From Thermodesulfobacteriota bacterium (GTDB lineage Bacteria; Desulfobacterota; Desulfarculia; JACQYL01): 64,000 nt of DNA. This document shows, in pieces, positions 1-64,000 of this stretch. The position numbers and the translations under genes were made by a program. Position 1 is the first letter of the stretch; every line of letters begins with the position of its first letter. The notes under the pieces were generated by a model. That model saw nothing but the letters and a program-made list of their open reading frames with translations, was not told the DNA's origin and made no database searches. The stretch covers positions 224,001 through 288,000 of the forward strand of contig CAXXLZ010000002.1 of NCBI GenBank assembly GCA_963675595.2, written 5' to 3'.

Positions 1-358
1 TCGCGCGTCACAGGAATATCCTATGGGACCTCTCTATGCCGTCATCTTCGCCAGTGCAGATATTGCCGGCTCTTTCGGCTCATCATTCAGGGTGATTCCG
101 CACAAGATTGCAATAACCATGCCCAAAATAGCCAAACGGGCATGAAATGTGAAAACTTTCTTTTATTGAGCGAGGTCTCGCCTTCCTCAAATTCGATTCA
201 AATCGGAGTAAAACTGCGAAATCAAGAGATCATAGAAACACCCACGCCTTTTTGTTTTGCGATCAGGTTGCCCGAAACCTCCCCCCTAAGGATTTCCCAT
301 ATCCACCTAACCCTGCTAAGCTCCTTTGAAAATTAACAAGCTGAAAGGCGGTGCCTGG

Positions 359-562
359 ATGACCACAAATTTCTTATCAGAAGCCGAGGCGGCCCTAAAT
401 CTCAATATTTCCCCCCGAACGCTTCAGAAGTTTCGCGTAACCGGTCGAGGGCCGATTTTCAGAAAATTCGGGCGCCGGGTCCTTTATGACGCCCAAGACT
501 TGGCCGCCTGGGCCGACCAAGCCAAACGGCGATCCACTTCCGATCGCGGAGCCCAGGGATGA
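359..562 (+). CDS. AlpA/excisionase-like HTH DNA-binding protein
   Basis: FLSEAEAALNLNISPRTLQKFRVTGRGPIFRKFGRRVLYDAQDLAAW is a typical HTH_17/AlpA pattern; ATG at 359 chosen; stop overlaps the primase start (ATGA). Confidence 0.88.
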   Translation: MTTNFLSEAEAALNLNISPRTLQKFRVTGRGPIFRKFGRRVLYDAQDLAAWADQAKRRSTSDRGAQG

Positions 563-3393
563 ACGGAGCAGCTACGACCGAGACGCCGGCAGGCAACGCG
601 GGTGTCCAACCGTCTATACTTGGCAGGCAGACCGGAAACGGCTGGGGCGGAAAACGCGACCTAATCGCCGACATAAAGAGTCGATCGGACTGCCGAGACA
701 TCTTCCGTCGGTACTGGCCGGAGCATTTCCGCGAGTCCGGGAACTCGGTCTGTCCGTTTCACGATGACCGGAATCCAAGTCTATCCGTTCAGAAATATCG
801 GGCACATTGCTTTGGTTGCTCGAAAAACTTCGATGTGATCGACCTGTACGGCGCCGGGACCGGCCTGGACATTGGGGCCAGTATTCAGGCACTCTCGCAG
901 GAGCTGGGATTGGACAACGAGGGTGGAGGGATTCGACGGCCCAAAGTTCACCATGTTGAGCCTCCCGAAAAGAAAACGCAGGACTTCACCGAAACATTCG
1001 CCCATGCCGCGAGGGTCGAACCCCCAAAGGAAGTCGTCGTCGAATTCGAAAGGCGGGGCCTCGCCGAGGTTCTGCCGAGGCTCCGCGACGCCGGTGTGGT
1101 TGGGTTCTCCCCGGAAAAAGGGAAATACCCTCCTTCGGTCTTGTTTCCCTCCACGAGTTCGTTGGGATTGCCAGAATCATCCATCTTTGGCATCCAGCGG
1201 GTGATTCCTAAGTCTTTGGCCCAACACGGACGAGACAAATTATTTCTGCCCGGTTCGAAACAGGAACTCTTCATGTTCGGCATCGCGCCTCCCGTCGTGG
1301 TCACCGAAGGCGTCTTCGATGCCCTTTCAGTATCGGCGATCCTTCCCAACACAAGCGTGGCGGCGATATTCTCAGCTTCGAACACCAAGGCGGTCAACTG
1401 GTTCGAGAACGACCACTCACTGCCCGTCCTGTTCTTCGACCGAGACGAGGCCGGACGCAAGGCCACGGCCAAAGGCGTCGAGGTTCTCCGGGGTCGGTGT
1501 CGTATCGTGGACTGGCATCTTGCGCCGGACGGCTTCAAAGACACCAACGAGCTTTTGATGGCCCGCCACGGGGAAATCATTAAAAAAATGGTCGAAGAGG
1601 CAAAAAAACCTGAATATTCGGATAAATCAGCAAAATCGAATCCTGCGAAGGCATCTAACAAACCTTGGCCCTTCAGGACGGATGATCAAGGGGTGTGGTA
1701 CGCGCACGTCGTCGTGCGGAAGAGCATCGAGGTGACCGACTGGATCAAGGTGTGCTCCCCGCTGCGTGTCATCGCCTTGACCCGGAACTCTGACAGCGCC
1801 GACTGGGGCCGGCTCATCGAATTCACCGATCCTGACGGAGAGGTCCACCGGTGGGCCGTACCCATCAGCCTCCTGGGCGGGAACGGGGCTGAACTGCGGA
1901 AACAACTGCTTTTCCAGGGTGTGAGGCTTGGAACGGACCCCAAGGCCAAAACCGCCCTTGAGACGTACCTCACAGACTCCGATCCTGCCGACCGAATCCG
2001 CTGCGTGGACCGGATCGGTTGGCACGGGGATCGGTTCGTTTTGCCGGATCGGACCATCGGCACGGAGAGCGCCGAAGTCATCGCTCTTCAGACCCGCACC
2101 AACATGACACACCGGCTTAACGTCGCGGGAACCCTGGATGGGTGGCGCGACGAAATCGGCCGCCTTTGCGTGGGGAATTCGCGTCTGATCTTCGCGGTAT
2201 CCTGCGCATTCGCCGCGACTTTGGTCGGGGTCCTCGGCGAGGAATCCGGGGGCTTTCACTTCCGTGGCCCTTCGAGCTGCGGCAAGACCACGGCACTACG
2301 CCTCGCCGGCTCCGTCTGTGGGGGCGGCGACCATGGGTATATTTCCCAGTGGCGGGCTACTTCTAATGCCTTGGAAGCCGTGGCTTTGGCTCATTGTGAT
2401 ATTCTATTGTGTTTGGACGAAATTTCCCAGATTTCTGGGAACCAAGCAGGAGAAACAGCCTATCTTCTGGCCAACGGACAGGGAAAGGCGCGGATGCGCT
2501 CGAATGCCTCTCCAAGACCAGTGGCTCAGTGGCGAACCCTTTTCCTTTCCACGGGAGAGCTCAGCCTGGCCGACAAAGTCTCCGAATCGGGTTTGAGGGC
2601 AACCGCGGGTCAGGAGGTGCGCGTTCTGGATATACCCGCCGATGCCGGAGCCAGCATGGGGTTGTTCGAGGAGCTGCACGGTTTCCCTTCGGCTGACGCT
2701 TTCGCCCGGCACCTGAAGGAGCTGACCGGCCGGTTTTATGGAACACCGGTGCGAGCTTTTCTGGCAGAGATTACCTCTCGCCTGGACGGACTGAAACAGC
2801 AGGTTGAGACCTTCCGACGGAATTTCACCTCCAAGCACAGGCCTGAGGGCGCCGACGGCCAAGTGCTTCGCGCGCTTCAGCGATTCGGCCTGGTAGCCGC
2901 AGCCGGGGAATTGGCCTCCAACCTGAAGGTCCTTCCTTGGCCGGCAGACGCCGCCTCGAAGGCGGCCGAGGCTTGCTTCAGGGACTGGCTGGAACAGCGA
3001 GGAACCGCCGGCCCTCAGGAAATCCAGGCCGCGTTGGCCCAGATTAGACTTTTCTTGCAGTTGCACGGCGACAGCCGCTTTGTGCCGCTGCGGGGCGAAC
3101 TAGATGAGACGCTGGAAGACAGCGAGCGCTCAAAAGAAGGAAACCGTCCGACCATCAAGCGGGCCGGTTATAATTCTTTGGAACACGACGGCGTTCACCA
3201 CTTCGTTTTCCCCGAGGTCTTCCGCACCGAAGTTTGCGCCGGCTTCGATCTCAAATTCGTCTCCAAAGGGCTCATTGAGCTCGGTTTGATGACTCCGGGG
3301 GGGGACGGGAAGTCCGCCGCTAATCAATACGTCTCTGCGCTGCGGAAACCCATAAGGCTGTACCACCTCCTTCCGAAGATTTTCGAATCATGA
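559..3393 (+). CDS. Primase-helicase: CHC2 zinc finger + Toprim + DUF927 helicase
   Basis: CPFHDDRNPS...HCFGC zinc finger; TEGVFDALS and FFDRDEAG Toprim motifs; Walker A GPSSCGKTT, LDE Walker B and FLSTGE as in DUF927 proteins. Confidence 0.92.
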   Translation: MNGAATTETPAGNAGVQPSILGRQTGNGWGGKRDLIADIKSRSDCRDIFRRYWPEHFRESGNSVCPFHDDRNPSLSVQKYRAHCFGCSKNFDVIDLYGAGTGLDIGASIQALSQELGLDNEGGGIRRPKVHHVEPPEKKTQDFTETFAHAARVEPPKEVVVEFERRGLAEVLPRLRDAGVVGFSPEKGKYPPSVLFPSTSSLGLPESSIFGIQRVIPKSLAQHGRDKLFLPGSKQELFMFGIAPPVVVTEGVFDALSVSAILPNTSVAAIFSASNTKAVNWFENDHSLPVLFFDRDEAGRKATAKGVEVLRGRCRIVDWHLAPDGFKDTNELLMARHGEIIKKMVEEAKKPEYSDKSAKSNPAKASNKPWPFRTDDQGVWYAHVVVRKSIEVTDWIKVCSPLRVIALTRNSDSADWGRLIEFTDPDGEVHRWAVPISLLGGNGAELRKQLLFQGVRLGTDPKAKTALETYLTDSDPADRIRCVDRIGWHGDRFVLPDRTIGTESAEVIALQTRTNMTHRLNVAGTLDGWRDEIGRLCVGNSRLIFAVSCAFAATLVGVLGEESGGFHFRGPSSCGKTTALRLAGSVCGGGDHGYISQWRATSNALEAVALAHCDILLCLDEISQISGNQAGETAYLLANGQGKARMRSNASPRPVAQWRTLFLSTGELSLADKVSESGLRATAGQEVRVLDIPADAGASMGLFEELHGFPSADAFARHLKELTGRFYGTPVRAFLAEITSRLDGLKQQVETFRRNFTSKHRPEGADGQVLRALQRFGLVAAAGELASNLKVLPWPADAASKAAEACFRDWLEQRGTAGPQEIQAALAQIRLFLQLHGDSRFVPLRGELDETLEDSERSKEGNRPTIKRAGYNSLEHDGVHHFVFPEVFRTEVCAGFDLKFVSKGLIELGLMTPGGDGKSAANQYVSALRKPIRLYHLLPKIFES

Positions 3394-3433
3394 GGTCGAC
3401 CATTTTGATGCCTGGGCAACTCCGTTCATAAGC

Positions 3434-3643
3434 GGTGAAAGGCGTGCCAGTGGTGAAAGAAAACCGAATAGATCCAAATAATTCAATATCTTATATGAGG
3501 ATTTTCGGCTTTCACCTCATGAATTCCAAAGTGGAAGAAGGTGTAAGAAGTGAAAGCCTGTAATTTCAGGGACTTGGAGGCCGATCTTTCACCCTTACAC
3601 GTCTTGCACGGAATCGGAGCCAATAAGATTGGAAGCCTTACAC
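3434..3643. repeat. Iteron-like array, putative replication origin
   Basis: GGTGAAAG at 3434 and 3452, GGTGTAAG at 3540, AGTGAAAG at 3549; inverted CTTTCACC at 3509 and 3586, CTTACAC at 3594 and 3637, CTTGCAC at 3603; AT-rich spacer; directly after the primase-helicase. Confidence 0.6.
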
Positions 3644-3800
3644 TCAATTCGGAACCACCCCTCAAACACAGACCCGGAATCGCCGACTGCGAAAACTGCG
3701 GGGAAAAGCGGTCCATCCTCGCCCCTGTGACGAAGCGCGGTTGGAATGCCCCTTGAGGCAAACGGATAATCTCTAATAGAAGTCATCGGAGAACAAGTAT

Positions 3801-4151
3801 ATGAAAAGAGAAAACGTGATCAACAACAAGAACACCGTCAAAGTTGAAGGCGATGGACTCTCCGACTATGAAGCATTTTACCAGCACTTGTTAGAGTGGG
3901 GATTGAATCCAAGGAGGATGAAATCCGGAGACTTGAGAGCCGACTGTTTTGCTTGTGACCTCGAACCTCGGGATCATATGATCTATCAGGCGCCCAGCCA
4001 TTTGATTTTGACAAAAGGCAGGGGCAAAGACTTGTTGTTTTTCCGTTATATCGAAAACTGGCAAATCGACTATCGGATGGGTAGAGCTCGTAAGGTTCCC
4101 AAAAGTTTGCAGAAGAAATATGTACTGCTGCCGCCCATTCCCACACTCTAA
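3801..4151 (+). CDS. Hypothetical protein
   Basis: 116 aa ATG ORF in the element core with a CxxC (CFAC) motif; no family recognised. Confidence 0.55.
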   Translation: MKRENVINNKNTVKVEGDGLSDYEAFYQHLLEWGLNPRRMKSGDLRADCFACDLEPRDHMIYQAPSHLILTKGRGKDLLFFRYIENWQIDYRMGRARKVPKSLQKKYVLLPPIPTL

Positions 4152-4232
4152 GGTCATGCCCCCGACGCGGCGTCACGATGGGACTTCATCCGCTCACGTC
4201 GGGGGTTATATCGAAGGAAAGGAATTTGATCC

Positions 4233-4646
4233 ATGAACGATGACGGCAGAAGTCCCCAGGTGACCGGCCATGGAGAGAAGCTATCCCGAAAGATGGAACT
4301 GGCGGTGGCCGCTTTGCTCACGCATCCCACGATTCCGGAAGCCGCCAAACACACGGGGGTCTCGGAGAAGACCCTCTGGCGATGGCTCCGAATCCGAGAA
4401 TTCAAGGAAGCCTATCGCGAGGCCCGAAGGGAGGCGGTAGGACGGGCCGTCGGGCAGGTTCAGGCGGCCATGGCGGAAGGCGTGGAAGCGCTTCGCTCCG
4501 TAATCAACGACCCGCAGTCCGGCGCCTCGGCCAGGGTTTCGGCGGCCAGGGCCGTGCTGGACATGGGGCTGAAGGCCACCGAAGTGGAAGATTTGGAAGC
4601 CCGTATCTCGGCTATCGAGAATGCCTATTTTAAGGAGAAACAATGA
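4233..4646 (+). CDS. HTH protein resembling phage terminase small subunit / phBC6A51-type HTH
   Basis: AVAALLTHPTIPEAAKHTGVSEKTLWRWL HTH followed by helical ARVSAARAVLD...LEARISAIE; good RBS. Confidence 0.7.
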   Translation: MNDDGRSPQVTGHGEKLSRKMELAVAALLTHPTIPEAAKHTGVSEKTLWRWLRIREFKEAYREARREAVGRAVGQVQAAMAEGVEALRSVINDPQSGASARVSAARAVLDMGLKATEVEDLEARISAIENAYFKEKQ

Positions 4647-4879
4647 AGAACCTCGATGCCAGAATCCGTTACTTAGAGCGCGGTGAAGATCCAGGACCGG
4701 ATGTCGCCGTCCTTTTCCTTTTCAGACACGAAACGAAAGAAAAGGCGCTGATCCGATATGGGTACAAGGGCCACCAACCCGACTGCGCGTTCTTCATCAA
4801 GATCGGCGACAAGGCCGCACTGGAGGATGCAAAACGGCACAACCTCCGTTTGCCTCAAGGGGTCGAAGAGGACGACTGA
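4643..4879 (+). CDS. Hypothetical protein (element core)
   Basis: AAGGAG RBS, ATGA overlap with the upstream gene, N-terminus LDARIRYLE. Confidence 0.65.
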   Translation: MKNLDARIRYLERGEDPGPDVAVLFLFRHETKEKALIRYGYKGHQPDCAFFIKIGDKAALEDAKRHNLRLPQGVEEDD

Positions 4880-5521
4880 TTCTTTTCATCGGCCCTTTTC
4901 GTCGCGGCGATCCATAATGGAAGGCCCCACCCCGGGGGTATAGGCGTCACCCACCCCCTTGAGCCTCTCCCCGGGGGTTTGCTGTTGCACACGCACGCGA
5001 CGGCCGCCGAATTTAGGAGAGCCGCCTTTCGGTTGGATATCACTTGATTGCGAGAGCGCCGGACCATTCCTTGGATGATTTGCGGTTTCATCCGCATTCC
5101 CACGTCCCACCAGCCGGCTCCAAGCCGCAAAACAGATAGAACAAATTTCGTCAAATTTCCGGAAACCCGGATTCGATTACCGACCTATCAACGTGCCTTC
5201 CATGAAGTTTACCGATTCACTATATTTCGCTTATCTTCATCGCTTTTTGGCCAAGACATCTCTTGATTTCCCTTCCCGCTTGTGACAGATTGCCCTCATC
5301 CGAACGTTCATTTCCAATACATGAAGAAGCACCGGCAAGCCGTGTTAACGGGAACATTCCTTGCGGATCATCCTGAAGGTCTGCCTATCCCGCGCCGGCG
5401 GGACCGACCGGCGGGATTTTGCAGGCGCCGTTCTTGCGCCGGGCCTGAACCGGCGATTCAGCCACGCCATGGTCCCCGGAGCCGTTTCTTTCCAACCATT
5501 TTGTAGTACACCGGAACACTC

Positions 5522-9070
<3,549 letters not shown>

Positions 9071-9143
9071 CCGACTGTCCACTACAGAATTAATTCTCCG
9101 GCCAAAGCGGGTAGAACTGAATTTTCGAGATCCAAATAATGCC

Positions 9144-9872
9144 ATGGAAAACCAAATTCTAAAAAATAGTCAGATCATGTCTGAAGTTATCAGACAGAAT
9201 TGGGAAATGGCAAGACACCACGAATCCAATAGATGGAGATATACGTATTACTATTATGCCGCTTTCGGTGCATATGTTTTCTATGTATCCAATATTTTAT
9301 CAGAAACAGAATTTGATATCCTAAGACTGTCTAAATATAAGCTAATACTAATAGCCAGTATTTCTATTATAATATACGCCATAGGCCGCGCATCACTTTA
9401 CCATCTTGTCTATTCAAATATAGAATACAAGAATCATATTAGGGCTCTTGAATATATTTCAAGTGATCTTGGGATTAACCATGGTATTTCTTACTATAGG
9501 CTATATATAACTAAACACAAACCAAATGCAACAAATAATGAATTTCGTTGTGCCTATATGGCCTTACCTCTAATGCTTCAGATAAGAAAGATTATGCCAT
9601 TACAAAATTTGACTATGGCTGGATCAGCTTTATCATTTTTTGCGTCAATCTTTTTTATTTCTATGGCAATGATAACTTTCGTTTTCAAGAACGGTTTATT
9701 ATCATGTCCGAATAACATAATCATAGCCATGTCTATTTCTTTAATATTTTCAGTGATGAATTTATCTAATCTAATTGATTCCTGCAACCGATTTCATTCT
9801 TACGCCGAACGAGAACTTGACAATCGAGACCCACGCTCTTTGAAAGTTGACTCTAATCGTCCTAATAAATAA
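9144..9872 (+). CDS. AT-rich multi-pass membrane protein, candidate defence effector
   Basis: 242 aa, about four hydrophobic segments, visibly far lower GC than its neighbours; lies between helicase and methylase. Confidence 0.75.
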   Translation: MENQILKNSQIMSEVIRQNWEMARHHESNRWRYTYYYYAAFGAYVFYVSNILSETEFDILRLSKYKLILIASISIIIYAIGRASLYHLVYSNIEYKNHIRALEYISSDLGINHGISYYRLYITKHKPNATNNEFRCAYMALPLMLQIRKIMPLQNLTMAGSALSFFASIFFISMAMITFVFKNGLLSCPNNIIIAMSISLIFSVMNLSNLIDSCNRFHSYAERELDNRDPRSLKVDSNRPNK

Positions 9873-9944
9873 GGGGGCTTCGGTCATTTCAGGATCTGAT
9901 TTTTTCTTCCCTTCTCGTTTACAGTAACCTCTTTGGAGTGATCT

Positions 9945-12836
9945 GTGACCCACGACATCAAAGCCCCCAAGAAACTCATTGAAACGGCGTTGCCCCTTAA
10001 CGACATCAATGCCGCGGCGGTTCGGGAGAAGTCCATCCGTCACGGGCATCCGTCCACGTTGCATCTTTGGTGGGCGCGGCGTCCTTTGGCCGTGGCCCGG
10101 GCGGTGATTTTCGCCCAGATGGTGAACGATCCGGGGTATGAACGCGCTTTGGGTCGGGGCATCAACAAAAAGGAAGCCGAAAAGGAACGGGAACGCCTCT
10201 TCGAAATCATCCGGAAGCTGGTGTTGTGGGAAAACACCAACAACGAAGCGGTGCTGGGGGAGGCTCGGGCGGAGATTTGGAAGAGCTGGAGGGAGACCTG
10301 CGCCCTGAACCGAAACCATCCCAAGGCTTCCGAATGGTTCGATCCGGAACGGCTGCCTGCCTTTCACGATCCCTTTGCCGGAGGCGGCGCCCTGCCCCTG
10401 GAAGCCCAGCGGTTGGGGTTGGAAGCCTATGCTTCGGACTTGAATCCCGTGGCGGTGCTCATCAACAAGGCCATGATCGAGATTCCGCCCAAGTTTTCGG
10501 GAAGAGCGCCGGTGGGTCCCCTGCCTCAAATGGAGCGGCAGTTGCGGGTGTCCGACGACTGGAACGGCGCCGCAGGTTTGGCCGAAGACGTTCGCCGGTA
10601 CGGCCATTGGATGCGTGAGCAGGCCTATCGGCGCATCGGGCATCTGTACCCCGAGGTGGAAGTGACTCGGGACATGGCGCAGGACCGACCCGACCTGGAA
10701 CCTTTGGTGGGAAAGAAGCTCACGGTCATCGCCTGGCTTTGGGCGCGCACGGTCAAGAGTCCCAACCCGGCCTATTCCCACGTGCACGTGCCGCTGGCCT
10801 CTACTTTCATGTTGTCCACGAAGCTCGGGAAAGAGGCGTATGTGGAACCGGTGGTGGAGGGAGATCAATATCGGTTTGTGGTGAAAACCGGGGCACCACC
10901 GGATCCCGAGAAGGCCAAAAGCGGCACAAAACTCGCGCGAGGATCCCACTTTCGATGCATTGTATCCAATTCTCCCATTGAACCGAGCTATATATACCAT
11001 GCTGCCAAATCCGGTGGTTTGGGGACCAAGATGATGGCGGTGGTTCTGGAAGGAGAAAAAGGACGCCTATATTTGCCTGGCAGTCCAGAGTTGGCGGCTT
11101 CAGCAAATCAAGCTCCACCAACCTGGGTTCCTGATTTGTCTATGCCGGAGAACCCTCGATGGTTCTCTCCGCCCCTCTATGGACTGAAAAACTACGGCGA
11201 CCTCTTCACCCCGCGCCAGCTCACCGCCCTGAACACGTTTTCGGACTTGGTGTCGGAAGCCCGGGAAAAGGTGAAATCCGACGCTTTGGCCGCGGGATGG
11301 GTCGGCGACGGCCTCGGGTTGGACGCCGGCGGAAACGGCGCAACGGCCTATGCGGACGCGGTGGCGGTGTATTTGGCGTTTGCTGTGGATAAGGGGGCTA
11401 ACTACTGGTCAACGCTCTGTTCCTGGCATTCCGGACGAGACACTGTGACAAGTACCTTCGGGCGTCAGGCGCTACCAATGGTCTGGGATTTTGCGGAAGC
11501 CAACCCTTTGAGCAAATCGTCGGGGAATTTCCTTTCCGGAGTCAATCAGGCCTCCGAGCTGTTGCGGAGGAGAATACCCGCTTCATCGGGGCACGCTTAT
11601 CAAGAAGATGCAGCCTCTCAAGCAAGCAGTTTAAGCAGAATTATTTCTACGGACCCACCTTACTACGACAACATCGGCTACGCTGATTTATCGGATTTCT
11701 TTTACGTGTGGCTGCGTAGAAGCTTGAAACCCATCTTCCCCGGTCTCTTTTCAACCCTGGCGACTCCCAAAGCCGAGGAACTGGTGGCCACCCCCTATCG
11801 ACACGGGAACAAGGAGGCTGCCGAAAAGTTCTTTTTGGACGGCATGACTCAAGCCATGGAACGATTGGCGGAGCAAGCCCATCCCGCATTTTCCACGACC
11901 ATCTACTACGCTTTCAAGCAATCGGAGCTTAAGAAGCCTGGAGCCGTTTCCACCGGGTGGGAGACCTTCTTGGAGGCCGTTCTCAGGGCAGGCTTCTGTA
12001 TCGCGGGCACATGGCCGGTACGCACCGAGTTGATCGGCAACCTCAAGAAAGTTACCAATGCGTTGGCCTCCAGCATCATCCTCGTTTGTCGAAAACGGAA
12101 CGTCCAAGCCGCCACCGTCACCCGGCGGGAGTTCCTCCGAGAGCTCAATGCCGCTTTACCCGAGGCTCTGGCGGATATGACCCGGGGAGAGCACACCTCT
12201 CCGGTGGCCCCGGTGGACCTGGCCCAGGCGATCATCGGGCCGGGCATGGAGGTGTTTTCCAAGTATGCGGCGGTGCTGGAGGCGGACGGCAAACCCATGA
12301 CCGTGCGCACGGCGTTGCAGCTCATCAACCGATTTTTGGCCGAAGAAGACTTTGACCGGGACACCCAGTTCTGCCTCCACTGGTTTGAGACGCATCACTG
12401 GGCCGAAGGCCGTTTCGGCGAAGCCGACGTGCTGGCTCGCGCCAAGGGCACCAGCGTGGAGGGCGTTGCTCGGGCCGGAGTCGTCGAATCGGGCAAGGGC
12501 GCGGTGCGCCTGCTGCGCCACACGGAGTATCCTTTGGACTGGGACCCGGAAACGGACCGGCGGTGCCCCATCTGGGAAGCCCTGCACCATCTGGTGCGCA
12601 TCCTCAAGACGGACGGCGAAGCCGCCGCCGGCCGGGTGCTCGACCGCATGAAGGATCGGACCGACGCCCTGCGCCAACTGGCCTATCGGCTCTACGCCCT
12701 GAGCGAGCGCAAGAGCTGGGGGGAAGACGCCCGGACCTACAATGAACTGATCAACTCCTGGCAGGGAATGGAAACGTTGCGGGAAGACGCGCCCAAGACC
12801 GCACCCCACCGCCAGGACACTTGGCTGAAGGAGTAG
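9945..12836 (+). CDS. DUF1156-family adenine DNA methyltransferase
   Basis: N-terminal [11 protein letters not shown] (DUF1156), motif I DPFAGGG, motif IV TDPPYYD. Confidence 0.93.
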
Positions 12837-12875
12837 CGGCTTTTTCAACGGTCTCACAAGCCCACAGGAGCCTCC

Positions 12876-15701
12876 ATGTTGAAACCCTGGCGCGAAGTCG
12901 CCGTTCCCCATGAAGACGTGCTCAAGGGCACCTTCCAGCAGGCCGAATTCGCCGCGGACCTCTCCCGGGTGCACGACGGCACCGCAACGGCCGAATACCA
13001 GAACGCCGAGCTTTTCTTTCAGCGAACCTTCATCACCGAGGGCATGCGCCTGCTTCTGGATTCCGTGGTGCGACGGCTGGCCGGTCGGGGCGGAGACCCG
13101 GTGATCCAGCTTCAGACGGCCTTCGGCGGGGGAAAGACGCATACCTTGTTGGCCGTGTATCACCTGGCCCGGGGAGAAGCTTCGGCGGGAGACCTGCCCG
13201 GCGTGGCCCCGGTGCTCAACGGCGCCGGGGTGGTGGAACTGCCGCCGGTCCGGACCGCCGTGCTGGACGGCAACAAATTTGCGCCCAATGCGCCTCGCCA
13301 AAGTGACGGCATCAAGGTCCACACCCTGTGGGGAGAACTGGCCCGGCAATTGGGCGGCGAAGCGGGCTACCAACGAGTTCGGGACGCGGATGTTTCCGGC
13401 ACTTCCCCTGGGAAGCAAATCCTTGCCGAGCTCCTGGACGATTGTTCGCCCTGCGTGGTGCTTATGGACGAACTGGTGGCCTACATACGGCAGTTCGAAG
13501 AGGGCAAGTCCCTGGCGGGCGGCACGTATGAATCCAACCTGTCCTTTGTGCAGGCCCTCACCGAGTCCTTCAAGGCCGTACCCACGGCGGTGCTACTCGC
13601 TTCCCTGCCCGAGTCGGACAAAGAGGCCGGCGGAGTTCGAGGCCACGCGGCCCTGAAAACGCTGGAGCATTATTTCGGACGCACCCAGGCCTTGTGGAAG
13701 CCCGTGGGTTCCGAGGAGGCCTTCGAGATCGTTCGGCGAAGACTGTTCTCGAAGATCGACGACCGGGCGGCGGCAGAGGCGGTGTGCCGGGCCTTTGCCG
13801 ACTACTACACGGCCCAGGGCACTGATTTTCCACAGGAAACCCAGGAGAGTCGATACTACGCGCGGCTCACGGAGGCCTATCCCATCCATCCCGAAGTGTT
13901 CGACCGGCTGTACGGCGACTGGTCTTCCCTGGACAACTTCCAACGCACCCGGGGCGTGTTGAAGCTGATGGCCAAGGTGATCCACCGGCTGTGGAAGGAC
14001 GGCAACAACGACCTCATGATTCTGCCCGGGAGTCTGCCGCTGTACGATCCGGACACCCGCAACGAGGCCATTTACTACCTGCCTCAAGGATGGGACCCGG
14101 TGTTGGAAAACGACATCGACGGCGAGCGAGCCCAAACCACGGCCATCGAGAACAAGGAAACCCGACTGGGAGCGGTGCAGGCCTGCCGGCGTGCGGCCCG
14201 GACCATCTTCCTGGGCAGTGCGCCCACCACCCCCAATCAACTGGTCCGGGGGCTGGAAATCGAGCGGGTGATTTTGGGATGCGCCGAGCCCGGCCGACAG
14301 ACCGGCGTGTTCAAGGATGCCCTCGCACGCCTGACGGACCGGCTTCATTACTTGAACAGCGCGGACCATCGGTTCTGGTTCGACACACGGCCCAATCTTC
14401 GTAGGGAAATGGAGGAACGGAAGAAGCGGTTCAAGGATGGACAGGACGTGCTGCCCGTCATCCGGGAAGGGATACAGAAGAGCCTGCCCTCCGGGGTGTT
14501 CGGGGGGGTGCACGTATTCACACCGAGCGGAGACATTCCCGACGACCAGGCGCTTCGATTGGTGGTCCTTTCTCCTGAAACTCCCTTCTCCCGCACGGAG
14601 AACCGGTTCTGGAAACCCACGGCGGAAGAGATTCTGCTGAACCGGGGCGATCAGCCTCGCCACCGACAAAACCGCCTGCTGTTCTTGGCGGCGGACTTCG
14701 ACAACGTGGGTCGCCTCAAAGACCAGGTGCGCTCCATGCTGGCGTGGAAATCCATTGTTACGGACTATCGTGAAAACCGCCTCGTGCTGGACAATCTCAT
14801 GGCGGCCCAGGCGGAAGCCGCCCTCAAGCAGGCGCTGGAGGCTTTCAAGAAAGCTCTGCGCGAGACCTACAAATGGGTCCTGGCGCCCGGTCAGGAAGCA
14901 CAACCGGGAAAAGGCGTCTCCGAAATCTTCTGGGAACACTTTCCCATCAACTCCGGAGCCGCGAATCCTGCTCTGGAAATCGAAAAGGTGCTCAAAGAGA
15001 ACGTAACGCTCATTTTGGAGTGGGCGCCCTATCACCTTTCCAAAATGATGAAGCAGTGGTTCTGGAAGGAAGGCGTTCCTGCAGTGGGCGCCTTGGAGGT
15101 GTGGCAGGCCATGTGTTCCTTTCTGTATCTGGATCGGCTCAAGGACGAAGACGTATTCCGGGCCGTACTGACGGCCGGTTCGGAAAGCAGCGATTTCTTC
15201 GGATTGGCCCAAGGGAAGGAGGGGGACAAATACCTGGGGTTTTCCCTGGGAAAGGCTACCTCACCCGTTTTGGACAATTCTCTTCTGCTCATCGAACCCG
15301 AGACCGCGGCCGCCTATGCCGATGCTGAAGCAGCCTCTAAGGAAGGCAAGACCGGGATTCCCGGCGATCCCTACCCCGAAGGAACCCCCGGGGGCGGGAC
15401 GGGAGTCCAGGAACCGGGAGCGCCGGGATACAATGGTCAGGAAGAGGACTCAGCGGGGGAGCCCCCCAAGAAGCGTTTTTACGGTTCTCTGGAAATCGAT
15501 CCGGTAAAGGCCAAGAAGCAGTTTTCCGACATGGTGGACGAAGTGCTCATGCAGTTCAGCACTCGCCCCGACGTGAAGCTTCGAATCGTGCTGGAATTGG
15601 AAGCGGAAAGCCCTTCCGGGTTTGACGGGGCCACCCAGCGCACGGTGAAGGAGAACTGCGGGGTGTTGAAGTTCAGGAATGCGGAGTTCGAGAAGGGTTG
15701 A
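12876..15701 (+). CDS. DUF499-family AAA+ ATPase
   Basis: [14 protein letters not shown] start, FAADL, Walker [11 protein letters not shown], Walker B LMDE, YPIHPE and FQRTRGVL. Confidence 0.93.
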
Positions 15702-15774
15702 GATGCGCCTGGACGTCGCTCCGAGTTTCCGAATCGAAACCTAAGGAACCACAAGACGAATCGAGACCTTGCGC

Positions 15775-16017
15775 ATGAAAACCACGCTCTATTTTGATTA
15801 CACCCGAAGGCGACCGGATCGGGCTCGGATCAAGGAGGAATGGATCCGCTGGGTTATGAAGCATCCCGACCGGGTGGAAACACAATCCGACGGTAGGATC
15901 CGGAAGTGGGGCAGGATAGCCGAAGCGGGAAAAGTATTGAGAGTCATCCTGCTGGAAGACGGCGAAACCATCCATAATGCTTTTTTTGACCGATCCTACA
16001 AGGAGGAAAGCGAATGA
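15775..16017 (+). CDS. Putative type II toxin (DUF4258/RelE-like)
   Basis: About 80 aa basic protein with LRVILLEDGETIHNAFFDR, coupled (ATGA) to a DUF2283 gene. Confidence 0.7.
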   Translation: MKTTLYFDYTRRRPDRARIKEEWIRWVMKHPDRVETQSDGRIRKWGRIAEAGKVLRVILLEDGETIHNAFFDRSYKEESE

Positions 16018-16220
16018 AGGTCAAGTATTTCTCCGATACGGACACGGCCCATGTGGAATTCAGTGACCGGGAAGTGGCGGAGACGCGGGAGATCAGCGAG
16101 CACATCTACATCGACCTGGATGCCGGCGGCAATCTCGTGAGCATGACCATCGAACATGCCAAGGCCAACGCGGCGCTCTGGGAGTTCTCCTACCAGGAAA
16201 TGGCCCGAAGGACCGCGTAG
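16014..16220 (+). CDS. DUF2283-family putative antitoxin
   Basis: MKVKYFSDTDTAHVEF...IDLDAGGNLVSMTIEHA matches the DUF2283 pattern. Confidence 0.85.
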   Translation: MKVKYFSDTDTAHVEFSDREVAETREISEHIYIDLDAGGNLVSMTIEHAKANAALWEFSYQEMARRTA

Positions 16221-16303
16221 CTTTCGATGGATCGCCCGGTTCACCGATTCGCCTGTTGAAGCCTCTCGTTGGCTGCAATGAACCGAGTTGAAATTCGCTG
16301 GAG

Positions 16304-18736
16304 ATGAACATGCCCGACCTTGACAAGGTGATTTCTCTGGTTCTTCCCAATGGTCTGGAAAAGTCTCGATCCGGTCGACCCATTCGCGTATTGGGGATCG
16401 ATCTGGGTACCACCAACTCCACCGCTTCCACCGCTTCCTGGCGGGCGGGCGGTGCGTTTCCTCCCGAAGTCCGCTCCGTTGAAATCGTGCAACCCACTCT
16501 GCAGGGAGATTACACTCATTCTCTGTTGCCCTCGGTGGTGGCCCTCTACAACGGGCAGACCTACGTGGGGGAGGGAGCCAAACGATTGCGTTCCCGAGCC
16601 GCTGAACTGGGACTCAAGCCCTTCGAGAATCTATTCTACGAATGCAAGAACGAAATGGGGATAAAGAGGACCTATCACCGCGCCCCGGAAGGTTACCGAT
16701 CCCCGCCCGAAATCGGCGCCAAAGTCATCGACACCATGATCAAGGCCGCCGGCGAGGAGTTGGGGGCACAGCCCGATCGGGTAGTAATCACGGTTCCGGC
16801 CTCCTTTCAGACGGCCCAAAGGATGGACACGCAACAGGCGGCTCAACTGGCCGGTTTGAATATCGCCGGTGGAGACCTGTTGGACGAGCCGGTGGCTGCG
16901 TTTCTCGATTACGTGTTTACCTCGGGCGTGGATTTGGGATTGGAACGTGCCTCTTCTCGGACGGTGGTGGTGTTCGATTTCGGAGGCGGCACTTGTGACG
17001 TGGCGGTATTTCGATTGAAGCGAACCGGCACGGAACCGGGGCCTTTGGGCGTCGAGTTTCTGGCCGTTTCCCGGTACCACCGGTTGGGCGGGGGGGACAT
17101 CGATGCGGCGGTGGTTCATGAATGCCTGATTCCCGAGCTTTGCCGACAAAACCACCTCAACCCCCTGGATCTAGGGTTCGAAGACAAGAAGAAATACCTG
17201 GAACCCGCTCTTCTGGGTACCGCGGAAATGCTCAAGGAAGGCCTCTGCACGGAAATCCAACGTCTCATGAGTTTCGATAAGTATGAGGGAGCCGACAAGA
17301 CGACCATGGTGAAAACCCAGCCTGGGACCCAGGAGTGTCGGGTGGGGAACCGCAGTTACCGATTGACCGCTCCCAAGCTTTCCACCGCACAACTGGAAGA
17401 GCTTCTGGATCCCTTTCTGGACCAGGATTTACTCTATGCCCGGGAGACGGAATACCGGATGACCTGCTCCCTGTTCGCTCCGCTGCAGGATGCGTTGGAC
17501 CGTGCGGGATTGGAGCCGCGTCAAGTGGATTACTGCCTCATGGTTGGGGGTAGCAGCTTGATTCCTCAAGTGAGGGAAAGTGTCGGGGCCTATTTTTCCA
17601 AGGGTGAGCTCCTGCTTTTCGGGAGCCGGGAAGACTACAAGACGTGCATCTCACGGGGGGCGGCCATTCACGCCGTAGCGTTGGAGGCCATGGGCAGGCC
17701 CCTGGTGCAACCCATATGCCATGACGAAATCGCCATCCGAACCCAAAGCGGACGGATTGGACTGATTTCCAAAGGCAGTTTCCTGCCCTTTCCGGCGGAC
17801 GGCGGCTTCGCCTATTCCTACGAAGTCGCCGTGCCGAATACCACGACCGTCGAGCCCTGTAATGTGCGTGTGGAATTGGCAACCAAGGAAGATGACCGTC
17901 AACTCTTTTCCCAGGTATGGTCCGTACCGGGTCCGGTGACCCAGGGAACGCCCATCCGCTTGGAATATCGGATGGATGAAAACCAGGTGCTCCAGCTCAA
18001 GGCAAGGCTGGACGAGATGGATGAAGGGGAAGAGTTTTCCGCGACCCTGGAGAATCCACTGACCCACGTGGTGAACCCGAATGAAAAGCGCCTTGAGATC
18101 GACCGAACGGAAGAAGACCTGCGCACCGGAAGGATTCCAAAGACTCAGGTCCCGGAAAAGCTCGCGGAACTCTCGAAGCTCTATGCCGAGCTGAACCAGC
18201 TGGAAAAAGCGATTGATTTTATCAAACGGGCCATCGCCGCCCGCAATCCTCCGGATGTGTTTCTGCTCAACCGACTGGCCGCATACTACGGTGAACGTGG
18301 TGATTCGGAACGCCAGGAAAAGGTATATCGGGAAGCGACTCGGGTTTCTACGTGGAGCGGCTCGTGGTTCAACTTGGCCCTGGCCTTGTGGCGCCGCAAG
18401 AAGTTCTCCAAAGCACGGGAGGCCATAGACCAGGCCATTGAAATAGACCGACAGGCGCCCTACCTGGTGCTGGCCGGATTGATTGCGGGCTCACTTAAAG
18501 ACTCGGAAAAGAGCCAAGCGCTGCTTTCCGAAGCCATGGACTCGTTCGATCCGGTACCCGGTCTGGATGATTTTGAATTGGGTTGGTTTGTAAAAGGAGC
18601 GCAGACCCTTTCCGACCAAGACAAGCTGTCAGAGGGTCGGGCGGAGCAACTGAAGCGATCAAAAACAGAGGACAGGTCGACCCCGGAAGGCGAACTACCT
18701 GTGGCTACCCCTGGATTGATGAGGACGGCATCATGA
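16304..18736 (+). CDS. Atypical Hsp70-family ATPase with C-terminal TPR-like repeats
   Basis: GIDLGTTNS, VITVPASF, DEPVAA, FDFGGGTCD, LGGGDID, VGGSSLIP; C-terminus has TPR-like helices (AELNQLEKAIDFIKRAI; WFNLALALWRRKKFSKAREAIDQAIE). Confidence 0.9.
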   Translation: MNMPDLDKVISLVLPNGLEKSRSGRPIRVLGIDLGTTNSTASTASWRAGGAFPPEVRSVEIVQPTLQGDYTHSLLPSVVALYNGQTYVGEGAKRLRSRAAELGLKPFENLFYECKNEMGIKRTYHRAPEGYRSPPEIGAKVIDTMIKAAGEELGAQPDRVVITVPASFQTAQRMDTQQAAQLAGLNIAGGDLLDEPVAAFLDYVFTSGVDLGLERASSRTVVVFDFGGGTCDVAVFRLKRTGTEPGPLGVEFLAVSRYHRLGGGDIDAAVVHECLIPELCRQNHLNPLDLGFEDKKKYLEPALLGTAEMLKEGLCTEIQRLMSFDKYEGADKTTMVKTQPGTQECRVGNRSYRLTAPKLSTAQLEELLDPFLDQDLLYARETEYRMTCSLFAPLQDALDRAGLEPRQVDYCLMVGGSSLIPQVRESVGAYFSKGELLLFGSREDYKTCISRGAAIHAVALEAMGRPLVQPICHDEIAIRTQSGRIGLISKGSFLPFPADGGFAYSYEVAVPNTTTVEPCNVRVELATKEDDRQLFSQVWSVPGPVTQGTPIRLEYRMDENQVLQLKARLDEMDEGEEFSATLENPLTHVVNPNEKRLEIDRTEEDLRTGRIPKTQVPEKLAELSKLYAELNQLEKAIDFIKRAIAARNPPDVFLLNRLAAYYGERGDSERQEKVYREATRVSTWSGSWFNLALALWRRKKFSKAREAIDQAIEIDRQAPYLVLAGLIAGSLKDSEKSQALLSEAMDSFDPVPGLDDFELGWFVKGAQTLSDQDKLSEGRAEQLKRSKTEDRSTPEGELPVATPGLMRTAS

Positions 18737-19953
18737 ATGGAGCTGTGAGTTGGTTGATCCCAAGAGAGGAATTAACCCGAGAACAGGTGCGGGCCATCGA
18801 GATGGACCCGAAGGAACACCGAGTCATTTTGGGAGGCCCCGGATCCGGAAAGACTCAGATTCTGCTGCACCGTGGTCGGTTCCTCCAGGAAGCCTTCAGG
18901 GTGGCCCCCGAGCGCTTCCGCATTTTCGTATACACCAACGCCCTGCGCACCTACATACATTCCGCACTGAACCTGCTGGACCTGCCGGATGATTCGGTTT
19001 CCACCTTGGATGCTTGGTGCGGGAAGTTCCACACCGAAAACATCGGACGCCGTCTTCCATGGAACAAGGAAGCGAAATGTCGGGATTTTGGGACGATCCG
19101 GGAGGCCGTAGTCAAGAAGATTTCTGAGAGCGGGAACAAGCCTTTTGATTTTGTCCTGGTGGACGAAGCCCAGGATTTGGACGCTACGGCTTTGAAACTG
19201 CTGAAGGCCATGTCCAACCATGTGACGGTCTGCGCGGACCACAAACAGCAACTCTACGACCACGGATCGGAGATATCCGAAATTCTCCGGACTCTCGGCG
19301 TGAAACGAAGCAACGTAACCCTGCTGGAAACCTATCGTTGCTGCCCATACATCGTCTCGCTAGCGGCCGAACTCATCGATGATCCCACGGAGCGGGAGCA
19401 ATACGTCAGACAGTTGAAAACAAGCCAGGCCGAGCGTGAGACACCTTTGCTTTACTGCGCTTCCGATGCGGAAGACGAAACACGACAGATGATCGACCTC
19501 GCACGCACCAGACTCAATAAGGGCGAACGGGTGGCGGTGCTCTTTCCTCAGAAAAGGCAGGCCTTCGGTTACGCCAAGGCTCTGGAAGAAGCGGGCATCC
19601 AGGCGGAGAATCCCAATGATCTGGACTTCACTACGGACAAGCCCAAGCTGATGCCTTACCACAGCGCCAAGGGGCTCACCTTCGACAGCGTGATCCTCCC
19701 TCGGTTGACACCGAGGTCCTTCGGAACCATGTCCACGGACCGCATCAAGCACTTGCTCTTCGTGGGCATCACCCGAGCCATCAAATGGGCGGCCATGATC
19801 ACGACGCAAAGCAACGGCTTTGCGCCTCTTGCCCGGTTGACGCCGCCCGCCGGCCTCAGATGCCTAACGGTGCGGAAACATGGGGACTCATCGGCTGCGA
19901 CCGCGAATGCAAAAGGGAACGTTGAAGACGACGATGGACTGGATATTCTTTGA
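18733..19953 (+). CDS. Compact UvrD/Rep-like (SF1) helicase
   Basis: GGPGSGKT, VDEAQD, DHKQQLY, ETYRC, HSAKGLTFD, FVGITRA; ATG at 18733 overlaps the Hsp70 stop (ATGA). Confidence 0.92.
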   Translation: MNGAVSWLIPREELTREQVRAIEMDPKEHRVILGGPGSGKTQILLHRGRFLQEAFRVAPERFRIFVYTNALRTYIHSALNLLDLPDDSVSTLDAWCGKFHTENIGRRLPWNKEAKCRDFGTIREAVVKKISESGNKPFDFVLVDEAQDLDATALKLLKAMSNHVTVCADHKQQLYDHGSEISEILRTLGVKRSNVTLLETYRCCPYIVSLAAELIDDPTEREQYVRQLKTSQAERETPLLYCASDAEDETRQMIDLARTRLNKGERVAVLFPQKRQAFGYAKALEEAGIQAENPNDLDFTTDKPKLMPYHSAKGLTFDSVILPRLTPRSFGTMSTDRIKHLLFVGITRAIKWAAMITTQSNGFAPLARLTPPAGLRCLTVRKHGDSSAATANAKGNVEDDDGLDIL

Positions 19954-20002
19954 TGGGTGTCGGCGCAGCGGCGATCCGATTTGGAAGGCATGCATGGAGA
20001 AC

Positions 20003-20400
20003 TTAGGTGTTCCGCTCCAGCCATTCCTGCAAATTGTCCGTTTTGATCCGCAGCATGGGGTAGTCCCTTTCCATCCAGGCCAGGGTGATTTCCTGGATGT
20101 ACAAAATGCGAGGCGGATTGTGTTCCATACTTACAAGGCCAACATGAAATGCCTTCCCCGCTCCAAAGTGCGAAGGGTGTAGCACTTGTTTCGGACGCCT
20201 GCGGGATAGTCGGCGTGATACAAATGCAGATCGAGAAGCCTTTTCCCTCCGCCTTTGGGTTCCAGCCGATCCACCCGAATGGGGGAGCAAGTGTTGTCCC
20301 CCAATTCGTCTCCCAGGAATCGACACGCATACCAGTGTTTCGGTTTTAGTGTGAAGCGGGTTGCCTTTACATCGTCGCTTGATTTCCAATTGGATATCAC
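20003..20400 (-). pseudogene. Frameshifted small hypothetical gene
   Basis: ORF 20131-20400 (RFTLKPKHWYACRF...LERGRHFMLAL*) appears to continue in another frame as SMEHNPPRILYIQEI...; starts 2 nt after the upstream stop. Confidence 0.55.
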
Positions 20401-20402
20401 TG

Positions 20403-21458
20403 TCAGCCGCTCCAGATCATCGCTAACAACACGAGTAGGATGACGAATTGAATAATTGTGGCTACAACAAAGACGTTCTGTTGCATGAAAGTCTTGGATG
20501 TCTCTTTTATGGCTCCGATTTCAGATTCGATCTCCTCCACTTTGCGGTCGAACTTGGGTTCGATGTGCGTTTTCAGCGTGTTTTTCAGGTCGGTCAGAGC
20601 GGCATCCGTGGTGCGCTTTTGCTGCTGCAGCACTCCTGACAAGTCCCTCTGGACCGTTTCGATTCTTTGTCTTAGCTCCGGCTCCATTTCATTCTTGACA
20701 TAGGCGGTCATGCTTTCCCTGAATGCCGCGATTTGCTTTTCCTGGTTCTCCACTCTGTTTTCATACTCATCTTTGAGAGTGCTGAAATCTTTATTCAGAC
20801 CCCATACCGTTTCTTTGTATTTCTCGTCGTTTTTCCTCTGAAGGGACGAGAAGTCTCCCTGCAACTCGTTTCTATCCTTTTCGTACTTGGCCTCGATGGA
20901 TTGCTCCAATGCGGAAAATCTTCCTTGGGTTTCTCCGATCAGATCTCCAAACTTCGTTTTATAGGACCTCTCCGCCTCCAAGAGCCTTTCCATGGATCCC
21001 TCGATTTCTTCTTCGAGACGATTGGTCATAGCTTCGACCGCGGCATCCAGGCGGGCTTCCTGGTCCGCAATCCAGTCTTCCATGTCCTGCTTCGTCTGGT
21101 CTATCCATTCCGAGGTGGATTGGACGTTGGCCTCACCCTTCTCATAGACGCCCTGGACAAGGCGGTTCGCTTCCTCCAGCAACCGAGCGTAACCGCCCAT
21201 GGTATCCGTGAAGGTCGCTACCGATCCTTCGGATTTCTTCTGAAGCTGTCCGATCTTTTCGTACAATGTTTCATACGCGTCTTGATAGTCGGCAATGCTC
21301 TCCTGGACGTCGCTGCGAAGTTGCTCCAGCTCATCTCGTATTCTTCGAAGGTTGCCGACAAGTCCGGCCAAGTCCTGAGCCTCTTTGTCCAATTCGCGAA
21401 TGCGCTGTTCCGCCAAGCTTATGTCGAGAAGCGATTTCGATTCCATCGTGATCACCAT
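20403..21458 (-). CDS. Long coiled-coil protein with C-terminal transmembrane anchor
   Basis: E/K/Q/L-rich helical sequence ending VFVVATIIQFVILLVLLAMIW; start overlaps the RecQ stop (ATGGTGA). Confidence 0.85.
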   Translation of the reverse strand: MVITMESKSLLDISLAEQRIRELDKEAQDLAGLVGNLRRIRDELEQLRSDVQESIADYQDAYETLYEKIGQLQKKSEGSVATFTDTMGGYARLLEEANRLVQGVYEKGEANVQSTSEWIDQTKQDMEDWIADQEARLDAAVEAMTNRLEEEIEGSMERLLEAERSYKTKFGDLIGETQGRFSALEQSIEAKYEKDRNELQGDFSSLQRKNDEKYKETVWGLNKDFSTLKDEYENRVENQEKQIAAFRESMTAYVKNEMEPELRQRIETVQRDLSGVLQQQKRTTDAALTDLKNTLKTHIEPKFDRKVEEIESEIGAIKETSKTFMQQNVFVVATIIQFVILLVLLAMIWSG

Positions 21459-24400
21459 TTGGCCAGTTCGGTTTTGAGGGCTTGGTCTTTGTTCAACCTT
21501 CCGATCGTCTGACCAAACTGCTTCTGGTATAAGTTGCAGCTTAGCGACAAGGCTTCTTCGTGTTCCAGGCCGGCCTTCTCCATATCCGCAGCCATCATCC
21601 TGACAAAATCCATATCCTCGGAAGCGCCGTCGACCTTGGCATAAGTCCTGATGGCGGATGCGCCGTCAAATCGAGCATATTTCTCATAGCCCCAAGTCGA
21701 GAGTTCCAAATTCTTGTGCATAATGTTTTCTATTTCCGCAAATTGCCGGTGATATCTATGGGCTGAAGACCTGATTTCTGCATCATCTTCTCTTTGAAAC
21801 GAGTCGGCGACTCCCATATTTGCCAATGAATTGATCGGGTCGACCTCCAGCTTGGCCGCTGCATGCTGTCCAAAAGCAACCACAAAGCCTTGCTTTTCGG
21901 CTTCATCTAAAGCCCATTCGTATTCCTGAACGTCTTTGGTCTCAAAGGAGTGCTCTTCTCTGACCAAAATGTCCCTATGTTGCGCATTGTCTTTTGCCGG
22001 AACAGCGGAACTCAGGGTGAAATTCAGGTCTGGAACACAGGAATCACTATCGCAAAATCCACATTTATGTCCATCGTCCACCTGACTCATCGTTCCCAGT
22101 AGATATTGTCTCCTGCATCGATTCTTTATCCGAACATATGTCATAAGATTGAGCAAAGATTGAAGGCGCATACTGAGCACATATTTCCTGACCTCAGTGA
22201 ACAGTCTATATACCGCATTTTGTACATGAAAATCTTTCGGCGGACTATTATTGTTTGGAATATCTCCCACCAAAACTTTTCGCTGTATTTCGTTTATCGT
22301 TTCTACGTCCAATTCCTTAGATCGACCAAGTTCGCTTCTAAAAGTGGCCATCTTCATTAGTTCAGATATTAAAGAAGTAATCATTGAATAACATGTTGGT
22401 TTTTCAACAGGCATTATCAAGAAGTCTATATCCGTAAACCGACCAATGCTATTATACTTCAACTTAAAATGACTAATCAGCTTTAGTTGTTGTAGTCTAA
22501 ACAACTCATTGTTTATTCCTATCAGCAACTTATCCGCATGTGCACTGTTAGTCTTTACACTTTTGACCCAGTAGCCATCGACAGGGTTCTTCGATTTGAT
22601 CTCTTGCCACAGTTTGGTGGTCCTTTCGGCGAATTTCTCAGGGCTTGCATAATGTTCAAGGACCATTCTGAACTGTCGTGAGAAGTCGCAAGGTTCGGGT
22701 AATCCTATCTCGGGTGGACACTTCCGTTGCAGATAATATTTCCCTCTCATGCAAGGCGGAAGCAAAAAATCATCTTCTCGGGTTACCAGGCCGATCGTTT
22801 CCAGATGTTCGTCTAAGCATTTCCGGGTTGGTAGACGCACCACGAGCGAGCAATGGGAATGCTCTCCGTCCCTGCCGGCTCTCCCGACCTCCTGATAATA
22901 CCCTTCGATACTGGCGGGCATGCAGGAATGTACAATGAACCTGAGGCCTCTGTGGTCAATGCCCATTCCATAGGCTTTCGTAGCCACCAATAACGGAATG
23001 GCCTTTGCCTTGAATCGACGCTGGACTTTAAGAATATCCTTGTCCCAGTTTGGGTCGGATTTCGGTTTGCGGAAGGTATGGCCGTTGGAGCATTGGAATC
23101 CTCCTCCATCTTCAGCCGGAATATTTCGAATGGCATAGACGAACTTCCCTTCCTGTTTGCAATAAGGGCAGAAGTCTGGGGTATGGGACGCATAAATATT
23201 GAAGAACTGATTCTCGATAATACCCCTAACGTCCAGCATATTGCCTATAGCACCGACGCCGTCTTGCCAAGAGGTCTGCCCTTTAGGGTTCGCATACACA
23301 CAAAAGATAGCCCCACATCCTATACCCTCCCAATGCCCTTGACTGAAGCCGGCCCAGTCGAAATCGTGGGTATACCGGAGAGCCGTCGGAATGGCCATCG
23401 TCAAGATATCACAAATGGAATCATGACGATCATCCGGATATCTTGTCCCTGCAAGTGTGTGAACCGAAAAAGAAAGCTCGGTCCGATCAATATTTGCCTC
23501 AGCGAGCAGACTTCCACCGTCTCTGCAATCCTTCACACTAAGATTCAAAATTCCACAAATGTCTTCCTTGACGGGATCGGTCGCCGTGGCCGTCAGAGCA
23601 AGAATCGGCGTTTCAATTCCACTTTGATATGCTGAGACGTTCTTCAAGAAAAATGGTATCTGCAAATAGGCGATGCGAAAGTCATGGCCCCACTCCGATA
23701 CGCAGTGGGCCTCATCGATGCAAAGCAAACTGAGACAAACGGAAGCGGAAGCTTTTTCAAGCTTATCAGAAAAACTTAATATTTGTAGGCGTTCCGGAGC
23801 AACATAGAGGATATCTACAAAGCCATATAGGAAGTCGTCGACGGCATCCTCCTTATCACTGGAACTCATGTCATAACGGATGGATTTGACCATATTAAAG
23901 CCTTTGTTCAAGGCCAAATCCTCCACTTGGTCTCTCATGAGTGCTCTCAAGGGAGAGATGATCAGGGTACTGGAGGGCAGCAGTTTGGCCGCCAATTGGA
24001 ACGCGGCCGACTTCCCTCTGCCTGTGGGCAGGATACCCAGAATTGATTTCCCCGAGAGAACGCCGCAAATCAGCTCATACTGCCTGAGTTCCGTGTTCGG
24101 ATTCTCAGGATCATAATGGTGCCAAAGGAAGGGTATGCGCAGTAAACGTCTGGAGAAGTAGTCGATCAACGATTTACGGAAACAAACCGGAGCCGAAGTG
24201 ATTCGCGCTTTTGATCGATCAACGGTCAGCGCCCGAAATCTTGCCCGCAAGGTGGCGATATTACAGGCTTCCCTTCCGAGAATATTGGGTCTTGCGGCAA
24301 CATCCGGAGTTAACGGGATTCTGCCTTCACGAGTCAGGTCAATGATTAAGTCCGGAACCTCATCGTTGGACCGACTGCTTCCTATCTTGAAGATATTTTC

Positions 24401-25660
24401 GATGTCTTTAAGTACATGAGCGTCAGGACCTTTCTCCATCGCTTCAACATAACCGCCTGCAATCTTATCCAAGACTTCCACCTGCCCGGTGATAACACCT
24501 CCATGACCGTTAACTAAGCGAAAATCAGGAAACCGGTATTCCACACCGTATAGTTTTTGACATTGCTTTATGATCATCCGCAAGTCATACAGAGCCAAGA
24601 AATTTAGATTTGGGAGTTTGGAATTATCAATGATGGTGATTTCGCCGGATTCTTCTGTATAGTAGAGCTGCAAAAGCATGCCCATTTGAAAAGGCCTGAA
24701 CCATTTCGAGTAGCCCTTGAAAGTGTCTATAATGATTGATTGGTCCTCGCTGTTCGCATGCACCATGCCGGGTGCATCGAAGATACTGGTCTGATCGCAG
24801 CTCAGAGAGCTTTTGGGTATGACGCCCAAGATATTGTCGATAATTCGTTCCGGCTCCTGAAGGATTTGTCTTGCAGGGTATCGATATAGCTGATAGCCCA
24901 AGGATAAAATGTAATTCTGACGCTTTAATTGTCTTTCCCATTCCTCAGGCGATATCCTGTCCGGATCATGGTATTCGCGGCCGTCTACCTCGATAATGGT
25001 GCCCTTGCCGCCCGTATTTATGAAGAAATCGCCCACATAGTTGGATCCCTCGATTTTCATCTGAGGGGTGATGAAGTCAAGAGCGGATAGTCCATAGGCC
25101 GGCACGATGACGTTGATGATGAACGCTCGCTCGGCGAAGTGCGGGTCCGGGTTGTCGAGGGATGTTTCGTAATGGCCTTTTTCTTCCAACCACTGATCGA
25201 CTTGATCCAGGTCGGTAGCGGTAGGTGGCTTGAATTGGGGAGAATTGAATAACTCGATGAATTTCCGGCTGAATCTGTACCTGGGCATGTAGGAAGGACC
25301 CGCGTAGTACGCTTCCCCGACCGGTTCCGGACGACATGTTTTGGGGGAGTAGTCGGAATCCAAACAAGTGATCCTGTTTCCACGAGCTGCGATGGCAGGA
25401 TTCAAGCCGTTTCCGGAATTTCTCCCCTGTTCGAACTCCACCAAGTCGGGATTCATGTCGGCTATCGCGGCAACGATGGCAAACTCCAATTGATAGGGCA
25501 GCTGTTTTATCAGGGCCTCAGGAGCCAGATGAGGCAGGTATTCCAGACCCGTGTTCCGGGGATACTCAGAATCGTTTTCCAAAGAACTCCGAAAAAGCCT
25601 GGGGTCGATCATCCTGGCGATCAGATCGATGAATTCCCGTCGATTCATACGCGCGCCCAC
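21452..25660 (-). CDS. Large RecQ-family helicase with N-terminal DUF559/Vsr-like nuclease domain
   Basis: LPTGRGKS, IDEAHCVSEWGHDFR, LTATAT, VATKAYGMGID, YYQEVGRAGRDG, CRR...CGFCD..C; N-terminal DFF...IIEVDGREYH...RQNYILSLGYQLYRY. Confidence 0.9.
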   Translation of the reverse strand: MGARMNRREFIDLIARMIDPRLFRSSLENDSEYPRNTGLEYLPHLAPEALIKQLPYQLEFAIVAAIADMNPDLVEFEQGRNSGNGLNPAIAARGNRITCLDSDYSPKTCRPEPVGEAYYAGPSYMPRYRFSRKFIELFNSPQFKPPTATDLDQVDQWLEEKGHYETSLDNPDPHFAERAFIINVIVPAYGLSALDFITPQMKIEGSNYVGDFFINTGGKGTIIEVDGREYHDPDRISPEEWERQLKRQNYILSLGYQLYRYPARQILQEPERIIDNILGVIPKSSLSCDQTSIFDAPGMVHANSEDQSIIIDTFKGYSKWFRPFQMGMLLQLYYTEESGEITIIDNSKLPNLNFLALYDLRMIIKQCQKLYGVEYRFPDFRLVNGHGGVITGQVEVLDKIAGGYVEAMEKGPDAHVLKDIENIFKIGSSRSNDEVPDLIIDLTREGRIPLTPDVAARPNILGREACNIATLRARFRALTVDRSKARITSAPVCFRKSLIDYFSRRLLRIPFLWHHYDPENPNTELRQYELICGVLSGKSILGILPTGRGKSAAFQLAAKLLPSSTLIISPLRALMRDQVEDLALNKGFNMVKSIRYDMSSSDKEDAVDDFLYGFVDILYVAPERLQILSFSDKLEKASASVCLSLLCIDEAHCVSEWGHDFRIAYLQIPFFLKNVSAYQSGIETPILALTATATDPVKEDICGILNLSVKDCRDGGSLLAEANIDRTELSFSVHTLAGTRYPDDRHDSICDILTMAIPTALRYTHDFDWAGFSQGHWEGIGCGAIFCVYANPKGQTSWQDGVGAIGNMLDVRGIIENQFFNIYASHTPDFCPYCKQEGKFVYAIRNIPAEDGGGFQCSNGHTFRKPKSDPNWDKDILKVQRRFKAKAIPLLVATKAYGMGIDHRGLRFIVHSCMPASIEGYYQEVGRAGRDGEHSHCSLVVRLPTRKCLDEHLETIGLVTREDDFLLPPCMRGKYYLQRKCPPEIGLPEPCDFSRQFRMVLEHYASPEKFAERTTKLWQEIKSKNPVDGYWVKSVKTNSAHADKLLIGINNELFRLQQLKLISHFKLKYNSIGRFTDIDFLIMPVEKPTCYSMITSLISELMKMATFRSELGRSKELDVETINEIQRKVLVGDIPNNNSPPKDFHVQNAVYRLFTEVRKYVLSMRLQSLLNLMTYVRIKNRCRRQYLLGTMSQVDDGHKCGFCDSDSCVPDLNFTLSSAVPAKDNAQHRDILVREEHSFETKDVQEYEWALDEAEKQGFVVAFGQHAAAKLEVDPINSLANMGVADSFQREDDAEIRSSAHRYHRQFAEIENIMHKNLELSTWGYEKYARFDGASAIRTYAKVDGASEDMDFVRMMAADMEKAGLEHEEALSLSCNLYQKQFGQTIGRLNKDQALKTELAKW

Positions 25661-25860
25661 TTCCCATCAGATGGTCACAAGATTCCGTGCAGACAATTCC
25701 TCCGACGCCCGGAGTATGAGGGATATCGTCGACAGTAACCAGCAAATTCCGGAGTTTGCCGTTCCAAGTCAAGCTCAAAATAGCCGAATATTCCGTCTTG
25801 ACCCGCGAGTGGGGTTAACTGAAAAGAAACAATCCTAATTTGAAGTGATTTCATAGGCAT

Positions 25861-26877
25861 TCATGAAAGGTTTACGCGTGCATTCGGCCGATCGGTCGAC
25901 AGGAGCGCGGTGTTGATTTTTACTTCCCCAACAGCAATTCCACTTTCACCGGCGGACACTGCGTATACCTGACCATTCAGCCCGGAACCCAGTGCAGACC
26001 AATTTGCCCCGTTCCAGACCGCAGCGTTGGCCGCATCGCCGCCCCCGGCTTGAGTGAAATATCCTCCAACGTACACCTTTCCGCCGGAAGACGGTGCGAT
26101 TCCATAAACACCGCCATTCAATAAGGGGATCCATAGAAAACCATTCCAATTGGCAATGTTGGAAGCGAAACTCCACCTGCTTCGGTAAAAGCACCACCCG
26201 CATAAAGGTTCCCCGATGAATCGGTGGCTAAGGCATATACCGGACCGTTGGTTCCCACCCCCAGAGGGGTCCAAGAGGATCCGCTCCAACGGGCAATGTT
26301 ATTTGCGGAACCAGCTCCTACAGAGCTGAACGATCCTCCGGCGTAGACAGTTCCTATCTTGCTCTTGGCAAGGCTATAGACAGGTCCATTCCAGGAGGTC
26401 CCCCAATACCGACCCCTCTTTATTGAGCCACTGAGAACCGTCCCATTCGGCCAAGTTTTGGCAGATAGTGTCACCGGCCTGATAGAAAGAGCCGCCCGCC
26501 AAGATACCACCATTTCCGTCGGGGCCTATGGCCCACACCGGGCCTTCATAGACACCCCATATCCCGAAAACGTCCCACCAGCCTTCATCCATTAGGTTGG
26601 TCGGCTCGGTCAAAGAGCGGTCGTCTCGTTCCGAGGATGGACGGACCGAAACACTCGGGATACCTTCTGGCGAGATTGCACTGGTCAGTGGATCAGGATG
26701 GGGAGATTCCTGTATGGCATGCCGGGAGTAGGGATTCCGGTCGTCTTCAATGCCCTGAGCATAGGCCATGCAACTTGCACAAAGCATCAACAGCACGGGA
26801 AAAGCTCGAACTCGAAATAAGATTGCGCAAGACGGAGAGCCGCAGAGAGCCCGAGTGGATACCCACATTTTTACCAA
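25861..26877 (-). pseudogene. Fragmented secreted beta-propeller repeat protein
   Basis: Signal-peptide-like start, then repeats of type VYAGGSF...NIARWSGSSWTPLG.G.NGPVYALA spread over three reading frames; breaks off near 25920. Confidence 0.75.
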
Positions 26878-27187
26878 CTTGAATACATTTACATTCAGAA
26901 TTTTGTATTCTTAGAGCAAATAAGTATGCATAACACAAACTTTTTCGCTTTTTTACGGACAAACGAACGATTCCAAACACCGTTGCCTCGGACTGAAGCC
27001 GCCGGAGCGTCGCGTTTCGGACTTGAGAACGCATCATATCAGGGGGTTTTGTCGGATCAGGACAAACGGGAGGGATGTTTTTTCGGCTCATCGGAATTCC
27101 GTCGTGAGTGACATAACGGCAGGACTCCGCAGAGACGCTGCAAAGTTTTTCGGCAAGGACTTACTTGGTTATGGTCGATCTTCCTGA

Positions 27188-28360
27188 TCACTGAGTCGAT
27201 TTGTTGACCGACTCCATGATCTTCCGCCCTACTCTTTCGGCTGCCTGTTTCAGAGGATCGCCCGCCAAATGGGCATATCGGGCGGTGGTCTGCGGTTGGG
27301 TGTGCCCCAGCAGGGCGCCGATCATGGGCAGTGCCAAGCCGGATGCCGCCGCCACACTGGCGAAGCTGTGTCTCAGGTCGTGCAATCTCAGATCGGATAA
27401 GCCGGCTCGGGCGCGAATCCTTTGCCAGGGTCTCTGAATACTCACCAGATGCGCTCCGGGCTTTTTCCCCACAATCACGTAAGGGTTCTCCTTGAAGCGA
27501 GGAGCGGATGCCAGGACTGCCACCGCCGCTTCCGGCAAGTGGACGATTTTGCGCCCTGTCTTTGAGTCGGGGAGATTCAGGATTCCCTTTTCCAGGTCCA
27601 CGAATTCCCAACGCAGGGTCTTGATTTCAGATAAGCGGCAGCCGGTAAGCAGAAGCAGACGGACGGCAAGCGTCACGCAAGGCCACTCCTCACCTTGCTG
27701 TTCCACCTCCGTCAACGTCCGCCCCAATCTCGAAATCTCTTCCGTGGAGAGGAAACGCTCCACTTTGTTCTCTTTGAACTTCTCCACGTGTCGGCATGGA
27801 TTGGAGCCGTCGGACCGAAGCCCCCATTTTTCGGATAGATTGAACATCTTGGAGAGCAGGGCCATGGCCCTGTTTGCCTTGATCGGAGTATCCCTCAAGG
27901 AATAATGAAGCTTGGCCAGATCGGAACGATTCACATCTCCGATTCTTCTCGCGCCCAGTGCCGGCAGGACGGTAAGGCGCAGCAGCCTTTCGTCTTCCTC
28001 GACGCTGCGTTTCTTCTTCTTGATTCTGGCATGTTCGGTCAGGTAACGATTCGCCAAGTCGGCCACGGTGGGAGCATGCCGATCTTCTTGTTTTTCCTGC
28101 GCCGGGTCTTTACCTCTGTCCACGTCGGCCAACATGAGACGGGCTTCCCGCCTCGCCTCATCCGGCGTCAGCCTGCCGTAGGAACCCACGGTCAGCCGTC
28201 GGCTTCTTCCTTGGGCGTTTCTATACTGGATGAAAAAGCTCTTGGAACCGGAAGGTTTGACTCGAAGGCCGAAACCGATCAGGTCATCATCCCAAACGAA
28301 AATGTCCCTTTCGGGGTTTGCAACCAAGCTGTCAACGACTCGTTTGGTAAGTTTGGGCAT
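27188..28360 (-). CDS. Tyrosine recombinase/integrase with N-terminal arm-binding domain
   Basis: MPKLTKR...[12 protein letters not shown] arm domain; catalytic [27 protein letters not shown]; GGAGGG RBS before ATG 28360. Confidence 0.95.
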
Positions 28361-28379
28361 GATCCCTCCGGTGGCGTCG

Positions 28380-28454
28380 GGTAAGCAGTAGGTAAGCACG
28401 GGTAAGCAAAACTGGGGGTATACTGGGGCAAAAGAGGGGGCATGTCAAGGGCAT
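28380..28454. repeat. Putative integrase arm-type / excisionase binding repeats
   Basis: GGTAAGCA three times (28380, 28391, 28401), then G-run motifs spaced about one helical turn apart, between the integrase start and attR. Confidence 0.6.
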
Positions 28455-28510
28455 ATAACTTTTATTTTACATAAAAATATAAATTAAACGAAAACAAGGG
28501 ATCCAAAAAA

Positions 28511-28561
28511 CTCAGATTCCTAATCTGGGTGCCGCAGGTTCGAGTCCTGCCGGGGGCACCA
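28511..28561 (+). tRNA. 3' half of tRNA-Arg(CCT): attR of the island, not an intact gene
   Basis: Anticodon arm TCAGA-TTCCTAA-TCTGG, T-arm GCAGG-TTCGAGT-CCTGC, end GGGGGCACCA; no D-arm or 5' acceptor strand upstream. Confidence 0.9.
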
Positions 28562-28565
28562 AACA

Positions 28566-28670
28566 TCGCAGAATAATGTGACTCCCCGTCTGTCGATCCT
28601 GTCGGTAGCCCGTTTCTCCGAGTGCCCTGACCACGTCCCTGCCGGACACAATCGGAAATAGCGCGCTCAC
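28566..28670 (-). pseudogene. Truncated HicA-family toxin fragment
   Basis: (V)SALFPIVSGRDVVRALGETGYRQDRQTGSHIILR matches the HicA N-terminus including the GSH motif; breaks off at the tRNA fragment. Confidence 0.72.
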
Positions 28671-28736
28671 ACGGCTGCCTCTGCATCGTTTTTGGCGATG
28701 CAGGCCCTTGGGTTCCCCCGAAAGAGAGGTGCTGAA

Positions 28737-30116
28737 ATGCCGGCAATCAAAACCATGCGCGACCTGCTGAGGCGACTTGAGACACGCGGCGACATGGTGA
28801 GGGTGAAAAAAAGAGTATCGCCCTTGTTTGAACAGGCCGCCGTCACCAAGAAGTTCATGGATACATCCGGCCGGACGGTGCTGTTCGAGGATGTAGGCCA
28901 TGAGAATTTCAAGATGGTCGGCAACGTCTATGGGGGACGAAGAAAATTCGCTACGCTCTTCAACGTGGCTGAATCCGAAGTGCGCCGTCATTTCGAAAAG
29001 ATTTCAGAATCCAAGCCTATTGCGCCGCACATTGTCAAAAGTGCCTCCGTCCAAGAGGTTGTGCATGAAGGCAAGCCGAACGTCACGGATGTTTTGCCGG
29101 TGCCGTGGCAGTATGAGAAAGATCGGTCACAATTCATTACTGCGGGACTGATTGTTGCCCGCGACCCGGACACCGGCGTCCATAACGTTTCCTTCCAGCG
29201 CCTGATGGTGCACCGTGACCATATCCTGGGCATACAGATCGTTCCACGCATGGATCTGGATTTTATTTACAAGCACGCCCAGGCCCGGAAAAAGCCCTTA
29301 GAGGTGGCTGTGGTAATCGGCGGCAATCCTTGGTTCTTCCTGGCCGCTTCAACTCATATTCCGATAGATGCCGACGAATTTGAGTTTGCAGGCGGTCTTC
29401 AAGGGAGTCCCCTTGATCTCGTAGCCTGCAAAACGGTTGACTTGTTAGTCCCTTCAAATGCGGAAATCGTGATTGAGGGCCGGATTCCTTGGGATACGTT
29501 ATGCGACGAAGGCCCCATGGGCGAAGTTCATGGGTATTATGGCACGGAATTTCCCAAACCGATCATCGAGGTCTCAGCCATCACGCATAGACATGATCCG
29601 ATTTTTCACACCATACTAAGCGGAGCTCCCGAAGAACACTGCCCGCTTGCACTTCCCATTGAAGCCTCCATTCTTAAGGCGATGCGGCGTATTCATAAGG
29701 ACACCACGGACATCAACATCATGCCGAGCCTTTACCGCTGTGTTGCATCGGTGCGCGATCTGCCGGACTACAGTGTGGCTGAAAAGCTGCTCCGCGCCAT
29801 GTTGGGTCACCCGTGGGTGTTCCTGGCCATCCTTGTGAATGACGATATTGATATTCATAATCCGATCGACGTATTTTGGGCCGTCACTACGCGCACAAAT
29901 CCCGAGGCCGACATCTTCGTCGAGCAATTTCCGACCGACACCAAGACGGACGACCGAGGGATCCCGCCTACGCCCATTAAACGGCCGCTTGACGGTATGC
30001 GTCACCGGACGGCCGTCAATGCGGCTGTTGACGGCAAGACGATGAAGAACTTTGAGCGCAGCCGCTTGAAAAATTACGACATGCTGGATCTGGAAAAGTA
30101 TCTCGTCGGACCGTGA
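28737..30116 (+). CDS. UbiD-family prFMN-dependent decarboxylase
   Basis: AEIVIEG, EGPMGEVHGYY, AITHR, VNDDIDIHNPIDVFWAVTTR. Confidence 0.92.
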   Translation: MPAIKTMRDLLRRLETRGDMVRVKKRVSPLFEQAAVTKKFMDTSGRTVLFEDVGHENFKMVGNVYGGRRKFATLFNVAESEVRRHFEKISESKPIAPHIVKSASVQEVVHEGKPNVTDVLPVPWQYEKDRSQFITAGLIVARDPDTGVHNVSFQRLMVHRDHILGIQIVPRMDLDFIYKHAQARKKPLEVAVVIGGNPWFFLAASTHIPIDADEFEFAGGLQGSPLDLVACKTVDLLVPSNAEIVIEGRIPWDTLCDEGPMGEVHGYYGTEFPKPIIEVSAITHRHDPIFHTILSGAPEEHCPLALPIEASILKAMRRIHKDTTDINIMPSLYRCVASVRDLPDYSVAEKLLRAMLGHPWVFLAILVNDDIDIHNPIDVFWAVTTRTNPEADIFVEQFPTDTKTDDRGIPPTPIKRPLDGMRHRTAVNAAVDGKTMKNFERSRLKNYDMLDLEKYLVGP

Positions 30117-30368
30117 ACGAAACCGCATCGATATTACGTGCTTATTCACGGGGCCGCCTGGGGAACCGAGTTCCCCTCCCCCCGTGAACACGCACATGGT
30201 ACGGGCGCCCTCGCCTTCCCGCCAAGATGCCCGATAGGCCTCTGCTTCAGACTCACGTAAGCTGTCGCTTATGGTCGCCTCAATGCTGAAAGCATCCCAT
30301 TAGTGATGACGGAAGATCGGAGAATCGGCTCCGCAGATCAACAAAACGAGTTTAACGGAGGTAGGGAA

Positions 30369-31628
30369 ATGGAAGGAAAGCAATACGTCAAACTGGTTGA
30401 TCGGATTCTGATAGCCACTCTGCTGATTTGTCTAACCTGTATTTCGGGGCCTGTGATTGCCGCATCGGAAGCTCCCGACAGCATCAAGATAGGAGCCGCG
30501 ATGCCGGTCAGCGGGAGGTTCGCCTCGGGCGGGCATACCGTTAAACTGGGATATGAGATCGCCGTGGACTTCATCAACAAATCCGGAGGAGTTTTCGTCA
30601 AGGAATTCGACAAGAAGATCCCCTTGGAACTCATCATTCTTGATGATGAGTCCGACCCGGTCAAAACGGTGTCCAAAATGGAAACCCTCAATGAGTCGGA
30701 CAAAGTGCTTGCGTATCTTGGGGGATTCGGAAGTTCCCTCCACGCGGCCGCAGCCGGCGTGGCTGAAAAGAACAAAATCCCTTACTTGGGGGTGGCGTTC
30801 ACCTTGTACTCCATCCATCAGCAAGGCTACAAATACCTATTCTCCCCTTATCCCAAGACCCCGAATTCCGTCAAAACCCTTTTCGAAATGTTGGATACGC
30901 TGCCCCCAACGGAAAGGCCGACCAAAATGGCCATATTCCGGCTCACCACGGACTGGGGAATAGAGCAGGCCGAGGCCGTTCACAAAATGGCTCCTCCCGG
31001 GTACGAGGTGGTCATGGATGCGAGCTACCGCCCGTTGACCAAAGATTTCTCAGCGATGATTCTAAAAGCAAAAGCCACGGGCGCCGATTCGCTGTGGAGC
31101 AATCCCATTCCTCCGGACGGCATCGCCTTGGTGAGACAGTGCAAAGAGCTGAACTGGAATCCCAAATTCCTTTATGTGGTTCGGGCGGCGACTTATGACA
31201 ACTGGATCAAAGCGCTGGGCTCGGCCGGCGATTATGCCGTGTGCGACTCGCCCTACCATTGGTCCTATCCGTTCCCAGGGAACTCGGCGTTTGTGGATGA
31301 ATTCAAGAAGCGGGACAAGGTGCTTCCGGACACGACCGCCGGCGCCGGTTATGTCTGCGTGCAAATATTGGCGAATGCCATTGAAAAAATCGGCGTCCTT
31401 GACAGGGAAAAGCTCAGAGACGCCATCGCCGCCACCGATATGGAGACCATCATGGGTCCAATCCGCTTCGAGGCGGATGGTACTCCCAAAATGTACGGCC
31501 CGGACGGCGCGACTTTGCCGATTGCCGGCATGAGCCAGTGGATAGACGGGAAACAGGAGCTTGTCTGGCCCTCAAACCTGGCAACCGCTCCCTTTGCATA
31601 TCCGGCAAAACCGTTCAAGGAAAGATAA
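30369..31628 (+). CDS. ABC transporter substrate-binding protein (LivK-like)
   Basis: Signal peptide, IKIGAAMPVSGRFA, LDDESDP, TIMGPIRF; upstream of Liv-type genes. Confidence 0.9.
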   Translation: MEGKQYVKLVDRILIATLLICLTCISGPVIAASEAPDSIKIGAAMPVSGRFASGGHTVKLGYEIAVDFINKSGGVFVKEFDKKIPLELIILDDESDPVKTVSKMETLNESDKVLAYLGGFGSSLHAAAAGVAEKNKIPYLGVAFTLYSIHQQGYKYLFSPYPKTPNSVKTLFEMLDTLPPTERPTKMAIFRLTTDWGIEQAEAVHKMAPPGYEVVMDASYRPLTKDFSAMILKAKATGADSLWSNPIPPDGIALVRQCKELNWNPKFLYVVRAATYDNWIKALGSAGDYAVCDSPYHWSYPFPGNSAFVDEFKKRDKVLPDTTAGAGYVCVQILANAIEKIGVLDREKLRDAIAATDMETIMGPIRFEADGTPKMYGPDGATLPIAGMSQWIDGKQELVWPSNLATAPFAYPAKPFKER

Positions 31629-31707
31629 GTCTCGGCGCTTTTTCGTTGTATTCAATCACAGGATCTCCGGGGGAACAGCAGAGAAGGTGGGCCTTCGGCC
31701 GTCTTTT

Positions 31708-31783
31708 GGGCAGGCACTGTGGCCTGCCCCTACAATAGACGATTTCCTCCCCTGAGGGATTACGGCACTAGGGCCTGCCCTAC
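31708..31783 (-). repeat. GTAG-type REP palindromes
   Basis: Reverse complement GTAGGGGCAGGCCACAGTGCCTGCCC plus a second partial copy ending at 31783. Confidence 0.6.
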
Positions 31784-32133
31784 AAAGCCTGGATTCCCAT
31801 TCACGGAGCGGGTTGTTGGTTTTCGTTCACAGAGGGGTCTCGGGACGAAGCCGAACTTGCCGGCGTCTTTGCCGATTCAGCAGAGGTAAGAAACGTTGAG
31901 AATCGGCTAGGAAGCCTATTGCTCCCTCAGCCTCTCCGCAGAAAGCGGTGAGGCCTGTCCAACGTGCTTTGAAAGCAACTGTGTTCTTTGTCAACTGAGT
32001 TGTTTGTCACTGATTCCTATGAAGCTGTAACACGGCGCTTGCTAGGCGCGGCACGCGTGGGGCTGCCGCGCGCAAGCACCGCGCCACAGCAGACCACGGC
32101 AGCATCGGTTAACCGATGTGATACATAAACCGG

Positions 32134-33300
<1,167 letters not shown>

Positions 33301-33390
33301 AATATACAAGGGGGTGCGGGGCATAAGCGCTAACTTACGCCTTTTGTTTTGGTGAGGTTTATGGTACCATTGCCGCCAAAGGAGGTGGCA

Positions 33391-34461
33391 ATGGAGCGTC
33401 TCGTTTTTTCCGAGGAAATGGAAGACTGGGAAGTTCTCCAGGGTTTTCTTCCCGATGGCTGGCAATCCAAAGCAAGGGAACTTGGTGCCGTTGTCAGATA
33501 CCGTAAGTTCGTGGACGCCGAAGGTCTGTTGCGAACGCTTCTGATCCATCTGGCGGAAGGTTGCTCACTTCGGCTGACGGCGGCCAAAGCCAGGTTCGGC
33601 AACATTACGTCGATTTCCGACGTAGCTCTCCTAAAACGACTGAATAAATGCGGAGAGTGGTTTCGGTGGATGGCCTTAGGGGTCATGGAGAAATGGTTTC
33701 GAAAGCTGCCCGCCGTTGTTTTTGGAGAGAATTCACGCATCAGGTTGATCGATGCCTCCACCATTCAAGAACCTGGAAGTACCGGAACGACTTGGAGGGT
33801 CCATTATTCCATACAATTGCCTTCGCTGCGCTGCGACGAAGTCTATGTAACAGACCCCAAGATCGGAGAATCCTTCACCAATTTCAAAGTCCATGGCGGT
33901 GAACTTCTTGTAGCGGATAGAGCCTATTGCACACCAAGAGGAATTCACCATGTCATAGACAACGGCGGCGACGTCCTGGTTCGAATGAAACACCGTGTCG
34001 CCATGGTGGACAAGCAAGGGGAACGATTCCAATTACTCCCTCATCTAAGGACGTTACGTGTAAATAAGCTTGGCGACTGGGATGCATTCGTTCCATTTGA
34101 ACAACGCTTGGTTGCAGGTAGAATCTGTGCCATCAAGAAGAGCAAAGACGCCACTGAAAAAGCTCGTAAAGCGATAGAAAAAGAGGCGAGGAAAAAAGGT
34201 CGCCAAGTTACTCCGGACACCCTCGAAGCGGCGGCCTACATATTTGTTTTCACAACATTGGGCCGTGAAATCTCGCCCTCTCAGGTCCTCGAGATGTACC
34301 GAGGTCGATGGCAAATTGAACTCGCTTTCAAGCGTCTAAAGTCCATTCTCGGTTTAGGCCATCTTAGAAAGACCGACATCGAAGGAGCCAAGGCCTGGAT
34401 CCATGGGAAACTACTGGTGGCTTTCTTAGTGGAGGCCATGATCGCCGCAGGCGAATCTTGA
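33391..34461 (+). pseudogene. IS4 transposase with C-terminus cut off by insertion (remainder 36341-36382)
   Basis: LIDAS, VADRAY, YRGRWQIELAFKRLKS; removing the nested IS restores ...AGESFFPWGYPLQKEPP*. Confidence 0.88.
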
Positions 34462-36335
34462 TGCCGTCGTAAGAACCCCCCTTTACGAACAGGGCTGTTT
34501 TTTGGAGCATTGGAAGTTCAAGCGGCCATTGCAACACTGCCAAGGTTACTGTCATCGTGACATAGGCTACAAAGACGACGGAAATTATCGTTGCTGCCTC
34601 CCTCTATCGAGTTGGAAAGGGCCTTCTTGGCCTTATCAAGGCGGCTCTGGACGAACCTCTTGATGTTGATGGCCAGGGCCTTCATGAAAACAGATAAGGT
34701 GACCCGTTTTTTGCCTCGGGTCCACGATCGTTTCAATCCCGTGACCCGATCCGCTTCGGAGATGGTGGCCTCGATGCCGGACCGGATTTTGTAGCGTTCT
34801 TTGAAATCATGGCTTTCCTGCTGTAGTCTGCGCTTGGAGGTCGCCATGTCCTTGCGCTTGTACTTCAGTCGATAATTTCCGCCCTTGATCCGTTTTACCG
34901 GACAGATGGGGAGAAATTCGCATAGGAGACAGTGCTCGCGGGAAAACACGGCTTCCACCGCTTTGCCGCGGTCAACGATCTTGCATTCAAGTGGCGCGTG
35001 CCCCCGGATACAGTAAACGACCTGGGTGCAGTCCTCGTTCGTTTCAAAGTCACTCAACTGCATCTTATTGAGATCCGGCGCTTTTCCGCAAGTCACCGGA
35101 GCGGTAAGCTCGACTCCGTGCTCGTGAGCTTGAAGGATGTTCTCGCCGCTGCCGTAGCCTGCGTCGGCGAACAACTCTTCGGGTTTGCGGCCCGTTTCCT
35201 CCAGGCGTTCGATAACGGGCATCACGTCTTTCTGGTCGCTGTCATAGGAAGGGGCCACGTCCACATCGGTGATCACCTGGAAGGGATTTTCCTTCACGCA
35301 GGTCTCCGTGAGGGAAGCCTTATATCCTTTGCCCTTGCGCCCATAGGTGGCGTCGGGATCCGAAGGATTCTGCAGGGAGTCCGCAGGGATTTCCTTGGGC
35401 TTCTCGAGTTCTGTTTTGTCGGGATCTCCCTCGGTGAAACGGCATTGCTCCGACAGTAGTCGGGCCATCAGCCGGTATTCTTTCATTCGGCTGATTTCCG
35501 GATGACCTCGGAAGCGGTCCACCAGGTCGGCGAGATGGCGGGCGGACTTGTCCAGACGACGCTTGGCCCGCGATGATTTTGCATCGGCAAAATAGCCTGC
35601 GCGCTTCAAGTAGGCCTTGTCGTAAAGTCGGGGCAGTTTCTCATACAACTTGGGATGTTTCTTATGGAGCCGTTTCAAGAACGCCTCGATGGTGCGCGTA
35701 AAGAGCCCCAGACGGCTCAGATGAGCCATGTTGGAAGTGATCTGTGTGGAGTCCAACCGCTGTTTGTCCGTGCTAAGGGCCGCCGTCTCGATGATGGCGT
35801 CCGTGATTCCGGTAAAGAGGCTCCGCGCTTGCTTGTTGTCGGTAATCAAGGTCCGGAAATTGTGCAGGGTCTTCTGGCAGACGTGAGATTCAAAGGCGTT
35901 GATGTTGAAGGCATATTGCCAACGCAGATCGAAGTCCAGAGCGCCCAAGACTTCCGCATCGGTCAGGCTGTTCATTTCCTTCAAAACACACGCTCCGACA
36001 AGGATGGCCACGGGTCTGTTGGGCCTGCCGTTGTCCTCACAGTAGAAAGGCCGGAAAGACTCCTCATCGATCATGGGAAGCACCAGGCGCCGGAACGGAC
36101 CGGCCCACGTCTTCTCCAACGCCTCGATCCTGTCTGCGGGAAGGCAAATATCGTGGTCGAAAATGGTCTTTTGCGTTCTCTTAGGCCGAAACAAAACAAC
36201 CCCCCTAAGGACCATATTATTAATCAAGTCAGATACTTATCATACAGGACCCAAAAGAAAGGTCAACCCATAAATGCCATTTTTATTCATATTTTCAACT
36301 AGATACCTTTACGGAGAGGTTTTTACGAACTCATC
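34460..36335 (-). mobile_element. IS1182-like element nested in the IS4
   Basis: Imperfect IRs GATGCCGTCGTAAGAACC / GATGAGTTCGTAAAAACC; 6-bp direct repeat AATCTT at 34454-9 and 36336-41. Confidence 0.85.
34518..36227 (-). CDS. DDE transposase (IS1182/IS5-like)
   Basis: GRPNRP N-terminal domain, RLDST, PSDPDATY, FADAGYG, Cys cluster, YKIRSGIEATISE. Confidence 0.9.
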   Translation of the reverse strand: MINNMVLRGVVLFRPKRTQKTIFDHDICLPADRIEALEKTWAGPFRRLVLPMIDEESFRPFYCEDNGRPNRPVAILVGACVLKEMNSLTDAEVLGALDFDLRWQYAFNINAFESHVCQKTLHNFRTLITDNKQARSLFTGITDAIIETAALSTDKQRLDSTQITSNMAHLSRLGLFTRTIEAFLKRLHKKHPKLYEKLPRLYDKAYLKRAGYFADAKSSRAKRRLDKSARHLADLVDRFRGHPEISRMKEYRLMARLLSEQCRFTEGDPDKTELEKPKEIPADSLQNPSDPDATYGRKGKGYKASLTETCVKENPFQVITDVDVAPSYDSDQKDVMPVIERLEETGRKPEELFADAGYGSGENILQAHEHGVELTAPVTCGKAPDLNKMQLSDFETNEDCTQVVYCIRGHAPLECKIVDRGKAVEAVFSREHCLLCEFLPICPVKRIKGGNYRLKYKRKDMATSKRRLQQESHDFKERYKIRSGIEATISEADRVTGLKRSWTRGKKRVTLSVFMKALAINIKRFVQSRLDKAKKALSNSIEGGSNDNFRRLCSLCHDDSNLGSVAMAA

Positions 36336-36725
36336 AATCTTTTTTTCCCTGGGGATACCCACTCCAAAAAGAACCACCGTAGAAATCGATGCTTCTGGAG
36401 AGAGACCATGTTTATGTTACACCTGCTGAAACAAGCCGTGAACCCTAAACTCGGCTTGGCCGAATGCATTGCCGGCTGGGATAACATATCTTTTTATTTG
36501 CGAGAACCGCCAAGGAAACGAGCACTTCAGCGGCTGATTCCTCAGACGGAAAGAAGCATAGCAAACAATGCTTAAGTTAGCGCTTATGGGGGTGCGGGGG
36601 AGGACTTTTTCAAAAGTCCCCCCCGTAAGTAAGTAAATGCCTACCTTTCGTTTCCCTAAGACGATCATAGCCGAGTTCAATGCTTCCCGGCTTTGCGAGG
36701 ATTCCCTGAAAAGAAGGACTACGTA

Positions 36726-37445
36726 TTGTTCCTTGACGTGGTAAGGCTGACCAAATCTTTCGGTGGATTGACCGCGGTAAACGAGTTGGATATCGCAGTT
36801 CAGGAAGGCGAAATCCTCGGGCTTATCGGACCCAACGGGTCTGGAAGAACCACGCTGTTCAGCCTGATAACGGGATTCTTGAAGCCTGATTCGGGCGGCG
36901 TCTATTTCAAGGGCAAGGAGATCACAGGCCTCAAACCTCACGCGATCTGTGAAAGCGGTGTCGCCAGGACCTTCCAATCGGTCCGACCGTTCAGCAGGAT
37001 GACGGCCGCGGAAAATGTCATGGTGGGCAGAACCTACGGAAGGAACCCGGCTTCCGGCTTAGGTGAGGCATTGGAAGAATCCAAGGAAATCTTGGGGTAT
37101 GTGGGGCTTGAGGGGAAATGGAACGTCGCAGCGGGTAAACTCACACTGTCCGATCGCAAGAGACTTGAACTTGCCAGAGCTTTGGCGACAAAGCCTCATT
37201 TGCTTCTGCTGGATGAAGTCATGGCCGGTCTGAATCCGACGGAAGCCCGGGAGGCCGCAGAATTGGTTCGAAATATACGAGATTCCGGAGTGACCGTGGT
37301 CATGGTGGAGCACAATATCAAGGTTGTCATGCAAATCTCCAGCAGGGTGACGGTGATCAGTTCCGGAGAAAAGATATTTGAAGGCCCTCCCCGGGAGGCG
37401 GCAAGGGATCAAAAGGTCATCAATTCCTATTTGGGGAGGACCTAA
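36726..37445 (+). CDS. livG: Branched-chain amino acid-type ABC ATPase
   Basis: GPNGSGRTT (Walker A Lys replaced by Arg), ARTFQ, LLLDEVMAGL, VEH. Confidence 0.88.
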   Translation: MFLDVVRLTKSFGGLTAVNELDIAVQEGEILGLIGPNGSGRTTLFSLITGFLKPDSGGVYFKGKEITGLKPHAICESGVARTFQSVRPFSRMTAAENVMVGRTYGRNPASGLGEALEESKEILGYVGLEGKWNVAAGKLTLSDRKRLELARALATKPHLLLLDEVMAGLNPTEAREAAELVRNIRDSGVTVVMVEHNIKVVMQISSRVTVISSGEKIFEGPPREAARDQKVINSYLGRT

Positions 37446-37447
37446 GC

Positions 37448-38167
37448 TTGCTCGACGTAGACAGGATCGACGTCTTTTATGGAGATCTCCAAGCAGTGTG
37501 GGAGGTCTCCTTTTCGGTGGAAGAAAAGGGAATCGTCGCAATTCTTGGATCCAACGGGTCCGGCAAATCCACCATACTCAAGACTCTGGCCGGCTTGCTC
37601 GTCCCCTCTAAAGGAAGCATACAATTCAAAGGATCGCGTATAGATACGTTATCCGCCCATAAAAGAGTGGATCTGGGGATTTGTCTCGTTCCGGAGGGCA
37701 GAGGGCTGTTCCCGGGAATGAGCGTTCTGGAAAACCTTGAATTGGGCGCCTTCAATACCGAAGCGAGAAAAAGAACGAAGGAAACCCTGGAATACGTACA
37801 CGGAATGTTTCCGATCCTTGCAGGGAGAGAACGACAGCCGGCCGGGACCCTGAGTGGAGGGGAACAACAGATGGTTGCCATAGCAAGAGGCCTGATGGCC
37901 AAGCCGGAACTGTTGCTTCTCGACGAACCGTCTCTCGGTTTGGCTCCTTTGGTTACCGGCGCCATCTTTGAGGCTATAGAGCAAGCCAACGAAACGGGAC
38001 TCACCATGGTTTTGGTGGAGCAGAATGTCGAGCGGTCTCTGAAGCTTGCGGGCACAGCCTACATCATTGAGAACGGACGTATTGTCGGACAGGGAGATGC
38101 CGATCACCTGTTACACGATCAGCGAGTTAGAGATGCCTATCTGGGAGTCGACGAATCCTCCAGCTGA
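37448..38167 (+). CDS. livF: Branched-chain amino acid-type ABC ATPase
   Basis: GSNGSGKST, VPEGR, LSGGEQQM, LDEPSLGLAP, VEQN. Confidence 0.92.
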   Translation: MLDVDRIDVFYGDLQAVWEVSFSVEEKGIVAILGSNGSGKSTILKTLAGLLVPSKGSIQFKGSRIDTLSAHKRVDLGICLVPEGRGLFPGMSVLENLELGAFNTEARKRTKETLEYVHGMFPILAGRERQPAGTLSGGEQQMVAIARGLMAKPELLLLDEPSLGLAPLVTGAIFEAIEQANETGLTMVLVEQNVERSLKLAGTAYIIENGRIVGQGDADHLLHDQRVRDAYLGVDESSS

Positions 38168-38176
38168 GTTGGACCG

Positions 38177-39064
38177 ATGACCTTTGAATTTCTCATTCAG
38201 ATTATGGTATTCGGCGTCTTTGTTGGATCTCTGTATGGTTTGGCCGCAGTTGGGTTCAGCTTTATTTATGGTGTTATGAGGATCCTGAATATCGCCCATG
38301 GAGAACTGATTATGTTGGGCGGTTACGTTGGGTTCTCCATATGTTCCTACTATCATATCGATCCCTTTCTTTCACTGCCCCTGGTCGGAGTGGTTCTTTT
38401 TGTCCTCGGCGCGGGCTTGTACAAGGCTTTCTTCTCAAGAATCATCAAATTCAACGAAGAACTCCGGACCAATACTTCCCTGCTCATTTCCTTCGGCTTA
38501 ATCCTGATACTCGAACAAAGCGCACTTCTTTCCTTTAGTGCAAATGATAGAAGTTCCTCCCCTTCCTATGCAGGTCTCGGAATGGAAATTTATAACATAC
38601 AGTTTCCTTACCTTAGAATGGGTATACTACTCGTATCTATAGTATTGATTTTTGGACTTCAACTATTCCTGCGTAAGACCTATTTGGGCAAAAGTATCAG
38701 AGCGGCGGCGGAGAATTGGGAATCAGCGACCCTTGTCGGTATTAACATCAAACGTGTTTATCTGATCTCCTTTTCCTTGTCGTGTGCATTAGCGGGCATG
38801 GCGGGGAGCATGATTGCGGTCGGTTATTCAATCAATCCCACGATGGGATTGGAGTGGATCCTCAAGGCAATGGTCATCGCGATCATGGCCGGAGTGGGAA
38901 GCATCGGGGGCGCATTCATTGCCGGCGTCATGCTGGGAGTCGTGGAAGCGGTCAGTTCAATCTATCTGGGACCTTATATGCAGGGGATCGGACTCGTCAT
39001 CTTTCTCATGGTGTTGATGTTGAGGCCGCAAGGCCTGTTCGGAGCAAAACGGGGAAGAGTGTAA
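38177..39064 (+). CDS. livH: ABC permease
   Basis: YGVMRILNIAHGE, LGKSIRA, RPQGLFG. Confidence 0.9.
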   Translation: MTFEFLIQIMVFGVFVGSLYGLAAVGFSFIYGVMRILNIAHGELIMLGGYVGFSICSYYHIDPFLSLPLVGVVLFVLGAGLYKAFFSRIIKFNEELRTNTSLLISFGLILILEQSALLSFSANDRSSSPSYAGLGMEIYNIQFPYLRMGILLVSIVLIFGLQLFLRKTYLGKSIRAAAENWESATLVGINIKRVYLISFSLSCALAGMAGSMIAVGYSINPTMGLEWILKAMVIAIMAGVGSIGGAFIAGVMLGVVEAVSSIYLGPYMQGIGLVIFLMVLMLRPQGLFGAKRGRV

Positions 39065-39065
39065 G

Positions 39066-40007
39066 ATGCTTGGGAGACGGAAAGGTCTTTTCATAGGGAG
39101 CCTGGTTGTCTCGTTGTTATACCTGCTGCCCGGAGTGGTTTCGAAGACGGACGTCTTGAATCTGTCCTGCCTTGTATTCCTGTTTGTCATGCTGAGTGAG
39201 AGCTGGAACATCCTCGGCGGATACGCGGGCCAAGTAAACCTTGGACACGCCTGCTTCTTCGGTTTAGGGGCCCTGGTAACCCGTCTCCTATGGTTCTCGG
39301 GTATGCCGCTCCTGGTGACCCTTTTTCTCGGTGGTCTCGCGGCCCTTGTGTTTGCCCTCATCATAGGTTTACCCGCCTTTCGCCTGAGGGGCGCCTACTT
39401 TGTCATAGGCACGTTGGCGCTGGCGGAAATCATGAGAATCGTCGTGAGTAACGCATTACCCACCATAAGTTCCATGCCTTCTCAATTCATTGCCTCCTAC
39501 AGCCTCGTTCCTCGCTATTATCTGTCACTCACGCTGGCTGTCGGGACGGTAGCCGTCGTTCATCTCCTCAGCCGTTCCAGACCGGGACTTGCGATGGTCG
39601 CAATCAAGGAAGGTGAAGACACGGCTGAAGCATCGGGAGTAGATACCTTCAAATACAAGCTCATGGCTCTCGGGTTGAGCACCTTTTTGGCGGGCCTGGC
39701 CGGCGGACTCTTCGCCTTTTTTCATGTGAGCTACTATCCGGCCCAACCCTTCGGCGTGCACTGGACCTTCGATGCCTTGTTCATCGCCTATATCGGAGGA
39801 ATAGGCACCGTGGGAGGCCCCATCATCGGGACGTTGTTCTATATTGGTCTGAGGGAGCTGTTTCCTCTTGTCCTACCACCCGAAATCCACACCATCGTCT
39901 TTGGTATCATGTTCATCCTGGTGATCCTGCTCATGCCCAATGGTTTGGTGGAGCTGCCGGGAAAATTTCGGAGATTCATGGTGGGCTCCGAGCCGCCAAG
40001 GGAATGA
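39066..40007 (+). CDS. livM: ABC permease
   Basis: SWNILGGYAGQVNLGHA, RLRGAYF, GGIGTVGGPIIG. Confidence 0.9.
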   Translation: MLGRRKGLFIGSLVVSLLYLLPGVVSKTDVLNLSCLVFLFVMLSESWNILGGYAGQVNLGHACFFGLGALVTRLLWFSGMPLLVTLFLGGLAALVFALIIGLPAFRLRGAYFVIGTLALAEIMRIVVSNALPTISSMPSQFIASYSLVPRYYLSLTLAVGTVAVVHLLSRSRPGLAMVAIKEGEDTAEASGVDTFKYKLMALGLSTFLAGLAGGLFAFFHVSYYPAQPFGVHWTFDALFIAYIGGIGTVGGPIIGTLFYIGLRELFPLVLPPEIHTIVFGIMFILVILLMPNGLVELPGKFRRFMVGSEPPRE

Positions 40008-40477
40008 AGTGCGCCAAGGGACGGCCTCTATCTGGAACTGAAGGCTTGCATGATCGATTTCGCGTGGGGTTTTTGGTGAGACCTGAAAAAATTGCCTAAA
40101 ATAAGCAGCAGAAAGCCGCAAGACTCGCCATGTCATCGAAACGGGCCGCTAGATTGAACAATACTTTTTGGACATTTTTTAGCCGGCACGTAACCGGTTC
40201 CGCCCATCCGATCTCATAAACTCTCGCCTTGACCTGCGCATCATCGGAAATAGTCCCCGCATACAAAATTCCATCAGCGCTTGGCAAATCGTCTACGCCG
40301 ATCTCCTCCGCCGTCACCGAGGGCGAACCGGTCTTCCTCCGCCACGAGGTCCCCGGGTACGACTCGAACCTACGATTCAACGCGTGCATTGATTCGGTTG
40401 TCGAAAGGACGCGTTGATGGTCCCTTTTGATCCTGAATCCGACCGCCCTCTCACGCGTCTTAAAATGCCCTGTGACG

Positions 40478-41302
40478 CTACTCCACGTCGCCGTCCCAGG
40501 CATAGGCTGTGACAGGAACGGGGTGCATGTACACTTCCTTCACTCCGGGCGTCTGCTGGGCCATGGTCTTGATTTGATCGGCCAGTTCCGGGGCTACGGT
40601 CAGGTTGACCTTGGCGTCTATGGTGACTTTTCCGTCTTCGGCCTGCACCTCGACCGCTGGGAAGTCGTGTACCAGCCGGACCTTGACCCGGGCGGCCAGC
40701 AGCAGGTTGTCCAAGGTCCGTTGCGACTCCGGAGTGGTCTTGAACTGCTCCAATTGCGCGGTTTCGCAGATGATGTTGACCGCGTTTTCCACATGGAGCT
40801 TGTGCACGTGCAGCACCAGGTCGTACAGGCTCGGATCCCAGGTGTCCAAACCAAAGAGATGGTGACTCCACTTCCGTCGCTCCTGGTCATCCTTGCGCAG
40901 GCGGGCCAGGGCGTCTTCACGACTCAGATGCTCCCGCTTCATCTCGAGTTCCACTCGGTCCTCCATATCCGCCAGGATACGCACCTTGAGCACATGAGAA
41001 ACTCCGTGTAAAAGAAACTGGCCGGCCAAACCGTGGTAGACCACGTTGTCATGGTGAACCCGCTCGAGGAAGGCCGCGGTGATATAGGCGAGATAGCGCT
41101 CTTTGCCGTAGGTTAAGCGCTGCAGGATGGACGGGGCGTCGTGCAGGGCGCGCTCCAGTTTGATCTCCGGTATGTTGAACTGCTCGGACGCCTCGATCAG
41201 GATTTCTCTCGATACGCACTCGTAACCCAGATTTCGGGCGACACTTTGGGCTACTTCCTTGCCTTTGCTGAAAGAGCCTCTGGAAATGGTAATTATGGCC
41301 AA
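40478..41302 (-). CDS. Cytidylate-kinase-like family protein with possible C-terminal BON domain
   Basis: MAIITISRGSFSKGKEVA, VLKVRILA, DPSLYDLV; C-terminal VEVQAEDGKVTI...PGVKEV. Confidence 0.85.
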   Translation of the reverse strand: MAIITISRGSFSKGKEVAQSVARNLGYECVSREILIEASEQFNIPEIKLERALHDAPSILQRLTYGKERYLAYITAAFLERVHHDNVVYHGLAGQFLLHGVSHVLKVRILADMEDRVELEMKREHLSREDALARLRKDDQERRKWSHHLFGLDTWDPSLYDLVLHVHKLHVENAVNIICETAQLEQFKTTPESQRTLDNLLLAARVKVRLVHDFPAVEVQAEDGKVTIDAKVNLTVAPELADQIKTMAQQTPGVKEVYMHPVPVTAYAWDGDVE

Positions 41303-41361
41303 GACGCTCTCCTATCGATAGAAGGAAGATCGATGATTCCCCACCGGTGCGGCCCGCCGGG

Positions 41362-42150
41362 CTAGTGGCCATCGCCCTTGCGGTGAAAAATGAGGCCGGT
41401 GAGCATGCCCACTGCTCCGGCCAGCACCACGGCCAGAAGTCCGTACAATATCCCGTGATGTTGTGCCATGGCGTGCAACACGGCCGGCAACCCTTCCAGT
41501 TCAACGTTGAACGAGGCGGAGCGCTTTTCGATGATGGCGCCGTTCCGGACGATCCACATCGTCACATAGTAGGTTCCGGGTTTGAGTCTCGAGGGTAGAT
41601 GAAACTCGGCGTGAGCCCGCCACAGGTCAGGGCCTGCATGGGTGATCTCCAAACCGCCGGGGTAGAGTCGGTAGAGTTGGTCTCGCTCCTTGAGCTGCAC
41701 AAACTCCCGGAAGATGGTGTCGTCCTCCACAGGTTTGATGCGTCCCTTGAACTCGGCTTTCCTTTCCAGTTCCGCATACCCCCACGGGAAGTTGCCGGCG
41801 TCGGGGGAAAGCAGAGCCGGGTCACTGCTCGATGCCATATAGAGCAGGGGAGTGTTCTCGATATCCACCTCCCCGCTGTTCATCCACAGATCCCAGTGTA
41901 GGGACTTACGCATCATTTCCTCTTCGATCCTCTTGCCGCGCACGGTCAACACGGCCTGGCAGTCTGCGGGCAGATCGCCTCTGATGCTCATCCGCACACC
42001 GGAAAAGAGGGAAGAGATCCTGACCAGCTCCGGCCGTACCACTATTTCTCCACCGGCCGTCGCAGGCAAGGCCGTTCCCAGGCACAGCAGCAGCATCAGA
42101 GCCGCCGAAACCGCCCGGTACCCTGTTCCGCAGAACGGCATGTCACTCAC
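41362..42150 (-). CDS. TIGR02186-like membrane protein, partner of TauE
   Basis: Signal peptide, ISSLFSG, LWMN, PGTYYV, C-terminal TM LYGLLAVVLA; overlaps the TauE stop. Confidence 0.82.
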   Translation of the reverse strand: MSDMPFCGTGYRAVSAALMLLLCLGTALPATAGGEIVVRPELVRISSLFSGVRMSIRGDLPADCQAVLTVRGKRIEEEMMRKSLHWDLWMNSGEVDIENTPLLYMASSSDPALLSPDAGNFPWGYAELERKAEFKGRIKPVEDDTIFREFVQLKERDQLYRLYPGGLEITHAGPDLWRAHAEFHLPSRLKPGTYYVTMWIVRNGAIIEKRSASFNVELEGLPAVLHAMAQHHGILYGLLAVVLAGAVGMLTGLIFHRKGDGH

Positions 42151-43075
42151 CCCCCTTGAAATCGAGCATGTAGTGGGGAGTCAGGATCAAACCCAGCAGG
42201 ATTTTGACCATGACGGCCAGCACGATGCAGGCCAAAAGGATCTTGAGGTGGTTCGACCGGAGCCGGTAGCTGAAGCGCGCTCCCAACTGGGCGCCGATAC
42301 TCGATCCCAGAAGCAACAGGAGGGCCAGCATCACATCCACGGTGTGGTTGGTGGCGGCCTGCATAACGGTCACGTTGGCGCAGACGAACACCTCCTGGAA
42401 CAGGTTGGTGCCTACTACCACGTGCATGGGCATCTTTAGAACGTAACACATCATGGGCACCATGATGAATCCGCCTCCCAGTCCCATGATGGCGGCCAGC
42501 ATGCCTACGAAAGCGCCTACCAGGAAGGGCACTATGGGGGACAAGGTCACATCCGATTTGGCGAAATGGGTCTGCCACGGCAAGGTCGAGATGAATCTGC
42601 GGAAACGCGAGGGGTGAGGAACGTGTTCCAGGGGGTATCCGGAGCCCGCTTCGCGGATGTGGGACCGAACGCCTTCTACGAGCATGTAGGAGCCCACCAG
42701 GGAAAGCATCACCACGTAAGTGATTTTGATGAAGAAATCGGCGTCCCCCAGGGTGCGCAGAAACCGGATGATCTGGACTCCCACCGTGCCGCCGAGAAAA
42801 CCGCCGGCCAACAGGATGAGCCCCATTTTCAAATCCACGTTACCCATTCGGTGGTGGGCAAAACTGCCCGAGGCCGTGGCGGCCACGATCTGGTTCGAAT
42901 CCGAGGCTGCTGCGATGGTGGGAGGTATGCCGGACATGATCAAGAGCGGGGTCATGAGGAATCCGCCTCCCACCCCGGTGAGGCCGGAAAGGAAACCCAC
43001 ACCGGCCCCCAGGCCCAGAAGCATGAAAATGTTGAGGCTGTGCCCGGCGATGGGCAGGTAGAAATCCCAATTCAT
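42143..43075 (-). CDS. Sulfite exporter TauE/SafE family protein
   Basis: FYLPIAG, GVGGGFLMTP, GLGGGFIMVP, VGTNLFQ. Confidence 0.92.
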   Translation of the reverse strand: MNWDFYLPIAGHSLNIFMLLGLGAGVGFLSGLTGVGGGFLMTPLLIMSGIPPTIAAASDSNQIVAATASGSFAHHRMGNVDLKMGLILLAGGFLGGTVGVQIIRFLRTLGDADFFIKITYVVMLSLVGSYMLVEGVRSHIREAGSGYPLEHVPHPSRFRRFISTLPWQTHFAKSDVTLSPIVPFLVGAFVGMLAAIMGLGGGFIMVPMMCYVLKMPMHVVVGTNLFQEVFVCANVTVMQAATNHTVDVMLALLLLLGSSIGAQLGARFSYRLRSNHLKILLACIVLAVMVKILLGLILTPHYMLDFKGGE

Positions 43076-43923
43076 GACGACGTCTCCTGTTAAGGAGTCG
43101 TTCTTGCTTTACCGAAGCTCGGCCGAGCACGATCGTCATCGGCTGTGGACGCGGGTCGGATCCGTTGAGTCACATTATAACAGAACGGCGGACCGGCACA
43201 AGTGGCGGCGGGCGGCCAATGGGCTGCTCCATCGCGATGGTGACGAACTGGAGAGAAGGGCCGGCGGACCACTCAGTTTACCCGCGCCGGGAAGTCATGC
43301 ACGAAAGTGGACCCCAGAGTTGGTACCAATTTTTCCGGAAAATAAGGTTTATTGTTTTGGAGCCCGCATCCGCGTTGCGGAAGTTGGCCGAGCGGAGCCT
43401 TGCGCTGCTCGGATGGAACTCTCTCTTTTCTGATTTATCCTCGCCGGTAAAAAAGCTATATTAGAAGCAGGATGTTCACAAACACGGATTGCGGCAGTGC
43501 GCTTCATCTTTTGTCATCGGGGTGGGCTTCTTCACCTACGTTACACCCCATAAGACCATCACGTCCTATCTCTCATCGTCTTCAATCCGACTCGTATCAT
43601 CGGCCTCTTTCAACGTAACGGCAAAGAGTTGTCCACAGCATGTGCTTGGTTGACCGTGAGAACGACTTCCTTGACGGCCGGGTAGGATCAAGGCGTTTTC
43701 ACCGGAACGACGGCCGCTTGAGAGTGGAAACGGAAGGTACGCTCCTCAGGCGAGAACGTTCGGAGTTTCGCCTTTCGGCACTGAGCATGGAGTGAATCTT
43801 GGCCCCGAGCAGGTCTTGAAGTTAGGGGAAAACAGGCGATCGCGCGGTTCTCCGCCCGGGGGCGCGTGCCGTCTGTGTCTTGTGGGAATACGTTGGAAAG
43901 ATTCACAACAAAAAGGAGGCGGT

Positions 43924-44667
43924 ATGATGAAGAGGTTGGTTTTGACGGCGTTGGTTCTCGGTCTGTCGATGTTTTGCATCACGGGGCTTTGCTTCGCCCA
44001 GGCCGGAATATGGAAATCGGCGACCCCTACGGACACGGTCAGCTTCTACGTGCAATCGTATGACGTGGAGGACCATTCGGCGGTGGTCATCTATTCTCCC
44101 GACGGAGTGGAGTTTGCGGCTTTCCTGGATACCGATTTCGAGGCCGGCGTGGTGAACGTAGACGATCTGGGGGGTCAGGGATATCACCTGCAGATGACTT
44201 TTGTGGACGAAGACAACGCCACCGTGATGCTGAACCGTCCAAGCGCGCCCGGAGTTAGTTACACGCTCGTGCGCTCCTTCGTGGGTTTCGGCAAAGGAGA
44301 GCAGGGAGACCAAGGCCCCGCCGGTCCCCCCGGAGCTACCGGTGCTACCGGAGCTACCGGGCCTCAAGGAGATCCCGGTACTTTCGAAGACCTGAACTTC
44401 ACTTGGGTAACCAACACCGAAGCCGTACCGGCCAATTCCCCGGGCGTGGTGGAAGTACGGTGTGGAACCGGTCAAACGCTGGTAGGAGGCGGATACGACA
44501 ACGGTTATATCTTCTTGGTCCATAGCTTCCCCTATCTGTCCTATAGCGGGCCGATCGGCACCACGGGGGACGACGCCAACGGGTGGAAGGTCGTTATCTG
44601 GAATGTCGATCCGGACGATGCACTCAACGTGACGGTGTACGCGCGTTGCGTGAGCGCGGCGCCTTAG
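43924..44667 (+). CDS. Secreted protein with a short collagen-like (Gly-X-Y) segment
   Basis: AGGAGG RBS, signal peptide, GEQGDQGPAGPPGATGATGATGPQGDPG, C-terminal domain with C...LVGGG...GW...VYARC. Confidence 0.85.
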   Translation: MMKRLVLTALVLGLSMFCITGLCFAQAGIWKSATPTDTVSFYVQSYDVEDHSAVVIYSPDGVEFAAFLDTDFEAGVVNVDDLGGQGYHLQMTFVDEDNATVMLNRPSAPGVSYTLVRSFVGFGKGEQGDQGPAGPPGATGATGATGPQGDPGTFEDLNFTWVTNTEAVPANSPGVVEVRCGTGQTLVGGGYDNGYIFLVHSFPYLSYSGPIGTTGDDANGWKVVIWNVDPDDALNVTVYARCVSAAP

Positions 44668-44721
44668 AGTCAATGATCGGCGGCCTGTCGGATCTGTTGT
44701 CTTGTCCGCACCCATAGCACC

Positions 44722-44751
44722 GAATCCCCTTTCTTCGATGAAAGGGGATTC
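44722..44751. terminator. Hairpin between convergent genes
   Basis: GAATCCCCTTTC-ttcgat-GAAAGGGGATTC perfect stem. Confidence 0.65.
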
Positions 44752-44844
44752 AAGGTACTTCGACGACGAACATTCGAAGTGTTACGCTAAAATTGGAAGA
44801 AACGAGGGTCCACGGATGCGGCCCTCGGAACCGCAAAACATGAC

Positions 44845-45267
44845 CTACTTGATATAATACCCGGACACCCGCCAAGCCCCGTCCTTGTCCTTCATGGGGT
44901 TGACGGTTTCCACGGCCGACTTCTTGTTTTGGAACGAGGCTTCGAACTGCAGCACCACGTATTCACCGTCGGGAGCGCCGGGCAAAGAAGTGGTGTAAGT
45001 AGCGCCGGAGAGCTTTCTGGAAATCGTGTCCCCCAGAGGTTTCCTAACAGCCGTAAGGGATTGCTTCCACTGATCCCGGCTCACCGCGCCTTTGAAGTAC
45101 GCGGCCGCCGTGTTCCAACTTTCCGTGTAATTTCCGGCATCCACCAGAGCCAGCCAAGCCTCGGCGGCCGTGGTCGCCTTTCCGATCTCCTGGTCGTTCT
45201 GAGCCCAAAGGGGCGTCGCGCCCAACACCAGCAACAAAGCGACCATCCAAACGGCAGTACGTCTCAT
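44845..45267 (-). CDS. DUF4019-family secreted protein
   Basis: AAEAWLALVDAGNYTESW, LPGAPDGEYVVLQF, WRVSGYYIK. Confidence 0.9.
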   Translation of the reverse strand: MRRTAVWMVALLLVLGATPLWAQNDQEIGKATTAAEAWLALVDAGNYTESWNTAAAYFKGAVSRDQWKQSLTAVRKPLGDTISRKLSGATYTTSLPGAPDGEYVVLQFEASFQNKKSAVETVNPMKDKDGAWRVSGYYIK

Positions 45268-45818
45268 GATCCCCTCCTTCGGTGGTTCAATGTGGGTTTT
45301 CCGTCCAAAGTCCGGTTCGTCGGGACGACTCCGTCACAACAGCCTGTAGCGGGCAACCTTCTCAAACAGGCCGTCAAGCGGTCGTGGGTCGGGTCCCCCG
45401 AACGGGCGGCCATTCCGTTCGGCGGAGCCTTCAGACGTCCGCAGCGGAGTTCCGGCCTCCCTCGTCCCGGCGTCGCGGAAAAGTTATGCAAAAAACATCA
45501 TCCATCCACCATTACCTGCAACTAATGATAGCATAGGGTTCACTGGATGGATTTCCAAGAAAAAAGCGCTCCATAGCTTCAGTTTCTCCGGGAACCGGTG
45601 GGAACGATGAAGATCACACGCCCGAGTTCGGTTTCTTTGCGAAGCCGGCATGTCCGATTAAACCGCTCCCTCTTTTGACGGTCTTTTGAAAAAGAATGGT
45701 TCGAAAAACCGGTGACGGGCCATGACAGGCAAGCAGCGACGATTTATACGGATGAAAGGCGGTTCGTAATTCACAAGATCCGGACAACTTCCTAAAAAGC
45801 GCTCAAGGACTCCAAAAC

Positions 45819-47342
45819 ATGACCACAACACCCTACGAAGGCTATGTGGACGGCTTCAGGGACAACACTCTATTCGGTTGGTGCTACAGACGGGATCAAC
45901 CCGACGTGCCGCTGACCCTCGATATTCGCATCGACGGTGGATTCGTCGGCACGGTCAATGCCGCGTTATTTCGCGAAGATTTGCTGAAGGCCGGAAAAGG
46001 CAATGGAAAACATTCTTTTCGTTTCCCTTTGCCCGATCGCCTGGCGCGATCCGATACGGCGCACGCCCTCAACGTGACCGTGGCGGAAAACGGCTTCGAA
46101 TTAACCTCGAGCCCGGTCCTGCTGAAGAACGGGGCTCCGGTTCTCGCCAAGTGTTACTTTCCGTGGACCAATCTCTCCGTGAACGCCTATGGCGAGGTGA
46201 ACACCTGTTCCTGTCCGAGTTGGCTTGGGAGTACAAAATTCTCCATCGGGAACATCAATGAGCGGGCCTATGATGAAATATGGAACGGTCCGAGGATGCG
46301 GCGCTATCGAGAAGCATTCTTGAACGACGATCACAAGAAATTCTGTCGCGTTCACATCTGCCCCTACCTGACCGGTACGATCAGACAAGCGGCTCCGGGT
46401 ACGGAAGTGCTCATGGCCATGACTCGGCAAGATCTCGAATTGGACTTCGGGCCGAGTCAACTTATCTACGATATCAACGACGGATGTAATCTACGATGCA
46501 TCATGTGCCGCAATGAAGTGAGACCGGTTGATAAGGAAATCGTACACAAGGCCGTGGAAAACATCAAAACCATTGCTTCCCAAGGCAGTCTGAAAAGCAT
46601 TACGACTTCCGGCTCCGGCGAGATCTTTATGTTCGAGGAATTCGTAGACCTGATGCGTTCCGATTTCCTGTCTTCCCGCCATATCTCACTGAATCTCATC
46701 AGCAACCTGACACTGTTCACACCGAAGCTGTGGGACGAAATCAAACATAATTACATCAACAGCCTGTCCGTTTCAGTGGACGGGGCCACCAAAGAAACCT
46801 ACGAAAGCGTCAGAAGGGGCTCCAAGTGGGAGAATATCCACAAGAAACTGCTGTATGTCTCCGAGTTGGCGAAAAACGGAGAGATCGGAAAGGTGAGTTC
46901 AGGCTATGTCGTCACCACGAAGAACGCGCACGAAGTGGACAAAATGATTCAATTCATAACCGGTCTGGGGTTCAATCTGTTCTTCCTGTCTCACAGAGGA
47001 AGGCTGCCCACCAAGATGGACAACATATTCGAAACATGCAATATTGGAATGCTGGATATGGTGTATGATCGTATCGAAAGCTGCGGAGGGTTCGATACCA
47101 GCCTCGTCAATTTCGGGTCCTGCGGCATTCTCAGAGACAGGGCTTATCGTGAGGCGGGCTACCGATTGGAGATGGCTCAATATCAAATGACCCAATACGG
47201 CGATGTCGACATGGCGCAACGGATTGCGCGCGGCTGCCTCCAAGACATAGAAGCCGGAATGATCCGAGCTGATGAGGCACAGCTGGCCGAATGCAGACGA
47301 TTCATCGAGACGGAGGGTCCGACACCGGCGACCGCAACATGA
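45819..47342 (+). CDS. Radical SAM protein with N-terminal Ig-like and SPASM-like domains
   Basis: CNLRCIMC, SVDGATKETYESVRRG; upstream CYFPW...GEVNTCSC...IGNI...EIWNG...C...C. Confidence 0.85.
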   Translation: MTTTPYEGYVDGFRDNTLFGWCYRRDQPDVPLTLDIRIDGGFVGTVNAALFREDLLKAGKGNGKHSFRFPLPDRLARSDTAHALNVTVAENGFELTSSPVLLKNGAPVLAKCYFPWTNLSVNAYGEVNTCSCPSWLGSTKFSIGNINERAYDEIWNGPRMRRYREAFLNDDHKKFCRVHICPYLTGTIRQAAPGTEVLMAMTRQDLELDFGPSQLIYDINDGCNLRCIMCRNEVRPVDKEIVHKAVENIKTIASQGSLKSITTSGSGEIFMFEEFVDLMRSDFLSSRHISLNLISNLTLFTPKLWDEIKHNYINSLSVSVDGATKETYESVRRGSKWENIHKKLLYVSELAKNGEIGKVSSGYVVTTKNAHEVDKMIQFITGLGFNLFFLSHRGRLPTKMDNIFETCNIGMLDMVYDRIESCGGFDTSLVNFGSCGILRDRAYREAGYRLEMAQYQMTQYGDVDMAQRIARGCLQDIEAGMIRADEAQLAECRRFIETEGPTPATAT

Positions 47343-47606
47343 GTAGTGAGATGAAAAACGGCGACTATCGCATTTTTCGTCGATCCAGCCGATTCGCCCG
47401 TTCGTCCTCGGGCTTTGCGTGTCCTGCGTGGCGCCGTTTCTCACCCCACCGGCTTGTAGCGCCCCGCCTTTCTTGACGGAATTTGCGGCCACACAGGCAT
47501 CGTTCACGGAGGGAACTTTTTGTTGGTTCCCCGGGGGAACGATTTTTCCTCGGCTCCCCCTGCTGCAGGCGCCGTCCCTTTTGGGACGAAGCTCGAGTTG
47601 GGGGGA

Positions 47607-47782
47607 TCTTTGCCGATTCAGCCGGGGTAGGAAACGTTGGGAATTAGAGAGGAAGCCTGATCTCTTCCGCAGCCTCTCCGCCGAAGGCGGTGAGGCCTGT
47701 CCAACGTGCTTTGGGAGGGGATTCGGGGGAGGACTTTCCCGAGCCCCCTCCCCCGAAAATGCTTACGCCACATACCTTTTCG
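47607..47782. repeat. Intact copy of an approximately 170-bp REP/MITE-like repeat
   Basis: Aligns with 31866-31975 joined to 36589-36650 (TCTTTGCCGATTCAGC...GCGGTGAGGCCTGTCCAACGTGCTTTG...CGGGGGAGGACTTT). Confidence 0.8.
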
Positions 47783-47983
47783 CGCGAATCCGGTTCAAGT
47801 TCCCCAAAAGACACGCTTGGCTCGCGACCGATCTTCCCGGATATGGATCCGTCCTGAGAAGTGCGGAAACATTCATTCATGGGGAACCGGCCGATGTCGA
47901 CTGTGGATTGGATTTTCCCGGACCATGATCACTCTGAAAGCGGCCGAATGCGAACACTGTAACTCAATAACGGATGTGCCGGC

Positions 47984-50437
47984 ATGAAGAACGCGGAATT
48001 GGACGGACCCGGTGTTTCTCAGGAATTGGAGCGATTGCGGCGAGAAAACGAAGAACTTCGGCGTCGTTTGGACCAAAAGGCGCATGAATACTCCGGCGGC
48101 GGGGCTCCCGGCTCTTCCGAGCCCCGCCCATCGAACGGACCTTCCGAAGAGCGACCACGGCAGGAGCTTGTCCCCTTCCAACAATTGTTCGACCACATGG
48201 GGGAAGGCACCGCCATCTATGAAGCGGTGGACGGCGGCCGAGATTTTGTCTTTGTGGACCTGAACCCCGCGGGGCAGGCTCTCAGCAAGGTCTCCAGACA
48301 AGAGGTCGTGGGAAGAAGGGTCACCGTGCTCTTCCCCGGTGTAATCCAAATGGGTTTGCTTGAGGTCCTCCGAAGGGTTTGGCAAACGGGACGCCCGGAA
48401 CATCTCCCCCTGACCTTTTACGAAGACGGACGAGTCGAGGAGTGGGTGGAAAACGATGTTTTCAGACTGCCCTCCGGGCTTGTGGTGGCCGTTTACCGAG
48501 ATACCGGCGAACAGCGTCGGGCCGAGGAAGCGCTCCGCAAATCCGAGGAAGAGAAAACCCTCCTGTTGGATTCCTCATCCGAATCCATCGTTTATTACGA
48601 TACCGACCTCAAGATTCAGTGGGCCAACAAGACCGCCGGCAGGGACGCGAACCGATCCGTCGAGGAAATGACGGGCCGTCGCTGTTACGAGTTCCGGCGA
48701 AACCGGAGCGAGCCTTGTCCCGAATGTCCCCTGGTCAAGGCCAGGGACACGGGTCTTCCAAACGAGGGTGACATCACCACGCCCGACGGCCGCATCCGGC
48801 ACCTTCGAGGCATTCCCGTCCTGGACGAACAGGGCCGGGTGATCTCCCTGGTGGAGTTCGGGCGGGACATTACGGAACAAAGGCTGGCCGAACGGGCCCT
48901 CAAAGAGAGTGAATCGCGCTATCGGCTGCTGGTTCAGAACTCCCCCGTGGGGATCTGCCATTACGATCGGAGTCTCAAAGTCACCGACTGCAATGAGCGT
49001 TTCCTGTCCATTGCCAAGGCGAGCCGGGAGGTGGTCTTTCAATTGGACGCCCTGAACATGAAAGACGCCAGCATACTCCCGGCAATTATAGATTCCCTCC
49101 AGGGCAAGGAAGGATATTTCGAAGGACGATATCAGGCGACCTCGAGCGGAGAATATCTGTGGGTGTCCCTCAGGACCGCTCCCGTTTACAATCACAAGGG
49201 AGAGATTCAGGGCGGCGTGGGGATCGTGCTGGATATCACCGAGGCGAAGGAAGCCGAGGAAATCAAGGAGAAGCTCGAGGCCCAGCTGCTGCAGGCCCAG
49301 AAGATGCAAGCCATAGGAACCCTCGCCGGGGGGGTCGCCCACGATTTCAACAACCTGCTCGCCATGATCATGGGCTATGCCGAGCTTGCCCTGGATTCCA
49401 CAGGCTTCTGTGAAGACCTGTCCAACCCCCTCCGGCGAATCATGAAGACCGCGGAGCGGGGACGGAATCTGGTTCGACAGATTCTCACCTTCAGCCGAGA
49501 GGTGGGCTCGGAGCTCAAACCCGTGAATCTGAACTCCGAACTGTCTCGTGCGCTGGAAATATTCACTCGCACCCTGCCCAAGATGATCACCATCGAAACC
49601 CGTCTGGAAGAGCCGCTTCAGCCCGTCCATGGAGACGCCGGCCAACTCGATCAATTACTGTTCAATCTGGCCGCCAACGCGGCGGATGCCATGCCTCAGG
49701 GAGGCCGGTTGACTTTCGCGACCCGTAACGTTCGGGTGGACGAGGCTTACTCCAAGCGACACCTTGAACTGCGCCCCGGAGAGTATGTCCTGCTGCAGGT
49801 CTCCGACACGGGCCAGGGCATGGACGAGGAGACCCTGAAACGAATTTTCGATCCGTTCTTCACCACCAAAGAGCCGGGTAAAGGCACCGGCTTGGGCCTA
49901 TCCACCGTTTTCGGCATCGTAAAGAGTCACGGAGCGCACATCGGTTGTTACAGTGAGCCGGGCGTGGGCACCTCTTTCAACATCCATTTTCCCGCCCACG
50001 ACTCCCCCGAGCCGTTCCCTCACCGGCCTCCCGCGGAGAATGAATCGGTCCTCCGAGGAAACGAAACCGTTCTCGTGGTGGACGATGAGGAGGATTTACG
50101 AAACCTCTGGGAGAGTATGCTCACCGGCGTGGGTTACCGGGTGGTGAAAACGGACAGCGGAGAGAACGCGCTGGAGGTCTTCCACTCGGGAAAGGAGCGC
50201 TTCGACCTGGTGATCCTCGATTTGGGCATGCCCGGCATGGGGGGCGCGAGGTGTTTGGAGGAACTTCTCTTGACGCACCCGGACACGAAGATCGTGGTGG
50301 CCAGCGGGTATTCGGACAACGAACAGGTCCGGTCGGTCCTTGAATCCGGAGCGTCGGGTTTCATCGCCAAGCCTTTTCAGCGAACGGACTTCCTGCGCAC
50401 CGTGAGAAGGGTTCTGGATTCGGCATCGGCCGAATGA
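47984..50437 (+). CDS. Multi-PAS hybrid sensor histidine kinase/response regulator
   Basis: Three PAS-like domains, AHDFNN, NAADAM, FFTTK, GTGLGL, receiver VVDDE...LDLGMP...KP. Confidence 0.95.
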
Positions 50438-51020
50438 ACGGAGAGAGATACGTTCCGTATCCAGGGAAATACCCCGGAGAACCGAAAGCTTTATCGAGTG
50501 GCACCCGCGGCGGACGTTCCACCGCGTAGAAATAAAGGATGAACCCAAGCCCGCCTCCGGTGGATGGATACTCATTCCCAACCAACGGCTGAGGGCCTAT
50601 TCACATGGCCGTCTTATACGCACCCAAAGGCAACGCGGGGGAATGCGCGGCGTTGACGGCCAACCTGTATTCGGGTTGCGGACACGGAAGCCCTTATTGA
50701 TACGTGCCCATGCTGTTGAAACGAAACGCCGCGCAGTTCAGGGAAAATTCCGTGCCCGGAAAGGGCGCGCCGGATCAGTCGGCCAAAGACGCCGCCAAAA
50801 TGAAGGGTGACTCAAGGGAGACATTTCTCGGCTGCGCATCACGCGGGGAGCGCTGGAAATCCTGATACGGCACGGTCTCCGGTTCACCGTGCCGACCAAA
50901 GGCGGCAACAGGGCGGCCCGGGACTTCGACCTGTTCCGCGACTACCCTTTGGTTCGACTGGGAGCGAGTTTCTCCCTGTTCGACGACGACCGAGCGGCAT
51001 GACCTGCTTGTCGGTACTTC

Positions 51021-52499
51021 CTACCAGTCGTAGAGAATCTCCCAGTGGTCCGAAAACAGCGCTTCTTTGGGGCTGAACCGCTGCCTCAGGGTCTTCCCTT
51101 TTCCCGGTCCTCCGCTTGTATCCTGGCTCCAGCAGCGCAGCTCGATGGCGGGCATCGGGGCTTCGGCCTCCTCTTTTCGATTCGTGTCCGGCTCGATCCA
51201 CAATTCCCGCTCCTCGATCACCTTCCAGACGGTATCGTCCTCTTTCCGACGCACCCGCTCGCCCACTCGCGGAAGGCCCAGTTTCTCCCGGAGCTCCTTG
51301 AAACGATAGGAGGAGACGTCTCCCCGTTCCAGGTACCTCTCCCCCGCCCACATGATTCCGATGGCCCCCAGCGGAGCGGTGATGAGGATGGAAAGCACCG
51401 CCACCGCGAGGATGACCTCCCCGGATGCGACTCCGGCGGCCAGGGGCACCGCCCCGATGGCGGCCTGCACCGTGGCTTTGGGCACGTAAGCGATAATACA
51501 GAACAGCTTTTCCTTGCCCGACAGGGGGGTTCCCCACAAAGACACGTAAGTCCCCAGGCTCCGAAAGATCAGACCCACGAAGATCACCGCCATGCCCGCC
51601 AATCCCGCTTTCCACGCCACGGATACGTTTACCTGCGCCCCCACGAGCACGAACAGCAGCAATTCGGCGAACATCCACACTTTCTTGAGCTTCTGCGAAA
51701 TCAGGTGGGCCACGGCCTCGGACTTCTCAAGGATGATGAAGCCGACGGCCATCACCCCAAGCAACGAGGCGATGGGGACCACATCTTCCACGGCGCCCTC
51801 GAGCCAGGTGAGCATAATGGCCACCCCCATGACCAGGATGGTGCGCTTGGGAGGACGCCAGTCGTATTTCTTGAACCATTTGACGAGAATGTAGCCCGGA
51901 ATCAGACCCACGCCGATCCCCAAGACAATGGACACGGGAATCTCGGCGAGGGCGGTCCAGATATTGGTTTCCCCGCCCCCGTACATACCCAGAAATATGG
52001 TAAAGAGGACAATCACAAAGACGTCGTCAACGGACGAAGCACCTAAAACCAGCGTGGGAATGCCCTTTTTGGAACCCCACCCCTTGTCCATGAACTCGAT
52101 CATCAAGGGAACCACCACCGCCGGAGAAACCGCGCCCAAAATGGTACCCAGTATGGCGGCTTCCAGATAGGATATGTTCAAAAAGAAAGGAGCGACCAGC
52201 ACCACTCCGACAATCTCGAAAATCGCCGGAACCGCGCTCATGGTCAAGGCGGCGCGTCCCACCCGGTTGAGAGTATCCCGACGCAACTCGAACCCCGCCC
52301 TCAGAAGAATCACGATGAGGGCGATCTTCCGGAAGTCGCCGGATACGGCCTGCATCTCCGGAGACATGAGATTCAGCACATAGGGACCGGCGATGACACC
52401 CGCCAGCAACATGCCCACCAGTCCGGGAAGCTTGAATTTGCGGAAAGCCAGGTCCCCAAGAAGACCCAAGAGAATGATCAGGCCGATACTAAACGCCAT
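51021..52499 (-). CDS. Cation:proton antiporter with extra soluble C-terminal domain
   Basis: ILLRAG, AVSPAVVVP, SSVDDV, PKATVQAAIG; multiple TM segments. Confidence 0.92.
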   Translation of the reverse strand: MAFSIGLIILLGLLGDLAFRKFKLPGLVGMLLAGVIAGPYVLNLMSPEMQAVSGDFRKIALIVILLRAGFELRRDTLNRVGRAALTMSAVPAIFEIVGVVLVAPFFLNISYLEAAILGTILGAVSPAVVVPLMIEFMDKGWGSKKGIPTLVLGASSVDDVFVIVLFTIFLGMYGGGETNIWTALAEIPVSIVLGIGVGLIPGYILVKWFKKYDWRPPKRTILVMGVAIMLTWLEGAVEDVVPIASLLGVMAVGFIILEKSEAVAHLISQKLKKVWMFAELLLFVLVGAQVNVSVAWKAGLAGMAVIFVGLIFRSLGTYVSLWGTPLSGKEKLFCIIAYVPKATVQAAIGAVPLAAGVASGEVILAVAVLSILITAPLGAIGIMWAGERYLERGDVSSYRFKELREKLGLPRVGERVRRKEDDTVWKVIEERELWIEPDTNRKEEAEAPMPAIELRCWSQDTSGGPGKGKTLRQRFSPKEALFSDHWEILYDW

Positions 52500-52598
52500 G
52501 GCGGATTTCCCCTTTGTTTGAGCTTCGAGAAAATGGCGGGACACGCGTACCCGGCGCGTGAATGCGGAAAGGCATGGGAGCCGCCCGACGCGCGGATT

Positions 52599-52632
52599 CA
52601 AAAAAAAATCCCCCCGGTTTCCCGGACGGGAC
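52599..52632 (-). terminator. Intrinsic terminator in the riboswitch expression platform
   Basis: Minus strand TCCCGTCCGGGAAACCGGGGGGA followed by a run of T. Confidence 0.75.
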
Positions 52633-52668
52633 TCTTACGCCGACTTCCACCCCCGGCTCCCGCCCAAG

Positions 52669-52723
52669 GTAGAAGTCATTATCCCCCGGCACGGGGGCGG
52701 TTCATGGCAGACTTCATTGCCCT
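52669..52723 (-). promoter_or_regulatory. Fluoride (crcB) riboswitch
   Basis: Minus strand GGCAATGAAGTCTGCC-ATGAACCGCC-hairpin-ATAATGACTTCTAC; GAAGTC/GACTTC pseudoknot pairing; upstream of an antiporter. Confidence 0.9.
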
Positions 52724-52997
52724 AAATTGTGTTTTCAATCCAAACAGAAAACCGTGTTGATGTCAACGCTTGTCCACCGCGTTTTCCTTCGATGCACGGA
52801 CGCGTTCTTCTTTGCGGCCCGAGAGAGCACGGGCGCGCCTGTGGAAGAATCGCCCGCCCTCTCTCGCTCGGGTCGGGTTCTCCGGCAGGACGCGCCAATC
52901 CCGAGGAATGATGCGCAACAGAAGTACGTCCGCTTCTCAACGGTCCGGCGGTTCATGCGGACCGGTCATTCAGTGATAACGGAAGAGAGATCGAACC

Positions 52998-53435
52998 TCA
53001 GGGGCGGATCGTCACCGTTGCCTCCTCTTCCGTGAGCATCCTCGCTTTGGCTCCTCCACAGCTGGACTTGGCGATCAGACTCACACGCACTCTCAGCCGG
53101 TAGATCCCCGGTTCGGCACAGGTGATTCGGATTCGAGGGTAACCCGGAACCAGTTTTGGCTTCTCTCCTTCGGGGGTTTCGAGAAAGTCCACGGACGTCA
53201 CCGCAAAGAAACCCGACGGAAGATTTGGGGGCTCCAGCCGAACCTCCAGGAACAAGGGTTCTCCCATCGTGCCGGAAACCTTTTTGGTGAGCAGCTTCGC
53301 CTGGTAGACTTCCGAACCGAGGGGGCAGGCAGGCCTTTGTGGGCCGTTGTCCGAGGCGACGCCTCCGTGGGCCACCCACGAAGCCGTCATCAGGAGAAAG
53401 GCAATGAGCAGCGCCGCGAAATTGAATCTCATCAA
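52998..53435 (-). CDS. Secreted hypothetical protein
   Basis: GAGGAG RBS, signal peptide, beta-rich body with three Cys. Confidence 0.7.
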   Translation of the reverse strand: MMRFNFAALLIAFLLMTASWVAHGGVASDNGPQRPACPLGSEVYQAKLLTKKVSGTMGEPLFLEVRLEPPNLPSGFFAVTSVDFLETPEGEKPKLVPGYPRIRITCAEPGIYRLRVRVSLIAKSSCGGAKARMLTEEEATVTIRP

Positions 53436-53527
53436 TGAGGCTCCTCAAGGGAAATTCTACGATGATTGTCCCTTATGACCAGTGATGGTATACTTTTGAA
53501 CAAGATGCCGTCAATACGACCTTCCCT

Positions 53528-55240
53528 ATGGAGTCCTTCATGTCCGTACCCCTGATCCTTGCGATCCCACAGTACCTGGAGTCATTTCTGAACAAATGGT
53601 CCGCCGGCATGGACCGGGCCGGATACCTGAAATACACCACGGCCAAGCGTGAAGACTGTATTTCATCCTTCGAGGCCTTCATCACCCCTCTCTTGGAGTT
53701 TTCGGCTTCCTACAACCTGCTGCCGGGTTTCGGGGAGGTTTTGAAAGACCATAGGCACTGGGCCGATCGGACGGTGGAAATCGCACGGAGGCATCGATTC
53801 CGGGGCATCACCGCCGAGATGTTCCTCGGTTGCTTCTCAACGCTCGTGCATGCGGTCTGCGAAGTGATCCGGGAGATGGACGCTCCGACGGAGGACCGGC
53901 TCGAAACGATCCAATCCATCGGTGAAGTGGGAGACGCTTATTCCGCCGTAATCCTGGCCGATTGGACAGCCCTGTCCCGCGACGAAGAAGTCCGGGAGCT
54001 TGTGGAAGCCAATCGCCGGCTCACCCTGGAGAAGAACCGGTACGAGAATCTCTTCGCCGCAACTTCGGACATGGTCTTGGTGACGGATGCCGACGGTTGC
54101 GTGGTGGAGGCCAACGCCACCGCTCGGGCCGTACTGGGAGGTCGGAACGTTCTCGGAAAGTGGTTCTGGGAACTACTCGACCTGGAGGGGCGAAACATCC
54201 ATGAGGTGATGCATTACTATCGCATGGAGGATTCCCATGAAATCAGCCCGTTCGAAGACGGTTCCGTTTTCAAGTTGAGGCTCTTTCCTTTGAAATCAGT
54301 GAGCCTGGCCTCCAGGGGATATATGGTGCTTCTGAACAATGTCAGTTGCCTGGTGGGCCAGAGGGAACGCCTCGAATCCGTCGTAAACGAGAGAACCACC
54401 GCCCTGGAGAATACGGCCAAACAGTACAAATCCCTCTTTCAGGCCGCCGGGGAGAGCATTCTCCTCGTGGACACGGACTTCAAGGTAGTGGGGGCCAACC
54501 GGCGATCCACCGACGTCTTCGGCCTTTCCAGGGAGGAGTTCACGGGTCTTCCCTGCAGCGCCCTGTGCCCGACCGACACCGTCGTGAATCTGAACAACGC
54601 CATCCGAAACCTGGACGAGGGCGAAATCCGGCAGTGGGAGATGGTGGGCCGAAGAGCGAGCGGAACTTCCTTTCCCATGGACGTGACCATCAACCGGGTG
54701 GACCTGGATTCTCGTACCCTTTTCCACGTTTTGGTGCGGGACGCCACGCAGAAAAAGGCCATGGAGAACAACCTGCGGCGTGAAAAATCCCAGATGGAGG
54801 AACTCAACATTACCTTGCGCAACGTCATGAAAACCATCGACCACGAACGACGGGACGTACAACGAGCCGTGGCCGAACGAATTCGGGAGTTACTGCTTCC
54901 CGCCGTGGACCGCATTATGCACGAAGGTTCCGCGGAAGTGCGCAAAGGCTATCTCGAAATCATCCGTGATCAGTTGGAAAAGCTGGCCGCGGGGTCCGCA
55001 GGAGAAACGGACGCCCGCCTGCTGAAATTGACGCCCACGGAGATGAAGGTCTGCCGATTCATCCAAGCCGGAAGCACCACCAAGGACATTGCCGAAGCAC
55101 TGAGTCTTTCGGCTGATACGATCCAGACCCACAGAAAGAACATCCGAAAAAAACTGGGGATCCGAGGACGCCAAGTCAATTTGTATACCTACCTGTTGGC
55201 GCATGAACCTCGAGACTCCGGAGCGGCCGGAAGCCGCTGA
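53528..55240 (+). CDS. PAS-domain LuxR-type transcriptional regulator
   Basis: Two PAS-like domains, C-terminal LTPTEMKV...TIQTHRKNIRKKLG. Confidence 0.9.
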   Translation: MESFMSVPLILAIPQYLESFLNKWSAGMDRAGYLKYTTAKREDCISSFEAFITPLLEFSASYNLLPGFGEVLKDHRHWADRTVEIARRHRFRGITAEMFLGCFSTLVHAVCEVIREMDAPTEDRLETIQSIGEVGDAYSAVILADWTALSRDEEVRELVEANRRLTLEKNRYENLFAATSDMVLVTDADGCVVEANATARAVLGGRNVLGKWFWELLDLEGRNIHEVMHYYRMEDSHEISPFEDGSVFKLRLFPLKSVSLASRGYMVLLNNVSCLVGQRERLESVVNERTTALENTAKQYKSLFQAAGESILLVDTDFKVVGANRRSTDVFGLSREEFTGLPCSALCPTDTVVNLNNAIRNLDEGEIRQWEMVGRRASGTSFPMDVTINRVDLDSRTLFHVLVRDATQKKAMENNLRREKSQMEELNITLRNVMKTIDHERRDVQRAVAERIRELLLPAVDRIMHEGSAEVRKGYLEIIRDQLEKLAAGSAGETDARLLKLTPTEMKVCRFIQAGSTTKDIAEALSLSADTIQTHRKNIRKKLGIRGRQVNLYTYLLAHEPRDSGAAGSR

Positions 55241-55408
55241 CCCCCGGAACCCGCCTCCGCTCGGCATGATCGATCCGCCTCACGGGACGCGCTTCACCGG
55301 GTAGATACATCTACCCGATAATTCCCCTATTCCTCCCCTTGTCGATCTCCCAAAGCCCCCGTATCCTGAAATCATGGGCGTAAACTTGATTCTCAACTGC
55401 GAGACGTC

Positions 55409-56023
55409 ATGGGCATGAATCAGCCCCATCGGGATATTTTGGCCGCGCTGCGGGACTTTTTCGCCGCAGGGGACGCGGACAAACGGGCTGAAGCCTTCCG
55501 GAATCTCACAGGCCCGGCCGGGCCGTCCCTTTCGGAGGATTGGAACGCCATCGAATACGCCTACAACCGACTCTTCGTAGGTCCGGCCGCTCCCATCGCC
55601 CCCCCTTTCGCCTCGGTCTACCTGGAACCCGAGCCTCGGCTCATGGGAGAAACCACCGTCAAGGTCGGCCACTTCCGCCGGATGATCGGACTTCACGCCC
55701 CTTTCCGGGAAGACACACCGGAAGATCATATCGCCGGCGAACTCGACATTTGTCTCCATCTGCGCGACACCATCGAACGCTCGAACTCACCGGAGCTGAA
55801 GGCCGCCTACGCCTGGTTCCTCGGCAGGCACATGGCCGCCTGGATTCCCGAATTCCTGGACAGAGTCCGTTGTTCCGAAAATATTCCGGGCGAGATCGTC
55901 CAAACCTGCGCGATTCTCCAAGACCGGCTCCTGCAGGAGCTCAATTGGGCTCGCGGCGGAGACCACGATGCTCTCTCAACACCCCAACCGGGAGGAGAAC
56001 GAAGCCATGAAACCCTGGACTGA
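55409..56023 (+). CDS. TorD/DmsD-family chaperone
   Basis: YNRLFVGP, PPFASVYL, PEDHIAGEL, HMAAWIPEF. Confidence 0.92.
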   Translation: MGMNQPHRDILAALRDFFAAGDADKRAEAFRNLTGPAGPSLSEDWNAIEYAYNRLFVGPAAPIAPPFASVYLEPEPRLMGETTVKVGHFRRMIGLHAPFREDTPEDHIAGELDICLHLRDTIERSNSPELKAAYAWFLGRHMAAWIPEFLDRVRCSENIPGEIVQTCAILQDRLLQELNWARGGDHDALSTPQPGGERSHETLD

Positions 56024-58277
56024 TGCTTGGATCGAAAAGGCGTTGTCGTCTCCCTTCACACGGCGGCGGTTTCTCAAGGGATTGATCGCCGCGGGTGTGG
56101 CGGCGGCCGCGCCCTGCGGCCTGCCGATCGGAAGCGCAAACGCGGAAGAGATCGTTTACGACGAACCCTACCAGGTCTTTCGGAACGCCTGCCCTCGCAA
56201 CTGCTACGACACCTGTTCCATCAAGACTTATGTGAAGGACGGGGTGGTCCACTTCATCGAAGGAGCTCCCGAATCCTCCTTCACGGACGGCGGCCTTTGC
56301 GTCAAGGGCTTTTCCTACCAGAGGGAGACCTACAGCCCGGATCGAATCAAGTACCCCATGTTCCAGGAAGGCCGAGGATCGGGCAATTGGAAACGGGTCA
56401 CGTGGGAGGAGGCGCTGGATCGTATCGCCCGAAAAATACTGGAAATCAAAGAAAAGGACGGCTCCCTGTTGGGCCTCGGACTGACCAAGTATTCGGGCAA
56501 TTTCGGCATCACCAACTACGGCGTGGAAGGCATGATGACTTCCCTGGGATATACCACCCGGTTCGTGGGAACGCCCTGCTGGCCCGCCGGCATCGACGCC
56601 CAGAATTACGACATGGGAGACATGTGGTGCAACGATCCCGAGGATCTGGTCAAGAGCCGGTATATCATTCTTTGGGGAGCCAATCCGGCTTGGTGCTCGA
56701 TCCACTCCATGAAGTACATCTACGCGGCCCAGGAACAAGGAGCCAAGGTGCTGGCTATTGACCCCGTGTTCACCCAGGCCGCGGCCAAAGCGGATGAATA
56801 TTGGCAGGTGAAAACCGGAGAAGACGGCGCCCTCGCCTTGGGCATGGCCCGGCATCTGCTCGACCGAGAAATGGTGGACCGTGATTTCCTGAACCGTCAC
56901 GCGTTGGGCTTCGAACAGTTCGCGGATTATCTGAGGCAAGAGGTGACCCTCGACTGGGCGGCGAATCGATGCGGCATCCCGGCCGAGCACATCGCCCGGG
57001 CGGCGGAGGAATTCGCCTCGGCCAAACCCGCCACCGTCTGGATCGGCTACGGTCTGCAGCGTCACGTCAATGGAGGAGCCACGGTTCGCGCCATCGACGC
57101 TCTGGCGGCCATGACGGGAAACGTGGGCAAGGAGGGGGGCGGCGCCCGTTACGGTCACCTGTTTACCTGGGGATTCAACTACCATGCCCTGGTGCAGAAG
57201 CAGCCCGAAGGGTCCGTCGGATTCTTGGGCGAATCGGGGCCCAAAGGCGAATTCGATTTCAAACAGGAAAAAGCGACCTATTCCGACCGCACGGTGAACA
57301 TCAACAAGACGGCGCGATCCATCCTCGAGTTGGACAATCCCCCCCTGCGCATGCTTTGGGTTTCCTGCAAGAATCCCTTCAGTCAGGATTTCGACCTGAA
57401 CATGATGAAGAAGGCCTTCGACAAACTCGAAACCATCGTGGTGGTGGATAAGTTCTTCAACCAGACCGCTCAGAACGCGGACATCGTTCTTCCCGTAACC
57501 ACGAATCTGGAAGAATGGACCGTCAACGTATCCTACTGGCATTACTGGATCGGCATCAACGAACAAGCGGTGAAGCCCCTGTTCGAGGCCAAATCCAATA
57601 TCGAGATCGCGGCGGCGCTCTCCAAGAAGATGAACGAACTCTCTCCCGGGTCCTGCACCTTTGCCACGGAGATCGACACCAAGGAATGGATGGAGAAGGA
57701 ATTCAATCAGGGAATCTACGATCTGTTCGGCATCCAATCCTGGGAGGACTTGAGGGAGGGTCCTCGCAAAGCCAAGCTGCCGTCATCCGCCGCGTGGCAC
57801 GATTTGAATTTCAAGACACCCTCCGGCAAATACGAGTTCTATTCCCGATTGGCCGCAGACCACGGGCACGACGCACTGCCCAAATACAAACCCAACCGTA
57901 CTCCTTACGGCCCCTTTCGACTTCTGACTCCGCATTCCAAGTTCAACATCCATTCCCAGTTTCAACATCTCGACTATATGGAGGATTTCAATCCCAAGCC
58001 TTTCGTCTACATTCATCCGGACACCGCAGCGGGCAAAGGCATCGGAAACGGCGACCGGGTGAAGGTTTTCAACAAGGTGGGTGAAGTGGTCCTGACCGCG
58101 CAATTAACGGACAATGTCCCGCCGGATACGGTGCTCCTGTACGAAGCATGGTTCCGCAACAATCCCTATAATGTCCAAAACGTTGTGGACGATGAATCGG
58201 CGGATATGGGTCTGTACAAAACCGGCGCACCGGGCGTGGCCATCCACGACCAATTCGCCGATATCGCCCGGGCGTAA
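56007..58277 (+). CDS. Tat-exported molybdopterin oxidoreductase catalytic subunit (DMSO reductase family)
   Basis: TRRRFLK Tat motif, CPRNCYDTC...LCVKG, WGANP, ADIVLP, HSQF, IHPDTA. Confidence 0.93.
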   Translation: MKPWTDAWIEKALSSPFTRRRFLKGLIAAGVAAAAPCGLPIGSANAEEIVYDEPYQVFRNACPRNCYDTCSIKTYVKDGVVHFIEGAPESSFTDGGLCVKGFSYQRETYSPDRIKYPMFQEGRGSGNWKRVTWEEALDRIARKILEIKEKDGSLLGLGLTKYSGNFGITNYGVEGMMTSLGYTTRFVGTPCWPAGIDAQNYDMGDMWCNDPEDLVKSRYIILWGANPAWCSIHSMKYIYAAQEQGAKVLAIDPVFTQAAAKADEYWQVKTGEDGALALGMARHLLDREMVDRDFLNRHALGFEQFADYLRQEVTLDWAANRCGIPAEHIARAAEEFASAKPATVWIGYGLQRHVNGGATVRAIDALAAMTGNVGKEGGGARYGHLFTWGFNYHALVQKQPEGSVGFLGESGPKGEFDFKQEKATYSDRTVNINKTARSILELDNPPLRMLWVSCKNPFSQDFDLNMMKKAFDKLETIVVVDKFFNQTAQNADIVLPVTTNLEEWTVNVSYWHYWIGINEQAVKPLFEAKSNIEIAAALSKKMNELSPGSCTFATEIDTKEWMEKEFNQGIYDLFGIQSWEDLREGPRKAKLPSSAAWHDLNFKTPSGKYEFYSRLAADHGHDALPKYKPNRTPYGPFRLLTPHSKFNIHSQFQHLDYMEDFNPKPFVYIHPDTAAGKGIGNGDRVKVFNKVGEVVLTAQLTDNVPPDTVLLYEAWFRNNPYNVQNVVDDESADMGLYKTGAPGVAIHDQFADIARA

Positions 58278-58289
58278 GGAGGGGAAGAC

Positions 58290-58859
58290 ATGAACAAGAA
58301 TCAGGTCGCATTCTTTGTGGATGTGAAGCGCTGCATCGGCTGCTTTTCCTGCGCCATGGCGTGTAAAAACCAGTACCACCAACCCCCCGGGGTGGTGTGG
58401 CGATACGTCTACTCCCTGAAAGAGGAAATCTACGCACACCACGAGCGGGCCTTTTTGTCCCTGGCCTGCAACCATTGCGAACATCCGACCTGCCTGGAGG
58501 TCTGTCCGGTGGAGGCCTACACCAAACGGGAGAAGGACGGCATCGTGGTGCACCATCAGGATAAGTGCATCGGGTGCGGCAACTGTATCCGATCCTGTCC
58601 CTATGGAGCCCCCAGATATAATCCCGAATTGAAAAAGGCGGAGAAATGCAGCTTCTGCTGGGAACGGCAGGACGCCGGCCTGAAGCCCGCGTGCATTCTG
58701 GGATGCCCCACCAAGGCATTGCAGATCGTTCGCCTCGCGGATTTCAAACGACCCGGCTCGCTTCAATACATCGCAGGATTCCCGCGGATGACCGCGCTGA
58801 ACCCCTCGGTCCGATTCAATCCTCCGCGTCAACCCATGGAAGTCAGGAGGGCGTTATGA
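58290..58859 (+). CDS. dmsB: 4Fe-4S electron-transfer subunit (DmsB-like)
   Basis: Four Cys clusters: CIGCFSCAMAC, CNHCEHPTCLEVCP, CIGCGNCIRSCP, KCSFC. Confidence 0.9.
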   Translation: MNKNQVAFFVDVKRCIGCFSCAMACKNQYHQPPGVVWRYVYSLKEEIYAHHERAFLSLACNHCEHPTCLEVCPVEAYTKREKDGIVVHHQDKCIGCGNCIRSCPYGAPRYNPELKKAEKCSFCWERQDAGLKPACILGCPTKALQIVRLADFKRPGSLQYIAGFPRMTALNPSVRFNPPRQPMEVRRAL

Positions 58860-59662
58860 ACGGCATGGAATTACCTTTGGTATTCTTCACCGTATTGGGC
58901 CAGGCCGCGGTAGGCATGACCCTCATCGCGGCCATGCGCCGACATGCAACCGATTCCGGAGGCCCCGTCTTTGCCGGCCGTAACGAGTGGCTCACGGCCC
59001 TCATCATCCTCGGCGTAGGCATGGCCGCCAGTCTGTTCCATCTGGGGCATCCCACGGGAAGTCCCAGAACGCTGGTCCATCTGAGCACTTCCTGGCTGTC
59101 GAGAGAAGTCCTGATGCTCGGACTCTTCGGCGTGCTGCTCGTCATCGGATTTCTCACCGTCCCCCAAACCTCCGGCTCCTCCGTACTGATCACCCTTACC
59201 GCTTTGGTGGGCCTGGCGGGCCTCATCGCTTCGGGGCTGACCTATGCACCGCCCAGTTTCCCCGCTCTGAACAACGGCGTGCCCGTCCTGCTCTTTCTAC
59301 TCACCGCTTTGATCATGGGGCCGGCGGTCTGCTCCTATTTCACTTCGGAAGACACACAGGCGCTTCTCACCGGGATTCTGGGCACGGCCCTCATCCTGGG
59401 GCTGGTGATGAACCTTATTCTGCCGTCGGTCTGGATGTCCGGAGGACGGGTCATGCAAATGACCGGAGCGGCCCACTACGGTTCGGCCCTTTATTGGATT
59501 CGACTGGGGGGCGAGTTCGGTGTGGGTTTGGCCGTGATCGCCGCAACGAGAAGAATCCCCGTCTGGCTGCCCGTGGTGCTGCTGGCCGGGGAAATCCTGG
59601 GGAGAATTCTGTTCTTCTCCAAAGTCGTCCACACGGCAACTAATATCGGGGGGTTGTATTAG
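58856..59662 (+). CDS. dmsC: DmsC-like membrane anchor
   Basis: ELPLVFFTVLGQAAVG, SLFHLGHP, SWLSRE, GEILGRILFF. Confidence 0.9.
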   Translation: MNGMELPLVFFTVLGQAAVGMTLIAAMRRHATDSGGPVFAGRNEWLTALIILGVGMAASLFHLGHPTGSPRTLVHLSTSWLSREVLMLGLFGVLLVIGFLTVPQTSGSSVLITLTALVGLAGLIASGLTYAPPSFPALNNGVPVLLFLLTALIMGPAVCSYFTSEDTQALLTGILGTALILGLVMNLILPSVWMSGGRVMQMTGAAHYGSALYWIRLGGEFGVGLAVIAATRRIPVWLPVVLLAGEILGRILFFSKVVHTATNIGGLY

Positions 59663-60022
59663 CGGGCCGTTCGGATCCGTTGCGGGGTTCTTCCGTCGAG
59701 TGCGAGAGAAAGCCCGCAACGTCTCTCACTTCTCCGGCGGTGAAGCTTCATGCGGTGATTAGACTTGCGGACCGGGGCGCCCTTGTCGGGGGCTCCGTTC
59801 CCAATGCGTCCGACAATCGGTCTCCTAAGGCCCCCTCACCCCGGTTGCGAAGCGGAAGCGAGCAAACCGCTCAACAAGTTTTGGTGGGGTCCGGGGATCC
59901 CTTTTTCAAGAGATATCCACGCCTACCCTGTGAATAGATACAAGGAAGAAGCCGTGTCCGGCCCTCATTCCTCATGCCCACCGGGCCTTTCGACGGGTGG
60001 ATCCTTGTGGACGATTCTGCAT

Positions 60023-60733
60023 TCAGGAGCTTCGATTCTTGAAGAAGTCCTGAACATACTGGATGTGTCTGTGCATGGCGTTTAACGCGCCCTGAGGATC
60101 GCGCCGGATGATGTTCTCAAGAACCAGCGTGTGCTGCTCCAATATCCAGTGCACGTTGTCGGGGTCCTCATACAGGTGGGTCAGGTTCTTCTTGATGCCC
60201 ACGAAAAGAAAGTCGTAGAAATTCTTCATGATGTAGATATGAACCGGGTTCTTGGTGGCGTAGGCGATGGCCATATGGAAAGCCGCGTCCTCTTCGGTTC
60301 CCAACCTGCCCTCCCGCCCCTCACGCCTCATACTGTCGATGCTGCCTTTCATGAATTGGATGTCTTCCTCATCGGCCCGTTCGGCGGCAAGGAAGGCTGC
60401 GTTGCACTCCAGTCCCATACGAACTTCCAGCAGCTCGTGAATCGTGGCGTCCTGATTCTCCACCGCGGCCGCCACGATGTTCCCGATGCGGGCTTCCGGC
60501 GAACGCACAAAGGTTCCTTGGCCCTGCTTGTGCTCAAGGAGTCCCAGAACCACCAGCTTGTTGATGGCGTTTCTGACCGTGGTTCGGCTGACGTTGAGCG
60601 CTTCCGAAAGCTCCCGCTCGGGCATCAATTGCTCTCCCGGCTTGATGGTGCCCCGAAAGATCAGGTCTCGAAGCTGCTCATAAACCTGGTCGGAAATACG
60701 TTTTGCTTTGATCGGCTTGATGGTGACGTTCAT
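60023..60733 (-). CDS. GntR/FadR-family regulator (LldR/PdhR-like)
   Basis: PERELSEALNVSRTTVRNA, QGQGTFV, DAAFHMAIA. Confidence 0.93.
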   Translation of the reverse strand: MNVTIKPIKAKRISDQVYEQLRDLIFRGTIKPGEQLMPERELSEALNVSRTTVRNAINKLVVLGLLEHKQGQGTFVRSPEARIGNIVAAAVENQDATIHELLEVRMGLECNAAFLAAERADEEDIQFMKGSIDSMRREGREGRLGTEEDAAFHMAIAYATKNPVHIYIMKNFYDFLFVGIKKNLTHLYEDPDNVHWILEQHTLVLENIIRRDPQGALNAMHRHIQYVQDFFKNRSS

Positions 60734-62028
60734 GTTGCGTCCAAATACTCGGCGTAGAGTTGAATCGGATGTTTGACCCGGATACCGGCCTCCCCTTTGG
60801 ACAGCATGTCGGATAGCTGCATCATGCACGCGGGGCAAGCCGTAGCTACGATCCCGCATCCGGTGGATAAAATCCGATCCCGTTTTCGTTCGCCGATTCT
60901 GGCCGACAGCTCGTAGTACTGCAAGTTAAAACTGCCTCCCATGCCGCAACAAGTATCGGCTTCGGGCATCTCCACCAACCGAATTCGAGGATCGGCTTGA
61001 ATCAATTCCCTGGGCTCTTTCCACACACCCAGGGATTTCTTCAGATGGCAGGGATCGTGGTAGGTGACGCAGGTCCCACCCTCCTCCCGTGCAGGAGCCG
61101 CTCGGACCCCGACCCGTGAGACGAGAAATTGATCGATGTCCATGGTCTTCTCCGACATCCGTAGGACGCGTGCGTGCAAGGCCGCGTCCGATCGGGTCAT
61201 GACCGGCCACATCTTCTTGATGGTGGAAGCGCACGTGGCGCAGGAAGTGATCAACACGTCGAAGGGACCCTCTTCGAACCGATCAAGATTGAAACGAACG
61301 AGACGTAGGAAGGTCGCCATATCCCCGGAAGAAAGCGCCGGAATCCCGCAACAGCCCTGCTCCCCCGGGAGGAATACGGGAATCCGATGATGCTCCAGAA
61401 CCTTCAAGGTGTCTTCCGCGATCTCCGGGAAGACCTTGTCGATCAGGCAACCCACGAACAAGCCCACGGCCGTTTGGGAATCCTTCGAGGCCCTCATTTG
61501 CGGTCTGCGTCGAGCATGAAACGGCCTTTCGGCCAGAGGGCGGAAATGCCTGTCTCCGATCAGAGGCGATGAAATTCGGGCGCAGGAAGTGCCCAAGACT
61601 TCGTCGACTTCTTTGGTGAAGACCTTCTGGAAGCGGGCGCCCCACTCGGTAATCCTGTCGAACAGGGTCGGATGAGCCAGCATACCGCGCAGCAGCAGCC
61701 GTTTTCCCGGGGACATTCCCATGTAGCCGGCCAGAATGGCCCGGGCCTTGAGGAAAATTTCCAGCGCACTCACCCCGCTGGGGCAGCCGGCCGCGCAGGA
61801 ACCGCACAACAGACACCGGTTCAGCCGTTCCCAGACGCCTTGGGGATTGTCGAACATCTCCCGCATGAGGCCGTCCAGTAGTGCGAGCTTTCCCCGGGCC
61901 ACGTCGGCCTCCCGCCCCGTAACGGCATACAGCGGGCACACGGCTTGGCAAAGGCCGCAGCTGATACAAAGAACGAGCTGTTCCTCCAATTCCTTCATCA
62001 ATCGGGTCAAGGCCCTCATATCGTCCAC
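60730..62028 (-). CDS. GlcF-like (Fe-S)-binding protein with CCG domains
   Basis: CISCGLCQAVCP, CLLCGSCAAGCP, CCGIP, YHDPCHL, CCGMGG, TACPAC. Confidence 0.92.
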   Translation of the reverse strand: MDDMRALTRLMKELEEQLVLCISCGLCQAVCPLYAVTGREADVARGKLALLDGLMREMFDNPQGVWERLNRCLLCGSCAAGCPSGVSALEIFLKARAILAGYMGMSPGKRLLLRGMLAHPTLFDRITEWGARFQKVFTKEVDEVLGTSCARISSPLIGDRHFRPLAERPFHARRRPQMRASKDSQTAVGLFVGCLIDKVFPEIAEDTLKVLEHHRIPVFLPGEQGCCGIPALSSGDMATFLRLVRFNLDRFEEGPFDVLITSCATCASTIKKMWPVMTRSDAALHARVLRMSEKTMDIDQFLVSRVGVRAAPAREEGGTCVTYHDPCHLKKSLGVWKEPRELIQADPRIRLVEMPEADTCCGMGGSFNLQYYELSARIGERKRDRILSTGCGIVATACPACMMQLSDMLSKGEAGIRVKHPIQLYAEYLDAT

Positions 62029-62276
62029 GACGCTCAAGCCTCCTTTGGGCCATGAAAGCGCTTCAAGCTCACAGCCGCTACCGGCGTCGACGCCCGGTCG
62101 CACCCGAAGCGAACACCCGATCCGGATGGAGAAGAGTCGAAAATAGGTGCGTGGCGAAGCTGCTCCCATGAGGCGGAGTGCCCCGAGAAAACGTTTTCGC
62201 CCCGCACCGGACGATGATATTCTTTAAGGAAAGCAGGATTCATGTAGAAGTCTCCTTGGCTTGGGCGGTGTCCGGT

Positions 62277-62426
62277 ATTGGTATGACCATTGTAAATAAA
62301 ATGGGGCACCTTCCCGGATCCACCGCCAAGATCCACATTAAGTATAAGCCGTACGTGGAAATTTGTCACCAAAATTACTAAGCGCTTGACATGGAGTCCC
62401 CCCCAAATATAAAAGGTAGGACCAAT
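62277..62426. promoter_or_regulatory. Two FadR-type operators and a sigma70 promoter for the TRAP operon
   Basis: ATTGGT-ATG-ACCATT (62277) and AAGGT-AGG-ACCAAT (62413) fit GGT-N3-ACC; TTGACA (62386)-N16-TATAAA (62408). Confidence 0.7.
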
Positions 62427-62598
62427 ATGGACAAGACCAGCCTCACCCGTTCTCATGTCCCCGCTGAATGGTCCCTACCTTCTCACCGGAAAGGAGGTGA
62501 TCACCTCGACGCCCGATTTCGCCCTCTCTGTCAACCCCTAACCAAGACACAGGTACATTTCCACGAAACCGGCCTGCAAACCACAGGAGGATTGGGCC

Positions 62599-63753
62599 AT
62601 GAGAAAAGCCTTCATCGGATCTATTTGTCTGGCACTCGTCTTCGCCTTCACCCTCACTCTTTCCGAAGCTGCTGAAAAACGCGGCAAATTCGGCGTCGAC
62701 GACCGACATGAAATCGCGAAACGCGTCAGTTTCAAACCCTCCACTGAAAAAGTCCGTTGGAAAATGGTGATGCCCTGGTCCAAGGGCTTGCTTTTCTACG
62801 ACATTGCCGTGCATTTCACCGACAGCGTACGCCTGGCTTCCGCCGGTCGTCTGGACATCAAAGCCTTTTCCGCCGGCGAACTCGTACCCGCCATGCAGAG
62901 CTTCGACGCCGTCAGCCAAGGAGTGGCTCAGGTCGGACACGATTGGCCCGGGTATTGGAAGGGCAAAAACGAAGCCTTCGTGGCCTTCGCCTCCGTGCCT
63001 TTCGGACTGGACGCCGAAGGCTACAACATCTGGCTGTACGAAAAAGGCGGCTTGAAAATGATGCAGGACCTGTACGGCCAATTCAATCTTTTCGCTCTTC
63101 CCGGCGGCCAGTGCGGCCAGGAGATGGGGCTCTTCTCCAACAAACGCGCCACCAAGATGCAGGATTTCAAAGGTATGCGCGTCCGTACGCCCGGATGGTA
63201 CATGGACATCATGAACAATCTCGGCGCCTCGGTCAGCCCCCTTCCCGGCGGGGAAATCTACCTGGCGCTTGAGCGCGGCGTCATCGACGCGGCCGAGTTT
63301 TCCTCACCCGCCATCAACTACCCCATGGGTTTCGATGAGATCACCAAATACGCCATTCAGCCGGGCGTTCATCAGCCGGGCATCCAGTGCGCCCTCTTCT
63401 TCAACAAGGACGCTTATGACAAGCTCCCCGAAGACCTCAAATGGATCATCGATATCTGTGCCAAGGAAACCCAGCTCTGGAGCTACAACTGGATCAACAG
63501 CCTCAACGCAGAGGCCATCCGAAGATTTAAGGAAAAAATCGAAATCGTAAAGATGGACACGGATACCCTTATCCAGTTCAGAAAAACCACCAAGCAATAC
63601 CTCGATTCCGTCAAGGAAAAGTATCCGGATGTGAAGAAGGTCCTGGACTCCCAGGAAGGCTTCCTGGAAGAGTATGCCATTTGGAGAGACGCCAGAAGCG
63701 GTGCGGCTCCCTGGCCTTATGATATCTACATCACCGGACGCATCACCGAATAA
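62599..63753 (+). CDS. dctP: TRAP transporter substrate-binding protein
   Basis: Signal peptide, AGELVPA, FDAVSQG, GMRVRTPG, GEIYLALERGVIDAAEF. Confidence 0.93.
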   Translation: MRKAFIGSICLALVFAFTLTLSEAAEKRGKFGVDDRHEIAKRVSFKPSTEKVRWKMVMPWSKGLLFYDIAVHFTDSVRLASAGRLDIKAFSAGELVPAMQSFDAVSQGVAQVGHDWPGYWKGKNEAFVAFASVPFGLDAEGYNIWLYEKGGLKMMQDLYGQFNLFALPGGQCGQEMGLFSNKRATKMQDFKGMRVRTPGWYMDIMNNLGASVSPLPGGEIYLALERGVIDAAEFSSPAINYPMGFDEITKYAIQPGVHQPGIQCALFFNKDAYDKLPEDLKWIIDICAKETQLWSYNWINSLNAEAIRRFKEKIEIVKMDTDTLIQFRKTTKQYLDSVKEKYPDVKKVLDSQEGFLEEYAIWRDARSGAAPWPYDIYITGRITE

Positions 63754-63943
63754 TCCTGCGGCCGGTCCCTCCCGGCGGGTCCGGGAGGGGCGCCGCCCCT
63801 ATGCCGATGGGAAGACACCGGGCCACTTTGTTCAACGTGAAGAAACCCAGCGGCCGGCGGCGAGGAGGAACGGTCCGGACCGACGAAATCACACGGCAAC
63901 CTGAATAAACTTTTTCGCCAACAGACTTTGAGGAAACGGCATC

Positions 63944-64000
63944 ATGTTGGAATCCGTGTCCAAGACGATCCGAGCTTTCATACGCCTGCAGGGAGACGTC
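63944..64000 (+). CDS. Start of probable TRAP small permease (partial)
   Basis: GAGG RBS and ATG (MLESVSKTIRAFIRLQGDV...) downstream of dctP; runs off the window. Confidence 0.5.
   Translation, partial: MLESVSKTIRAFIRLQGDV

Follow-up and report, generated by a model that had tools for sequence, protein, structure and literature searches.

The stretch of DNA analyzed here (the window; 64,000 nucleotides of contig CAXXLZ010000002.1 from a Thermodesulfobacteriota bacterium) contains two overlapping genes coding for an Hsp70-TPR protein (P0001) and a small helicase (P0002). The features of this pair, with the evidence used for each, are as follows.

16304..18736, + strand: Hsp70-TPR gene (P0001, 810 aa); open reading frame and translation, Pfam, AF2 model, Foldseek.
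16379..17692, + strand: Hsp70 nucleotide-binding domain (NBD) with intact ATPase residues, P0001 residues 26-463; VIA-align, invariant residues.
17693..18058, + strand: interdomain linker and beta-sandwich substrate-binding domain of P0001, residues 464-585, with no alpha-helical lid after it; model, VIA-align.
18083..18661, + strand: TPR array of P0001, residues 594-786, eleven helices, replacing the Hsp70 lid; model, Pfam, conserved surface.
18689..18700, + strand: conserved C-terminal G-x-L-P motif of P0001, residues 796-799; alignment of 60 sequences, model.
18733..18736, + strand: ATGA start/stop overlap of the two genes, with GAGGA at 18721-18725; sequence, 32/64 related pairs.
18733..19953, + strand: minimal UvrD-like SF1 helicase gene (P0002, 406 aa); translation, Pfam, motifs, model.
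19924..19950, + strand: acidic-hydrophobic C-terminal tail EDDDGLDIL of P0002, residues 398-406, after a disordered linker; tail alignments.

Pfam recognized P0001 as HSP70 (1.6e-33 at residues 29-283) and TPR_8 (1.5e-11 at 687-717), and TPR_2/TPR_1 were also detected. An entry in a public collection (P0003) is the identical protein at 808 aa, with its start two codons downstream. Residues D33, K93, E195, D225, T230 and D232, which by analogy with DnaK we take to be catalytic or phosphate-binding positions, were invariant in an alignment of 24 family members. In the AF2 model (pLDDT 86.3), the NBD spanned 27-463, and beta-sandwich strands at 468-583 were followed by the eleven helices. Foldseek matched the model to DnaK 4b9q_A (E 1.5e-28), and VIA-align gave Z 31.8 against DnaK 2v7y (model range 26-583) and Z of about 30.5-31 against NBD-only Hsp70 chains (rmsd 2.4-3.3 A, about 350 residues aligned). 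The NBD and beta-sandwich aligned jointly to the lid-less DnaK chains 2v7y and 5obu, and the DnaK alignments stopped at residue 583-592. Thus, the fold is DnaK-like to about residue 583 and the TPR helices then stand in place of the alpha-helical lid, in agreement with the first-pass annotation, which had described an 810-aa protein with Hsp70 ATPase motifs and TPRs replacing the lid of DnaK. On the TPR surface, N656, D667, Y675, F689-N690-L691, L759, W761 and R785 were conserved in 60 sequences. Conservation in the G-x-L-P motif was 0.80 for G796, 0.85 for L798 and 1.00 for P799 (60 sequences), and this region was modelled with short strands at 797 and 800-801 (pLDDT ~71). The first-pass annotation had suggested that the Hsp70 part may recognise a phage protein and switch the helicase. 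The substrate-binding and TPR domains were moderately conserved (mean pairwise identity 36-37%) and are therefore not hypervariable, unlike what would be expected of a diversifying sensor.

In P0002, Pfam detected UvrD-helicase (1.6e-14) and UvrD_C (1.5e-11) and no nuclease domain. The SF1 motor motifs Q, I, Ia, II, III, IV, V and VI were all present as conserved columns of 40 sequences, including Q18, GSGKT (37-41), DEAQD (144-148), R202, KGLTFD (313-318) and R348. The model, with pLDDT of 89.5 overall and below 50 at residues 388-406, was aligned with UvrD 2is6_B (Z 35.7) and with UvrD 4c2t_B (Z 35.1, rmsd 3.2 A), and comparisons with UvrD-type structures aligned 364-381 residues to chains of 631-658 residues. 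As only 364 residues were aligned out of the 645 of 4c2t_B, the 1B/2B insertions are reduced in P0002, which also falls below the UvrD equivalog (NF008743, 76 bits versus a cut-off of 965) and is well short of the ~650-720 aa of full-size UvrD/Rep/PcrA helicases. An SF1 helicase of 406 aa with intact motifs, lacking a nuclease and the large insertions of UvrD/Rep, had been proposed previously, and Pfam, alignment and model agree with this description. The C-terminal tail was seen in the tails of 49 related helicases and in an alignment of 40, and a strict rule of acidic residues plus a hydrophobic end held for 70 of 105 full-length family representatives. Judging from the conserved motifs, the helicase core is motor-competent; it has no nuclease and ends in a flexible linker followed by a conserved acidic-hydrophobic peptide.

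Direct reading of the sequence confirmed the reported ATGA overlap, and GAGGA forms a Shine-Dalgarno-like run ahead of the helicase start. Overlap by 4 nt was the modal arrangement (32/64 related pairs), and of the 69 related loci with downstream sequence (80 loci in total), 65 had the helicase gene immediately after the Hsp70-TPR gene and in the same orientation. The first-pass annotation had claimed translational coupling and suggested counting adjacency among homologues; by this count the coupling reflects a conserved unit. No third gene cluster was conserved beside the pair across the 80 loci, and intact orphan Hsp70-TPR genes without the helicase were found in L078 and probably in L061. 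Distance matrices of the two proteins were correlated (Mantel r 0.695 over 49 loci, versus a maximum of 0.174 in 999 permutations), which indicates that Hsp70-TPR and helicase co-evolve. The cassette was detected in 0 of 40 relatives of this genome (E<=1e-60), and its tree disregards taxonomy, near-identical Hsp70 branches uniting Clostridia and Acidobacteriota. The two genes behave as a single unit in inheritance, transfer and divergence, and the data support that this unit is accessory and horizontally mobile. In the species genomes that were scanned, the family accounts for at least 420 'DnaK-like' genes lacking annotation, and the helicase family comprises 632 clusters at 50% identity. At E<=1e-40, searches of 72,556 plasmid and 50,697 phage records found no copy of the cassette; the 87 Hsp70-like matches in IMG/VR included one or two close family members and one 25%-identical variant (L086), and one IMG/VR copy (L085) adjoins a CI/LexA-like repressor.

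Two natural fusions, P0176 (842 aa) and P0194 (876 aa), contain both Pfam HSP70 and UvrD domains. The NBD of P0176, 39% identical to P0001 26-460, runs straight into a helicase that is 41% identical to P0002 2-371, and the NBD of P0194 is 40% identical to P0001 26-470. Both proteins lack the substrate domain, the TPRs and the helicase tail. Since the fusions keep only the ATPase domain and helicase, client sensing via the substrate domain is not essential in every lineage.

The pair is located on an island of ~28.9 kb bounded by tRNA-Arg and a 50-nt repeat. ARAGORN and Rfam found no tRNA inside the window; tRNA-Arg(CCT) lies outside, 295-371 nt upstream of the window start, and the repeat (28513-28562) is identical to the final 50 nt of this tRNA, counted up to one base beyond the called gene. 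An integrase gene (27188-28399) adjoins this repeat, so the proposal of a tRNA-integrated element is borne out; the island also encodes a primase. A Pfam scan of 27 ORFs from the first 31.6 kb (24 belong to the island) found neither J-domain nor GrpE families, consistent with the reported absence of dnaJ and grpE nearby. The Hsp70-TPR protein may use the host's housekeeping J-proteins. Two further Hsp70-like reading frames, of 617 and 663 aa, were detected elsewhere in the genome. Upstream, and on the same strand, full-length PADLOC matches corresponded to HmaA (5522-9070), HmaB (9945-12836) and HmaC (12876-15701), and the pair comes directly after these genes.

Proximity of homologues to defence genes, another point raised in the first-pass annotation, was analyzed in 50 loci with PADLOC (E<=1e-40, large ORFs no more than two or three called genes away from the pair). 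Defence neighbors occurred in 22 loci, and three more had defence genes within 10 kb, giving a moderate raw share of 25/50. The neighbors included type IIG R-M, HKD-SNF2, Hma, Dnd/Pbe, Hachiman, type IV and PDC-S02 genes, and the pair in L048 has an HKD-SNF2 gene on one side and a type IIG methylase gene on the other. In eight loci with 8.6-10 kb of flanking sequence, all neighbors were of the housekeeping type. Among the 80 loci and the window, Hma genes were found with the pair in just three cases (the window, L050 and L073), with PADLOC-confirmed HmaB and HmaC for L073 only. The loci with only housekeeping neighbors suggest that the cassette is autonomous rather than an Hma accessory, and these counts speak against the earlier idea that it serves the upstream DUF499 system as an accessory arm. 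In 15 of 60 rows (for example, L010, L048, L049, L072, L075 and L073), an SNF2 helicase and/or type IIG/PglX-like methylase, or Hma genes, were no more than five called ORFs away, and the arrangement varied (upstream, downstream, embedded or on the opposite strand). On the tree, this label required 12 changes for the 15 labelled rows, versus a shuffled mean of 13.4; such scatter fits repeated co-location and not one fixed operon.

We consider the Hsp70-TPR/helicase cassette a credible candidate for a new bacterial defence module. That the pair is an autonomous, horizontally mobile two-gene cassette, serving most likely as an anti-phage or anti-mobile-element module, is a reading to which we give an even chance. 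It probably functions as a chaperone-like switch, gated by ATP, to which a helicase effector is tethered. The two proteins would form a putative complex. EEVD or PTS1 peptides dock in TPR receptors, and by analogy the helicase tail might dock in the TPR groove, or else in the substrate cleft. The Hsp70 ATPase cycle could gate the helicase, which upon infection would be the effector acting on phage DNA or replication intermediates. NTP consumption has been reported for GajB, and P0002 might act in a similar way or by translocating and stripping off proteins; lacking a nuclease, it would work non-degradatively or profit from restriction-type neighbors. In favor of a module of this kind are the conserved adjacency, co-evolution and mobility of the two genes, the defence neighbors and the 2B-less UvrD-type helicases required in other defence systems; the conserved tail and the natural fusions speak for a tether. 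The ATPase and helicase motifs vary little or not at all, which makes it likely that both enzymes are active. It should be noted, however, that the cassette encodes neither a nuclease nor any other obvious toxic effector, that the share of loci with defence neighbors is moderate and eight loci have housekeeping neighbors only, that the substrate and TPR domains are not hypervariable, and that P0176 and P0194 show the substrate domain to be dispensable in some lineages. More tentatively, the pair might be a stand-alone chaperone-centred immune system, in which Hsp70 is an ATP-gated switch that grips a minimal UvrD motor by its C-terminal peptide and releases or activates it upon infection. It would then be the first experimentally tractable defence system with an Hsp70 core, widespread in environmental phyla unsampled by model-organism screens, and would reverse the 'EEVD' logic of Hsp70 and TPR co-chaperones, since here the Hsp70 would carry the TPR and its client the tail.

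A role outside immunity was also considered. DnaK and DnaJ remodel helicase-loader complexes in lambda replication, and the cassette might similarly combine a chaperone and a helicase specialised in DNA repair, replication restart or maintenance/transfer of the mobile elements that carry it. Many copies are found among ordinary metabolic and regulatory genes, Pfam detected no nuclease or toxin domain in the cassette, and its domains are under steady purifying, not diversifying, constraint; in addition, the element carrying the pair here is integrative and has a primase, and L085 adjoins the CI/LexA-like repressor. However, the distribution is patchy (none of the 40 relatives) with rampant horizontal transfer, half of the tested loci have defence neighbors and one copy is embedded in a restriction-type operon. 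The absence from the plasmid and phage records and near-absence from IMG/VR further argue against a role in element propagation, and we regard a non-immune function as unlikely.

We find it still harder to favor either of two other immune schemes. The pair could be an accessory arm of helicase-plus-methylase restriction systems (Hma, DISARM/ARMADA-like, BREX-like), with a sensing or motor role in the place of DrmA-DrmB or HmaC and inactive alone. Its position directly after HmaA-HmaB-HmaC and the 15/60 rows with SNF2, methylase or Hma genes are compatible with this, and ARMADA type II ends with a GajB-like UvrD helicase (PMC12458937). Yet the arrangement is variable, the association is scattered on the tree, Hma accompanies the pair in three cases only, and at least eight loci have no defence gene in flanks of 8.6-10 kb, which makes such dependence improbable. 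Equally improbable, in our estimate, is a toxin-antitoxin-like abortive module, in which Hsp70-TPR would hold a growth-arresting helicase ATPase inactive via its tail until infection releases it, e.g., when a flood of unfolded or foreign protein fills the substrate domain. Tight coupling, gene order, the conserved tail and intact motors fit this scheme as well as the proposed switch-and-effector module, and chaperone-dependent, phage-sensing toxin-antitoxin systems are cited in PMC13069673, but orphan Hsp70-TPR genes exist without the helicase, and two diverged lineages have retained fusions that lack the supposed inhibitory parts.

Few protein machines have been studied as thoroughly as Hsp70, and the cassette is small (3.65 kb, two genes), self-contained and has intact active sites, so that the defence reading is directly testable. 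If protective, it would show how a chaperone cycle can be turned into an immune switch, would extend the known set of effectors by a helicase without a nuclease, and would account for at least 420 'DnaK-like' genes and 632 helicase clusters. If not, it remains an unexplored Hsp70-helicase partnership with natural fused forms.

P0001 is similar to DnaK in NBD fold, catalytic residues, interdomain linker and beta-sandwich substrate domain, whereas it has a TPR array instead of the helical lid and its gene is accessory. Canonical DnaK and HscA were rejected as assignments (NF001413, 120.5 bits versus a cut-off of 648; TIGR01991, 122.6 versus 708.55). PADLOC has no model for the Hsp70-TPR protein, and a full-text literature search found no description of the cassette, in line with the first-pass annotation, to which no named system of this kind was known. 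To our knowledge, no validated anti-phage system is built on Hsp70.

The best PADLOC matches of P0002 were GajB models (8.7e-20), although partial (e.g., residues 138-291; models of 369-647 positions). Gabija itself was rejected: PADLOC matched GajA to none of the large ORFs in the first 31.6 kb (15, of which 13 lie on the island), and in all related loci the neighbor is Hsp70-TPR. UvrD-type helicases without 2B are experimentally required in defence systems, according to PMC13069673 (DarH of DarHTG, ietH and type II Gabija), and P0002 resembles GajB, DarH and ietH as a nuclease-free UvrD-family motor and probably as one subunit of a multi-protein system. However, its partner is Hsp70-TPR rather than an OLD/Toprim nuclease, MazF-like protein or toxin-antitoxin pair, and the conserved acidic-hydrophobic tail is specific to the P0002 family. 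Hma adjoins the pair in the window and occurs with it in two related loci, but the definition of Hma does not include the pair. DISARM/ARMADA-type genes, i.e., SNF2 (HKD+Snf2, DrmD-like) and type IIG/PglX-like methylase, are found beside the pair in up to 15/60 rows, and DrmA/DUF1998 had no match at E<=1e-40 among the neighbors tested (a subset of ORFs per locus).

CoCoNuT operons with CnuD reportedly also hold an SF1 helicase, CnuH, which is said to be UPF1-like, unlike P0002, which is closest to UvrD/PcrA. In Bell et al. (eLife 2024, PMC11090510), CnuD of type III CoCoNuTs is an Hsp70-like NBD/SBD protein of predicted function with HEAT-like repeats, and P0001 shares with it a lid-less Hsp70-type NBD/SBD followed by alpha-helical repeats and an occurrence in predicted defence operons. 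The repeats of P0001 are TPRs, however, and its ATPase residues are invariant, whereas the Walker-type motifs of CnuD are described as degenerate (PMC11090510). CoCoNuTs are centred, in the same text, on an McrB-like GTPase, McrC homologues and HEPN RNases (PMC11090510); McrB/McrC (CnuB/CnuC) or HEPN were found neither in the tested ORFs of the first 31.6 kb (Pfam, PADLOC) nor among strong PADLOC matches of the tested neighbors in 50 loci.

In the published texts, as far as available, the defence roles of Hsp70 are predictions, for CnuD (PMC11090510) and for conflict systems described by the Aravind group (bioRxiv 10.64898/2026.10.19.760177). HSP70 is paired there with GTPase/tubulin or GrpE/DnaJ (bioRxiv 10.64898/2026.10.19.760177; Kaur et al. 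2020, PMC7159879); 'UvrD' does not occur in Kaur et al. (PMC7159879), and the sole HSP70 passage found in the preprint (10.64898/2026.10.19.760177) contains no Hsp70-UvrD combination. According to that passage, HSP70- or HSP90-like NTPases replace STAND modules in conflict systems (bioRxiv 10.64898/2026.10.19.760177). In STAND-like tripartite systems the effector is an N-terminal domain, whereas in the cassette it would be a separate protein; the proposed architecture of an NTPase core, superstructure-forming repeats and a linked effector is nevertheless that of a STAND-like tripartite switch.

The Hsp70-TPR gene and the minimal UvrD-like helicase gene lie on an integrative island of ~28.9 kb, which is bounded by tRNA-Arg(CCT) and a 50-nt repeat of it.

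Features of the island (window positions, except for the tRNA gene, which is placed on L084, a sequence including DNA before the window)
L084 19630-19706, i.e. 295-371 nt before window base 1: tRNA-Arg(CCT)
559-3393: primase gene with DUF927, near the tRNA-Arg gene
5522-9070, + strand: HmaA, full-length PADLOC match
9945-12836, + strand: HmaB, full-length PADLOC match
12876-15701, + strand: HmaC, full-length PADLOC match
16304-18736, + strand: Hsp70-TPR gene (product P0001, 810 aa), from ORF and translation
18733-19953, + strand: helicase gene (product P0002, 406 aa), from ORF and translation
20403-25660, - strand: RecQ/DpdF-like helicase gene (1402 aa, endonuclease-like N-terminus)
same (-) strand: gene for a 351-aa coiled-coil protein, its start overlapped by the 1402-aa helicase gene
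27188-28399, - strand: tyrosine-integrase gene, at the far end of the island, just inside the repeat
28513-28562: 50-nt direct repeat of the tRNA-Arg(CCT) 3' end, reaching the base after the called tRNA gene

Reading the sequence directly, we found both ORFs and their overlap as the first-pass annotation had described them: ATGA at 18733-18736 contains the stop of the first gene and the start of the second, and a GAGGA run lies eight bases before it. The true start of P0001 may be two codons later, since its entry in a public protein collection has 808 aa. Promoter and terminator sites were no commoner than in shuffled sequences in a scan of 15500-20600, and contigs from three DNA runs, compared with 9001-29000, merely re-covered the assembly.

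The same annotation had placed the pair on a tRNA-integrated mobile element, between other defence-type modules and away from dnaJ and grpE. All three points were borne out. The 3' end of tRNA-Arg is repeated next to the integrase gene (no tRNA gene was found within the window itself by ARAGORN or Rfam), a complete Hma (helicase-methylase-ATPase) system adjoins the pair on one side and the RecQ/DpdF-like helicase gene lies on the other, and none of the 27 ORFs scanned with Pfam in the first 31.6 kb matched a J-domain or GrpE family. Elsewhere in the genome there are two further Hsp70-like open frames (617 and 663 aa), which are likely housekeeping genes.

Several other features of this region were recorded. 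The endonuclease region of the 1402-aa protein is DUF559/MTES_1575-like, and its helicase matches the PADLOC models DpdF (3.9e-70) and PsyrT (6.5e-64); GC is lower (0.46-0.50) around its gene, which looks like another defence-type module of the island. A 242-aa ORF at 9144-9872 (+), between hmaA and hmaB, looks like a gene embedded within the Hma system; it has a sub-threshold Pfam match to 8xMP (octameric membrane protein, 4.6e-4) and no PADLOC match, and GC drops to 0.498 in bin 8001-10000 versus ~0.58-0.59 in adjoining bins. Between hmaC and the Hsp70 gene, two overlapping small ORFs (15769-16017 and 16014-16220, both +) encode products of 82 aa (no family) and 68 aa (DUF2283, 5.4e-17) and are possibly a toxin-antitoxin-like pair. 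Farther along the window, a fluoride riboswitch (Rfam RF01734) was detected at 52663-52730 (-), scoring 45.5 bits (gathering score 34).

P0001 is an Hsp70 relative that is far from the housekeeping chaperones. Pfam assigned HSP70 (1.6e-33, best stretch 29-283) and several TPR families at ~620-750, and the protein scored far under the NCBIfam cut-offs for DnaK (120.5 bits, cut-off 648) and HscA. In an alignment of 24 family members with 48-62% identity, the phosphate-binding and catalytic positions D33, K93, E195, D225, T230 and D232, which we take to be D8, K70, E171, D194, T199 and D201 of DnaK, were invariant, as were the linker and many beta-sandwich residues. An AlphaFold2 model from this alignment (mean pLDDT 86.3) comprised the nucleotide-binding domain (NBD, 27-463), a beta-sandwich (468-583), eleven helices (594-786) and a short C-terminal segment, where a G-x-L-P motif (796-799) is conserved in 60 sequences. 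DnaK structures ranked first in Foldseek (4b9q_A, E 1.5e-28); VIA-align gave Z 31.8 for residues 26-583 against Geobacillus DnaK 2v7y, and Z ~30.5-31 with rmsd 2.4-3.3 A against isolated NBDs. The DnaK alignments end where the lid should start, so the TPR array takes the place of the lid. Thus, invariant residues, Pfam, the model and the structural alignment agree with the annotated intact Hsp70 motifs and TPR C-terminus in place of the lid. By sequence, the TPR part is like consensus TPRs, and the natural proteins resembling it include OGT, Cdc27, the Hsc70 co-chaperone SGT (1.2e-4) and Hop (4.3e-3); this likeness is generic and is no proof of peptide binding.

P0002 matched UvrD-helicase, UvrD_C, AAA_19 and Viral_helicase1 in Pfam, which detected no nuclease domain, and every SF1 motif is conserved across 40 sequences. 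Its model (pLDDT 89.5) aligned with UvrD at Z 35-36 over 364-381 residues of chains of 645-652 residues, so that it comprises the two RecA-like domains, with 1B and 2B reduced to stubs. The protein is therefore, as had been noted, an SF1 helicase with intact motifs that lacks the large UvrD/Rep insertions and a nuclease. Residues 388-406 are disordered in the model; nonetheless, the family conserves the final six to nine residues as an acidic run followed by a hydrophobic end (e.g., DDLLDIL, DLDFL, LSDLF, DYDAPF). Among 105 full-length representatives from a profile search, 70 fit a strict form of this pattern, and most of the remainder carry variants such as TDWL.

A pattern scan with one genome per species yielded at least 420 relatives of the Hsp70-TPR protein, of which the best 80 loci were kept. 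The first-pass annotation had proposed scoring how often homologues of the two genes are adjacent; 65 of the 69 kept loci with downstream sequence had a helicase homologue directly 3' in the same orientation, and the remaining 11 of the 80 stop at a contig edge after the Hsp70 match. The four exceptions were an intact 806-aa frame without helicase (L061), a 374-aa Hsp70-TPR remnant (L067), an Hsp70 gene in two separate frames (L076) and an intact 801-aa gene without helicase (in L078, region 5517-11402), the last being an orphan form of the sensor half. A Cpn60/GroEL-family gene precedes this orphan and a gene for a secreted beta-propeller-like protein follows it. The 4-nt overlap start codon is present in 32 of 64 pairs, with gaps of -1 to +21 nt in most others, and the Hsp70 and helicase distance matrices of 49 loci correlate with r 0.695, whereas 999 permutations reached at most 0.174. 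No third gene is conserved beside the pair among the best 80 loci: flanking small ORFs (37 cases) and four window ORFs share no family, and flanking ORFs of a common family occur only in two pairs of closely related loci.

The pair is also an accessory, mobile unit. Its Hsp70 was found in none of 40 relatives of this genome at E<=1e-60, and an Hsp70 tree of 60 rows crosses phyla; a Clostridia copy and two Acidobacteriota copies, for example, are linked by end branches of 0.06-0.09. No family member matched in PLSDB plasmids or INPHARED phages at E<=1e-40. The family is also near-absent from IMG/VR, where 87 Hsp70-like matches included only L085, the fragment L087 and a divergent version on L086, a 92-kb contig classed as viral. 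The latter has three genes (7959-12955), encoding an 811-aa Hsp70-TPR protein (25% identity to P0001), a mini-UvrD of 395 aa that matches the family profile at 6e-36, and a 459-aa product with no Pfam family; given so divergent a version, the Hsp70-TPR plus helicase architecture is old. L085 (6.9 kb) carries a close member with 45% identity and stops before the helicase position. In its region 3047-6812, the Hsp70-TPR gene directly follows a CI/LexA-like repressor gene (HTH and Peptidase_S24), so the setting may be prophage-like.

Searching 1.84 billion representatives with a profile of 40 helicases gave 632 proteins at E<=1e-30, and two of the best 150 were long: P0176 (842 aa) and P0194 (876 aa). 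Pfam assigned HSP70 and UvrD domains to both, and their first ~445 residues are the NBD of the Hsp70-TPR family (P0176 18-444 versus P0001 26-460, 39% identity, E 1e-78; P0194, 40%, E 3e-78). In P0176 the NBD is directly joined to the helicase (446-822 versus P0002 2-371, 41% identity, E 3e-92). Since the two proteins are only 44% identical to each other, a single assembly error does not account for the fusion. Their contigs are 13.6 and 4.6 kb; neither genomic locus was found in two metagenome scans. A word search for P0002-related proteins of 712-2030 aa had found none at E<=1e-20, which is weak evidence; the profile search did find fusions. Both fusions are without beta-sandwich, TPR array and acidic-hydrophobic tail, and the joint loss of these parts in covalently linked proteins would be expected of a tethering device. 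It also means that the system can do without client binding by a beta-sandwich. No other computational result points as strongly as the fusions to the ATPase domain and the helicase acting together.

To characterize the neighbourhood in 50 loci, the large ORFs up to two or three called genes away from the pair, on both sides, were compared with PADLOC at E<=1e-40. A defence-type gene was near the pair in 22 of them, given here as a raw share. These neighbours comprised type IIG restriction-methylases, HKD+SNF2 or DrmD-like helicases, Hma, DndD/PbeC, Hachiman, type IV enzymes, PDC-S02 and a type III methylase. In 11 long loci that had no first-pass match, every other ORF of >=200 aa was then compared as well, which added three loci (L040, AbiEii; L059, type II R-M and SoFic; L069, type IIG). 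The same PADLOC search found no defence gene in the other eight; their nearest large neighbours that could be named by Pfam were histidine kinases, acyl-CoA dehydrogenases, transporters and similar proteins, and a few had no Pfam match. Given such housekeeping-type surroundings, the cassette can exist by itself. In 15 of 60 rows, SNF2 and/or methylase or Hma genes were no more than five called ORFs away, in varying order and orientation; in L048 (6795-17227), an HKD+SNF2 helicase gene and a type IIG/PglX-like methylase gene enclose the pair, all on one strand with gaps of 36 and 65 nt. On the Hsp70 tree this label is scattered (12 changes versus a shuffled mean of 13.4). We read this as repeated co-location with restriction-type modules rather than one fixed larger system, in agreement with "guilt by embedding", an idea in the abstract of bioRxiv 10.1101/2024.01.29.577857. 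The scattered label and the eight loci without defence neighbours speak against an alternative of the first-pass annotation, in which the pair is an accessory arm of the upstream DUF499 system.

The pair thus consists of two intact NTPases that form one unit of inheritance, is mobile, often has defence neighbours and carries a conserved terminal peptide. It is possible that the helicase C-terminal tail docks on the Hsp70-TPR protein, preferably in the TPR groove and alternatively in the beta-sandwich cleft. The groove is favoured because the tail is acidic with a free hydrophobic C-terminus. The EEVD and PTS1 ligands of TPR receptors resemble such a peptide, whereas DnaK prefers basic-flanked peptides, unlike the helicase tail. 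No covariation of tail type with conserved TPR residues was seen by eye. The Hsp70 ATP cycle would gate the helicase, which might be the effector, acting on the invading DNA or on intermediates of its replication, or, alternatively, a nucleotide-burning enzyme, as proposed for GajB. The main weaknesses of this mechanism are that there is no nuclease and that the putative sensing domains are moderately rather than highly variable (mean pairwise identity of 36% for the beta-sandwich and 37% for the TPR part, versus 51% for the NBD).

The Hsp70-TPR and helicase genes form a real cassette that is conserved, autonomous and mobile. Its best reading is a defence role, to which we would give an even chance; an abortive variant would be one mechanism inside this reading. 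If a role as an accessory to other defence systems is counted as well, defence in the wider sense becomes fairly probable. A chaperone-helicase role outside defence would sit with the loci that have housekeeping-type neighbours; set beside the recurrent restriction-type neighbours, we consider it unlikely. The cassette is directly testable by experiment.

Comparison with PADLOC-DB 2.0.0 supported the view that the pair corresponds to no named system: P0001 matched no model at E<=0.01, PDC and HEC candidates included, and P0002 matched GajB models in part only. Full-text literature searches returned no description of an Hsp70-TPR gene paired with a UvrD-like helicase gene, although supplementary lists may hold an unnamed candidate, and the pairing was absent from main-text passages of PMC3710099, bioRxiv 10.1101/2024.01.29.577857, PMC12458937, bioRxiv 10.1101/2025.11.14.688446, PMC13069673 and PMC12881386. 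The cassette, unnamed in the sources searched, falls among conflict systems that combine an NTPase switch with a helicase. As far as the relevant passages of these sources go, the nearest published ideas are CoCoNuT CnuD, a protein of McrBC-centred operons whose Hsp70-like NBD/SBD is combined with HEAT-like repeats (PMC11090510); the possible replacement of STAND modules by HSP70-like NTPases in tripartite conflict systems (bioRxiv 10.64898/2026.10.19.760177; PMC7159879); lid-less DnaK-like domains fused to protease-effector modules (bioRxiv 10.1101/2025.11.14.688446); and the 2B-less UvrD helicases shown to be necessary in DarHTG, ietHAS and type II Gabija (PMC13069673).
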